DNA of 33,169 bases from a virus. Lineage: Duplodnaviria; Caudoviricetes. The stretch lies in IMG/VR virus record IMGVR_UViG_3300048579_000349, positions 1-33,169 of that record; one strand, 5' to 3'. Under the pieces are notes generated by a model. That model ran no database searches. It was not told the DNA's origin and saw only the letters and a list, made by a program, of their open reading frames with translations. A program made the translations under genes and the position numbers. How positions within the stretch are numbered: position 1 is the stretch's first letter; every line of letters starts with the position of its first letter. Of this stretch, positions 1-33,169 are shown one piece after another.

Positions 1-747
1 TTAATTTGGGTTAAAATATAATATATAAACTGTTACGCCGTTAATTGTAATAGGTACTGCTCTAAGCTGAGTTGTTGCCTGTCCGTTCTGCTCTGTGGCA
101 ACCCATAACCCTGTTTCAACAGTAGTGCCAAACGAGCTTACAAGATGACCCGTTAAATTATTCTCCATCATATTTTTAAAATTCCAGGTTCCGTAAGCTG
201 TATTTGTGTTTTCATAAGCGACAAGCAAAGTATCACTATTCGATTTAATAATAGAGCTGTGCAACGCCGCCGGGTTAAACGTAAGTAACGAATTATTCCC
301 GTTATCTTTGATAGTAAAATATGTAAATGAGTTATTGCCGGTAAATGCATTGCTTGTGCTAAGCCTTGGAACTCGGTTATATAATGTATCTTTTAATTGC
401 TTTATTGAATTTGAAAACACAGTGGAGGAGTCATCTAAATATGAAACGATGGTAGCAACATTATCAAATTCGTTTCGGAGAGAACTGATTACCAACCTAT
501 GAACGGTTAAAGAATCATTTGTTTTGGTTTCAACGCTCGTTATCCGGGTGTTAATATTATGAAGGTATAGATCAATATCTATTAAATTCCGGTTGACGGA
601 ATCTGCACCCGGTCTGTCGCCTTCTCCCCACATACGGAGTAAATAATAAGTTGTCCTGCCAATAGGCGGGTCATACTGAGAGCGTGCTAAGTCTACAAAC
701 AGCAGTATCAGTATTGTTAAAGCTAAAAATAATTTTTTTGTTAACAT
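1..747 (-). CDS. Tail-fibre-like protein with N-terminal Sec signal peptide
   Basis: Lies directly after the tape measure gene. Signal peptide MLTKKLFLALTILILLFVDLARS|Q, then TTYYLLRMW..GD....SVNRNLIDID (resembles a fibre N-terminal anchor), a coiled coil, and NAFTGNNSF / NTAYGTWNF fibre-like motifs. Confidence 0.55.
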   Translation of the reverse strand: MLTKKLFLALTILILLFVDLARSQYDPPIGRTTYYLLRMWGEGDRPGADSVNRNLIDIDLYLHNINTRITSVETKTNDSLTVHRLVISSLRNEFDNVATIVSYLDDSSTVFSNSIKQLKDTLYNRVPRLSTSNAFTGNNSFTYFTIKDNGNNSLLTFNPAALHSSIIKSNSDTLLVAYENTNTAYGTWNFKNMMENNLTGHLVSSFGTTVETGLWVATEQNGQATTQLRAVPITINGVTVYILYFNPN

Positions 748-748
748 A

Positions 749-3700
749 TTATTTTGATATTTGATTATCTAAAACTGTTTTACCTATTCTATGCAATGCT
801 TCTGAAAACGCAGGTACTAATTGTTCATCTATTGTTTTATCGAATTCAGCCGAATTAATATCAAGAGTCTGAATTGGTAAACTCATATTACTAAAATCAA
901 AATTTATTGTAATATTTCTTGAAGATGATGCTGCCGGTAAATCTGGCATCTGAACGGAAGGCAATGAAAAAGTTGTCTCAGTAGGTAAAAACTTACTTAA
1001 ATCATACCCCTGATTTGCAAGCCCTACTAATGCCCTGTTAAATGGATATTGAGCACCAAGAGAATTCATAACAGCTTCTCTGTGATGTACAAACCCCGCA
1101 AGTTCATCTTCTCTACCGTCACCGGTCCAGCTTGTACCTGTTGCAAATGCTCTTCCTGCTGATTCCGTACCGCCAAATAATCCACCTGAAAGAGTATTTA
1201 AAAGGAATTTGAACAACGATGTCGCAGCCAGTTCAATTAATGCGTTATATACTTCTTGAATAAATATTTGAAATAATGAATGTGCCTCTCCAAATACTTC
1301 GACCCATACGTTTTTAAATTCAGTTTTTATTGAATTAGCTGATGCACCAAAACCCGAGTTTATTAAATTCAATATATTTAGTTGTCCTTCGGTGTGCACT
1401 CTTTCTAATTCTTTAATGCGAGATAATTCGTTTTGGTGTAGTAATAAGGAACGTTGGTCGCCGTCTTTATATGTTTGTAAAATCCTTTCTTTCTCTTTGT
1501 TGTATTTATTGTTAATATTAAATATTTCAAGATTGTACGTCTCTTCCGAATTCTTCATCATAGCCGTTTTCAACTCGGTGTTAAGTTGGTCATCAAACTT
1601 CTTAGCACTTAATTTCAGTTCCTCTTCCTTTTTAATATCAAGCTGTTTGCGGAGCATTTCTTTTTCGGAAATTTCAATCGAAGCTTTATCAATTTTATCA
1701 TACATAGTACGATAAGCGATTTCGATTTCAGAAGTTTCTTTTGCTGCACCCTGTAAAGTTTTCTCGGTTCGTTTATCTATGAATTTATCTACATCATCTA
1801 CAAGTTTTTTCTGCTCTTCACCGGATTTCTTAATCTGCTCGAACTGCGATGTCATTAATTCGGAAATCTTTTCAGATACTTTGGTTTGATTGTCTTTGTT
1901 TTGCAGACCTTCTTGCACCAGGTTAAGTTCTTTAAGATAGGAGTCTACAATCTCATTCCTATCTGCAAGGGTAGCTTCACCACGCTTAATTTCGTCATCT
2001 TTTAATTTTAATAAATGTTCAAAATCAGCTATTAAATTTTTCAGCGATTCATTTTCTTCTTTGTACGGGTCCGTTGTCTTTTCGCTACCTGAACCTTTAG
2101 TTTTTCCAGAGGGTGACTCTCCTGTCTTTTTTTCTTCTTTGATTTGCCCGGGTATTGGATGGTCTAAAGTAGGACCGTAAACCGGAAGAATTTCAATACC
2201 TGATTTATCCTTTACGCTTTTACTAAATGCATCTTTTACCTGTTCAATTCCAAGTTTAAACTTATCAAGATTTTGGTCAAATTTAGCTTTGTTAAATATT
2301 AAATCATATACGTTTAAACCGCCAAGCCCGACGAGTGCATTATAAAGCCCGAACATAACCTGTGTTGCACGGGATACAACTTCAATCATAATAGTGATTC
2401 CGTTAACTGCACCGTCAACTAATATTTTTAGACTACTAAGTCCTTCACCTGCTTTATTCGTACTGCCAAGCCATTTATTATTCGATTCGACCGTATCGGA
2501 AATAGTTCTGATGATTCTTGACATTGCATCAATAACGGTTAGTATAATATCCTTAATGTATAAGAGACCATCCTTGCCCATTGTTTTGAGTATACTAAGC
2601 AAATTTTCCGACCCACCGAATAAATCCGTAAATGAGTTCCATACGTCAATAGCCTGTTCCTTTATATCCTCGAACGCAACTGATAATTCATTTGAAACAA
2701 CATCCCATAGATCTTTAAGCTCGTCCCATAATTCAGAAACAACCTCTTTGAATTCGTTAATAACATCTTCACCGCCAACTAATTCTGTTACAAAGCTTTC
2801 GATGGCTTCCATATTAGTAAGCACTTCATATAATACACCGATACCTGCCACTACTGCGCCTATGATAAGAGGGATGCCTGCAAGTTCAACGTCGAGAGCA
2901 ACAAGTACCGGAATCAATGCCGTTGCTGCAGCTGTAACAACTATCAGAGCACCCGCTGCGGCTTGAAGGTCTGGAGGTAATTTTTGGAATAAATCCGATA
3001 CCTGCTGAACAATTGCCAATGCTTCCCTAACTACAGGTGCAAAAGCTTTTCCGATAGTTTCCTTCATATCTTTAAAAGCGTTATCGGAAATTTTAATCTG
3101 ACCGGCAAGTGTTTTGCCAAAAGCTTCTGCGGTGATATTACTATTTTGGGTAAGGATTTGAGACAGAATGTTAATTCTGTCCATACCGGAAGCCGCTTCG
3201 AACATAGCTTTCTGAGTATCGGACATTATAACGCCTACACGCTGCATAGCAGCCACCATATCGGCTCCTGTAGCCTTACCAATCATTATGGCTGTCTGAG
3301 TCAGGCTCATACCAGTATCGCTGCCCTGAGCGAACGCAGAGGCAACGTCGAGCATTTTAGGAGTGAGTGCCTCTATCTGATCACCTGTAGCTCCGAACGT
3401 GGTCAGCATAGCCTGCATATTAGTTATGTCATCGTCATCAAAGGGCGTTATTTTATGAAGCTCTTCTGATTGCTGTAATAGCCTGCTAAAGTAATCTCCG
3501 GAACCGAGCCTATCAAGACCACCACGTAGTTTCTCAACTGATAATTCCGATGCAGCATATTCCTGCGTAGAATCCATCACGGATTCTTTTACAGACATAA
3601 ATGCCTGTTTCACTCCGTCAAGAGTTCCCTGTACAAGTTGAAACTTCATAAGCTTGCTTATGGAGTCGGTTCCCTTTTCACCAAGAGTATGGATTTCTTC

Positions 3701-3904
3701 TGATGTGCTTTTAGCGGTTTTGTCAATGGATTCAAGCGAGGTTTTCAACGCGGAAAAATCAAGCTTACCTGCATCGATACTCATTCCGGATTTTAAATCA
3801 TTAATGACAGAATTAGACATCGAGAGAGCCTGATTTAAATCAGCTTTAAACTTCTCAAGATCTACTGTTAATTCGAGCCGTGCTTTGCCGAATGTATCTG
3901 CCAT
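749..3904 (-). CDS. Tail tape measure protein
   Basis: 1051 aa, helical, with a hydrophobic central segment and W/F-spaced repeats. C-terminal FATGTSWTGDG...AGFVHHREAVMN motif; follows the chaperone pair. Confidence 0.92.
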   Translation of the reverse strand: MADTFGKARLELTVDLEKFKADLNQALSMSNSVINDLKSGMSIDAGKLDFSALKTSLESIDKTAKSTSEEIHTLGEKGTDSISKLMKFQLVQGTLDGVKQAFMSVKESVMDSTQEYAASELSVEKLRGGLDRLGSGDYFSRLLQQSEELHKITPFDDDDITNMQAMLTTFGATGDQIEALTPKMLDVASAFAQGSDTGMSLTQTAIMIGKATGADMVAAMQRVGVIMSDTQKAMFEAASGMDRINILSQILTQNSNITAEAFGKTLAGQIKISDNAFKDMKETIGKAFAPVVREALAIVQQVSDLFQKLPPDLQAAAGALIVVTAAATALIPVLVALDVELAGIPLIIGAVVAGIGVLYEVLTNMEAIESFVTELVGGEDVINEFKEVVSELWDELKDLWDVVSNELSVAFEDIKEQAIDVWNSFTDLFGGSENLLSILKTMGKDGLLYIKDIILTVIDAMSRIIRTISDTVESNNKWLGSTNKAGEGLSSLKILVDGAVNGITIMIEVVSRATQVMFGLYNALVGLGGLNVYDLIFNKAKFDQNLDKFKLGIEQVKDAFSKSVKDKSGIEILPVYGPTLDHPIPGQIKEEKKTGESPSGKTKGSGSEKTTDPYKEENESLKNLIADFEHLLKLKDDEIKRGEATLADRNEIVDSYLKELNLVQEGLQNKDNQTKVSEKISELMTSQFEQIKKSGEEQKKLVDDVDKFIDKRTEKTLQGAAKETSEIEIAYRTMYDKIDKASIEISEKEMLRKQLDIKKEEELKLSAKKFDDQLNTELKTAMMKNSEETYNLEIFNINNKYNKEKERILQTYKDGDQRSLLLHQNELSRIKELERVHTEGQLNILNLINSGFGASANSIKTEFKNVWVEVFGEAHSLFQIFIQEVYNALIELAATSLFKFLLNTLSGGLFGGTESAGRAFATGTSWTGDGREDELAGFVHHREAVMNSLGAQYPFNRALVGLANQGYDLSKFLPTETTFSLPSVQMPDLPAASSSRNITINFDFSNMSLPIQTLDINSAEFDKTIDEQLVPAFSEALHRIGKTVLDNQISK

Positions 3905-4248
3905 TAAGTTTTATTTTTTACTTTTATCCCTGCTGACTCAAATGCTGCAAGCATATTGTCTTCATCTTTCTGTGTTCTTGCTTTTGGCTTATTGTCTGCA
4001 GGTAATTCAACTTCTTTAATTTTTGATTCGTAACTTTTTGATAATTCCGGATTCGTTCCGGTGAAACATTTAGCTATCCAGTCCATCTGCATAAAGGCTA
4101 ATTTATATTGCAGTGTAATATTATCTGATGTTTTCTTATTGTCATTTTCGCGCTTGCACTTATAGGCATATAATCCGTATCCGATTTCAGTTTCATTGTA
4201 AATCTTATCGAGCCTTACAGGGTCATAGTCAGCGAGGTAAGCTGACAT
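3904..4248 (-). CDS. Tail assembly chaperone, gpT-like part (likely made as a -1 frameshift fusion with 4320..4649)
   Basis: The reading frame is open upstream of the ATG all the way to the slippery heptamer T TTT TTC at 4350-4344; lies just before the tape measure. Confidence 0.8.
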   Translation of the reverse strand: MSAYLADYDPVRLDKIYNETEIGYGLYAYKCKRENDNKKTSDNITLQYKLAFMQMDWIAKCFTGTNPELSKSYESKIKEVELPADNKPKARTQKDEDNMLAAFESAGIKVKNKT

Positions 4249-4319
4249 TTCTTTGTAATTAAATTCAAAAGGCTTTTCATCTTTATCATATTGAGTATTT
4301 TCCTTATCGAAAAAACGCC

Positions 4320-4649
4320 TTATGCTTTTTTCGACAATCTCCTGAAAAAACGCAGAGCCTCCGTAAATTCAATTAAGCCTGCATTTTCATAAAAGTACTT
4401 TACGAGTTCCTTCCTCTGCTCGTCGGTTAGTTCTTTCTTGGAGACTTTCGTTTTCCCATCAATTTCGATTAGCATATCCGCCATTAATTCGGGGGCTTTG
4501 GAGAAATCATAATTTTCCACCTGCTCCTGTGTCATACCAAGCAGTAAGTCAACTTTGTGTTTCTTTTTTAATTCTTCGCATTTAGCGAATGAAGGCACTA
4601 CTGATGTAAAAGTTTTTTCTCCGATTACAAGTGTTCTAATTTCTGACAT
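4320..4649 (-). CDS. Tail assembly chaperone, gpG-like
   Basis: 109 aa, two genes before the tape measure, with a slippery site near its 3' end. Confidence 0.8.
   Translation of the reverse strand: MSEIRTLVIGEKTFTSVVPSFAKCEELKKKHKVDLLLGMTQEQVENYDFSKAPELMADMLIEIDGKTKVSKKELTDEQRKELVKYFYENAGLIEFTEALRFFRRLSKKA
4344..4350 (-). other. Programmed -1 ribosomal frameshift site (T TTT TTC)
   Basis: Codons cgT TTT TTC fit X XXY YYZ. The -1 frame reads FFQEIVEKSIRRFFDKENTQYDKDEKPFEFNYKE-MSAYL without a stop. Confidence 0.8.
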
Positions 4650-4653
4650 TTTT

Positions 4654-5394
4654 TTATAATTTAATTTTATAAGAAGTTTTTAAGTTAATTTGAAAGTTGT
4701 TTAAATCGAATTTACCGCCGAGAAAATTATACTGAATACCCGGCTCGATGCGTAAACGATTGAACGCTGTGATACCTGTTTCGATACCAGCGTTTACCCT
4801 TGGGGCTTTGATGCTGTCGAGGTTAAACGGAGAGTGCAGATTTATATAAGCTGAAATTCCATTTAGCTCGAAGTTATCGGTATTTACTAATACCGAGTTT
4901 GTATCTGATATTGCGGTGAAGCTGTTGCTAATTCCTGTAAAGTAATATTTCCTTACTACCTTCCTTTTTTGGTTTATTGTTGTGATGTTAAGTTCGTCCT
5001 TTGATTTATCGACCAATATCATTACATCTGTTTGTGGAAGTTTCTCTACAACTTCTTTCACAAATACAGAATCATAAGTTTTGTTATCGGTCGAGTCATA
5101 AGAGACTTCATAAACTACATCGGGATTGGAAGAGTGGCTGAATGCACTTCCGATTAACGAAGGCTGTTTTATTTTAATAAGTTTATCCCTATACTCGATT
5201 GTCGGTGCAGGGTAAGCCCCTGTTTGCTTATAAACTACAAGCGGTGTGCCCGTTGTATATTTACTTAATGATTCACCGAGCAATTCGAGTACTTTTTCAG
5301 GGTGGGACTTCGCAAGGAAGTACCCACCAATTAAAATCCCAACAAATATAATTACCGTTATTATTACCGGAGCATATTGTTTTATTTTATTCAT
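4654..5394 (-). CDS. Spanin-like membrane-anchored lysis protein
   Basis: Follows the endolysin. Single N-terminal TM helix, soluble middle region, and C-terminal amphipathic beta-strands. Confidence 0.5.
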   Translation of the reverse strand: MNKIKQYAPVIITVIIFVGILIGGYFLAKSHPEKVLELLGESLSKYTTGTPLVVYKQTGAYPAPTIEYRDKLIKIKQPSLIGSAFSHSSNPDVVYEVSYDSTDNKTYDSVFVKEVVEKLPQTDVMILVDKSKDELNITTINQKRKVVRKYYFTGISNSFTAISDTNSVLVNTDNFELNGISAYINLHSPFNLDSIKAPRVNAGIETGITAFNRLRIEPGIQYNFLGGKFDLNNFQINLKTSYKIKL

Positions 5395-5407
5395 TATCGG
5401 CTCCTGA

Positions 5408-5968
5408 TTATGCGTCCTGTTTTATCGGTACGTAACCGGGCAGATATGCAATCTTCAAAGCTTCGATGGTTACCGGTCCAACGATGCCGTCTGCTTTTAG
5501 CCCGTGCTCTTTCTGGAAATCTTTGACACCCTGGAATATTGCGCGTCTGAGCATTGATTGCTGAGCAACAGGAATAAACTGGATATGGCAGTCTTCCATA
5601 TTCAGGAGTGTTAAACCAAGACCTTTGGCGATATTGCGGATTGATTCATAATTGAGAGTGCTCCAGTCCCAGTTCCCTTTTTCGTTCTTGCCAACAAGGT
5701 CAACTGCTATTCCGAGATTATGCATACCATTGGTTTTGGTATTAGAGGCACCTGTATTGAACATATCCGCCTGACGTTTGTTACTACGGTATGTTTCGAA
5801 AAATTCAGGTGTGGAGCTATGCGAGCGCTTATATTCTGCAATCAAAGAATCTATCTTTGACTTGAATGTTGGTAACAGTAAGCTTGGGTCACTGCATCTT
5901 TTATCGGATAAGAAGTTTTCCGAAGTACAGATTTTTGATAAATAATTTTGGACTATTTCTGGATACAT
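5408..5968 (-). CDS. Endolysin, M15-type peptidase with C-terminal peptidoglycan-binding domain
   Basis: ETYRS..RQ, HNLGIAVD and DCHIQ motifs; FQKEHGLKADGIVGPVT is typical of PG_binding_1. Confidence 0.9.
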   Translation of the reverse strand: MYPEIVQNYLSKICTSENFLSDKRCSDPSLLLPTFKSKIDSLIAEYKRSHSSTPEFFETYRSNKRQADMFNTGASNTKTNGMHNLGIAVDLVGKNEKGNWDWSTLNYESIRNIAKGLGLTLLNMEDCHIQFIPVAQQSMLRRAIFQGVKDFQKEHGLKADGIVGPVTIEALKIAYLPGYVPIKQDA

Positions 5969-5995
5969 AATTGATTCCTTTTTTTAAAAATTTAC

Positions 5996-6020
5996 CTCTC
6001 GCTGCGTTCGGCAGCGAGAG
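5996..6020. terminator. GC-rich hairpin between holin and endolysin (weak terminator or mRNA stabiliser)
   Basis: Perfect 10-bp stem CTCTCGCTGC / GCAGCGAGAG with a 5-nt loop; no strong adjacent U-tract. Confidence 0.5.
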
Positions 6021-6039
6021 TATATAATTTTGATTTGCT

Positions 6040-6399
6040 TTAATTTGTTGCAGGTGCTCTTGGCTGAATTGCGCTTTTGTTAGGGTCCTGAATCACAAAG
6101 CTAAATGCGAATATTGCAATCGGCTGCAGGAAAGGTAATATTGCCGTCCAACCAATCTCAGGATAAAATTTACTGAGGATGACTTGTAACAGGTATATTC
6201 CCTTTTCGATTATAAGTGCAATCATTGCACTTACACTTTTGATTTGATTCGGGTCTGCAAAAATCGCAACGACTGTTATGCCGATAGTTGTTACCGTAGC
6301 AACAAGGTCTGCACTGATGCTTGGTACCCATAAGCTAAGAATGGCGAAGAACATACCAACCAAGGCTGTGATGAATCCTGCTATTGTCGTTTTTTGCAT
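6040..6399 (-). CDS. Putative holin (multi-TM)
   Basis: 119 aa with about four hydrophobic segments, immediately upstream of the endolysin. Confidence 0.7.
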   Translation of the reverse strand: MQKTTIAGFITALVGMFFAILSLWVPSISADLVATVTTIGITVVAIFADPNQIKSVSAMIALIIEKGIYLLQVILSKFYPEIGWTAILPFLQPIAIFAFSFVIQDPNKSAIQPRAPATN

Positions 6400-6423
6400 A
6401 CTGTTTTAAATTAAGTTTATAAA

Positions 6424-6714
6424 TTATTTTTTTGGTTCCTGACCGTAGTCGGGAATTTTTAGCCATTCCATAATTAAACCAAGCTTCCGGTTTGTTTCAT
6501 TGTTCTTGACTGAATCGATAAATTTCTGTTTGTTAAATTCCTCTCTATCAACTTTTTTATCAATTTTTTCTTCAAGTTTTGCATCCTTATTATTCAGGTC
6601 GCTGTAAACCATAGCAACGGTGAATACGATTAGTATTAAAGAGGCAGTCGTACTGATTATAACTTTTAATCGTGCAGAAACTTTTACTCTTTCAATATCT
6701 ATGTCTTTATCCAT
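6424..6714 (-). CDS. Single-TM coiled-coil lysis accessory protein (holin/antiholin-like)
   Basis: One TM helix followed by a charged coiled coil; first gene of the lysis cluster. Confidence 0.5.
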   Translation of the reverse strand: MDKDIDIERVKVSARLKVIISTTASLILIVFTVAMVYSDLNNKDAKLEEKIDKKVDREEFNKQKFIDSVKNNETNRKLGLIMEWLKIPDYGQEPKK

Positions 6715-6761
6715 TACGCTTGGTTTAATTATGGTTTAAAAATGTTTTGATTGTCCTTTAT

Positions 6762-7316
6762 TTAGAGTCGCTTATATGTCAGGTCAGAGCTTAGATACCT
6801 TTTCATTGTATATGTATTTTCTTCTCTGTAGGCATTTTTAGTTTCCATAGTCATCGGGAATTTTAATCCGGTTAATTCCGCCTCCGTAAAAATTATCCCG
6901 GGTTTTTCAAAGTCACCGCAGTAAGAATCTTTATTTATATTCAATTCGAGATTCTGTCCTATGGTAGTATTACCTAAAATAATCTGAGAGTAAACGCTAT
7001 CCCTCGAAGCACTTCTGAATATTTTTTTAGTTTTTTCAGTAAAGTATAAATTCTTTTTCGGGGGAATTCTTACATAACTCGTTGTAAGTTTTGCGCCTGT
7101 ATCATTGCTAAAATATACGTTTAGATAAACCGAGTCTGATTCGTTCGTAATCATACCCGTTCTATCCACTCCGGATAGACCTGGCACGGTGAACGTATCG
7201 ACTGCGGTCTTTACGTACTTAGCAGAGGTGTATGGCTGTGCCGGCACAGACTTAGGCTGAAAGGCAAAACCAATCAGCAGTATCAGTACCAGCGCAAATA
7301 CATTTCTGAATTTCAT
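6762..7316 (-). CDS. Signal-peptide-bearing beta-rich protein, paralog of 9498..10232
   Basis: MKFRNVFALVLILLIGFAF...VPA|Q signal peptide, AGGAG RBS, and shared PY..xK(Y/W)VKT..DT and RDS(V/I) motifs. Confidence 0.75.
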   Translation of the reverse strand: MKFRNVFALVLILLIGFAFQPKSVPAQPYTSAKYVKTAVDTFTVPGLSGVDRTGMITNESDSVYLNVYFSNDTGAKLTTSYVRIPPKKNLYFTEKTKKIFRSASRDSVYSQIILGNTTIGQNLELNINKDSYCGDFEKPGIIFTEAELTGLKFPMTMETKNAYREENTYTMKRYLSSDLTYKRL

Positions 7317-7339
7317 ATTATCTCCTTTAATTAAAGTTT

Positions 7340-7361
7340 CCTGCCCCGCTCTCGGGGCAGG
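7340..7361. terminator. Hairpin downstream of the tail tube gene
   Basis: Perfect 9-bp stem CCTGCCCCG / CGGGGCAGG with a 4-nt loop; weak U-tract. Confidence 0.5.
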
Positions 7362-7370
7362 TAAATAAAT

Positions 7371-8015
7371 TTATTTTGTCTTGCTTTCTTTTACTTTTGT
7401 TTCACTTTCGAGCATTGAGGCAACCTTAGCAGCTTCAGTGTTTGGCGCATCACCGGGAGGCACTTCATATTCACCTGTAATCATTTCCTTTACAATCGTT
7501 CCGACGTTGTTATCGTTTGCCGGGTCTGCAAGTGCCGTGAAAGAAAACTTGAATGTGTTTTCTTTTTCTCTTTGGAACGTAAGTTTCAATCCGCCGGAAG
7601 ATTGGATTCTGTAAAATGTAAAGATGATAAATTTTGAATCGTCCCTGATTCGGGGGATTTTGTACGTAAGCTTAAATTCAGGAGGCGCCATAAGTGTACC
7701 GCCAATTGTGTAAGTCCATTTATGGTTTTGAGTATCTTCTACTATATCATCCGGGTCACCTCCGAGTGCAAGCACCATATTTCTAACGGAAGACTCCAGT
7801 AACTCTATTTCTCCCTTGCATTCATTTTTTATTATCATTTGTTCAATCGGGTATGTTGCCTGATCGCATTCAATTGATAATATTTTTGAACTGATGTCAA
7901 TCGAAGCATTTCTGCTGGCTCCGACTGCAGTGCCGTCACCTGCTGTGCCTACGGTTTGCAGATACATATCTCCACCGCCCATTTCGATGTTCTTTTTTTC
8001 TATTGTTGAAGACAT
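7371..8015 (-). CDS. Major tail tube protein (siphovirus type)
   Basis: 214 aa, with N-terminal NIEMGGGDMY and C-terminal LTFQREKENTFKFSFTAL strand pattern; followed by a hairpin; no sheath gene present. Confidence 0.8.
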   Translation of the reverse strand: MSSTIEKKNIEMGGGDMYLQTVGTAGDGTAVGASRNASIDISSKILSIECDQATYPIEQMIIKNECKGEIELLESSVRNMVLALGGDPDDIVEDTQNHKWTYTIGGTLMAPPEFKLTYKIPRIRDDSKFIIFTFYRIQSSGGLKLTFQREKENTFKFSFTALADPANDNNVGTIVKEMITGEYEVPPGDAPNTEAAKVASMLESETKVKESKTK

Positions 8016-8050
8016 TTTATTTGTCCTTTATATTTGATTTAAAAAAATTT

Positions 8051-9493
8051 TTATCTTCTTATTGCGTTAAAAATTATACTTGCTAAAATCCTATTGCCGA
8101 GTTCTGTTAAATGCAGATTGTCATAAAAGTAATGAGTGTTTGAATATGAACCAGTAGCTCCGATATATTCATTTAAATCTACTCTGATAATACCCGTTGC
8201 AAATCTGTTGTAGTTAGCTATTAGGGAATCGTTATATGCCTGACGGTGAGTGCCTTCGTTGTTCCACGAAGTACAGGTGCAAACCCACACTTCCCATCCT
8301 TGCGCTCTTGCACTGTCGCACAGGATTTTCATAAGCCTGTATGCCGAGTCTGCAGATGCGCCTGCATTCATACTACAGATGCCTTCCATTGGGATATAAA
8401 TATTATTCCGGTACTTCGAATCATATAATGGGCGTACATTTGTTGTGAAGTTTTGAATCTGTGTCTCGGTTAACCGTGAACCTACGCCTTTATTATAAAC
8501 TATGTACCCCTGAAGGAGTGAATCTATTTTATGCGGGTAACTTAAATTATATCCGAGCAGGCACTGCGTAATTGAGTTGCCGTCACATACAATCTGTCCT
8601 GATGTTATGTTGTGCTTTAAGCTGTCAACCGCCTGATTAAGCAGTCTCCAATCTTTACCGTTGAATGCCCTGCTAAGTCCGCTTAGAAAATATCTGCGAC
8701 CTGCGAATGTCGAGGCAGTGCCTCCATTATTTACACAGCCTAAATAGACTTCGTAATTTGGGAGAGAGCTTGCAAATGTCACGTTTGAACTTGTCACATA
8801 TATTCCGTTTTTATAAAGCCAATTTTTTCCGCCGTACGCAGAGAATCCGTAGAAACCTCTTGAATCAGAATTAGTAGTATTCACATAGCTTGCGGTTGTG
8901 TTCACATTGTAATACATATTCCCGTTGCTGAAACGGATAATAGGATTAAAGTAATATGAGCCGGCTTGCACACCTGCATCAAATCCGCCAGGATTATTTG
9001 TGTCGCTGTATATGCACATACTTGCAAATGTTCTTTGAAACTTTACCGGGTCTGTTGATAAATTATATTTAAGATTTATATATTTATTAGATGCCGGAAT
9101 CAATCCTTTATACTTAATAAGCGAGGAACCTATGCCGCCAGCTAGTAACGCATTTTTATATCCCTTCAGGTCAACTACCGAACTTGCAGTGTCGTAGTTA
9201 CCATATAAAGTTATTTGGTCAAAAGCATCCCACAGGGTTGTATCGGTTATTTGTGTTGAATCATAAATAGCAGAGCAAAAATTATTTTTAAGAAAATAAA
9301 TAAACGAGTTAATTGCATATTTTGAAACCGAAGGATAATCTGCAGGTAGCTTACTAAAATATATCAATGCCTCGGGTTCGAATACAAAACTTGAAGTAAC
9401 ATTTTTGTAACCGGATTCATATCCTTTATAACCTTGAGCATTTGCTTTTATAAAGGAAAGGAAAATTAATATTATTAAAAATCTTTTGTTCAA
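8051..9493 (-). CDS. Signal-peptide protein with lectin-like middle region and C-terminal SGNH/GDSL hydrolase
   Basis: Probable TTG start at 9493 after GGGAGA. Signal peptide ...IKANA|Q; SGNH blocks DGNSIT, NKGVGS and DNLH. Confidence 0.75.
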   Translation of the reverse strand: MNKRFLIILIFLSFIKANAQGYKGYESGYKNVTSSFVFEPEALIYFSKLPADYPSVSKYAINSFIYFLKNNFCSAIYDSTQITDTTLWDAFDQITLYGNYDTASSVVDLKGYKNALLAGGIGSSLIKYKGLIPASNKYINLKYNLSTDPVKFQRTFASMCIYSDTNNPGGFDAGVQAGSYYFNPIIRFSNGNMYYNVNTTASYVNTTNSDSRGFYGFSAYGGKNWLYKNGIYVTSSNVTFASSLPNYEVYLGCVNNGGTASTFAGRRYFLSGLSRAFNGKDWRLLNQAVDSLKHNITSGQIVCDGNSITQCLLGYNLSYPHKIDSLLQGYIVYNKGVGSRLTETQIQNFTTNVRPLYDSKYRNNIYIPMEGICSMNAGASADSAYRLMKILCDSARAQGWEVWVCTCTSWNNEGTHRQAYNDSLIANYNRFATGIIRVDLNEYIGATGSYSNTHYFYDNLHLTELGNRILASIIFNAIRR

Positions 9494-9497
9494 AAAA

Positions 9498-10232
9498 CTA
9501 TCTCCCATTAATAGATAAATAAAAACGGACAAGCCCGCCGTATTGACTTCTTATGTACATATTACTGAACGCTCCCGCATCCCACCAGTCGAGTGCCGAA
9601 TATGGGGTTTTCGCTGGAATGGTTATTATATTATGGATGTGACTGAAATCCTGTTCGGGACTAATTTGTAAAGCAGAATCTGAGATGATGCTAAACTTAA
9701 ATGCCGCACCAATATTTACCTCGCTCCAGGACCCTATACTTAAGCTATTGAGTACGTTATATGCGTAACTACTACAGGTATCATTCACTTCAAGGTTAGC
9801 GGTTATTAAAGGAGGGTAAATATTAAAAGCAGCATTCACAATGAACGAGGTGTCAGCGCCAAAGCTTTTATTTATTTTCATTCCGTGCAGATCAATATCG
9901 CCTATATAGTATTTCACAAGAATGCTATCACGGTTTGCTTTTAATATAAATTTTGTACCTTCATAATTAATCGAGAAGTTATTCACTGCAGAGAAAAATT
10001 CAGTATTAAAAGTAGTGTCACGCTTTTGAGTTTTAATAAAAATGGTATCCTGTGAATTGCTGGCAAACTCTACTGTCAGCTTCACGTCGAATGCGTACCT
10101 GCTCAGGCGGATTGTATCGGCTGTGGTCTTGACCCACTTGCTGGCAACGTATGGATTTGGCTGCGAATGCAAGACCCCGATAGTAGCCAATAAGATTATA
10201 ACGCTGAGTAATATTGATTTTGTGCATTTCAT
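9498..10232 (-). CDS. Signal-peptide-bearing beta-rich protein, paralog of 6762..7316
   Basis: MKCTKSILLSVIILLATIGVLHS|Q signal peptide; N-terminal motif shared with 6762..7316. Confidence 0.75.
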   Translation of the reverse strand: MKCTKSILLSVIILLATIGVLHSQPNPYVASKWVKTTADTIRLSRYAFDVKLTVEFASNSQDTIFIKTQKRDTTFNTEFFSAVNNFSINYEGTKFILKANRDSILVKYYIGDIDLHGMKINKSFGADTSFIVNAAFNIYPPLITANLEVNDTCSSYAYNVLNSLSIGSWSEVNIGAAFKFSIISDSALQISPEQDFSHIHNIITIPAKTPYSALDWWDAGAFSNMYIRSQYGGLVRFYLSINGR

Positions 10233-10236
10233 TTTT

Positions 10237-10692
10237 TTAAATAATTATGTTTACTGAAACCGGCATAGTTAAAATCATTGCCGGCACGGATTCAATTGCA
10301 ATATCATTAATGGAAGCAGGACCGATTGAGCCCCCTGAAATACAGGACACCCCTGGAAGTTTTTCTAATAGTAATTCTTTAACGGCATTTGCTTTTGATT
10401 TTAAACCTGTTTTAATCGTCATATAATCTTCAGTATCAAAATTGGCTTCGTTAGTATTTGCCGAAGCAATTATTACAGATACAGTTAAATTCTGTTTTTC
10501 AGATGTAATGGAATTTTGATTGTTATCATTAAAAGTTTCAAAAGCAGGTTCGGAGTCTTCGACCAATACTGCAGGAAAATCTGCAATGGGAAAAAATATC
10601 GAACTTACTGATATTTGTTTCAGCCAGTCAAGCCTTTTTTCTTCGCCTGAATTATCTTCTAAAATTTTTAATATTGCCGCCTGTGCTTCCAC
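10237..10692 (-). CDS. Putative tail terminator/completion protein
   Basis: 151 aa acidic protein with a DFPAVLV motif, located after the neck gene. Confidence 0.6.
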   Translation of the reverse strand: MEAQAAILKILEDNSGEEKRLDWLKQISVSSIFFPIADFPAVLVEDSEPAFETFNDNNQNSITSEKQNLTVSVIIASANTNEANFDTEDYMTIKTGLKSKANAVKELLLEKLPGVSCISGGSIGPASINDIAIESVPAMILTMPVSVNIII

Positions 10693-11219
10693 TATGCTAA
10701 TTTTAATTTGCTAAGTTGTTCTGTTATAAAACTCTGATTTAAATTCATTGCCATTTGTAAGAACGGAAGACCTTCAGTACCTTTCTTTGCAATCTTTCTT
10801 GCTATTAAATATGCAATTGACTTAACCTGTGCTTCGAGTGTATCTGAACTCTTCCTTGCTTTTATCGCGCTTATGGATGTCAATGCTTTTCCTCTGCTTC
10901 CTTTTACCATTCCCCTTTTTATCACCCACTTCTGAATCGGTTCAAGCGGCGGAAAGTGAGGTTTAGTCCCTTCGTGTCTGTATATTGCATAAGGTACATT
11001 TGCGCCTACTCCAATTACCCCTATCATTTTCCCGATTTCTTTTATTATTTGTGTTCTTATATTCCTTGCTAATTCGCCAGTCACATTCACTTTCTTATCG
11101 TGCAAAATCTTCACCGCATCCGCTTGTAACTTTAGTAATATCACTCTTAAAGTTTTTTCGGCTTCGGCTTCCGACTTCTTTATTAGTTCAGGAATATTAT
11201 TTTCAAAATTATCGGGCAT
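10692..11219 (-). CDS. HK97 gp10-like neck/tail-completion protein
   Basis: TGELARNI, VPYAIYRHEGTKPHFPP, IARKIAKKGT...PFL motifs. Confidence 0.8.
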   Translation of the reverse strand: MPDNFENNIPELIKKSEAEAEKTLRVILLKLQADAVKILHDKKVNVTGELARNIRTQIIKEIGKMIGVIGVGANVPYAIYRHEGTKPHFPPLEPIQKWVIKRGMVKGSRGKALTSISAIKARKSSDTLEAQVKSIAYLIARKIAKKGTEGLPFLQMAMNLNQSFITEQLSKLKLA

Positions 11220-11683
11220 TATGGTGTAGCCATTTTAATTGAACCTGCGTTTAATACCATTGGATTGTTTTCAGAATCCGGGTCCGCTTTCGTTACGAAC
11301 CCCGATAAAAGCCTCACGGCTTCGTTCCTGTGTTTATTAACTTTGCTCTCAATATCATTTTCAGAAAGCAGTTCTATTTTGCCATCGCCAACTCCTGATG
11401 ACTTTGTTATACCGTTTCCGGAGGTTGCGTTATTCAGACCGGGCATCATATACGCCAGGCAAAAATTTGCTTCGCCAAGTGCGGCAATTTTTTTATTTAT
11501 ATCCGTATCTTCGAGAGCAGCAAGCTCATCATATTTAGCCTGACCGATTAGCTTTACTACATCAAGTTGAGCCGCAGGTAGCCATAGAGTAATTAAGTCA
11601 TCGGTTTTTAATTTAAGATTACCTGCTGATTTGATTTTATCTGCAGTAGCTAAGTAAGTAATATCTGTATCTGTATTGGGCAT
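11219..11683 (-). CDS. Head-tail adaptor/connector protein
   Basis: First gene after the capsid; N-terminal YLATADKIK and helical adaptor pattern. Confidence 0.65.
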   Translation of the reverse strand: MPNTDTDITYLATADKIKSAGNLKLKTDDLITLWLPAAQLDVVKLIGQAKYDELAALEDTDINKKIAALGEANFCLAYMMPGLNNATSGNGITKSSGVGDGKIELLSENDIESKVNKHRNEAVRLLSGFVTKADPDSENNPMVLNAGSIKMATP

Positions 11684-11700
11684 CCTTTTTTATTTTAAAT

Positions 11701-11733
11701 GTCTCGCACATACTGGAGGAATATGTGCGAGAC
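11701..11733. terminator. Hairpin downstream of the capsid gene
   Basis: Perfect 12-bp stem GTCTCGCACATA / TATGTGCGAGAC with a 9-nt loop. Confidence 0.55.
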
Positions 11734-11766
11734 TTATCTCGGTGTATGTTAATTAATTTTTGTTAT

Positions 11767-12717
11767 CTATCCCTGTACTGTCTTTGAATACATAACCATC
11801 AATTCAGACAGACGGTAGTTGAAGTCATTATAACAGGAAGAGACTATTACAACTTTCCTTGCAAGAATGTCTTTATCCCTGTCGATTGACATAGTACTGC
11901 CGTAGCCTACTGCAAAGTTTTCGGGTTTAGTTAAAATCATTCTGTTATCCGGCATTGCAAAATTCGGTTCGATCAATATACCATTATAATACACAGGTTC
12001 ATTTTTAAAGAGAATCGAATCTCCGAGCTGAGTATTTCTCTTCGCAAGATATTCACGGTATGCAAGTTCCGTGTCAGGAGAAACATAGTACCTTAATGAC
12101 GCTTTGTCATCCCTGTATTTCTTAGGTAAATCAACGAGCATTTTTTTGAATACTGTAACGAGAGGGTCTGCATCGGTATAGTTTCCTTTTTTGACATTAT
12201 TATCTGCCGCTGCCTTCACAATTATACCATCGATACTCTTTGTGAAATTATCCTGAGATGTTTTATCTCCGTTGAAGAATAATGAGACAAGGTCAGTTGC
12301 AAACTGCTTTGCAATTGCTCTTGTAATTGCTTCTTCGACTGCATTGACAGAATCGGGATTGAATGCGCCGCCGTTTGTTCCGATTGCTCTTCTCAAATAT
12401 TCGTAAGAAATAGCAACAGGAACTAAGAGTTCAATTGGGGCAAGGCTTCTCTTGGAATTTGTAATTCCAATAAGCTCTTCCGGGTTAATCCCCTCTACAC
12501 CTGCACGGATAATTCCGGTTCCGATTCCAAGCGTATCAAGATCTAACTGATTGACAATATCCGTGTAGTTGGATATGGTCTTGAGAAAACCGGACATATC
12601 AATAGTGGTTTCGATAAACGCAGCTAACTGCTGAGTATTAACCTGACCACCTGCACCGGTTGTAATCATACCCTTCATAACTTTTGTCACGAAGGCTTCT
12701 ATTTCTTTATTGTCCAT
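11767..12717 (-). CDS. Major capsid protein (HK97 fold, XkdG-like)
   Basis: 316 aa; GGQVNTQQLAAFI, DLVSLFFNGD, DGIIVKA and LPKKYR motifs; follows the protease. Confidence 0.88.
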   Translation of the reverse strand: MDNKEIEAFVTKVMKGMITTGAGGQVNTQQLAAFIETTIDMSGFLKTISNYTDIVNQLDLDTLGIGTGIIRAGVEGINPEELIGITNSKRSLAPIELLVPVAISYEYLRRAIGTNGGAFNPDSVNAVEEAITRAIAKQFATDLVSLFFNGDKTSQDNFTKSIDGIIVKAAADNNVKKGNYTDADPLVTVFKKMLVDLPKKYRDDKASLRYYVSPDTELAYREYLAKRNTQLGDSILFKNEPVYYNGILIEPNFAMPDNRMILTKPENFAVGYGSTMSIDRDKDILARKVVIVSSCYNDFNYRLSELMVMYSKTVQG

Positions 12718-12758
12718 AATAATATTTTTAAATATTTATAAATTAATTTCTTTTAAAA

Positions 12759-13925
12759 TTATTGCCCACCTAACAGGAAACCACAGTTGAGATTTTTCTT
12801 TACTTCTGCTTTTGACTTAGGCTCTTCTTTTTCTATTTCCTGCTGGCTGCCGGGTGATTTCTTTTCGAGCTCAGTAATTTTATCGTTCAGACCTTTAATC
12901 ACCTCATCTTTTTCTTTGGTGATTTTGTCGACTGCAGCGGTAACTGCATCATCGACCTGTTTCTTGATTTCTTCTGGTGTCATTTCAGTATCCTTATTTT
13001 GATTTTTTGATTTTGCGGTTTCGGCAGCGGCAAGTACTGCGTTCATATTATCTATTGCCGCCTGTATCTTTTTAAGATTTGCTTCCGATAAAACTTTTCC
13101 GGCTTTGCTTACTTTAATTTCACCGGTCTTTTCGTCGGTAACTTCTTTAATGATTTGCTTTGCGATTGTAATCGTATCAATTTTTGATTTGAACTGATCT
13201 ATATTAGTAAGTATCTGTGCTTTCTTGTCGGTTACTGTGGCATCGTTAAGAGCCTGGCGGATGGAATCGGACAGTGTCCATACATAGTCCTGAATTTCCT
13301 GTGTCCCCGCAAGTGAATTGAAATCCTTTATAATTTGAATTTCGTTGACGGGTTCTGTTGCTGATTTGTTATCCATATTATTTTCGAAAAATTTTGTAAA
13401 TGCGGTTAGAAATTTTTTAACTAAATTTTTTTCGGTATCGGCTTCTTCGATGCGTTCCGCAGTTCCATACATACTGAACCCGGTAAGCTCACCGCTCACC
13501 ACTTTATTCCAAACCTCTTCATTGTTTACCTTAACTGCGTATGCCCACGCACCGACCTCTTCAGGGAATAACGGGTCGCCTGATTTCACAATCCATGTTT
13601 CACACATAAAGACATCGCCAAGCGGTTTATTGTCGTGCTGCACGTCCGTCTTGTTTGAAGTCGTAAGCGACTTCATAAATAGTTCCTGCGCTTTTTCGAT
13701 TTCGGCGGCTGTCATAAAGTCACCGTGTGCATCCACCTGGTCGGGGGAATATACTATGCCATATACTTTCTTTTTAACTTCATCTGTCTTTGCAAATGTA
13801 AATCTGCGGATTTCATTTAAAGCGGATTCACCCTTTTCGGATTTCCATATAATAGTTTTTTTGTTGGCTCCTTTGTCAACAAGACTGACGAGTTCTACTT
13901 TTAAATTTCTTAATTCGCTTGACAT
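12759..13925 (-). CDS. XkdF-like prohead serine protease fused to a scaffold region
   Basis: VSLVDKGAN, VYGIVYSPDQVDAHGD, DVQH and GELTGFSMYG motifs; charged coiled-coil C-terminus. Confidence 0.88.
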   Translation of the reverse strand: MSSELRNLKVELVSLVDKGANKKTIIWKSEKGESALNEIRRFTFAKTDEVKKKVYGIVYSPDQVDAHGDFMTAAEIEKAQELFMKSLTTSNKTDVQHDNKPLGDVFMCETWIVKSGDPLFPEEVGAWAYAVKVNNEEVWNKVVSGELTGFSMYGTAERIEEADTEKNLVKKFLTAFTKFFENNMDNKSATEPVNEIQIIKDFNSLAGTQEIQDYVWTLSDSIRQALNDATVTDKKAQILTNIDQFKSKIDTITIAKQIIKEVTDEKTGEIKVSKAGKVLSEANLKKIQAAIDNMNAVLAAAETAKSKNQNKDTEMTPEEIKKQVDDAVTAAVDKITKEKDEVIKGLNDKITELEKKSPGSQQEIEKEEPKSKAEVKKNLNCGFLLGGQ

Positions 13926-13955
13926 AAAATATTATAGTTACTTTATGATTTTGTG

Positions 13956-14010
13956 CAAAATTATAATTTCATAAATTAAAATATTACTTCGTTTTGGTAA
14001 TGGGTAAATT
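13956..14010 (-). promoter_or_regulatory. Putative activator-dependent late promoter for the head/tail/lysis arm
   Basis: TAATTTTG element without TTGACA; 43/55 ungapped identity to 27234-27288. Confidence 0.7.
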
Positions 14011-14029
14011 GCGATATGTAAAATAGTGC

Positions 14030-14060
14030 TTGACAAGTAGACAAGGAAATTATAATTTCA
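14030..14060 (+). promoter_or_regulatory. Putative constitutive promoter with overlapping palindrome GAAATTATAATTTC (14046-14059)
   Basis: TTGACA-N17-TAATTTCA, 11 nt before the ATG at 14072. Confidence 0.65.
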
Positions 14061-14071
14061 ATAAAAATATT

Positions 14072-14290
14072 ATGGACGTTGGGAATAAAATAATCGAAGC
14101 AGAAGTGAAAACCATTTTATACAATGGTGAGCCAATCGAAAAATCCAAGTTCCTCGAAAACGGGGAATATTATCAGGAAGAATACCTTACAACATTATCT
14201 CAATGCGGGGTTGAACAAATCGGGAAGCTTATCAAATCATTTCAGATATACATTAATACTATTGGATGGTTTACTTGCGAATGCTATTAG
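14072..14290 (+). CDS. Small hypothetical protein (72 aa)
   Basis: ATG at 14072 lies downstream of the promoter; the track's TTG start falls inside the -35 box. Confidence 0.6.
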   Translation: MDVGNKIIEAEVKTILYNGEPIEKSKFLENGEYYQEEYLTTLSQCGVEQIGKLIKSFQIYINTIGWFTCECY

Positions 14291-14326
14291 TCTTTTAAAA
14301 TTTCATATTTTTTGCTATAATTAAAT

Positions 14327-14557
14327 ATGGAATATTACACTGCACAAATAGAAAAGATGTTTAATGTAACTCGTTCAAGGCTGCACCAGTTACGAATGGG
14401 GTACAGAAGAAAATACACTCGAGGGAAGAAGAATTATGATTATGTAAAACCTCCTGAATTAATAGAAGGAAAAGACTGGTACTATAAGAGGATGGATATT
14501 AAATTCAAACAATCCGCAATTAATAAGTTAAAAAAGATAATAAAAAAACCCCGCTGA
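14327..14557 (+). CDS. Small basic HTH-like DNA-binding protein
   Basis: YYTAQIEKMFNVTRSRLHQLR resembles a MerR/excisionase-type HTH. Confidence 0.6.
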   Translation: MEYYTAQIEKMFNVTRSRLHQLRMGYRRKYTRGKKNYDYVKPPELIEGKDWYYKRMDIKFKQSAINKLKKIIKKPR

Positions 14558-14568
14558 TGCGGGGTTTT
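14542..14568. terminator. Bidirectional intrinsic terminator
   Basis: AAAACCCCGC-TGAT-GCGGGGTTTT; 7 U on the minus strand and 4 U on the plus strand. Confidence 0.8.
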
Positions 14569-14645
14569 AAATTTAAGTTTCGATTTTAGTAATGTAGCTC
14601 CGATTATTTCTTCATAAGGTTGGAATTAAAATTGTAATTTCTTAA
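14542..14645 (-). ncRNA. Candidate small RNA of about 100 nt
   Basis: Bounded by a consensus promoter (14650-14680) and the terminator; the only ATG gives MKK-stop. Confidence 0.5.
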
Positions 14646-14649
14646 AGTG

Positions 14650-14680
14650 CAAAATTATAATTTCCGATAACCATTGTCAA
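14650..14680 (-). promoter_or_regulatory. Promoter for the candidate small RNA
   Basis: TTGACA-N17-TAATTTTG. Confidence 0.7.
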
Positions 14681-14683
14681 GCT

Positions 14684-15220
14684 TTAAAATCTAAGACCAA
14701 AATATAAACTTGCTTTTTCTATTTCGCTGCTGCCAAAACCAATTGTAAACTTATTTTCAGGAGCTATAATTAACAGCTTGCCATATACATACCCTTTTGT
14801 TTTATTTTGCTCCCATGTATACTTAACGGAAGAACCCGATAAATCATATATAGTATATTTCGAATGCCAAGTTAAAAAATAGCCTCCTTCAATTGCGAGA
14901 CCTGTATTTGAAATCAATCTTATGCCTGCACCAAGACCATACGGTCCTCTTTCTTCAACTCCTTTTATCGGTAGTTCATAAGATAATTGATTTATCTCTC
15001 CGTCTGCTTTTGGTTTTTTAATGCCATTATAATCCATAATTCCGGTAAACGTTATTCCTGCACCGGCAATAAAGTTAGAGGGATTGTAATATTGAGAAGT
15101 GATACTTGCACTTACACTTTGCATACCTACAGACAAACCGGATTCAAAAAATATTTTCTTAGTCTGCGCGGAGCAGGTAACCGAGATGACTATTAATAGA
15201 ACTGTGAATAAATATTTCAT
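14684..15220 (-). CDS. Putative outer-membrane beta-barrel protein (moron)
   Basis: GGAGG RBS before the ATG at 15220; signal peptide ...TCSA|Q; amphipathic strands; terminal LYFGLRF; has its own promoter. Confidence 0.7.
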   Translation of the reverse strand: MKYLFTVLLIVISVTCSAQTKKIFFESGLSVGMQSVSASITSQYYNPSNFIAGAGITFTGIMDYNGIKKPKADGEINQLSYELPIKGVEERGPYGLGAGIRLISNTGLAIEGGYFLTWHSKYTIYDLSGSSVKYTWEQNKTKGYVYGKLLIIAPENKFTIGFGSSEIEKASLYFGLRF

Positions 15221-15244
15221 TTTAACCTCCATTAAAATTTTCCG

Positions 15245-15275
15245 CAAAATTATAAATTCCCTTATATATAGTCAA
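15245..15275 (-). promoter_or_regulatory. Promoter for the beta-barrel gene
   Basis: TTGACT-N17-TAATTTTG, overlapping the repressor stop codon. Confidence 0.7.
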
Positions 15276-15634
15276 GAATTATTTTCTTTTGGAAGATTAA
15301 CTTTTATGGCTTCTATAAATTTACTGTATTTTCTTTTTTCGTCACGAAGTATCGATAATTCGTCTTCATATGTTTTAATTTTATATAATATATTTTCGTC
15401 ATCACCCATTTCTTCCGCTTTTCCATATACTAAATAGTCTAATGATATTTTAAAGTAAATGGCAATGCGGCTTAAAAAATCCAAGCTCCATTCTTGCCTA
15501 TTACATTTTATATTTGAAAAACTTCCGTGTGGTATTTTAAGATCTTTACATAATCGGTATGCAGTTATGTTGTGGTTACTGATTAATGCCAGGACACGTT
15601 TTGTGATTCCCTCATTATCAAATTTAAATTCCAT
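15272..15634 (-). CDS. Phage repressor, XRE-family HTH with C-terminal coiled coil
   Basis: ITAYRLCKDLKIPHGSFSNIK...LSRIAIYFKISLDYLVYG; divergent from the early operon; no S24 peptidase domain. Confidence 0.82.
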   Translation of the reverse strand: MEFKFDNEGITKRVLALISNHNITAYRLCKDLKIPHGSFSNIKCNRQEWSLDFLSRIAIYFKISLDYLVYGKAEEMGDDENILYKIKTYEDELSILRDEKRKYSKFIEAIKVNLPKENNS

Positions 15635-15719
15635 AGCAACTAAATTGAAATTAATCCGCCTTATAAACTCCTCTCAGTGTCCCCCGTAATGTGTTTAAAT
15701 TGCGTTTAAAAATGTTTAA

Positions 15720-15750
15720 CAAAATTAATGCGACTAATATACGGAGTCAA
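15720..15750 (-). promoter_or_regulatory. Repressor promoter
   Basis: TTGACT-N17-TAATTTTG. Confidence 0.7.
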
Positions 15751-15830
15751 GGGAAAAACTATGTTTATAACAAAAATTTTGGGTTTGGGTTATAGCAATT
15801 ATTATGCCATATTATTGAATCTTGAATATG

Positions 15831-15915
15831 TTTGTATTAAATATTTTTAGAAAAGATTATATTTATTCCTTGACATATATAATAACAGTATATATCTTTG
15901 TATTAAATATTTTTA
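15831..15915 (+). repeat. 19-bp perfect direct repeat TTTGTATTAAATATTTTTA (15831-15849, 15897-15915), putative operators
   Basis: Two exact copies flank or overlap the early promoter. Confidence 0.7.
15870..15900 (+). promoter_or_regulatory. Early promoter
   Basis: TTGACA-N17-TATCTTTG upstream of 15943. Confidence 0.72.
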
Positions 15916-15942
15916 ACAATCACTATTTTTAATACAAAGATA

Positions 15943-16278
15943 ATGAGCAGTTACAAAGCAGAATTAAAACGTAGAAAAATTTCATACCGCAAGATTGCCA
16001 CTGATTTATCATTAAGTGCTGCAACTGTTAACTTGGTTTTGGATAATAAATACACTGGTTCTAAAGACACAGAAGATAGAATCATAAAACATATTGAGTA
16101 TCTTATCCAAGACAAAGAAGATATGAATCTTATAATATATAATAATATTGATACGATGCTAAAGGCTACGCATATGCTTATTAAGAATCCCAAGCTTAAT
16201 AATGTAGAGACAAGATACTTTATCAAGTTAAACGAAATACTGAACACCTACAAGGAGAATCAAATTGCCAAAATCTAA
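15943..16278 (+). CDS. Ner/Cro-like HTH regulator
   Basis: ISYRKIATDLSLSAATVNLVL HTH; first early gene. Confidence 0.75.
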   Translation: MSSYKAELKRRKISYRKIATDLSLSAATVNLVLDNKYTGSKDTEDRIIKHIEYLIQDKEDMNLIIYNNIDTMLKATHMLIKNPKLNNVETRYFIKLNEILNTYKENQIAKI

Positions 16279-16483
16279 AATCACATTATTAATTAAACAA
16301 TCCGGTCTTACACGCAAACGCATTTGTGAAGATGTTGGCATCAGTATGATTTATTTGTCACTGATAGAAAATGATGAACGCAAAGCAGTCAAAAAACGTG
16401 AACAGCTTATTGACTATCTCGAATACGAAATTCAATCGCGCAAGACCAAGAAGAGAATTTTCAAAAATAAAAAAGCAGCATAA
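16265..16483 (+). CDS. XRE-family HTH protein
   Basis: GLTRKRICEDVGISMIYLSLIEND; TTG start. Confidence 0.7.
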   Translation: MPKSKITLLIKQSGLTRKRICEDVGISMIYLSLIENDERKAVKKREQLIDYLEYEIQSRKTKKRIFKNKKAA

Positions 16484-16484
16484 T

Positions 16485-16676
16485 ATGTCAGACCCAAAAC
16501 CAATTGAAGTAAAAAGAACCGAATACAAGAACAAGATAAAAATTCAGATTGAACTATTGAAAGCAAATTTAGCGCAGTTCGATAAAGATAATAAAAAAAC
16601 CGATTGGAGTGTAATCGGTAGTCTGTGTTTTGTCCACGATGCACTTCAGGAACTTAATAAACTTTTTTCAAAATAA
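16485..16676 (+). CDS. Hypothetical protein (63 aa)
   Basis: ATG one base after the upstream stop codon. Confidence 0.6.
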   Translation: MSDPKPIEVKRTEYKNKIKIQIELLKANLAQFDKDNKKTDWSVIGSLCFVHDALQELNKLFSK

Positions 16677-16688
16677 TAAATTAATTTT

Positions 16689-16868
16689 ATGGGCGTACTA
16701 AATAATTTAGACCCGGACAGGCAATTAAAAAGGATTAAAAAACAGAAAGAGCACGACAAGAAAAAGTGTATAGAATCTAAAAAGGTTCTATCGAGAAGTG
16801 CTGATTATAATGGTCAGTACCTTCGCACTAAAGCATTCAGAAGATTAAACGCTGCAATCTGCCTATGA
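16689..16868 (+). CDS. Small basic hypothetical protein (59 aa, below the track cutoff)
   Basis: MGVLNNLDPDRQLK...NAAICL; ATGA overlap with the transposase start. Confidence 0.6.
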   Translation: MGVLNNLDPDRQLKRIKKQKEHDKKKCIESKKVLSRSADYNGQYLRTKAFRRLNAAICL

Positions 16869-18871
16869 AAAATTCTACATCTTATAAAATTACAGAGATG
16901 AATATGCAGAATACACAACACGTATCTTCTGAGAGTAGCGTTTCCGAAAATAAACCACTCGATAAAATAATTTTAAATGAAGATGTAATCAACCTGCAAG
17001 CCTGCCTACAATACATTATTGATAATCAGGTCAAAGGTATTAATGATGTTTTGAAGGTTGCGGCAAATTATAAGGTGCAGCTTGGCTATGCCTCTATAAT
17101 GAATAAACTGAAAGCATTCAAATCACACGGACCGGCTAAACTCCTGCGTAAAGAAAAATCCGATAAAGGCGAAATAAAAAGTTTCTCGTCTGAGGTTCAG
17201 AGAAAACTACAGGCAATATACACATCACCGCTCGGCGGCTGTGCATTAACAGCTTACAACGATACTCACACCTGGCTGCGTTCTATTTCAAGAGAGTTTA
17301 TTTCGATTAAAACCGGAGAGTGTTTTAAAATATCGAATGGCTGTTTGTATGATATTCAGAACTCGAAGATTATATCTGCTCAGTCTGCAAGGTACGAGCC
17401 GGGTATATATAAAATTGCAGTTGATAAATTAAACGATACTGATGTAGAACTTCAAATCGGTTCGCTCTCCAGTGCAACAAGATTTTTACGCTCGGTGAAG
17501 AAAAATAATTCCGATGCACTCTATTATAATAAATTCGGCTTGTATGATTTCAGGAATAAAAGACAGCACGCAATGAAACTGAATTACTCTCACCTTCAGC
17601 CGAACGAATTATGGTGCGGTGATGGCAAGATGCTTGACCTGCTTGTTATAAGTGATGACTGGAAAAAAGTATATAGACCCTGGCTTATGGACTGGTACGA
17701 TATGGCGACCCGCAGATACTGTTATGAAATAGCTGAAACGGAAAACTCAGAATCAATTGCAAACTCTCTTGCGGTGGCAATAACAAATTGGGGAATCCCA
17801 AAATCAGTTAAGCACGATAACGGCACTTCATATCTTTCAGGCAGATTCGATGCAATGAAAACATCCTTCGGAATAAAGACTCACCATAAGAAAGTAAAAC
17901 TTGCAAGAGCCAACCCTGTGGAATCAATGCATAATATAGTTGATAATATGTGCAAGCCTCTGCCCGGGTACACCGGTAATAAATATCAGGAGTTCCCTGA
18001 AGACACGCGTAACAAATTAAAATTCACACTCGGCGTTCACAGGGATTTAAAGAAGATTGAAAAACTCTTTAAAGACAAAAAGGCAACTGATACATATTAT
18101 GAAAATATTTCCAATCCGGAATCTCGTATGAAGGCAAACAAAAACAGGCTGCTTCATATCTCGGAACTCCGGAAGATACTCGACGAGAAGATGAATGAAT
18201 ATCACAACAGAACTCAGCGCGGACTTGCCGGAGATAAGCTTGGCGAAAAAGTTTACAACAGACTTTGCACAGACGAACTTATAAATGAAATGGGTGAAAA
18301 CCTGAATACACCTGCAGGCAGATATGAATATAAATTAAAAATGGGATTCGTCCCGGTAATGGCTGACCCGTCTGCTGTTTCGATTTATGCAATGAACTTC
18401 GAGCTCCGCACTATCCAGCTTAAACGCGGCATCACACTAAACAATAATGAATTCTATCACGCGGCAATGAGGAACTACGGCGGCGAGCGGGTCCTGATTA
18501 GATACACCAATCCGAACTCTGATATATTATATGTATTTCATAGTGAAGAGTTGCAGAAAATTTCCGATAAGAAATATATGACCACTGAACTTTTCAAAGA
18601 TTTAAAGTTTATATGCATAGCCGAAAAACAAAAACTTATAGATTGGGGCGATAAGGAATCATTCACCGAGCAACTTACTATTCAGAAAAATGAAGAACGC
18701 AGACTGCGTGAAACGTTCAGGGAAGAAAAGAAAACCAATATACATACGCTTACCGGAATCGAAGGACAAATTCCCGAAATACATCAAGCAGAAGAAAATT
18801 ATCAGGAAAGACAAATGAATAAAATTAACCCTATTAAAAAACTTAAATTCAAAGGACCGTTCGATGAGTAA
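16865..18871 (+). CDS. MuA-like DDE transposase
   Basis: WCGDG, HDNG and ANPVES catalytic motifs; C-terminal GITLNNNEFY...VLIRY; MuB-like gene downstream. Confidence 0.92.
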   Translation: MKNSTSYKITEMNMQNTQHVSSESSVSENKPLDKIILNEDVINLQACLQYIIDNQVKGINDVLKVAANYKVQLGYASIMNKLKAFKSHGPAKLLRKEKSDKGEIKSFSSEVQRKLQAIYTSPLGGCALTAYNDTHTWLRSISREFISIKTGECFKISNGCLYDIQNSKIISAQSARYEPGIYKIAVDKLNDTDVELQIGSLSSATRFLRSVKKNNSDALYYNKFGLYDFRNKRQHAMKLNYSHLQPNELWCGDGKMLDLLVISDDWKKVYRPWLMDWYDMATRRYCYEIAETENSESIANSLAVAITNWGIPKSVKHDNGTSYLSGRFDAMKTSFGIKTHHKKVKLARANPVESMHNIVDNMCKPLPGYTGNKYQEFPEDTRNKLKFTLGVHRDLKKIEKLFKDKKATDTYYENISNPESRMKANKNRLLHISELRKILDEKMNEYHNRTQRGLAGDKLGEKVYNRLCTDELINEMGENLNTPAGRYEYKLKMGFVPVMADPSAVSIYAMNFELRTIQLKRGITLNNNEFYHAAMRNYGGERVLIRYTNPNSDILYVFHSEELQKISDKKYMTTELFKDLKFICIAEKQKLIDWGDKESFTEQLTIQKNEERRLRETFREEKKTNIHTLTGIEGQIPEIHQAEENYQERQMNKINPIKKLKFKGPFDE

Positions 18872-19103
18872 AAAATCAATAGTCAAAAACAGTTACCTCG
18901 TCAACGTTGCCGGACGTGTTTTTAAAGGTGCTTACAAATTAATTGTAAAACATTTTTATACCTTTAGACACAGAGACTACGGAGAGGTTACCGGACAGCT
19001 TACAATGTGGGACTTCGCTTCAGGTCATATGGAGGCTATGACCGAAAACGGAGACTTCCTTCCAATGAATATAAAATTTGTGGAGGAAATATATGCACAA
19101 TAA
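18864..19103 (+). CDS. Hypothetical protein between transposase and ATPase
   Basis: 79 aa ORF overlapping both neighbours. Confidence 0.6.
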   Translation: MSKKSIVKNSYLVNVAGRVFKGAYKLIVKHFYTFRHRDYGEVTGQLTMWDFASGHMEAMTENGDFLPMNIKFVEEIYAQ

Positions 19104-20016
19104 TAATACATATTCGCCGGAAGAAATTGCTGAGATATTAAGAGAGTACATTTATCGTTTAAAGTTTTCCCAAAGCCTGCTTGCACAAAAAATCGGTATA
19201 AGCACATCCTCTTTATCTCAGGTGATGGACGGTAAATATAAGTATGACCCAACTAACTCGGTGTGGATTCAGATTAAAAATTTTGTCGATAAAATCGACT
19301 GCACTATTTACAAGACAAAGGTCTATGTAGTAACTCACAGAATTTTATCGGAGACCTTTGAAAAGAAAAAAATATCAGTAATCACATCAGGCAGCGGTGC
19401 AGGCAAGACCACTTCAATTGAGCAGTACTGCCTTGTAAACCCCTTCGCAATATTTATAAGGGTAAATGAATTTTTCACAAACAAATATCTTCTTGAAATA
19501 ATGATGCGTTCGGTTGGCAAAGAACCTTACGGATTGAATATGTCTCAGATGTTCGAGGCACTTTCAAATTATTTCGTGCATAATCAGAAGCTATTTATTT
19601 TTGATGAAGCCGAAAGATTAAAGGTTAGCCAGCTGGAAGCTCTGCGCGACTTCTACGATCAAGGCAATATCGGTTTATCCCTTGTCGGACTGAATGACTT
19701 GCGGAATCTTTTAAAGCGCGGACGTAACCTCAGAGAAAATCTCGTACAGCTTTATTCGAGAGTAGCTTATCAGGATGTTGTTGACTTCCTCGAACCGGCT
19801 GATATAAAAATGTTATTCAAAGATAAATTGCCCGGTAATAAAGTATCAAATGAAATGCTTAAGCACCTTGCCAAAAAGTACGAAAAGCAGGGAGGCTTCC
19901 GCTCTATGCTTAACCTGGCGGAAATAGTTTTGAAGGTACTCGATAATAACAAAGATAAAAAAGTGGAAATCGACGACGACCTGATTTCCGATTCTGAAAA
20001 ATATTTATTTGTATAA
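19093..20016 (+). CDS. MuB-like AAA+ transposition ATPase with N-terminal HTH
   Basis: GGAGGA RBS; SQSLLAQKIGISTSSLSQ HTH; Walker A GSGAGKT; Walker B FIFDEA; QLYSRV. Confidence 0.92.
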   Translation: MHNNNTYSPEEIAEILREYIYRLKFSQSLLAQKIGISTSSLSQVMDGKYKYDPTNSVWIQIKNFVDKIDCTIYKTKVYVVTHRILSETFEKKKISVITSGSGAGKTTSIEQYCLVNPFAIFIRVNEFFTNKYLLEIMMRSVGKEPYGLNMSQMFEALSNYFVHNQKLFIFDEAERLKVSQLEALRDFYDQGNIGLSLVGLNDLRNLLKRGRNLRENLVQLYSRVAYQDVVDFLEPADIKMLFKDKLPGNKVSNEMLKHLAKKYEKQGGFRSMLNLAEIVLKVLDNNKDKKVEIDDDLISDSEKYLFV

Positions 20017-20018
20017 CT

Positions 20019-20354
20019 ATGAACCTATTCACAACATCATTTCAGACGGCTGTATCCTTAAAGAAAATCGGTTTCCCGCAGGAATCAATTTTCTATCACC
20101 ACAATAAAACTAAAGATGTAGTGCATTCAAAGGATATGCCGGTATATAAAGACTGGAATAAGCATTACACTGCAGCACACATTGGTGCAGACTTTGATAA
20201 ATATTTGCCTGCAGGTACTGCTATCAGGCTGACTAAATTCGGAACATGGTATGCGGAATCCGGTAAACTTGTTTCACGTTCCTCTGTGAATCTTATCGAT
20301 GCAAAGGCAGACCTTGTTCAAAAACTTTTTGCAAATAAATTAATACAATTTTGA
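20019..20354 (+). CDS. Hypothetical protein
   Basis: Tightly packed in the early operon. Confidence 0.65.
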   Translation: MNLFTTSFQTAVSLKKIGFPQESIFYHHNKTKDVVHSKDMPVYKDWNKHYTAAHIGADFDKYLPAGTAIRLTKFGTWYAESGKLVSRSSVNLIDAKADLVQKLFANKLIQF

Positions 20355-20355
20355 T

Positions 20356-20574
20356 ATGAGTAAATATATAACAATAACATTCGAAGTTGACAACGATTTT
20401 ACAAAAATGACAAATATTAATTATTCGCCGGCGAACCTGAAGGCAGAAACTATAAAAGGAATTCTTCAAGCCGGAGCAGAAGCTATTGAATTAGAACTTG
20501 AAAAATACGGAGACGGAATAGACTTATGCAATCAAGCTCAAAGTATCTTAGAATGTAATTCCAAAAACCCTTAA
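20356..20574 (+). CDS. Hypothetical protein
   Basis: Tightly packed in the early operon. Confidence 0.6.
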   Translation: MSKYITITFEVDNDFTKMTNINYSPANLKAETIKGILQAGAEAIELELEKYGDGIDLCNQAQSILECNSKNP

Positions 20575-20585
20575 ATAATAAAATT

Positions 20586-21122
20586 ATGAATAATGATTTA
20601 TTTCTTAGAAAGCCTCCGCTCGATAAAATAACCGAATCGGAGGAGAAACTATTTCAGGATAAGCTCACTCCTGATACCTCATTTCTTAACTTCCTTATGT
20701 TCGACGGCAACTGTCCAATTGAGAACTGGAAGAAGGAAGAGCAGGCACTCCAAGAAGTCAGCGAGTTAAAAAACCGCAAGAAGGAAATTGAAAGTTTCCA
20801 AGCTGAATGGATAAAATATATTGTTGATATTACCTCCGAAGCCTGTAATAAAATCGATGCTAAAATTGATTTAATAAATTCAAAGATTCAGAAATACGCC
20901 CGTGATAACTCCGACGACGTGAAGCTTGAAAAACAAGACGGTGTGGAAAAAGGGGAAATCGTACTCGGAAATTTCAGAATCGAAGTTGTTAAAAAGATTT
21001 CGATTAAAAAGGCAGTAGCCGGCAAACCGATTAAAGAAGATAACTCAGATAACGAAATATTATTTGAGGACTCCGTCCCGGCTGAAAACTTCGAGCGGGT
21101 GCCGGGCACACAGCAGGTTTAA
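20586..21122 (+). CDS. Mu Gam-like coiled-coil protein (tentative)
   Basis: Long coiled coil ending IQKYARDN followed by short strands GEIVLGNFRI; typical position after MuB. Confidence 0.45.
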   Translation: MNNDLFLRKPPLDKITESEEKLFQDKLTPDTSFLNFLMFDGNCPIENWKKEEQALQEVSELKNRKKEIESFQAEWIKYIVDITSEACNKIDAKIDLINSKIQKYARDNSDDVKLEKQDGVEKGEIVLGNFRIEVVKKISIKKAVAGKPIKEDNSDNEILFEDSVPAENFERVPGTQQV

Positions 21123-21153
21123 AATCATTTTATAAATCAATTAAATAATTAAT

Positions 21154-21777
21154 ATGGCAACAGAAAATGCAAACAAAGAGTGGATGAACAGTAACGGGAA
21201 TTTTATTCCCAAAAAAAACATCCCAAAAATTTATCGCGAGCGCGATAAAGTAGTAATGAAAATTACCAAGCGTATGGAAAAACTTGAAAGGCAAATGAAA
21301 GCCGTTAAGGCTGCCAACTTCAAAGATGTGGATGCATACCTTGCTAAGCTTGCTAAAACAAACGGTGTACAGAAAGATATAAAGGGTAACATCACGCTGT
21401 CGAGTTACGATAATCTGTATCGCGTTGAATTAAATAGAAATGAAATCGAAGGGTTCGACGAACAGCTTAATGTTGCAAAACAGCTTATCGACGAGTGTAT
21501 TATTAAATGGTCGAAAGGCTCTGATAAGAATCTCATTCCGGTTATTACGGAAGCTTTCAAGCTCGATAACAACAAGAGATTCAATACAAATGCAATATGG
21601 AATCTGACTAAGCTGAACATTAAAGACCCGACGTGGAAAAAAGCTGTAGACCTTATAACAAACTCACGTCAGAAGGTAGGCTCCAAACAGTATATGCAGG
21701 TAGCTTCAAGGAAAAGTCATAAATCTTTATTCAAGAGTATTAATATGAATTTTTCCTCAATGGATTTACCGGAATAA
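21154..21777 (+). CDS. DUF3164-family Mu-like phage protein
   Basis: WMNSNGNFIP, RDKVV, KGNITLSSYD, AKQLIDECIIKW and WKKAVDLI motifs. Confidence 0.85.
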   Translation: MATENANKEWMNSNGNFIPKKNIPKIYRERDKVVMKITKRMEKLERQMKAVKAANFKDVDAYLAKLAKTNGVQKDIKGNITLSSYDNLYRVELNRNEIEGFDEQLNVAKQLIDECIIKWSKGSDKNLIPVITEAFKLDNNKRFNTNAIWNLTKLNIKDPTWKKAVDLITNSRQKVGSKQYMQVASRKSHKSLFKSINMNFSSMDLPE

Positions 21778-21808
21778 TTTATTTTTTCTTAATCTAAATT
21801 TTTTCATT

Positions 21809-21988
21809 ATGATTTACGGAAAAAGAGTAAGCACAAAACCATCACTGCCTGAATGTGATTTAAATCCGGCAGAGTCAGAGCCTGAACAGAAAACTGATAA
21901 CGTTGCAGTAAGATTAATAATATTTTTACTTGGCATAATTTCAGGGCTGTGCATAGCGGCTATGGCATTTCATTCAAAGGGTATGTAA
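21809..21988 (+). CDS. Small protein with a C-terminal TM helix (59 aa, below the track cutoff)
   Basis: MIYGKRV...LIIFLLGIISGLCIAAMAF; TAATG overlap with the next gene. Confidence 0.6.
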   Translation: MIYGKRVSTKPSLPECDLNPAESEPEQKTDNVAVRLIIFLLGIISGLCIAAMAFHSKGM

Positions 21989-22350
21989 TGAGAGAAGTAA
22001 ACACTGCATATTACACAGAGCAGGTCAGGAAGGATGCTTACCTGCAGGAGATTTGCAACAGGAATAAGCTAAATGAAATTTATCAGCTTATTGTTGCAAG
22101 GCTTTACTTCGAAGGGGAGCAGACTATGCAGGAACTCTCCGATGCACTCGGCATTGAAATCAATGTTATGTGTGCCAGGCTTAACGAACTGCGCGATGAC
22201 TTGAAGGTGATTACAAATCCTATGGAAATGAGATTCGATAAAAAAGCAGGTAAGCACATAATGAAATTAAGAAAGAAACTGAATCCAACCACAGGCAAGC
22301 CAAACTCCCTGTGGACTTTAATAAAAACCGAAATGAAATTATTTAATTAA
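21988..22350 (+). CDS. Winged-helix DNA-binding protein
   Basis: TMQELSDALGIEINVMCARLNEL; start at the coupled ATG 21988. Confidence 0.7.
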   Translation: MREVNTAYYTEQVRKDAYLQEICNRNKLNEIYQLIVARLYFEGEQTMQELSDALGIEINVMCARLNELRDDLKVITNPMEMRFDKKAGKHIMKLRKKLNPTTGKPNSLWTLIKTEMKLFN

Positions 22351-22652
22351 TGAATATTTGCCAAGAAGATAATTGCAATTCAAATGGAACGGTTGCCTGT
22401 TGGCTACCTGATGATAAAGATTGTCAGGAAATTACAAATTATTATTGCGAAAAGCATGCGGCTGAAAACGGTTATTGTTATCTATGTGGTGAGTTTTGGG
22501 CGGGTATTGAATCATTTGACATAGTACACCCTGGTTTATGCGATACCTGCTATGATGACTTAAATCAAACTTTTAACAATGATGATATTGAAGATAATTT
22601 TGATTCTCTAATTGAGCATGATGAATTAGATGATTTATTCGAAAATAATTAA
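22350..22652 (+). CDS. Cys-rich acidic zinc-binding protein
   Basis: CxxxxC, CxxH and two CxxC motifs; acidic tail. Confidence 0.65.
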   Translation: MNICQEDNCNSNGTVACWLPDDKDCQEITNYYCEKHAAENGYCYLCGEFWAGIESFDIVHPGLCDTCYDDLNQTFNNDDIEDNFDSLIEHDELDDLFENN

Positions 22653-22661
22653 TTAATCATT

Positions 22662-23165
22662 ATGAAACTCAAACTTGAAGAAATAAGAAAGATTGCAAAC
22701 GAGCTTATATATCCTTTGCAGGTTTTCTGTAAACGAATTGAAATCGCAGGGTCCATACGCAGGGGTATGCCGGAGTGCAAGGATATTGATATTGTCTGTA
22801 TTCCGGATTCGTGGAAGCTGGAAAAATTAATGCTCGATAAAAAAAACTCAGGCATTCCTTTCGAAAAGTTCGGTCCTAAATATAAGAAGTTTCATTTTGC
22901 GGGTGCTTCCGGCTCGGCTTGGGTTGACCTTTACATCACAGACCCGAAACACTTCGGATTGGTTTATCTTATCCGTACCGGCAGTGCGGATTTTAACAAG
23001 AAATGGATTTCGGCACTGTATGCCAAGCATCCGAACTATAAAGTATCAGACGGAAATTTATTTAAGACTGAAAACAATTATACTACACCGATTGATATAG
23101 AAGAAGAGTCGGATATATTTAAAATGATTGGGTGGGATTACATTGAGCCGGAAGACAGAAGATAA
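22662..23165 (+). CDS. Minimal family X DNA polymerase (palm and thumb only)
   Basis: AGSIRRG, KDIDIV, VDL, TGSADFN, EEESDIF and YIEPEDR motifs. Confidence 0.88.
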   Translation: MKLKLEEIRKIANELIYPLQVFCKRIEIAGSIRRGMPECKDIDIVCIPDSWKLEKLMLDKKNSGIPFEKFGPKYKKFHFAGASGSAWVDLYITDPKHFGLVYLIRTGSADFNKKWISALYAKHPNYKVSDGNLFKTENNYTTPIDIEEESDIFKMIGWDYIEPEDRR

Positions 23166-23175
23166 ATATTACTCA

Positions 23176-23352
23176 ATGCCATCCAGGGCTGTCGTAAAGG
23201 ATATATTAAGATTCCATTGCGACCACCTGAATAAAAAGCAATTGGATTATCACACGCGCAAATGCTATGCGCACCTGGCTAAGAACTGGAAAATGAAAGG
23301 TGATTGGTGCCTTGAAATAAGTATATATTCAGAAAAAATAAAAATAAAATGA
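23176..23352 (+). CDS. Hypothetical protein (58 aa)
   Basis: ATG at 23176; fills the gap in the operon. Confidence 0.5.
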   Translation: MPSRAVVKDILRFHCDHLNKKQLDYHTRKCYAHLAKNWKMKGDWCLEISIYSEKIKIK

Positions 23353-23353
23353 T

Positions 23354-23716
23354 ATGCCTAACTACAAACATATATACGCATTACTAAAAGCGGTCAAAAA
23401 AGATAACGAATGGCTGCACTCGATGCTTCCGGAATGGGTCGGTAAATCCTCTTTAAAAGATTTGACACCCGATGAGTATAATAAAGTTGTCAAAGCTTTG
23501 GAATCTGCCAAAGCCAGCAGACCTGCACAATACGGAGAACGCACCGAAAAGCAGCTTAAACTTATTTTATTCTATAAGGAAAAACTCCGTATGACTCCGT
23601 CTGCTCTGAATGCATTTATCCTCCGAACCACAGGCGATAAAAGCAGCACAGACGATTTAAAAATCGCCGAAGCTTCAGCAGTAATAAACGGATTAATGAA
23701 ATTAAAAATAAAATGA
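23354..23716 (+). CDS. Mu GemA/gp16-like protein (DUF1018)
   Basis: GKSSLKDLT, KQLKLI, ALNAFILR and EASAVINGL motifs. Confidence 0.78.
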   Translation: MPNYKHIYALLKAVKKDNEWLHSMLPEWVGKSSLKDLTPDEYNKVVKALESAKASRPAQYGERTEKQLKLILFYKEKLRMTPSALNAFILRTTGDKSSTDDLKIAEASAVINGLMKLKIK

Positions 23717-25506
23717 AATCAGAATATATATTTGAATATGTTGATTTGTTTTGCGGTGCCGGAGGTGCGACTACAGGCATTGAAGATGCACGGAGCCAGG
23801 GCAAAAAGATTGCAAGAGTTATTGCCTGTGTAAATCATGACCCCAATGCCATCAGGTCGCACGCGGCTAATCATAAAAGAGCAATTCACTTTACTGAAGA
23901 TATAAACCTGTTTGATATAAACCGGCTTCCTTCTTTTTCTTTTAATGCACTTCGTGGATTATGGTTCTCTGCTGAATGTACGAATTACAGTAACGCCAAG
24001 GGCGGACAGCCGCGTGATGCAGACAGCCGGACTTTACCTAATTCAATCTTTCGCTATATAGATTTTTACGAACCGGTTCAGCCGCTCGATTATATTCTTG
24101 TCGAAAACGTTAGAGAATTTATGGCTTGGGGTGACCTTGATGAAAACGGAAAACCTGTTAGTATGGATAAAGGCAGACTTTACAATGAGTGGGTAGAAAG
24201 AATAAAAGCTTACGGATTCAATTATGAACCCCGCATACTTGATGCTGCAGACTACGGCGCATATACTTCAAGAAAAAGATTATTTATTTGCTTTGCACGG
24301 CAGGGAATGCCTATCGTTTTCCCGAAACCAACACACAGTAAAACCGGAGGAAACGGATTAAAGAAATGGAAAGCCGTAAGAGATGTTCTTGACCTGCAAG
24401 ATGAAGGCAATAGTATATTTACTCGCAAAATTCCTCTTGTAGAAAAAACTCTCGAAAGAATTTATGCAGGCTTGCAAAAATTTGCAAAACGTGATGACGG
24501 ATTTATTATTAAATATATGGGGAATAATCAGAAGACCGGAATATCAATGCCGAAAAGTATGGATGAACCAAGTAATACAATAACTACTCAGGTCAGATTG
24601 CAAAAAGTTTTTTTATCAAAATACTACTCTTCTGAAAAGCCCGGTTCTATGAACTTGGGAATTGACGGTCCTGCGCACGCGATAAAAACAAAAGATAATC
24701 ATTCAATTATTACTTCTGATTTTTTGTGCAAATATCACGGTACAGGTGAAAATATTTTAGGCACGGAAAATCCCTGTAGTACGCTCAGCACAAAAGACAG
24801 ACTCGCAAAAATACATCCGTGTTTTTTGATGCAATATAATTCCGGTTCAGATAAAAACAGGTGCATTGATATAAACAGACCTTGCAATGCAGTGCCAACG
24901 AATAACAGATTTTCAAAAATAGAACCGGTTTATTTCATAAATGCACAATTCGGGAAGTCTAAAGAAAATAATATTGATTTACCTGCAGGCAGCCTTACAG
25001 CAATTCCGAAATATAATCTTTGTTCCGCCTGGCTGATGGACCCGAGTTTTAACAGTGTCGGTCAGAGTCTTGAGAAACCCGCAGGAACAATCCTTGCCTG
25101 CAGGAAACAGAAATATTTACTGAATCCGCAGTATGAAAACAAAGGCTCTTCGATTGATAAGCCTTGCTTCACACTGATTGCAAAAATGGATAAACGCCCG
25201 CCGTATATTGTCAGTACAGAAACAGGTGAAGCTGTGATAGTTATATATGATACTGATAGTGCGGCAATGAAAAAAATTAAAGAGTTTATGGCTGATAACG
25301 GAATAGTGGATATTAAAATGCGGATGCTGAATATACCCGAGTTAAAACGTATTCAGGGTTTTCCAGAAAAATATATTTTAAAAGGAACACAGACCGACCA
25401 AAAGAAATTTATCGGTAATGCTGTAGTTCCGGTAGTACCAAAGAAGTGGCTTGAGGCTTTATATCAACCGGCAATCGAATCACTAAAATTAAGGAGAGCG
25501 GCATAA
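23713..25506 (+). CDS. DNA cytosine-C5 methyltransferase with a repeat-expanded variable region
   Basis: DLFCGAGG, SAECTNYS, ENV, SRKRLF, RIQGFP and IGNAV motifs. Confidence 0.92.
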   Translation: MKSEYIFEYVDLFCGAGGATTGIEDARSQGKKIARVIACVNHDPNAIRSHAANHKRAIHFTEDINLFDINRLPSFSFNALRGLWFSAECTNYSNAKGGQPRDADSRTLPNSIFRYIDFYEPVQPLDYILVENVREFMAWGDLDENGKPVSMDKGRLYNEWVERIKAYGFNYEPRILDAADYGAYTSRKRLFICFARQGMPIVFPKPTHSKTGGNGLKKWKAVRDVLDLQDEGNSIFTRKIPLVEKTLERIYAGLQKFAKRDDGFIIKYMGNNQKTGISMPKSMDEPSNTITTQVRLQKVFLSKYYSSEKPGSMNLGIDGPAHAIKTKDNHSIITSDFLCKYHGTGENILGTENPCSTLSTKDRLAKIHPCFLMQYNSGSDKNRCIDINRPCNAVPTNNRFSKIEPVYFINAQFGKSKENNIDLPAGSLTAIPKYNLCSAWLMDPSFNSVGQSLEKPAGTILACRKQKYLLNPQYENKGSSIDKPCFTLIAKMDKRPPYIVSTETGEAVIVIYDTDSAAMKKIKEFMADNGIVDIKMRMLNIPELKRIQGFPEKYILKGTQTDQKKFIGNAVVPVVPKKWLEALYQPAIESLKLRRAA

Positions 25507-25706
25507 TGACACTCGGACAATTGCGAGAAGCAACAAAGGGTTATCCTGATGAACTCGAGGTTGAATTTGTACTTTTAAACGGTTCGAATTGTGAGATTAA
25601 ACTCGATTTAAAGTCTGCTTATAAGCATATTGATTTTGATAATGAAAATTACGAAGTCAATAATAAAATAATTTTTGTAACCAAATTAAAGAAAGAAGGA
25701 AAATGA
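25506..25706 (+). CDS. Hypothetical protein
   Basis: Translationally coupled ORF. Confidence 0.6.
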   Translation: MTLGQLREATKGYPDELEVEFVLLNGSNCEIKLDLKSAYKHIDFDNENYEVNNKIIFVTKLKKEGK

Positions 25707-25948
25707 ACGACTTAGAATTTAAAAAACTTGTTGCTGATACTAAAGCTGAAATTGCCGAGAACAAAAGACTGCTTGCTGTTTATGTGACACAGAAAGCCCT
25801 TTGTAATTTTAATGAAAAACTTAAAGAAATGGGAACGTGTTTTCAGGATGCTTGGGAAATTATTAGTAATTTAACTAAGTGGGATAAATTCAGAGTCCGA
25901 TTGGGTTTCAGAATATTTTTAATAAACAGAATATTTCCGGAGGGATAA
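25703..25948 (+). CDS. Hypothetical protein
   Basis: Translationally coupled ORF. Confidence 0.6.
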   Translation: MNDLEFKKLVADTKAEIAENKRLLAVYVTQKALCNFNEKLKEMGTCFQDAWEIISNLTKWDKFRVRLGFRIFLINRIFPEG

Positions 25949-25949
25949 A

Positions 25950-26243
25950 ATGAAAATAAGTACTAAAAGATTTAAACAGGAAATAAGCCATGCTTATAAA
26001 ATCTTGGCAAGTGCATTAGAAGGGTTTGAGCAGATTAATATAAAGGGTGAATGCATAGAAGTATATAAGGTCTTGCAATTACTTCATAAGGTTAATCGGG
26101 TTGCTGTATTTGTAGATAACCCTGAATTGGCATTACACCCAGGTGCGTATAATAGTTTGCGACCTGCCTTTGGTAAAAAAAAATATACCAAAGAAAAATT
26201 GAAATATTTAAGGAAAACATATAAAAACAGAGAGGTATTATGA
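25950..26243 (+). CDS. Hypothetical protein
   Basis: Tightly packed ORF. Confidence 0.6.
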   Translation: MKISTKRFKQEISHAYKILASALEGFEQINIKGECIEVYKVLQLLHKVNRVAVFVDNPELALHPGAYNSLRPAFGKKKYTKEKLKYLRKTYKNREVL

Positions 26244-26569
26244 TTGATACAAATTTCAATTACCTGAAAAGATTTTTTCTTCCGTTTCAGAATAAAGTTG
26301 GCAGATGGGGGGAGCGAACATTTCCCGAATCGACTTTAAAATCTATTCAGGCTCATATGGAAGACGAAGTTAAAGAATTAAAGGATGCTGTTGGTGAATG
26401 GAATGATAATATGGTAATGGAAGAACTTTCGGATATTGTTTTGCTCTGTATTCACGCCGCATATAAAATGGGTAAAAATTTAATTTATTATACAATTAAA
26501 AAATTTGCAATTTGCAAACTCCGCAAATGGGGTGAGCCTGATAGCAGAGGTGTCAGGAGGCATATATGA
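26240..26569 (+). CDS. DUF550/MazG-like dNTP pyrophosphohydrolase
   Basis: WGERTFP, HMEDEVKEL, EELSD and KLRKWGEPD...HI motifs. Confidence 0.8.
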   Translation: MIDTNFNYLKRFFLPFQNKVGRWGERTFPESTLKSIQAHMEDEVKELKDAVGEWNDNMVMEELSDIVLLCIHAAYKMGKNLIYYTIKKFAICKLRKWGEPDSRGVRRHI

Positions 26570-26973
26570 ATCTCTCTTACTCAAAAGAAACAGTTGAAAA
26601 ATACGATTTCAAAATGAAAATTTTGGATGGTCGGAAAAAACACTCACTCCGTTTAGACCCGCACGACAGGTGGAAGGTCGGAATGAAAATAAATCACTGC
26701 ACAGGATTACGTACTCCGCAATATGATTGCTTTAAACTCGACAGAGTGGAATCAATACAGAGTTTATTACTAAATATTAAAGACAACGGAAACGGTTGTT
26801 TCACTGTAATTTTCGTTGTAGATAACAGAAAATTAGAGCCGAAAAGAATATATGAATTTTGCGAAAATGACGGGTTTGATAATGCAGGTGATTTCTGCAG
26901 GTATTTTTTGAAGGATAAGGAAAGAGTTGCTCTGAAATTAAGAATCATTCATTGGACAAATTTAAAATATTAA
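26566..26973 (+). CDS. ASCH/PUA-like protein
   Basis: KILDGRKKHSLR, WKVG, TGLRT and NDGF motifs. Confidence 0.7.
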   Translation: MNLSYSKETVEKYDFKMKILDGRKKHSLRLDPHDRWKVGMKINHCTGLRTPQYDCFKLDRVESIQSLLLNIKDNGNGCFTVIFVVDNRKLEPKRIYEFCENDGFDNAGDFCRYFLKDKERVALKLRIIHWTNLKY

Positions 26974-26976
26974 ACT

Positions 26977-27234
26977 ATGGAAGAAATAATAAAAGAGTTA
27001 CAGCAGCTAAAAGAAAAAGTGGAAAAGGAACACAACGAAAAAAGGTCTGCAATAATAGCAAGATGTAGAATAGGTTGTGGTGCCGAATGTTTAAACTCTA
27101 ACGTTCCTTATGATTTTGATAAATGCGAGAGACATCAGTCACAGATTATCGTTTTAAATAATCGCTTTGCTTTGATTCTCGGTAACCTGGCTGATGCACA
27201 GATTCACGCAGAGTGTCTCCGTAACCACTTTTAA
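26977..27234 (+). CDS. Hypothetical protein
   Basis: Last ORF before the late-promoter gap. Confidence 0.6.
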   Translation: MEEIIKELQQLKEKVEKEHNEKRSAIIARCRIGCGAECLNSNVPYDFDKCERHQSQIIVLNNRFALILGNLADAQIHAECLRNHF

Positions 27235-27288
27235 AATTAACCATTGTAAAAAGAAAGTAACATCTTAAATTCTGAAATCATAATTTTG
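27234..27288 (+). promoter_or_regulatory. Putative activator-dependent late promoter for the packaging arm
   Basis: 43/55 identity to 14010-13956; TAATTTTG element; no TTGACA. Confidence 0.7.
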
Positions 27289-27289
27289 T

Positions 27290-27532
27290 ATGGACAATAA
27301 AATTATTAAGATAATTGAACAGGCAACAGAGCTCGGAATTACAGACCCGCTAAAAATTCGCAATTTGAAAATTTATGAGAAATTCCGACACTACAGAGAT
27401 GTAGATAAAATGAAATACGAAGAGGCTGTCAGAAAGTTATCCGAAGAGTTTTTTCTTAGTTATCCAAGAATTGAAAATATTATTATAATTGGAAAAACAA
27501 AAAACAATAAAAGCATTAAAGCCGGAAGTTAA
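27290..27532 (+). CDS. Mor/C-like transcription activator
   Basis: IRNLKIYEKF...KLSEEFFLSYPRIENII HTH; sits at the early/late boundary. Confidence 0.65.
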   Translation: MDNKIIKIIEQATELGITDPLKIRNLKIYEKFRHYRDVDKMKYEEAVRKLSEEFFLSYPRIENIIIIGKTKNNKSIKAGS

Positions 27533-28007
27533 GAAAATGTATCTTGACGGAAAATCCGTTAATGATATTCGTTCACTGATTAAAGGCATTCCTGTGTCCA
27601 CGCTGTACGGGTGGATAAAAAAAGAAAAATGGGACGAGATAAGGGACAAGAAGCTCAAACAATATACACAGAGCGCCGATATACTAATGAATATGCTCGA
27701 TAAATTAATTAATCAGATTCCAGTCTTAATCGAATCACAGGATATTCCGATTAACGAAAGAGTCAGGGCAATTGCACAAATGTCTGATTCTATTCAGAAA
27801 ATTGTCAAATCCATAAAAACGATTTCTAAAGATAACGATAGGCTTTCTTCGATAATATTTACAGTTGGTGAGATGGTCAATCTTTTAAACAAAAAAGAAT
27901 CAAGGCTTGTATATGATGAAGAGTTCAGAGTAAAGCTTGATAAATTTCTTGGAGAGTTTCAAACTTACGCGGTCGAAAAATATTCACCGAAAAATATTAA
28001 TAAATAA
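27489..28007 (+). CDS. terS: Terminase small subunit (DUF1804-like HTH)
   Basis: KMYLDGKS...STLYGWIKKEKWD; upstream of TerL. Confidence 0.75.
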   Translation: MEKQKTIKALKPEVKKMYLDGKSVNDIRSLIKGIPVSTLYGWIKKEKWDEIRDKKLKQYTQSADILMNMLDKLINQIPVLIESQDIPINERVRAIAQMSDSIQKIVKSIKTISKDNDRLSSIIFTVGEMVNLLNKKESRLVYDEEFRVKLDKFLGEFQTYAVEKYSPKNINK

Positions 28008-28009
28008 TT

Positions 28010-28228
28010 ATGCCAACTGATACCGGAACCGAAGTATTTAATTGTCTATGCGGAAAGCTATTAATATTGAGTGAACCTATGGCTACGCACTGCCCGAACT
28101 GTGGAAGAAGTTACTGGCGGTATTTTGATGAGAAAGGAACTTATGCAAGGCTCGTCTGGCATCCGGACGAAAAGATATTGGACAAAGAGTACGATAAAAA
28201 AATAAAAGTTACATCTGATGTTAAATGA
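28010..28228 (+). CDS. Zinc-ribbon protein, Mu Com-like
   Basis: CLCGKLL...CPNCG motifs. Confidence 0.5.
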   Translation: MPTDTGTEVFNCLCGKLLILSEPMATHCPNCGRSYWRYFDEKGTYARLVWHPDEKILDKEYDKKIKVTSDVK

Positions 28229-29771
28229 ACGTGATTTTCATAAAGAGTATGAGGAACTGAGAGACCGAATCCGTAACTCTGTCAGCGGGTTTAATGAAGA
28301 CTCCATAGAGGATAAACAGGAAAGGCTCCAGCGTGCTGAGCATGATAAAATTTATTTTGCACAGACTTATTTTCCGCATTATTGCCCTGAAGCTTTTGCT
28401 CCTGTCCACGCCAAACTTTTTGCCATTGCGGACATATATAACACTCCAAATGTAATTTATGGCTCACGTGAACTTGCCAAGTCAACCATACTCTCCTTTT
28501 TTGACGAGATGCACAAAACTCTTTTTAAAAAAAATCGATTTACAATATTTATTGCAGATACAAAAGAGACTGCAATGTCGGAATATTTATTTCCGATAAA
28601 AGCTGAACTTGAGGCAAACGAAAGAATATTAAATGACTTCGGAGATTTAAAAAGTTCGTACTGGGGTCTTGATGATTTTATTTTAAAAACAGGTAAGCGT
28701 TTTCTTTCTTCCGGTCCTCAATCCGGAGTAAAAGGTAAAAGAACCGGAGGGTCAAGATTTGATAGGGTATTTATAGAAGACTTTGAAAATCAAAACTCAC
28801 CGAAAAAGCGAAGTATCATAAGCAGAAGAATAAAGTTTATTGTCCGTGATGTAATGAAAGGATTTAATTCAAAGAAGTGGCAGTTGTTTTATGTCGGGAA
28901 TTACTTCAGTAAAAAAACAATTATGCATCAGTTTTTAACTTCGGAAGAGTTTAAGCACTGGAATAGATACGGATTCCCTGCATTGATACCTAAGAAGCAC
29001 CCGCTTGCAAATAAAAACTATTTTAAAAAGGTTGATATAAAGCCCGAGCTAATTGTTGGTGATGACGGATGCGACCTTGTAAGTATATGGGAAGAAAGAC
29101 TTCCTTATAAAATGCTTTTAAAGGAAAAAGAGGAAGACCCGGCAACATTCCGCAGCGAACGTATGCAGAAGCCCGATGATGAAGATGGCACATTCAACGA
29201 TGAGTGGTTTAAATATTTTGACATCGAAGAAATAGAAAAAGCAGGTTTTCCGGTTGTCACATTTCAAGATCCTTCAGTTGGAAAAGGTGAAGAGCATTGC
29301 TTTAAAGCAATCATTGCACTTGCGGTAAACAAAGAAGCAGGTCTATACTATGTAGTTGATGCCTGTATTTGGAAAAATTCAAAATGGAACACACTCATAA
29401 AGCACTGGCAGATGTCTGAGTTGTGGAATAGTTTTATTGATGGTATCGAAGGGAACGGATTTCAAGGTTCGTTAAGAGAAGATTGGGAAATCATTGAGCA
29501 GGAAAAAGGGCAAAGAAAAAATTTAAAATTAATATTCGCAAATACAAACAAGGAGGTTAGAATAAGTTCTTTAAGTTCACCGATTGAAAGAGGCTATATT
29601 TTATTCAGGAGAAATCACGCAGGAGTCAGGCTATTAATAGAACAGCTTCTTGACTTTCCTGATGGTGATAAAGACGGTCCCGATGCGCTCGAGGGTGCAA
29701 AGAGTATAGCAGACAGATTTATTCATAAAAAGAAAAGCCAAGTAAAGGGCAGAGTCCTTACAGGCGCATAG
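28218..29771 (+). CDS. terL: Terminase large subunit
   Basis: Walker A SRELAKST, Walker B VFIEDFE, nuclease motifs DPS and DGPDALEG. Confidence 0.92.
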   Translation: MLNERDFHKEYEELRDRIRNSVSGFNEDSIEDKQERLQRAEHDKIYFAQTYFPHYCPEAFAPVHAKLFAIADIYNTPNVIYGSRELAKSTILSFFDEMHKTLFKKNRFTIFIADTKETAMSEYLFPIKAELEANERILNDFGDLKSSYWGLDDFILKTGKRFLSSGPQSGVKGKRTGGSRFDRVFIEDFENQNSPKKRSIISRRIKFIVRDVMKGFNSKKWQLFYVGNYFSKKTIMHQFLTSEEFKHWNRYGFPALIPKKHPLANKNYFKKVDIKPELIVGDDGCDLVSIWEERLPYKMLLKEKEEDPATFRSERMQKPDDEDGTFNDEWFKYFDIEEIEKAGFPVVTFQDPSVGKGEEHCFKAIIALAVNKEAGLYYVVDACIWKNSKWNTLIKHWQMSELWNSFIDGIEGNGFQGSLREDWEIIEQEKGQRKNLKLIFANTNKEVRISSLSSPIERGYILFRRNHAGVRLLIEQLLDFPDGDKDGPDALEGAKSIADRFIHKKKSQVKGRVLTGA

Positions 29772-29779
29772 GAGAAAAC

Positions 29780-30559
29780 ATGAAAACACCAATCAGTTAC
29801 TATGGAGGAAAGCAAATGTTAGCAACAAAAATTTTAAAGTTGCTACCCGAGCATAAACTTTATTGTGAGCCGTTCATCGGTGGCGGTGCAATATTCTTTG
29901 CAAAAGAACCTTCTGCAGTCGAAGTGATAAACGACATCGACGGCAGAGTTGTAACCTTTTTTAAAACCTGTAAATCAAACTTCGAAGCATTGAAAATGCT
30001 TATACTGCAGACTCCGCACAGCAGAGAAGTACACAGGGAAGCTGATTACGTTTTAAAAAATCAGTATTTATTTTCAGATTTAAAAATTGCATGGGCTTTT
30101 TGGGTTCAGACAAATATGTCTTTTGGTTGCAGTATCGGTGCAGGCTTTGGTTACGGCAAAAAGAAATCCTCATCCGAAAAGAAAACAATGAATAAAAGAA
30201 ATTCATTCACAGAGGAATATTCCAAGCGTTTAGAGTGTGTTCAAATCGAGCAGAATGATGCAATAAGAGTTATTGAAAGCAGGGATACTGCTGATACATT
30301 ATTTTATCTTGACCCGCCATATTACAATTCGGATATGGGGCATTATTCATTTTACACCGAAAAAGATTATATGAATTTACTTGAAACTATATCGGAAATA
30401 AAAGGTAAGTTTCTGATGTCTTCCTATCCATCCGAGCACCTGGATAAGTTCAAAAAGAAAAACAAATGGGATACGATTAATATTGAAATGACAACCCCGA
30501 TGTCTTCCACAGGTAAGAAGAAAATCGAAGTATTAACGGCAAATTATAATTTGAATTAA
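29780..30559 (+). CDS. D12-class (Dam-like) N6-adenine DNA methyltransferase
   Basis: YYGGK, EPFIGGG, IND and DPPY motifs. Confidence 0.93.
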   Translation: MKTPISYYGGKQMLATKILKLLPEHKLYCEPFIGGGAIFFAKEPSAVEVINDIDGRVVTFFKTCKSNFEALKMLILQTPHSREVHREADYVLKNQYLFSDLKIAWAFWVQTNMSFGCSIGAGFGYGKKKSSSEKKTMNKRNSFTEEYSKRLECVQIEQNDAIRVIESRDTADTLFYLDPPYYNSDMGHYSFYTEKDYMNLLETISEIKGKFLMSSYPSEHLDKFKKKNKWDTINIEMTTPMSSTGKKKIEVLTANYNLN

Positions 30560-30560
30560 A

Positions 30561-31961
30561 ATGAAAAAGTATCATAAAAGAAAATTCGGTGAAGAGACTT
30601 CATTCCCTGTTAAAAAAACGGGACCGGGAAAAGTTTTTGTTAAAGCGATTACTATTGCTTTAACTGCTGCACCTGCAGAGGATACTTCTGTTAGAATAAA
30701 ACGTAACAGAATCAGTAAGAGTTCTTCACAGATTATTGAAGATAATTATGCTGTTAATTTTCAACCGCCGTATATAAGCAGGGAGTTTGCAAGGCTGAGT
30801 TTCGAGCAGAACTCATATCATATGCGGTGCATAAATTTTAAAGCTGCTTGCATAGTCGGTGCAGGTTGGGATATATTTCCTGTTGATGGAAAAAAGAAGG
30901 AATATGTTAATGACCCTGAATATAAAAAACTTTATGATAAACTCTCTAATGATATTAACGAAACCGGAGAGTCATTTGATGAAGTTATTTTTGCCGGTGA
31001 AGTTGACAGGGAAACTTTCGGAGATTCATATTACGAAGCAGTATCAGATAATAAAAAGGAACTTGCAGAGCTTTATAATTTCCCTGCATACAAAGCAAGA
31101 GTAAAATTCGATAACAGATATAAAAAATTTACGGATGCAATTTCAGTTCTCCAATTATTAAGTAATGGCACTGCTAAAGAATTCAAACTTGTCGGTTCGG
31201 AAAACCCGTCAAAACTCGGGGAAATTTTATGGCACAAAAACAGTAACCCGTTTAATAAATTTTATGGCTCAGCCGGTTGGTATTCTTCCACTCCGAAACT
31301 TGCATTATCACGTTCGATTGATGAATTTAATATCAGGCGTTTCACCAATGATTTATTTATCAGCTTTGCAATTGTAGTGGAAGGTGGAGAATTATCAAGC
31401 GATACGATAGAATCCATTCAAAAATATTTATCCGCAAATTATAAAGGTGTAGAAAATGCTAATAAAGCATTACTGCTGAATTCCGATGACCCGAATATAA
31501 AAATCAGAATAGAGCCTATCGGCGGAGAGGTGAAGGAAGCCAGCTTTGGGGTTGCAGAAAGAAACTGTAATGATGCTGTTATTATTGCGCACGGAGTTCC
31601 ACCGTCACTTCTCGGAATAAGTTCACCCGGTAAACTCGGTTCTACTTCAGAAAATTATGATTTATTTAAAGTGTTCAACTCTACGATAGTTATACCCGCT
31701 AAAGAAAAATTGCAGAGAAAATTAAACAGCTTATTCAAACAGAAGCTCGGAATAATAAATTACTATCTAAAGTTCCGTGATTTGAAATTTGAAAAGTTGA
31801 TTGATATTGCAAACTTCGCAATTAATACTACGCAGTCAGGACTGCTTGAACAAAACGAAGGTCGCGCAGTACTTGGATATGAACCAATAATTGAGCAGGT
31901 GAACGCAGTAACAAAAAGAGTAAAATTAATAAAAGCAATGATTGAAGCACAGGATGTGTAA
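30561..31961 (+). CDS. Portal protein (PBSX/HK97-related)
   Basis: FGDSYYE, FYG, YKGVENANK and AHGVPPSLLG motifs. Confidence 0.9.
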   Translation: MKKYHKRKFGEETSFPVKKTGPGKVFVKAITIALTAAPAEDTSVRIKRNRISKSSSQIIEDNYAVNFQPPYISREFARLSFEQNSYHMRCINFKAACIVGAGWDIFPVDGKKKEYVNDPEYKKLYDKLSNDINETGESFDEVIFAGEVDRETFGDSYYEAVSDNKKELAELYNFPAYKARVKFDNRYKKFTDAISVLQLLSNGTAKEFKLVGSENPSKLGEILWHKNSNPFNKFYGSAGWYSSTPKLALSRSIDEFNIRRFTNDLFISFAIVVEGGELSSDTIESIQKYLSANYKGVENANKALLLNSDDPNIKIRIEPIGGEVKEASFGVAERNCNDAVIIAHGVPPSLLGISSPGKLGSTSENYDLFKVFNSTIVIPAKEKLQRKLNSLFKQKLGIINYYLKFRDLKFEKLIDIANFAINTTQSGLLEQNEGRAVLGYEPIIEQVNAVTKRVKLIKAMIEAQDV

Positions 31962-32877
31962 CGAAGCTGATAAATATTATTTAAGTGTTAAATTAAATCA
32001 ACTCGAAAAAGAGTTGACGGATTTGAATGCCACTGTCATTGAAAAGGATTCTATTGCTTATAATAAAATTTTAAAACAGCTTACCGATGTTCTTGTAAAT
32101 ACGTGGACTGAATCTGCTAAGACTGCAGTTAAAGAAGCTATACAATATGTTACTGATAAAGGAGAAACCAATTTTAACGAAACGGATATAAAAGAAATCG
32201 ATACAATTTTTAAAAATTATTTCGGTGTTGACCTTGCTGGTGCAGTTGAATCTTCTGTAATGGATTTGAATCAGAAAGCTATTAAACTCGGTTTAAAAGA
32301 TGTTTCAACGTCGCTTAAAATGAAGTTAAGCTTCGGTGTCGCTGATGAAGAGGCTGCCGCAATACTCGGTAAGCATAACCTGTTTTATGTTGGCAACTAC
32401 TATGGTGACCAAGTATCGGGTGATATTGATAAAATCATTCGTGAATATTTCACCGGAAGTAAAACAATAGAAGAGGTAACAACAGACCTTCAATCGAAGT
32501 TCGGTAAAATTACCGATAAAGGTATTAATTACTTCGAAGGACTGGCAGAGCATACCGTTAACAGGACCCGGGAAATCGGGCATATAAATGGCTATGAGAA
32601 AGCCGGAGTTACAAAATATGAAATTAAAGCCATACTGGATGACAGGACATCGGAAATTTGTATTGAAATGAATGGAAAGGTCTATGAAGTGGCACAGGCG
32701 GCAACCCTGCGAGATTCGATACTTGGTTTAGATGACCCTCGGAATATAAAAGATGTGGCACCGTGGCGCACCCCTGGCGAAATTTCGGGTAAATCTGTGG
32801 CTGATTTACCAGCCGGTATGGAATTTCCACCGTACCATTTTAGATGCAGAACTACAACGATAGCTTATTTTGAGTAA
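31954..32877 (+). CDS. Head morphogenesis protein (SPP1 gp7 / Mu gpF family)
   Basis: DDRTSEIC..MNGK and PPYHFRCRT motifs; follows the portal. Confidence 0.9.
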   Translation: MCNEADKYYLSVKLNQLEKELTDLNATVIEKDSIAYNKILKQLTDVLVNTWTESAKTAVKEAIQYVTDKGETNFNETDIKEIDTIFKNYFGVDLAGAVESSVMDLNQKAIKLGLKDVSTSLKMKLSFGVADEEAAAILGKHNLFYVGNYYGDQVSGDIDKIIREYFTGSKTIEEVTTDLQSKFGKITDKGINYFEGLAEHTVNRTREIGHINGYEKAGVTKYEIKAILDDRTSEICIEMNGKVYEVAQAATLRDSILGLDDPRNIKDVAPWRTPGEISGKSVADLPAGMEFPPYHFRCRTTTIAYFE

Positions 32878-32914
32878 AAAATTAACAATATTTTTATTAA
32901 ATTAAATAAAAAGT

Positions 32915-33169
32915 ATGATAATTAAAAAAATTACTATTGAGTTTGACCATGACCCAAATGATACCGAAGCTATTAAGGCGTTGATGCAAGGGTTAAATAA
33001 AAGAAATACTAAATTGGAAATAACTAACTGCCCAGAGGGTATAATTCACCAATCCCGTCAACCATTTGATATAGATAGCGATTTTGTTTGGAATGGTATT
33101 GGGAAAGAAATTTACAATTTTGGTATTTTGCTACGTGTTACTGATGACAGTAAGGTAGATTTCTCTTAA
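32915..33169 (+). CDS. Hypothetical protein
   Basis: 84 aa ORF after an AT-rich spacer. Confidence 0.55.
   Translation: MIIKKITIEFDHDPNDTEAIKALMQGLNKRNTKLEITNCPEGIIHQSRQPFDIDSDFVWNGIGKEIYNFGILLRVTDDSKVDFS

Follow-up and report, generated by a model that had tools for sequence, protein, structure and literature searches.

Why should the late operon of a tailed phage carry four genes whose products begin with an export signal, when tailed-phage particles are, in the textbook view, assembled wholly in the cytoplasm? The question is raised by IMG/VR record IMGVR_UViG_3300048579_000349, analysed here over its whole 33,169 nucleotides (the window). The window is a Mu-like prophage: its Pfam and PHROG matches comprise a DDE transposase, MuB ATPase, Gam, GemA, DUF1804 and Mu F, with the Mu-type transposase and the MuB-like ATPase at 16865..20016 on the plus strand (phrog_310, E 3e-51; phrog_296, E 6e-44). 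Its host group is probably the Ignavibacteria, an assignment based on a terminase match of 56%. Two relatives, G001 and G003, carry proteins with a signal followed by glutamine (signal+Gln) in the same four slots, A to D, and the capsid proteins of the three phages are 40-48% alike. Single-protein scans for relatives yielded nothing useful, the one metagenome scanned held no such locus, and the ESM Atlas returned scores of 0.81 at most. In our best reading, which we give a probability of about 0.58, the four products are exported, capped with pyroglutamate, given O-glycans by the host while in the periplasm, and docked on the particle at lysis; of its parts, the case for export is firm and that for the fibre fair.

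All four open reading frames of the original prediction were recovered at their coordinates and in one orientation, on the minus strand: slot A (9498..10232, 244 aa), slot B (8051..9493, 480 aa), slot C (6762..7316, 184 aa) and slot D (1..747, 248 aa). The virion genes around them, also on the minus strand, lack leaders; these are the tail terminator-like gene (named by position) with the neck, adaptor-like, major capsid and prohead protease genes (10237..13925; phrog_5, phrog_1623, phrog_3017), the tail tube gene (7371..8015; phrog_2175, E 5e-10; phrog_885, E 0.009) and the tape measure gene (TMP, 749..3904; phrog_28, E 1e-13). The supposed tight packing among tail genes holds for slots A, B and D, with 4 bases between the terminator and slot A, 4 between slots A and B and 1 between the TMP and slot D, but not for slot C, which is separated from the TMP by a lysis cassette. 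Gaps of 35 and 54 bases lie between slot B and the tube gene and between the tube gene and slot C. The cassette (5408..6714, minus strand; phrog_2649, E 4e-13, PG_binding_1 and hydrophobic segments) comprises an endolysin (5408-5968), a holin-like protein (6040-6399) and a single-helix membrane protein (6424-6714); beyond it lies a spanin-like gene (4654..5394, minus strand), so assigned from its position and anatomy, with an N-terminal membrane anchor. Slot C has its own ribosome site upstream, and a G+C-rich hairpin with no U-run behind it (7340..7361, minus strand, -20.2 kcal/mol) stands between it and the tube gene. One weak terminator-like hairpin was found at 9539..9524, and a promoter scan of the window returned 63 sigma70-like sites against 58.7 by chance. 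In all three phages slots A, C and D keep their order and slot C lies ahead of the genes for the membrane protein, holin and endolysin, immediately so in the window; slot B alone is swapped. A fifth signal+Gln gene, missing from the original prediction, lies beside the repressor (14684..15220, minus strand, G+C 0.34); an unrelated gene takes its place in G001, and it serves here as a moron-like internal control.

The predicted leaders, each with a basic N-terminus, a hydrophobic core and a signal peptidase I (SPase I) site followed by glutamine (ARS/Q, VPA/Q, ANA/Q, LHS/Q), are indeed present in all four proteins; that of slot D spans 23 codons (679..747, minus strand). Leaders were called by our own hydrophobicity rule plus conservation in homologues, not by SignalP. 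The best 10-residue Kyte-Doolittle mean of the four cores is 3.2-3.7; the 33 window proteins without membrane or signal segments reach 2.3 at most, and most stay below 1.5. Slot B requires a TTG start at 9493 for its leader, with GGAG 8 bases upstream, and a longer TTG-started form from 9532 would overlap the upstream gene. Loss of the leader among homologues, which the original prediction had named as evidence against export, is not the pattern found. Leaders occur in 5/5 of the first slot D homologues and in 36 of 38 homologues of the jelly-roll domain of slots A and C (43 new matches minus five of a repeat type), and they are retained at 22-60% identity. Glutamine follows the cleavage site in 35 of those 36 proteins and in 27 of 28 signal-bearing proteins that share the N-terminal anchor of slot D. 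By our hydrophobicity rule, every feature of a Sec/SPase I leader of the Q-rule type is thus present (n-region, core, small residues, Gln at +1, conservation in homologues). No Pfam family of the T9SS C-terminal sorting domain kind is among the matches of the four proteins. On this pattern, they are almost certainly exported.

What might the export be for? Periplasmic O-glycosylation in Bacteroidota uses the motif D-[ST]-[AILVMT], and the available part of a review states that it is modified only in non-cytoplasmic proteins and calls the function of the glycan largely unknown (PMC12871550). The four slot proteins hold 19 such motifs in 1156 aa (8 in slot B, 5 in A, 4 in D, 2 in C) against 3.85 expected, a count reached in 0 of 20,000 shuffles. 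The 33 cytoplasmic proteins of the window hold 23 in 7994 aa, and the reversed pair [ST]-D shows no excess. Among the neighbours, the TMP is at chance level, the tail tube and the fifth signal+Gln protein have no motif, and the spanin-like protein has 3 in its predicted periplasmic part. In the two relatives the slots carry the motif at 4.0x and 2.7x expectation, and the signal-less virion genes at 1.0x and 0.6x. Motif density in the slots, 1.3-1.8 per 100 aa, is about three times that of the sampled host signal-bearing proteins (0.37-0.55). The latter stand at 1.60x, 1.53x and 1.19x expectation in three genomes of the class, none of them the true host, and the remaining proteins at 0.81-0.93x. 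Export with periplasmic maturation, as originally proposed, is therefore well supported by sequence: leaders persist in distant homologues, and the motif excess tracks the leader. The motif itself had been overlooked as a reason, and its density may be the likeliest explanation for the periplasmic detour. Once exported, the proteins would probably receive the glycan. None of the 37 window proteins matched a glycosyltransferase family in Pfam and PHROG scans. The general O-glycosylation of Bacteroidota likewise concerns non-cytoplasmic proteins with this motif; its substrates in the available text are host proteins, whereas those predicted here are phage late proteins and more motif-dense (PMC12871550). 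The same text describes the modification for a handful of species and gives no chemical demonstration of it for the Ignavibacteria. Lysis proteins with periplasmic parts also show a motif excess, both in spanin-like genes and in crAss001 gp27 (4 against 0.3).

The particle itself comes into view with slot D, which is predicted to be a trimeric tail fibre. Its leader (residues 1-23) is followed by a conserved anchor (24-72; 532..678, minus strand), a coiled coil (about 51-122) and an intertwined beta region to the end. Folded as a homotrimer, a check proposed with the original prediction, it gave a coiled-coil stalk with a beta tip at a score of 0.76 (best of three controls, 0.00), with 84% of contacts agreeing between runs and pLDDT of at least 83; 20 of 30 solved pairs passed the score mark in calibration, as did 1 of 23 single chains, but this calibration applies only roughly because our own alignment and three copies were used. 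No PHROG or Pfam fibre family matched slot D at cut-off. BppL_N matched the G001 form (E 2.8e-4) and is annotated on two of the 38 proteins with the anchor. A PDB sequence search with the anchor returned nothing, and PDB matches to the fibre profile were antibody noise and were rejected.

The anchor occurs in 38 proteins, of which 28 have a full leader, 3 are start-truncated and 7 are signal-less. The last are ordinary tail-tip fibres of other prophages of the Ignavibacteria class, in which the anchor begins at residue 2. The motif stands at 2.90x expectation in the 28 signal-bearing proteins and at 0.35x in the 7 signal-less ones, which occupy 3 of 18 clusters; looking like one lineage, they amount to about one independent contrast. 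A site within the anchor switches with the leader, reading D-S-V/I in 28/28 signal forms and D-A-L in 7/7 signal-less ones; three signal-bearing proteins (P0019-P0021) have no motif beyond the anchor. Signal-less genes (L133, L137-L139) directly follow a tail-tip gene whose product ends in GYG, and so does a signal form in an unrelated podovirus-like contig (L132); in G003 and L007 the signal form lies between the TMP and hub genes. The GYG-ended proteins of G003 and L007 align (38%); BLASTP finds no alignment between those of G003 and L133, which are thus linked only by end motif and position. The slot D family matched 4/401 class genomes, the three inspected being prophage-like, and the anchor matched 1/401 phylum-level genomes, this being one of our own seeds, so that within the genomes scanned it was confined to this group. 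We infer that removal of the leader would expose the anchor at the position that it occupies in the signal-less form.

An N-anchored trimer docked by its first residues is known from crAss001 gp22, whose residues 1-26 lie in the hub (PMC10172136). Such ordinary fibres differ in being made and attached in the cytoplasm; neither the 8/8 crAss001 fibre or head proteins checked nor the seven signal-less anchor proteins have a leader. Given the predicted export signal, the motif richness and the fixed operon places, the slot D fibre is likely to be completed and to receive its sugar coat outside the cytoplasm, and only then to join the particle. The original proposal that the exported proteins become part of the virion thus gains most for slot D, which on its trimer model, shared anchor, tail-tip position and a precedent in phage phi18:3 quite probably sits on the particle; slots A to C have roughly even odds of doing so.

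Slots A and C share a jelly-roll domain predicted at pLDDT 90. Slot C contains it as a single 90-residue jelly-roll, and in slot A it is N-terminal and followed by a variable C-terminal part. Slot C is as conserved among the three phages as the tail tube (49-61%). The 38 homologues carry 128 motifs against 30.8 expected, and among those collected no signal-less form of the domain was found. The jelly-roll profile had weak matches in 3/401 class genomes; the two open-frame matches inspected fall within signal-less housekeeping genes and were put down to chance. Slot B is a predicted esterase: its C-terminal SGNH-like domain matches PF13472 below cut-off (E 1.7e-4), and by eye the SGNH/GDSL blocks retain Ser, Gly and Asp-x-x-His, with the block III Asn apparently replaced. 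An unrelated signal+Gln protein occupies its place in both relatives, an exchange also seen for the endolysin. A subtilase-like nature of the G001 and G003 forms, suggested by eye and lacking a Pfam match for the G001 form, is not claimed. A PDB sequence search found no match for slot B of the window or of G003, and AlphaFold without an alignment gave pLDDT 32 for slot B. Slots A and C may be head or tail ornaments that could carry the slot B enzyme.

The proposed route would then run as follows. The four late-operon products would leave by the host Sec system, their mature ends would be capped with pyroglutamate, and the host would O-glycosylate them in the periplasm. Lysis would mix periplasm and cytoplasm and let the appendages dock onto the finished particle, the freed slot D anchor perhaps binding the tail-tip protein that ends in Gly-Tyr-Gly; the glycan coat might protect or disguise the appendages. 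For docking after lysis, binding would have to be tight enough to work in the diluted cell contents. The fibre, jelly-roll and esterase are parts of known kinds, and the route is what would be new. The paired anchor family may suggest that gain of a leader and motifs could switch this route on for an ordinary fibre. More tentatively, and at somewhat less than even odds, tailed phages of the Bacteroidota-Ignavibacteria may have a second assembly compartment, in which fibre, jelly-roll ornaments and an exchangeable enzyme are exported, pyroglutamate-capped and host-glycosylated, to be snapped on at lysis. A literature search, which covered few subscription papers and no supplements, found nothing on Sec-exported, host-glycosylated parts of tailed phages. 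Che8 and kindred mycobacteriophages reportedly have sugar-coated tailed particles, made by phage-encoded glycosyltransferases without export; they resemble the proposed particle in the coat and differ in bringing their own enzymes, whereas the 37 window proteins match none.

Late periplasmic proteins need not end up on a particle, as T4 RI and T5 Llp illustrate, and the four could be helpers that act at release and never join it: an antiholin-like slot C timing lysis, a slot B esterase or protease-like enzyme loosening wall or surface polymers, soluble fibres blocking receptors so that progeny are spared from debris. Such roles would suit the place of slot C before the membrane, holin and endolysin genes with a hairpin upstream, the endolysin-like swapping of slot B and the motif excess of lysis proteins. 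They leave unexplained, however, why conservation in slot D is highest in an anchor that ordinary tail-tip fibres use. They also do not account for the Bacteroidota phage phi18:3 of Cellulophaga (NC_021794), in which gp085, gp086 and gp087 have a leader followed by Gln and are 3 of the 12 proteins that carry a structural or tail annotation based on MS/MS in the 41 kb examined. We therefore consider the helper account unlikely. Phi18:3 differs from the window in being podovirus-type and in lacking a motif excess (1 motif in each protein against 2.9-3.6 expected), and its record is silent on leaders; export is thus not always for glycosylation. This lends some weight to an account in which exported virion parts seek disulfides, a protected pyroglutamate end, or a way to keep sticky fibres and enzymes clear of assembly and defence sensors in the cytoplasm, with the glycan incidental or not added. 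Slot B has 9 Cys, and pyroglutamate stabilises exported proteins according to the available part of PMC10653852. The threefold motif density over sampled host exported proteins, the anchor site that itself switches with the leader, and the lack of Cys in slot D make this improbable.

Read as morons, the genes would be expressed in the lysogen and alter the host envelope, as adhesins or in superinfection block. A parallel is found in Porphyromonas gingivalis prophages, where five genes with a Sec leader and Gln at +1, fitted to the host secretion system, are read in the available text as possible outer-membrane modifiers with no virion link, and 'glycosylation' is absent from the main text of that source as seen (PMC10367356). 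Slot B is exchangeable, and a sigma70-like scan at chance level leaves room for separate promoters. The patchiness and base composition of morons were nevertheless looked for and not found: the slots have G+C 0.37-0.39, like core genes, A, C and D keep their order in phages with only 40-48% capsid likeness, slot C is conserved like the tube, and couplings of 1-4 bases tie slots to structural genes. The repressor-adjacent gene, by contrast, is lower in G+C, with no motif in 3/3 phages, and the inspected genomic matches of the slot D family were prophage-like. A moron role is accordingly quite improbable. That the N-termini are not export signals at all, being uncut anchors or sites of a cytoplasmic phage protease, with D-[ST] marking turns of beta-rich fibres, is highly improbable. 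Capsid proteins with signal-like leaders are, in the part of PMC10367356 at hand, probably cut by the prohead protease, and our leader calls rest on a hydrophobicity rule rather than SignalP; but Gln follows the site in nearly all homologues, fibres that have this anchor but no leader hold fewer motifs than expected, and the reversed pair is not enriched.

If periplasmic export and glycosylation before docking are borne out, this stage of assembly would parallel in bacteria the use that animal and archaeal viruses make of host secretory and glycosylation routes. It would account for unassigned signal-bearing late-operon genes now filed as morons and give a use for the Bacteroidota O-glycan. 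Progeny would wear the species-specific glycan of their last host; their host range and stability would thereby bear a mark that is set by the host and not inherited. A natural pair is at hand in one fibre anchor that occurs both with leader and motifs and without them, and phi18:3, as a cultured stand-in, allows the export step to be tested on material that already exists.

A small beta-sandwich base combined with a glycan-acting enzyme also recurs in the turrets of HFTV1 (gp30 base, gp31 deacetylase head; bioRxiv 2024.12.09.627619) and in STIV A223. HFTV1 was considered as an earlier case of virion parts that are secreted and was rejected, 'signal peptide' being absent from its text as available. 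The fold is common, and slots A to C are known here from genes, a head location being only a candidate. Fold matches of the jelly-roll are generic, the best being a spore pilus (Z 10.9, rmsd 2.5, 89 aligned). The slot C model matches an HFTV1 turret chain weakly (E 0.015, TM 0.48) and STIV A223 at Z 9.8, rmsd 2.1 over 81 aligned residues.

The window is an entire virus record of 33,169 bases and, because its proteins also occur on a 1.18-Mb contig, represents a prophage. Its + strand carries genes for a Mu-type transposase, MuB, Gam, GemA, DUF1804, terminase, portal and Mu F, and the leftward operon carries protease, capsid, neck, tube, lysis and tape-measure genes. We infer a host of class Ignavibacteria, since the best terminase match among the genome-contig matches listed is an Ignavibacteria genome bin (56%), followed by 30%. 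The late genes form two divergent arms (13925..1, -; 27489..32877, +) around the repressor and early genes, with terminase, portal and F on one and protease through tail on the other, likewise in the related prophages G001 and G003; in Mu, by contrast, they form a single run. Among the early genes is a stand-alone family X polymerase palm-thumb fragment (22662..23165, +; PF14791, E 1.5e-10). Two DNA methyltransferases, C5 (23713..25506, +) and D12-class adenine (29780..30559, +, between terminase and portal), also occur in G001.

The four ORFs originally predicted to carry a Sec/SPase I leader with Gln after the cut were all confirmed as described (slot A, 9498..10232; B, 8051..9493; C, 6762..7316; D, 1..747; all -), with leaders judged by a hydrophobicity rule and conservation. 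G001 and G003 keep this gene order, and each of their four slots encodes a leader+Gln protein, even though the capsid proteins of the three phages are only 40-48% alike. Likeness is 49-61% in slot C, matching the tube level (44-51%), 30-47% in slot D and 22-32% in slot A; the slot B proteins of G001 and G003 are unrelated to the window's. The record boundary is exactly the stop codon of slot D, so genes past it lie outside the window. Past slot D, G003 and a third related contig, L007, encode leaderless proteins named by position as hub-like (800 residues) and distal-tail-like (160 residues, ending in a Gly-Tyr-Gly motif), and G003 has an additional small leader-bearing gene there. G003 also has tandem tail-tube genes (L127:5092-6264, 6345-6893), one with a 200-residue extension. 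Two tail-assembly-chaperone-like ORFs precede the window's tape-measure gene (3904..4649, -), where a programmed frameshift is possible.

What the original prediction missed is an excess of the O-glycosylation motif. Bacteroidota attach a periplasmic O-glycan to D-[ST] plus a hydrophobic residue, in non-cytoplasmic proteins only, according to PMC12871550. Across the 1156 residues of the four slot proteins there are 19 motifs where 3.85 are expected, a total that 0 of 20,000 shuffles reached; the 33 cytoplasmic window ORFs hold 23 in 7994. The excess is clear in A and B (p about 0.001 or less), modest in D (0.02) and not significant in C alone (0.11). Slots of G001 and G003 reach 4.0x and 2.7x expectation, their signal-less virion genes 1.0x and 0.6x. 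Signal-bearing soluble ORFs sampled from three genomes of the class (48, 22 and 13, from about 400, 200 and 180 kb) reach 1.60x, 1.53x and 1.19x. Since motif density is 0.37-0.55 per 100 residues in these exported ORFs and 1.3-1.8 in the phage slots, the slot proteins, judged by sequence, bear a mark of periplasmic passage, at roughly three times the density that export by itself would give.

Slot D is predicted to be a trimeric fibre. Folding the mature chain as a trimer, as originally suggested, gave a homotrimer scoring 0.76 (best of three controls, 0.00), with contacts agreeing at 84%, pLDDT of 83 or more, heptads over about residues 51-122 and dense contacts beyond; among proteins of solved structure, 20 of 30 pairs and 1 of 23 single chains attain the score mark, a calibration that applies only roughly. 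Its most conserved part is an anchor of 49 residues directly past the cut. A profile of this anchor found 38 proteins in 18 clusters. A complete leader is present in 28, followed by Gln in 27 of them, and in three more the start is called within the leader. The other seven begin the anchor at residue 2; their three clusters look like a single lineage. Where DNA was readable (L133, L137-L139), the signal-less forms belong to ordinary prophages of siphovirus type and are long fibres encoded immediately behind a tail-tip gene whose product ends in Gly-Tyr-Gly. The spanin-like lipoproteins of these prophages are rich in the motif, whereas the fibres are not. The predicted cut places the mature start of slot D in register with the signal-less start. 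Beyond the anchor, leader forms hold 129 motifs against 44.4 expected, although three have none, and signal-less forms 8 against 22.8; within it, one site reads D-S-V/I in 28/28 leader forms and D-A-L in 7/7 signal-less ones. By sequence comparison the family thus appears to be a natural control, the same anchor with and without a leader. An unrelated podovirus-like contig from an Ignavibacteria-class genome, L132, places a leader-form anchor fibre after a similarly ended gene; it is one of three signal+Gln genes in the virion region (L132:90-925, 10463-11404). The C-terminal portion of the slot D profile also picks up a further leader+Gln protein, which has four motifs (L131:775-1689, short context).

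The N-terminal domain common to slots A and C is confidently predicted as an eight-stranded jelly-roll (pLDDT 90). Its nearest folds are many phage proteins of 90-120 residues, a few named virion proteins, the spore pilin Ena1 (Z 10.9, rmsd 2.5 over 89 aligned residues) and A223, a turret protein of STIV (Z 9.8, rmsd 2.1 over 81 aligned residues). These matches are compatible with an ornament without proving one. The profile found 45 representatives; of 43 new ids, five repeat-type hits were dropped. Among the 38 counted, 36 have a leader (35 with Gln), two a shortened leader and none is signal-less, and they hold 128 motifs against 30.8 expected. Slot B ends in a predicted SGNH-like esterase domain. 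A putative base combined with a glycan-acting enzyme would resemble HFTV1 turrets (bioRxiv 2024.12.09.627619) in design only.

The sequences show fixed slots, leaders, a leader-tied motif excess and a shared anchor. The signal they give for a periplasmic stage of tailed-phage assembly is real, conserved and well controlled. The slot proteins would be exported by Sec, cut, converted to pyroglutamate at the new N-terminus and given host O-glycan. They would then be held back in the periplasm, no T9SS sorting domain being listed among their Pfam hits, and would dock on the particle as the envelope is breached by holin, endolysin and spanin. P22 and T4 likewise add spikes and fibres late to finished particles. 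We give this whole route a probability of about 0.58; it would place a periplasmic leg in a long-tailed Mu-like phage, covering the fibre and three further proteins. The open papers searched did not describe exported, host-glycosylated parts of tailed phages.

That the slot proteins are release helpers and never part of the virion is rather improbable. Slot C lies ahead of the lysis cassette and may be a lysis helper instead. Leader+Gln proteins can nevertheless occur with particles, because 3 of 12 MS/MS-annotated proteins of phi18:3 (gp085-087; 41 kb of record covered) carry both features. These resemble the slots in leader and Gln but not in motif level, showing no excess, and export for reasons other than a glycan is unlikely given the motif density of the slots. 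About as unlikely is that the slots are morons: their G+C (0.37-0.39) is that of core genes, whereas a leader+Gln gene beside the repressor (14684..15220, -), ending like an outer-membrane barrel, has 0.32-0.34 and lacks the motif in 3/3 phages. The latter gene, 47% alike in G003 and replaced in G001, behaves moron-like by these marks and is a candidate superinfection or lysogenic-conversion gene. Q-rule genes of Porphyromonas phages have been interpreted as host modifiers (PMC10367356; cited again in PMC10653852). Absence of any export is very improbable beside the leader-tied motifs. In crAss001, none of eight fibre and head proteins checked has a leader, and gp22 docks via residues 1-26 (PMC10172136).

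Four unrelated endolysins occur in four relatives (window 5408..5968; L002:4820-5401; L127:8141-8776; L007:3114-3536), that of L007 an amidase between the tape-measure and fibre genes. A single spanin-like protein with an N-terminal membrane anchor, barrel-like C-terminus and three glycosylation motifs occurs in three (window 4654..5394; L002:5412-6068; L127:8773-9426); no lipoprotein partner was seen there, and it is possibly a one-piece spanin. In the signal-less-fibre prophages, lysis-region leader+Gln proteins (L133:2435-2983, L137:1105-1653) are probably secreted endolysins.

Follow-up and report, generated by a model that had tools for sequence, protein, structure and literature searches.

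A Mu-like prophage encodes a leader-bearing, tail-fibre-like protein that is likely exported

The open reading frame at 1..747 on the minus strand of the window (the whole stretch of DNA analysed, an entire virus record of 33,169 bases, both ends of which are stop codons) likely encodes an exported tail fibre, since it bears a leader, its relatives carry fibre and tailspike C-termini, and its product was modelled as a trimer. The particles of tailed phages are generally regarded as assembled entirely within the cytoplasm, and their fibres are usually leaderless, whereas the leader was found in 139 of the best 150 clusters of this family, and a tail fibre with an unusual, periplasmic maturation route is the likely reading. 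The parts of the protein are as follows.

1..747, minus strand: leader-bearing tail-fibre-like protein of 248 aa, predicted trimer, with an ATG start and its stop codon at bases 1-3
679..747, minus strand: predicted Sec/SPase I leader, residues 1-23, cleavage between ARS and Q, of the Bacteroidetes Q-rule type
565..678, minus strand: conserved N-terminal module (N-module), residues 24-61, putative anchor, with a near-invariant glycosylation motif, D49-S50-V51
373..564, minus strand: residues 62-125, predicted to form a three-stranded coiled coil and containing the motifs D78-S-L and D120-T-L
148..372, minus strand: neck motif at residues 126-141, which is BppL_N-like in homologs, then an intertwined shaft reaching roughly residue 200; this part includes D172-T-L
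4..147, minus strand: C-terminal tip, residues 201-248, ending in a conserved ..ITINGxT.. strand pair; it would be the distal, receptor-facing end

An earlier note on this DNA had claimed a signal peptide and a place directly after the tape measure, and both claims hold: a hydrophobic leader is visible at the sequence level and kept in nearly all relatives, and one base separates the TAA of the tape-measure ORF (749..3904) from the fibre ATG. The leader starts with MLTKK, continues into a hydrophobic core (Kyte-Doolittle 12-residue mean 3.24) and ends in ARS before Q24, thus showing the basic n-region, hydrophobic h-region, small residues at -3 and -1 and Q at +1 of the Sec/SPase I Q-rule pattern; this assignment was made from hydrophobicity, overall shape and conservation. 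The fibre sequence shows neither a lipoprotein cysteine at +1 nor a membrane anchor behind the leader. Within the first 100 codons, translation could start in frame at M1, M39 or TTG85, and no Shine-Dalgarno sequence is visible upstream of M1. The note had warned that a downstream start would remove the leader. A start at M39 was rejected, because this residue varies among homologs (L, Y, K, E, Q or R in alignment A5) and lies inside the conserved module, which would be split in two.

When the first 47 residues of the fibre were used as query in a word-index search, 51 homologs were returned. The leader was complete in 48 of the 51 and represented by its end only in the other three, one of which (P0010) has a full leader readable in the DNA of relative L002. 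A small residue and Q stand immediately before the module in 50/51 homologs, and the leader was read in frame at 13/13 DNA loci checked; these three counts argue that the leader is not due to chance. The N-module profile was then searched against 1.84 billion representatives and gave 235 clusters at E <=0.001, the best 150 of which comprised 139 leadered proteins, 6 with the leader end only, 4 leaderless ones and 1 repeat-type false match, which was removed. The six leader-end homologs keep A-Q, five being apparent late start calls and one falling just below the leader threshold. Leaderless homologs, for which the note had advised a check, therefore exist (4 among the best 150 of 235 clusters). 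Single-protein locus scans and a metagenome scan with alignment A1 found nothing. Thirteen pattern matches gave five homologs (L004, L009 which equals L001, L011, L012, and L014 which equals L002); the other 8/13 were unrelated and dropped, and L019 was a false match. The tblastn matches to annotated phages (best E 0.01 or worse) were also rejected, since three owed their score to the neck repeat alone and another lay inside a tape measure.

Among the best 150 of 235 clusters, the proteins with the N-module, false match excluded, ranged from 85 to 1321 aa in length. Of the 127 new representatives, 40, chosen mainly among the long ones, were scanned against Pfam and 8 against PHROG. The results showed the N-module joined to a tail collar fibre C-terminus in P0071 (E 3.5e-30), to C-terminal tail-fibre segments in P0151 and P0178, to a tailspike/beta-helix C-terminus in P0155, and to sialate esterase domains in P0149 and P0168, and 33/40 representatives had no Pfam match. 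PHROG gave weak matches only and no fibre family for 10 members of alignment A2, and the 248-aa window fibre matched nothing in Pfam or PHROG. A conserved N-module with exchangeable C-termini is the modularity of fibres, and it is better evidence for a fibre than the match to BppL described below. Trimeric autotransporter adhesins of the Eib/YadA type have a C-terminal membrane-anchor domain, and a trimeric autotransporter was rejected, since no Pfam match to such an anchor was found in the 51 homologs and 40 further ones, and the C-termini of some homologs are domains of collar fibres or spikes.

The trimer model proposed in the note was made with residues 24-248. It scored 0.84 against 0.01 for the best control, with a pLDDT of 94, and this pass may reflect likeness to solved fibres and concerns the three copies that were modelled. 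Contact agreement between runs was at least 97%. The score mark, calibrated on two copies, was reached by 20/30 solved pairs and 1/23 single chains. The AlphaFold2 monomer had a pLDDT of 38.7. In the trimer model, contacts follow heptads with a hydrophobic core over residues 62-122, which agrees with the coiled coil claimed earlier, and are then almost continuous over residues 126-247, so a homotrimer with N-terminal anchor, shaft and distal tip is predicted. The fibre-type N-terminal motif quoted in the note corresponds to residues 31-59, and the preceding QYDPPIG belongs to the conserved module; its shaft-like motifs NAFTGNNSF and NTAYGTWNF are residues 133-141 and 182-190. The fibre-like character that it had claimed is likewise supported, by the trimer model, by the BppL_N neck motif in homologs and by fibre and spike C-termini on the shared N-module.

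BppL is a trimer that docks on BppU. Matches to BppL_N (PF18338) were found in 9/51 homologs, three of them (P0012, P0013, P0019) above the Pfam cut-off of 25.8 bits, and the window fibre itself had no match at that cut-off. NAFTGNNSF aligns with the neck motif behind the BppL_N matches in homologs, and this motif recurs in Streptomyces and Helicobacter phage fibres. With profile A3, the only PDB matches were TP901-1 BppL and its chimeras (6 sequences, E 0.13-0.15). BppL scored 15.1 bits against the family profile, compared with a maximum of 6.6 over 2000 shuffles, and hhalign gave a probability of 11% for the direct fibre-to-BppL comparison. The N-module alone matched nothing meaningful in the PDB and was not significant against BppL. 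The best ESM Atlas hits (0.87 and 0.84) were T4_gp9_10_N and BppL_N clusters, which are leads below 0.9. TP901-1 BppL (PDB 2F0C, 3U6X, 4V96) resembles the window fibre in being a short siphophage fibre with an N-terminal helix and the neck motif V-x-x-x-G-x-E-x-I-x-G-x-K-x-F, and in its collinear weak match to the family profile. However, BppL is leaderless and reads GAETIN where the window-fibre family reads GADSVN, and the window fibre has a 60-residue coiled coil, another tip and a sequence of its own without a BppL_N match.

Pfam and PHROG matches showed that the window element is a Mu-like prophage, with a DDE transposase A and an AAA ATPase B plus head and tail genes, and transposase homologs were present in 4/4 related records. 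From the Mu-type A and B genes, we read the element as a transposable prophage. The plus strand carries transposase A and B, terminase, portal and MuF, and the minus-strand operon runs in the order protease, capsid, neck, tube, lysis and tape measure, with the fibre ORF as its final gene within the window. This layout is common to three IMG/VR records (G001-G003). The genes that the text refers to are listed here.

16865..20016, plus strand: Mu-type transposase A and ATPase B (phrog_310 E 3e-51, phrog_296 E 6e-44)
749..3904, minus strand: tape-measure protein, leaderless (phrog_28 E 1.2e-13), stop one base before the fibre start
4654..5394, minus strand: operon protein with an N-terminal hydrophobic segment, 3 glycosylation motifs against 0.7 expected
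5408..5968, minus strand: endolysin (PG_binding_1 E 2.5e-7; phrog_2649 E 4e-13)
6040..6399, minus strand: small hydrophobic protein adjoining the endolysin, holin candidate by eye, without a family match
6762..7316, minus strand: leader + Q protein of the head-tail operon, conserved with relatives
7371..8015, minus strand: tail tube-like protein, leaderless (phrog_2175 E 5e-10, phrog_885 E 0.009)
8051..9532, minus strand: leader + Q protein with a weak C-terminal SGNH/GDSL match, 8 motifs against 1.2 expected
9498..10232, minus strand: leader + Q protein of the head-tail operon, 5 motifs against 0.9 expected

The arrangement is divergent. On the 12759-13925(-) side, the genes for protease, capsid and tail start next to the repressor and are read leftward, and the rightward early arm, 15943-32877(+), terminates in terminase, portal and MuF, as it does in all of G001-G003. 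The window genes 22662-23165(+), 23713-25506(+) and 29780-30559(+) encode a stand-alone DNA polymerase beta palm/thumb fragment, a C5 methylase and a Dam-type methylase, the last of these as an insert between terminase and portal. In G001 (L032 2591-4392), two tail-tube paralogs of 390 and 182 aa stand in tandem.

The fibre gene directly follows the tape measure in the Mu-like relatives L002, L011 and L020, and in L001 an amidase-like gene lies between the two. Past the fibre, L001 and L011 encode leaderless proteins of ~800 aa (38% identical between the two records) and ~160 aa (37% identical). The ~800-aa protein is the probable hub, judged by size and place only. The 158-aa protein of L011 gave a low-confidence model (pLDDT 51.7), and its leading Foldseek matches were chains of tail tube, tail tip, baseplate or Hcp proteins, the best with an E of 2.5e-3 and none reaching 0.001; because a separate tube gene lies upstream, we read this model as Dit-type. 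No tail family was matched in Pfam or PHROG by the hub and Dit candidates of L001 and L011. The slot held by the fibre had been described earlier as that of the distal tail protein (Dit). The fibre does come after the tape measure, but a Dit-type gene still follows in L001 and L011, and this part of the description could not be kept. Replacement of Dit was rejected, since the fibre models as a fibre and a probable hub gene and a tube/Dit-fold gene follow it in these two relatives; a Dit protein would have a tail-tube-like fold and no leader, which is not what was found for the window fibre. It had also been advised to inspect the genes left of the window for a hub, a Dit and more fibres. Read in the relatives, a probable hub and a Dit-type gene are there in L001 and L011, and the further fibres are not: the tail modules of four relatives showed no second fibre candidate, those of L001 and L011 extending beyond the Dit-type gene and those of L002 and L020 breaking off at the fibre or shortly behind it.

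Seven other records (L012, L018, L021, L023, L024, L027, L028) have the homolog at the ordinary place of a fibre, after a tape-measure-like gene and two to three leaderless tail-tip genes. Location in a tail module was thus found in the window, four Mu-like relatives and seven other records. The exceptions are L022, where a 111-aa homolog lies beside portal and MuF outside the tail module, and L025, where the module is podovirus-like by eye. A small leadered gene (78-89 aa), possibly a chaperone or spanin-like part, comes after the fibre at L011 10660-10896 and L020 10813-11082.

In eight loci, a leaderless gene close to the fibre terminates in a peptide of the form G-Y-G-x-x-[YW]-G, at most 10 residues from the stop. 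At a ninth (L012 810-860), GYGxxYG lies one base off frame after a nine-T run at the end of a 431-aa gene, through an assembly error or a programmed frameshift. The peptide is present in 10/11 informative records, absent from the complete record G056, and absent from the window, G002 and G003, which break off at the fibre or shortly behind it; 255,234 bases of control sequence contained no copy. In the record of L022, the peptide stands at the end of a leaderless gene of 282 aa, which is followed by leadered genes. The 282-aa leaderless gene at L043 694-1542, baseplate-wedge-like by eye, ends in GYGxxYG and is flanked by motif-bearing genes, leadered downstream, and the peptide may serve contractile tails too. 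In the L011 model, GYGxxYG falls within the low-confidence C-terminal tail. Its co-occurrence with the fibre suggests that the C-terminal GYGxxYG is a candidate docking site for the N-module.

As described in the main text of PMC12871550, Bacteroidota O-glycosylate a motif of D-S/T followed by a hydrophobic residue, only in non-cytoplasmic proteins, and in B. fragilis E in place of D is not tolerated (PMC12871550). The window fibre has 4 D-S/T-[AVILMT] motifs against 1.2 expected (p 0.025); expectations came from shuffles that keep composition. Six proteins of the window begin with a hydrophobic segment, and together these have 22 motifs against 4.9 expected (4.5-fold), compared with 21 against 18.8 in the 22 leaderless proteins, and four control motifs, including E-S/T, N-S/T and the reversed motif, were flat in the six. 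The motif of the module was present in 138/139 leadered and 0/4 leaderless homologs (best 150 of 235 clusters), a count favoured by a profile built from leadered proteins with an invariant D-S, and Fisher's p of 3e-7 overstates the case, as the four leaderless proteins may be one lineage. These read DQL, AGL, AAI and DAL at the motif position. In the rest of the chains, the leadered proteins had 599 motifs against 234 expected (2.6x) and the leaderless ones 20 against 15.8 (1.3x), counted over the best 150 of the 235 clusters. The motif of Bacteroidota O-glycoproteins is thus in excess in the fibre, the family and the operon, although the D-S in the module may alternatively be a helix cap.

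Other leadered genes stand in the same operon. The products of 6762-7316(-) and 9498-10232(-), which may have a head-decoration fold, share a mature start of the form Q-P-x(2-4)-S-[AK]-K-[YW]-V-K-T-[AT]-x-D-T, a possible shared attachment motif. In the slot between tail terminator and tube, each relative has a different leadered protein (the SGNH-like 8051-9532(-) in the window, L002 2171-2824, L032 1458-2426, L020 1859-2365), like an exchangeable exported accessory. The leader + Q protein 14684-15247(-), beside the repressor, has no glycosylation motif, ends in F, looks like an outer-membrane barrel by eye and is 46% identical to the gene at the same place in G001. It is likely a true lysogen gene and an internal contrast to the fibre.

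The only named genome with a homolog was a 1.0-Mb MAG titled Gammaproteobacteria. A homolog was found in 0/50 further genomes of that MAG's phylum, and the MAG homolog is suspected to lie on a misplaced contig. In the genome contigs searched, no transposase relative was found, and terminase and capsid matches were at most 30% identical. The window contains no host DNA, and indirect signs may point to a Bacteroidota-type host. The fibre protein is also on record on a contig of 1.18 Mb. Two DNA sequencing runs containing a small share of the record covered scattered pieces of it and did not extend to the left of base 1, and no RNA run was listed as containing it.

Starting from what is seen in the sequence (leader, Q at +1, modular N-terminus, motif excess and tail-gene context) and from the predicted trimer with its anchor, coiled coil, shaft and tip, we consider it probable that the protein is a trimeric Mu-like tail fibre that is exported by Sec, cut at Q24, O-glycosylated, and docked at lysis. 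The fibre would be transcribed late together with the tail genes, and the conserved leader would send it through the host Sec system into the periplasm. There it would be cleaved at Q24, receive an N-terminal pyroglutamate, be O-glycosylated by the Bacteroidota-type host, and trimerise. When holin and endolysin (5408-6399) open the envelope, the fibre would dock on the finished tail tip and so become part of the virion, with the N-module binding the flexible C-terminal GYGxxYG peptide of a Dit-type protein made in the cytoplasm. Such a route would give access to the periplasmic host glycan and capping enzymes, and its benefit is likely stability or masking. The products of 6762-7316, 8051-9532 and 9498-10232 would share this export route as outer virion parts.

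The leader could instead direct the protein away from the site of tail assembly for good, if a former fibre now served the lysogen outside the virion as a decoy, adhesin or superinfection block. Porphyromonas prophage Q-rule proteins are read as envelope modifiers in the main text of PMC10367356, and the L022 homolog is short (111 aa) and lies outside the tail module. Nevertheless, we find this unlikely, as the fibre gene abuts the tape-measure stop within the late operon, the tail modules of L001, L011, L002 and L020 offer no other fibre candidate, seven other records place the homolog where a fibre is expected, neither a +1 lipoprotein cysteine nor an anchor behind the leader was seen, and the module is common to leaderless tail fibres and spikes.

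The two remaining explanations keep the fibre in the cytoplasm. The leader might be an inner-membrane anchor, uncleaved or cleaved late, that tethers fibre and tail tip on the cytoplasmic side, so that the fibre never becomes periplasmic. Assembly would then stay cytoplasmic, and hydrophobicity alone gives no topology. However, the small residue and Q in 50/51 homologs fit SPase I, whose active site faces the periplasm, and the excess of periplasmic glycosylation motifs tracks the leader, which makes such a tether improbable. Slightly less probable still is an ordinary cytoplasmic fibre from which the leader is removed by a start at M39 or by a phage protease, with the D-S/T motifs reflecting composition or helix capping. 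M39 is in frame, no Shine-Dalgarno sequence is visible before M1, and cutting of major capsid leaders by a prohead protease is suggested in the main text of PMC10367356. Against this, M39 is not conserved and would halve the module, the leader is kept in 139 of the best 150 divergent clusters, the shuffles keep composition while E-S/T, N-S/T and reversed motifs are flat, and leaderless homologs keep the module and lose the motif.

Beyond this single fibre, we tentatively suggest, at somewhat less than an even chance, that phages of Bacteroidota-type hosts build their virions in two compartments. Head, tube and tail tip would form in the cytoplasm, and fibres and other outer parts would be Sec-exported, capped and coated with host O-glycan in the periplasm before docking at lysis. 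The docking pair would be the 40-residue glycosylated N-module and GYGxxYG on a Dit or baseplate protein, and the module would have switched between cytoplasmic and exported forms, with leader and glycosylation site gained together.

If true, a periplasm-matured fibre needs a late docking step at lysis, and the virion would bear a host-made, species-specific glycan, a mark of its previous host with possible effects on stability, adsorption or recognition. The family makes the export idea directly testable, being a small protein with a fixed predicted cleavage site and a near-invariant glycosylation site, to which come natural homologs without the leader as controls and a short peptide as putative docking site. 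For annotation, leadered prophage genes in Bacteroidota-type hosts should not be taken as envelope morons by default.

Filamentous phage coat proteins use Sec leaders, and inoviruses are tailless and assemble in the membrane, while glycosylated mycobacteriophage virions depend on the phages' own cytoplasmic glycosyltransferases. In neither case is a tail component known to pass through the periplasm. The Q-rule, which concerns substrates of signal peptidase I, is reported for Bacteroidetes and is also high in Ignavibacterium album (PMC5837995). The Bacteroidota system of Q-rule and D-S/T motif shares with the window the leader, the Q at +1 and an excess of motifs that is restricted to proteins with a leader, but concerns host proteins, and the word 'phage' is absent from the main texts of PMC5837995 and PMC12871550. 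In prophages of Porphyromonas gingivalis, Matrishin et al. 2023 noted Q-rule proteins of unknown function and interpreted them as modifiers of the envelope (PMC10367356). These prophage genes likewise have a signal peptide and Q, but 'tail fiber' and 'glycosyl' are absent from the main text of that paper. The accessible text of two 2026 preprints deals with sortase and outer-membrane genes and prophage induction, not with fibres. No description of exported tail fibres was found in the literature searched, which did not extend to supplements and most subscription papers.

The nearest evidence for leadered proteins in tailed virions comes from Cellulophaga phage phi18:3 (KC821620), where 3/12 of the structural proteins annotated from MS/MS in bases 24,000-71,443 have a leader and Q. 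These proteins, gp085-gp087, come from a phage of Bacteroidota and, like the window fibre, carry a hydrophobic leader followed by Q; they are structural by MS/MS annotation. They differ in belonging to another phage family, in not being homologous to the N-module and in being poor in motifs (3 against 9.8 expected), and the record is silent on leaders. Thus gp085-087 support export of virion parts, not their glycosylation; because these proteins are neither motif-rich nor homologous, glycosylation of leadered virion proteins is not general. To these systems the present prophage adds a transposable temperate phage, a defined family of anchor modules in which naturally leaderless forms can serve as controls, a trimer model of high confidence and a peptide that is a candidate for docking.
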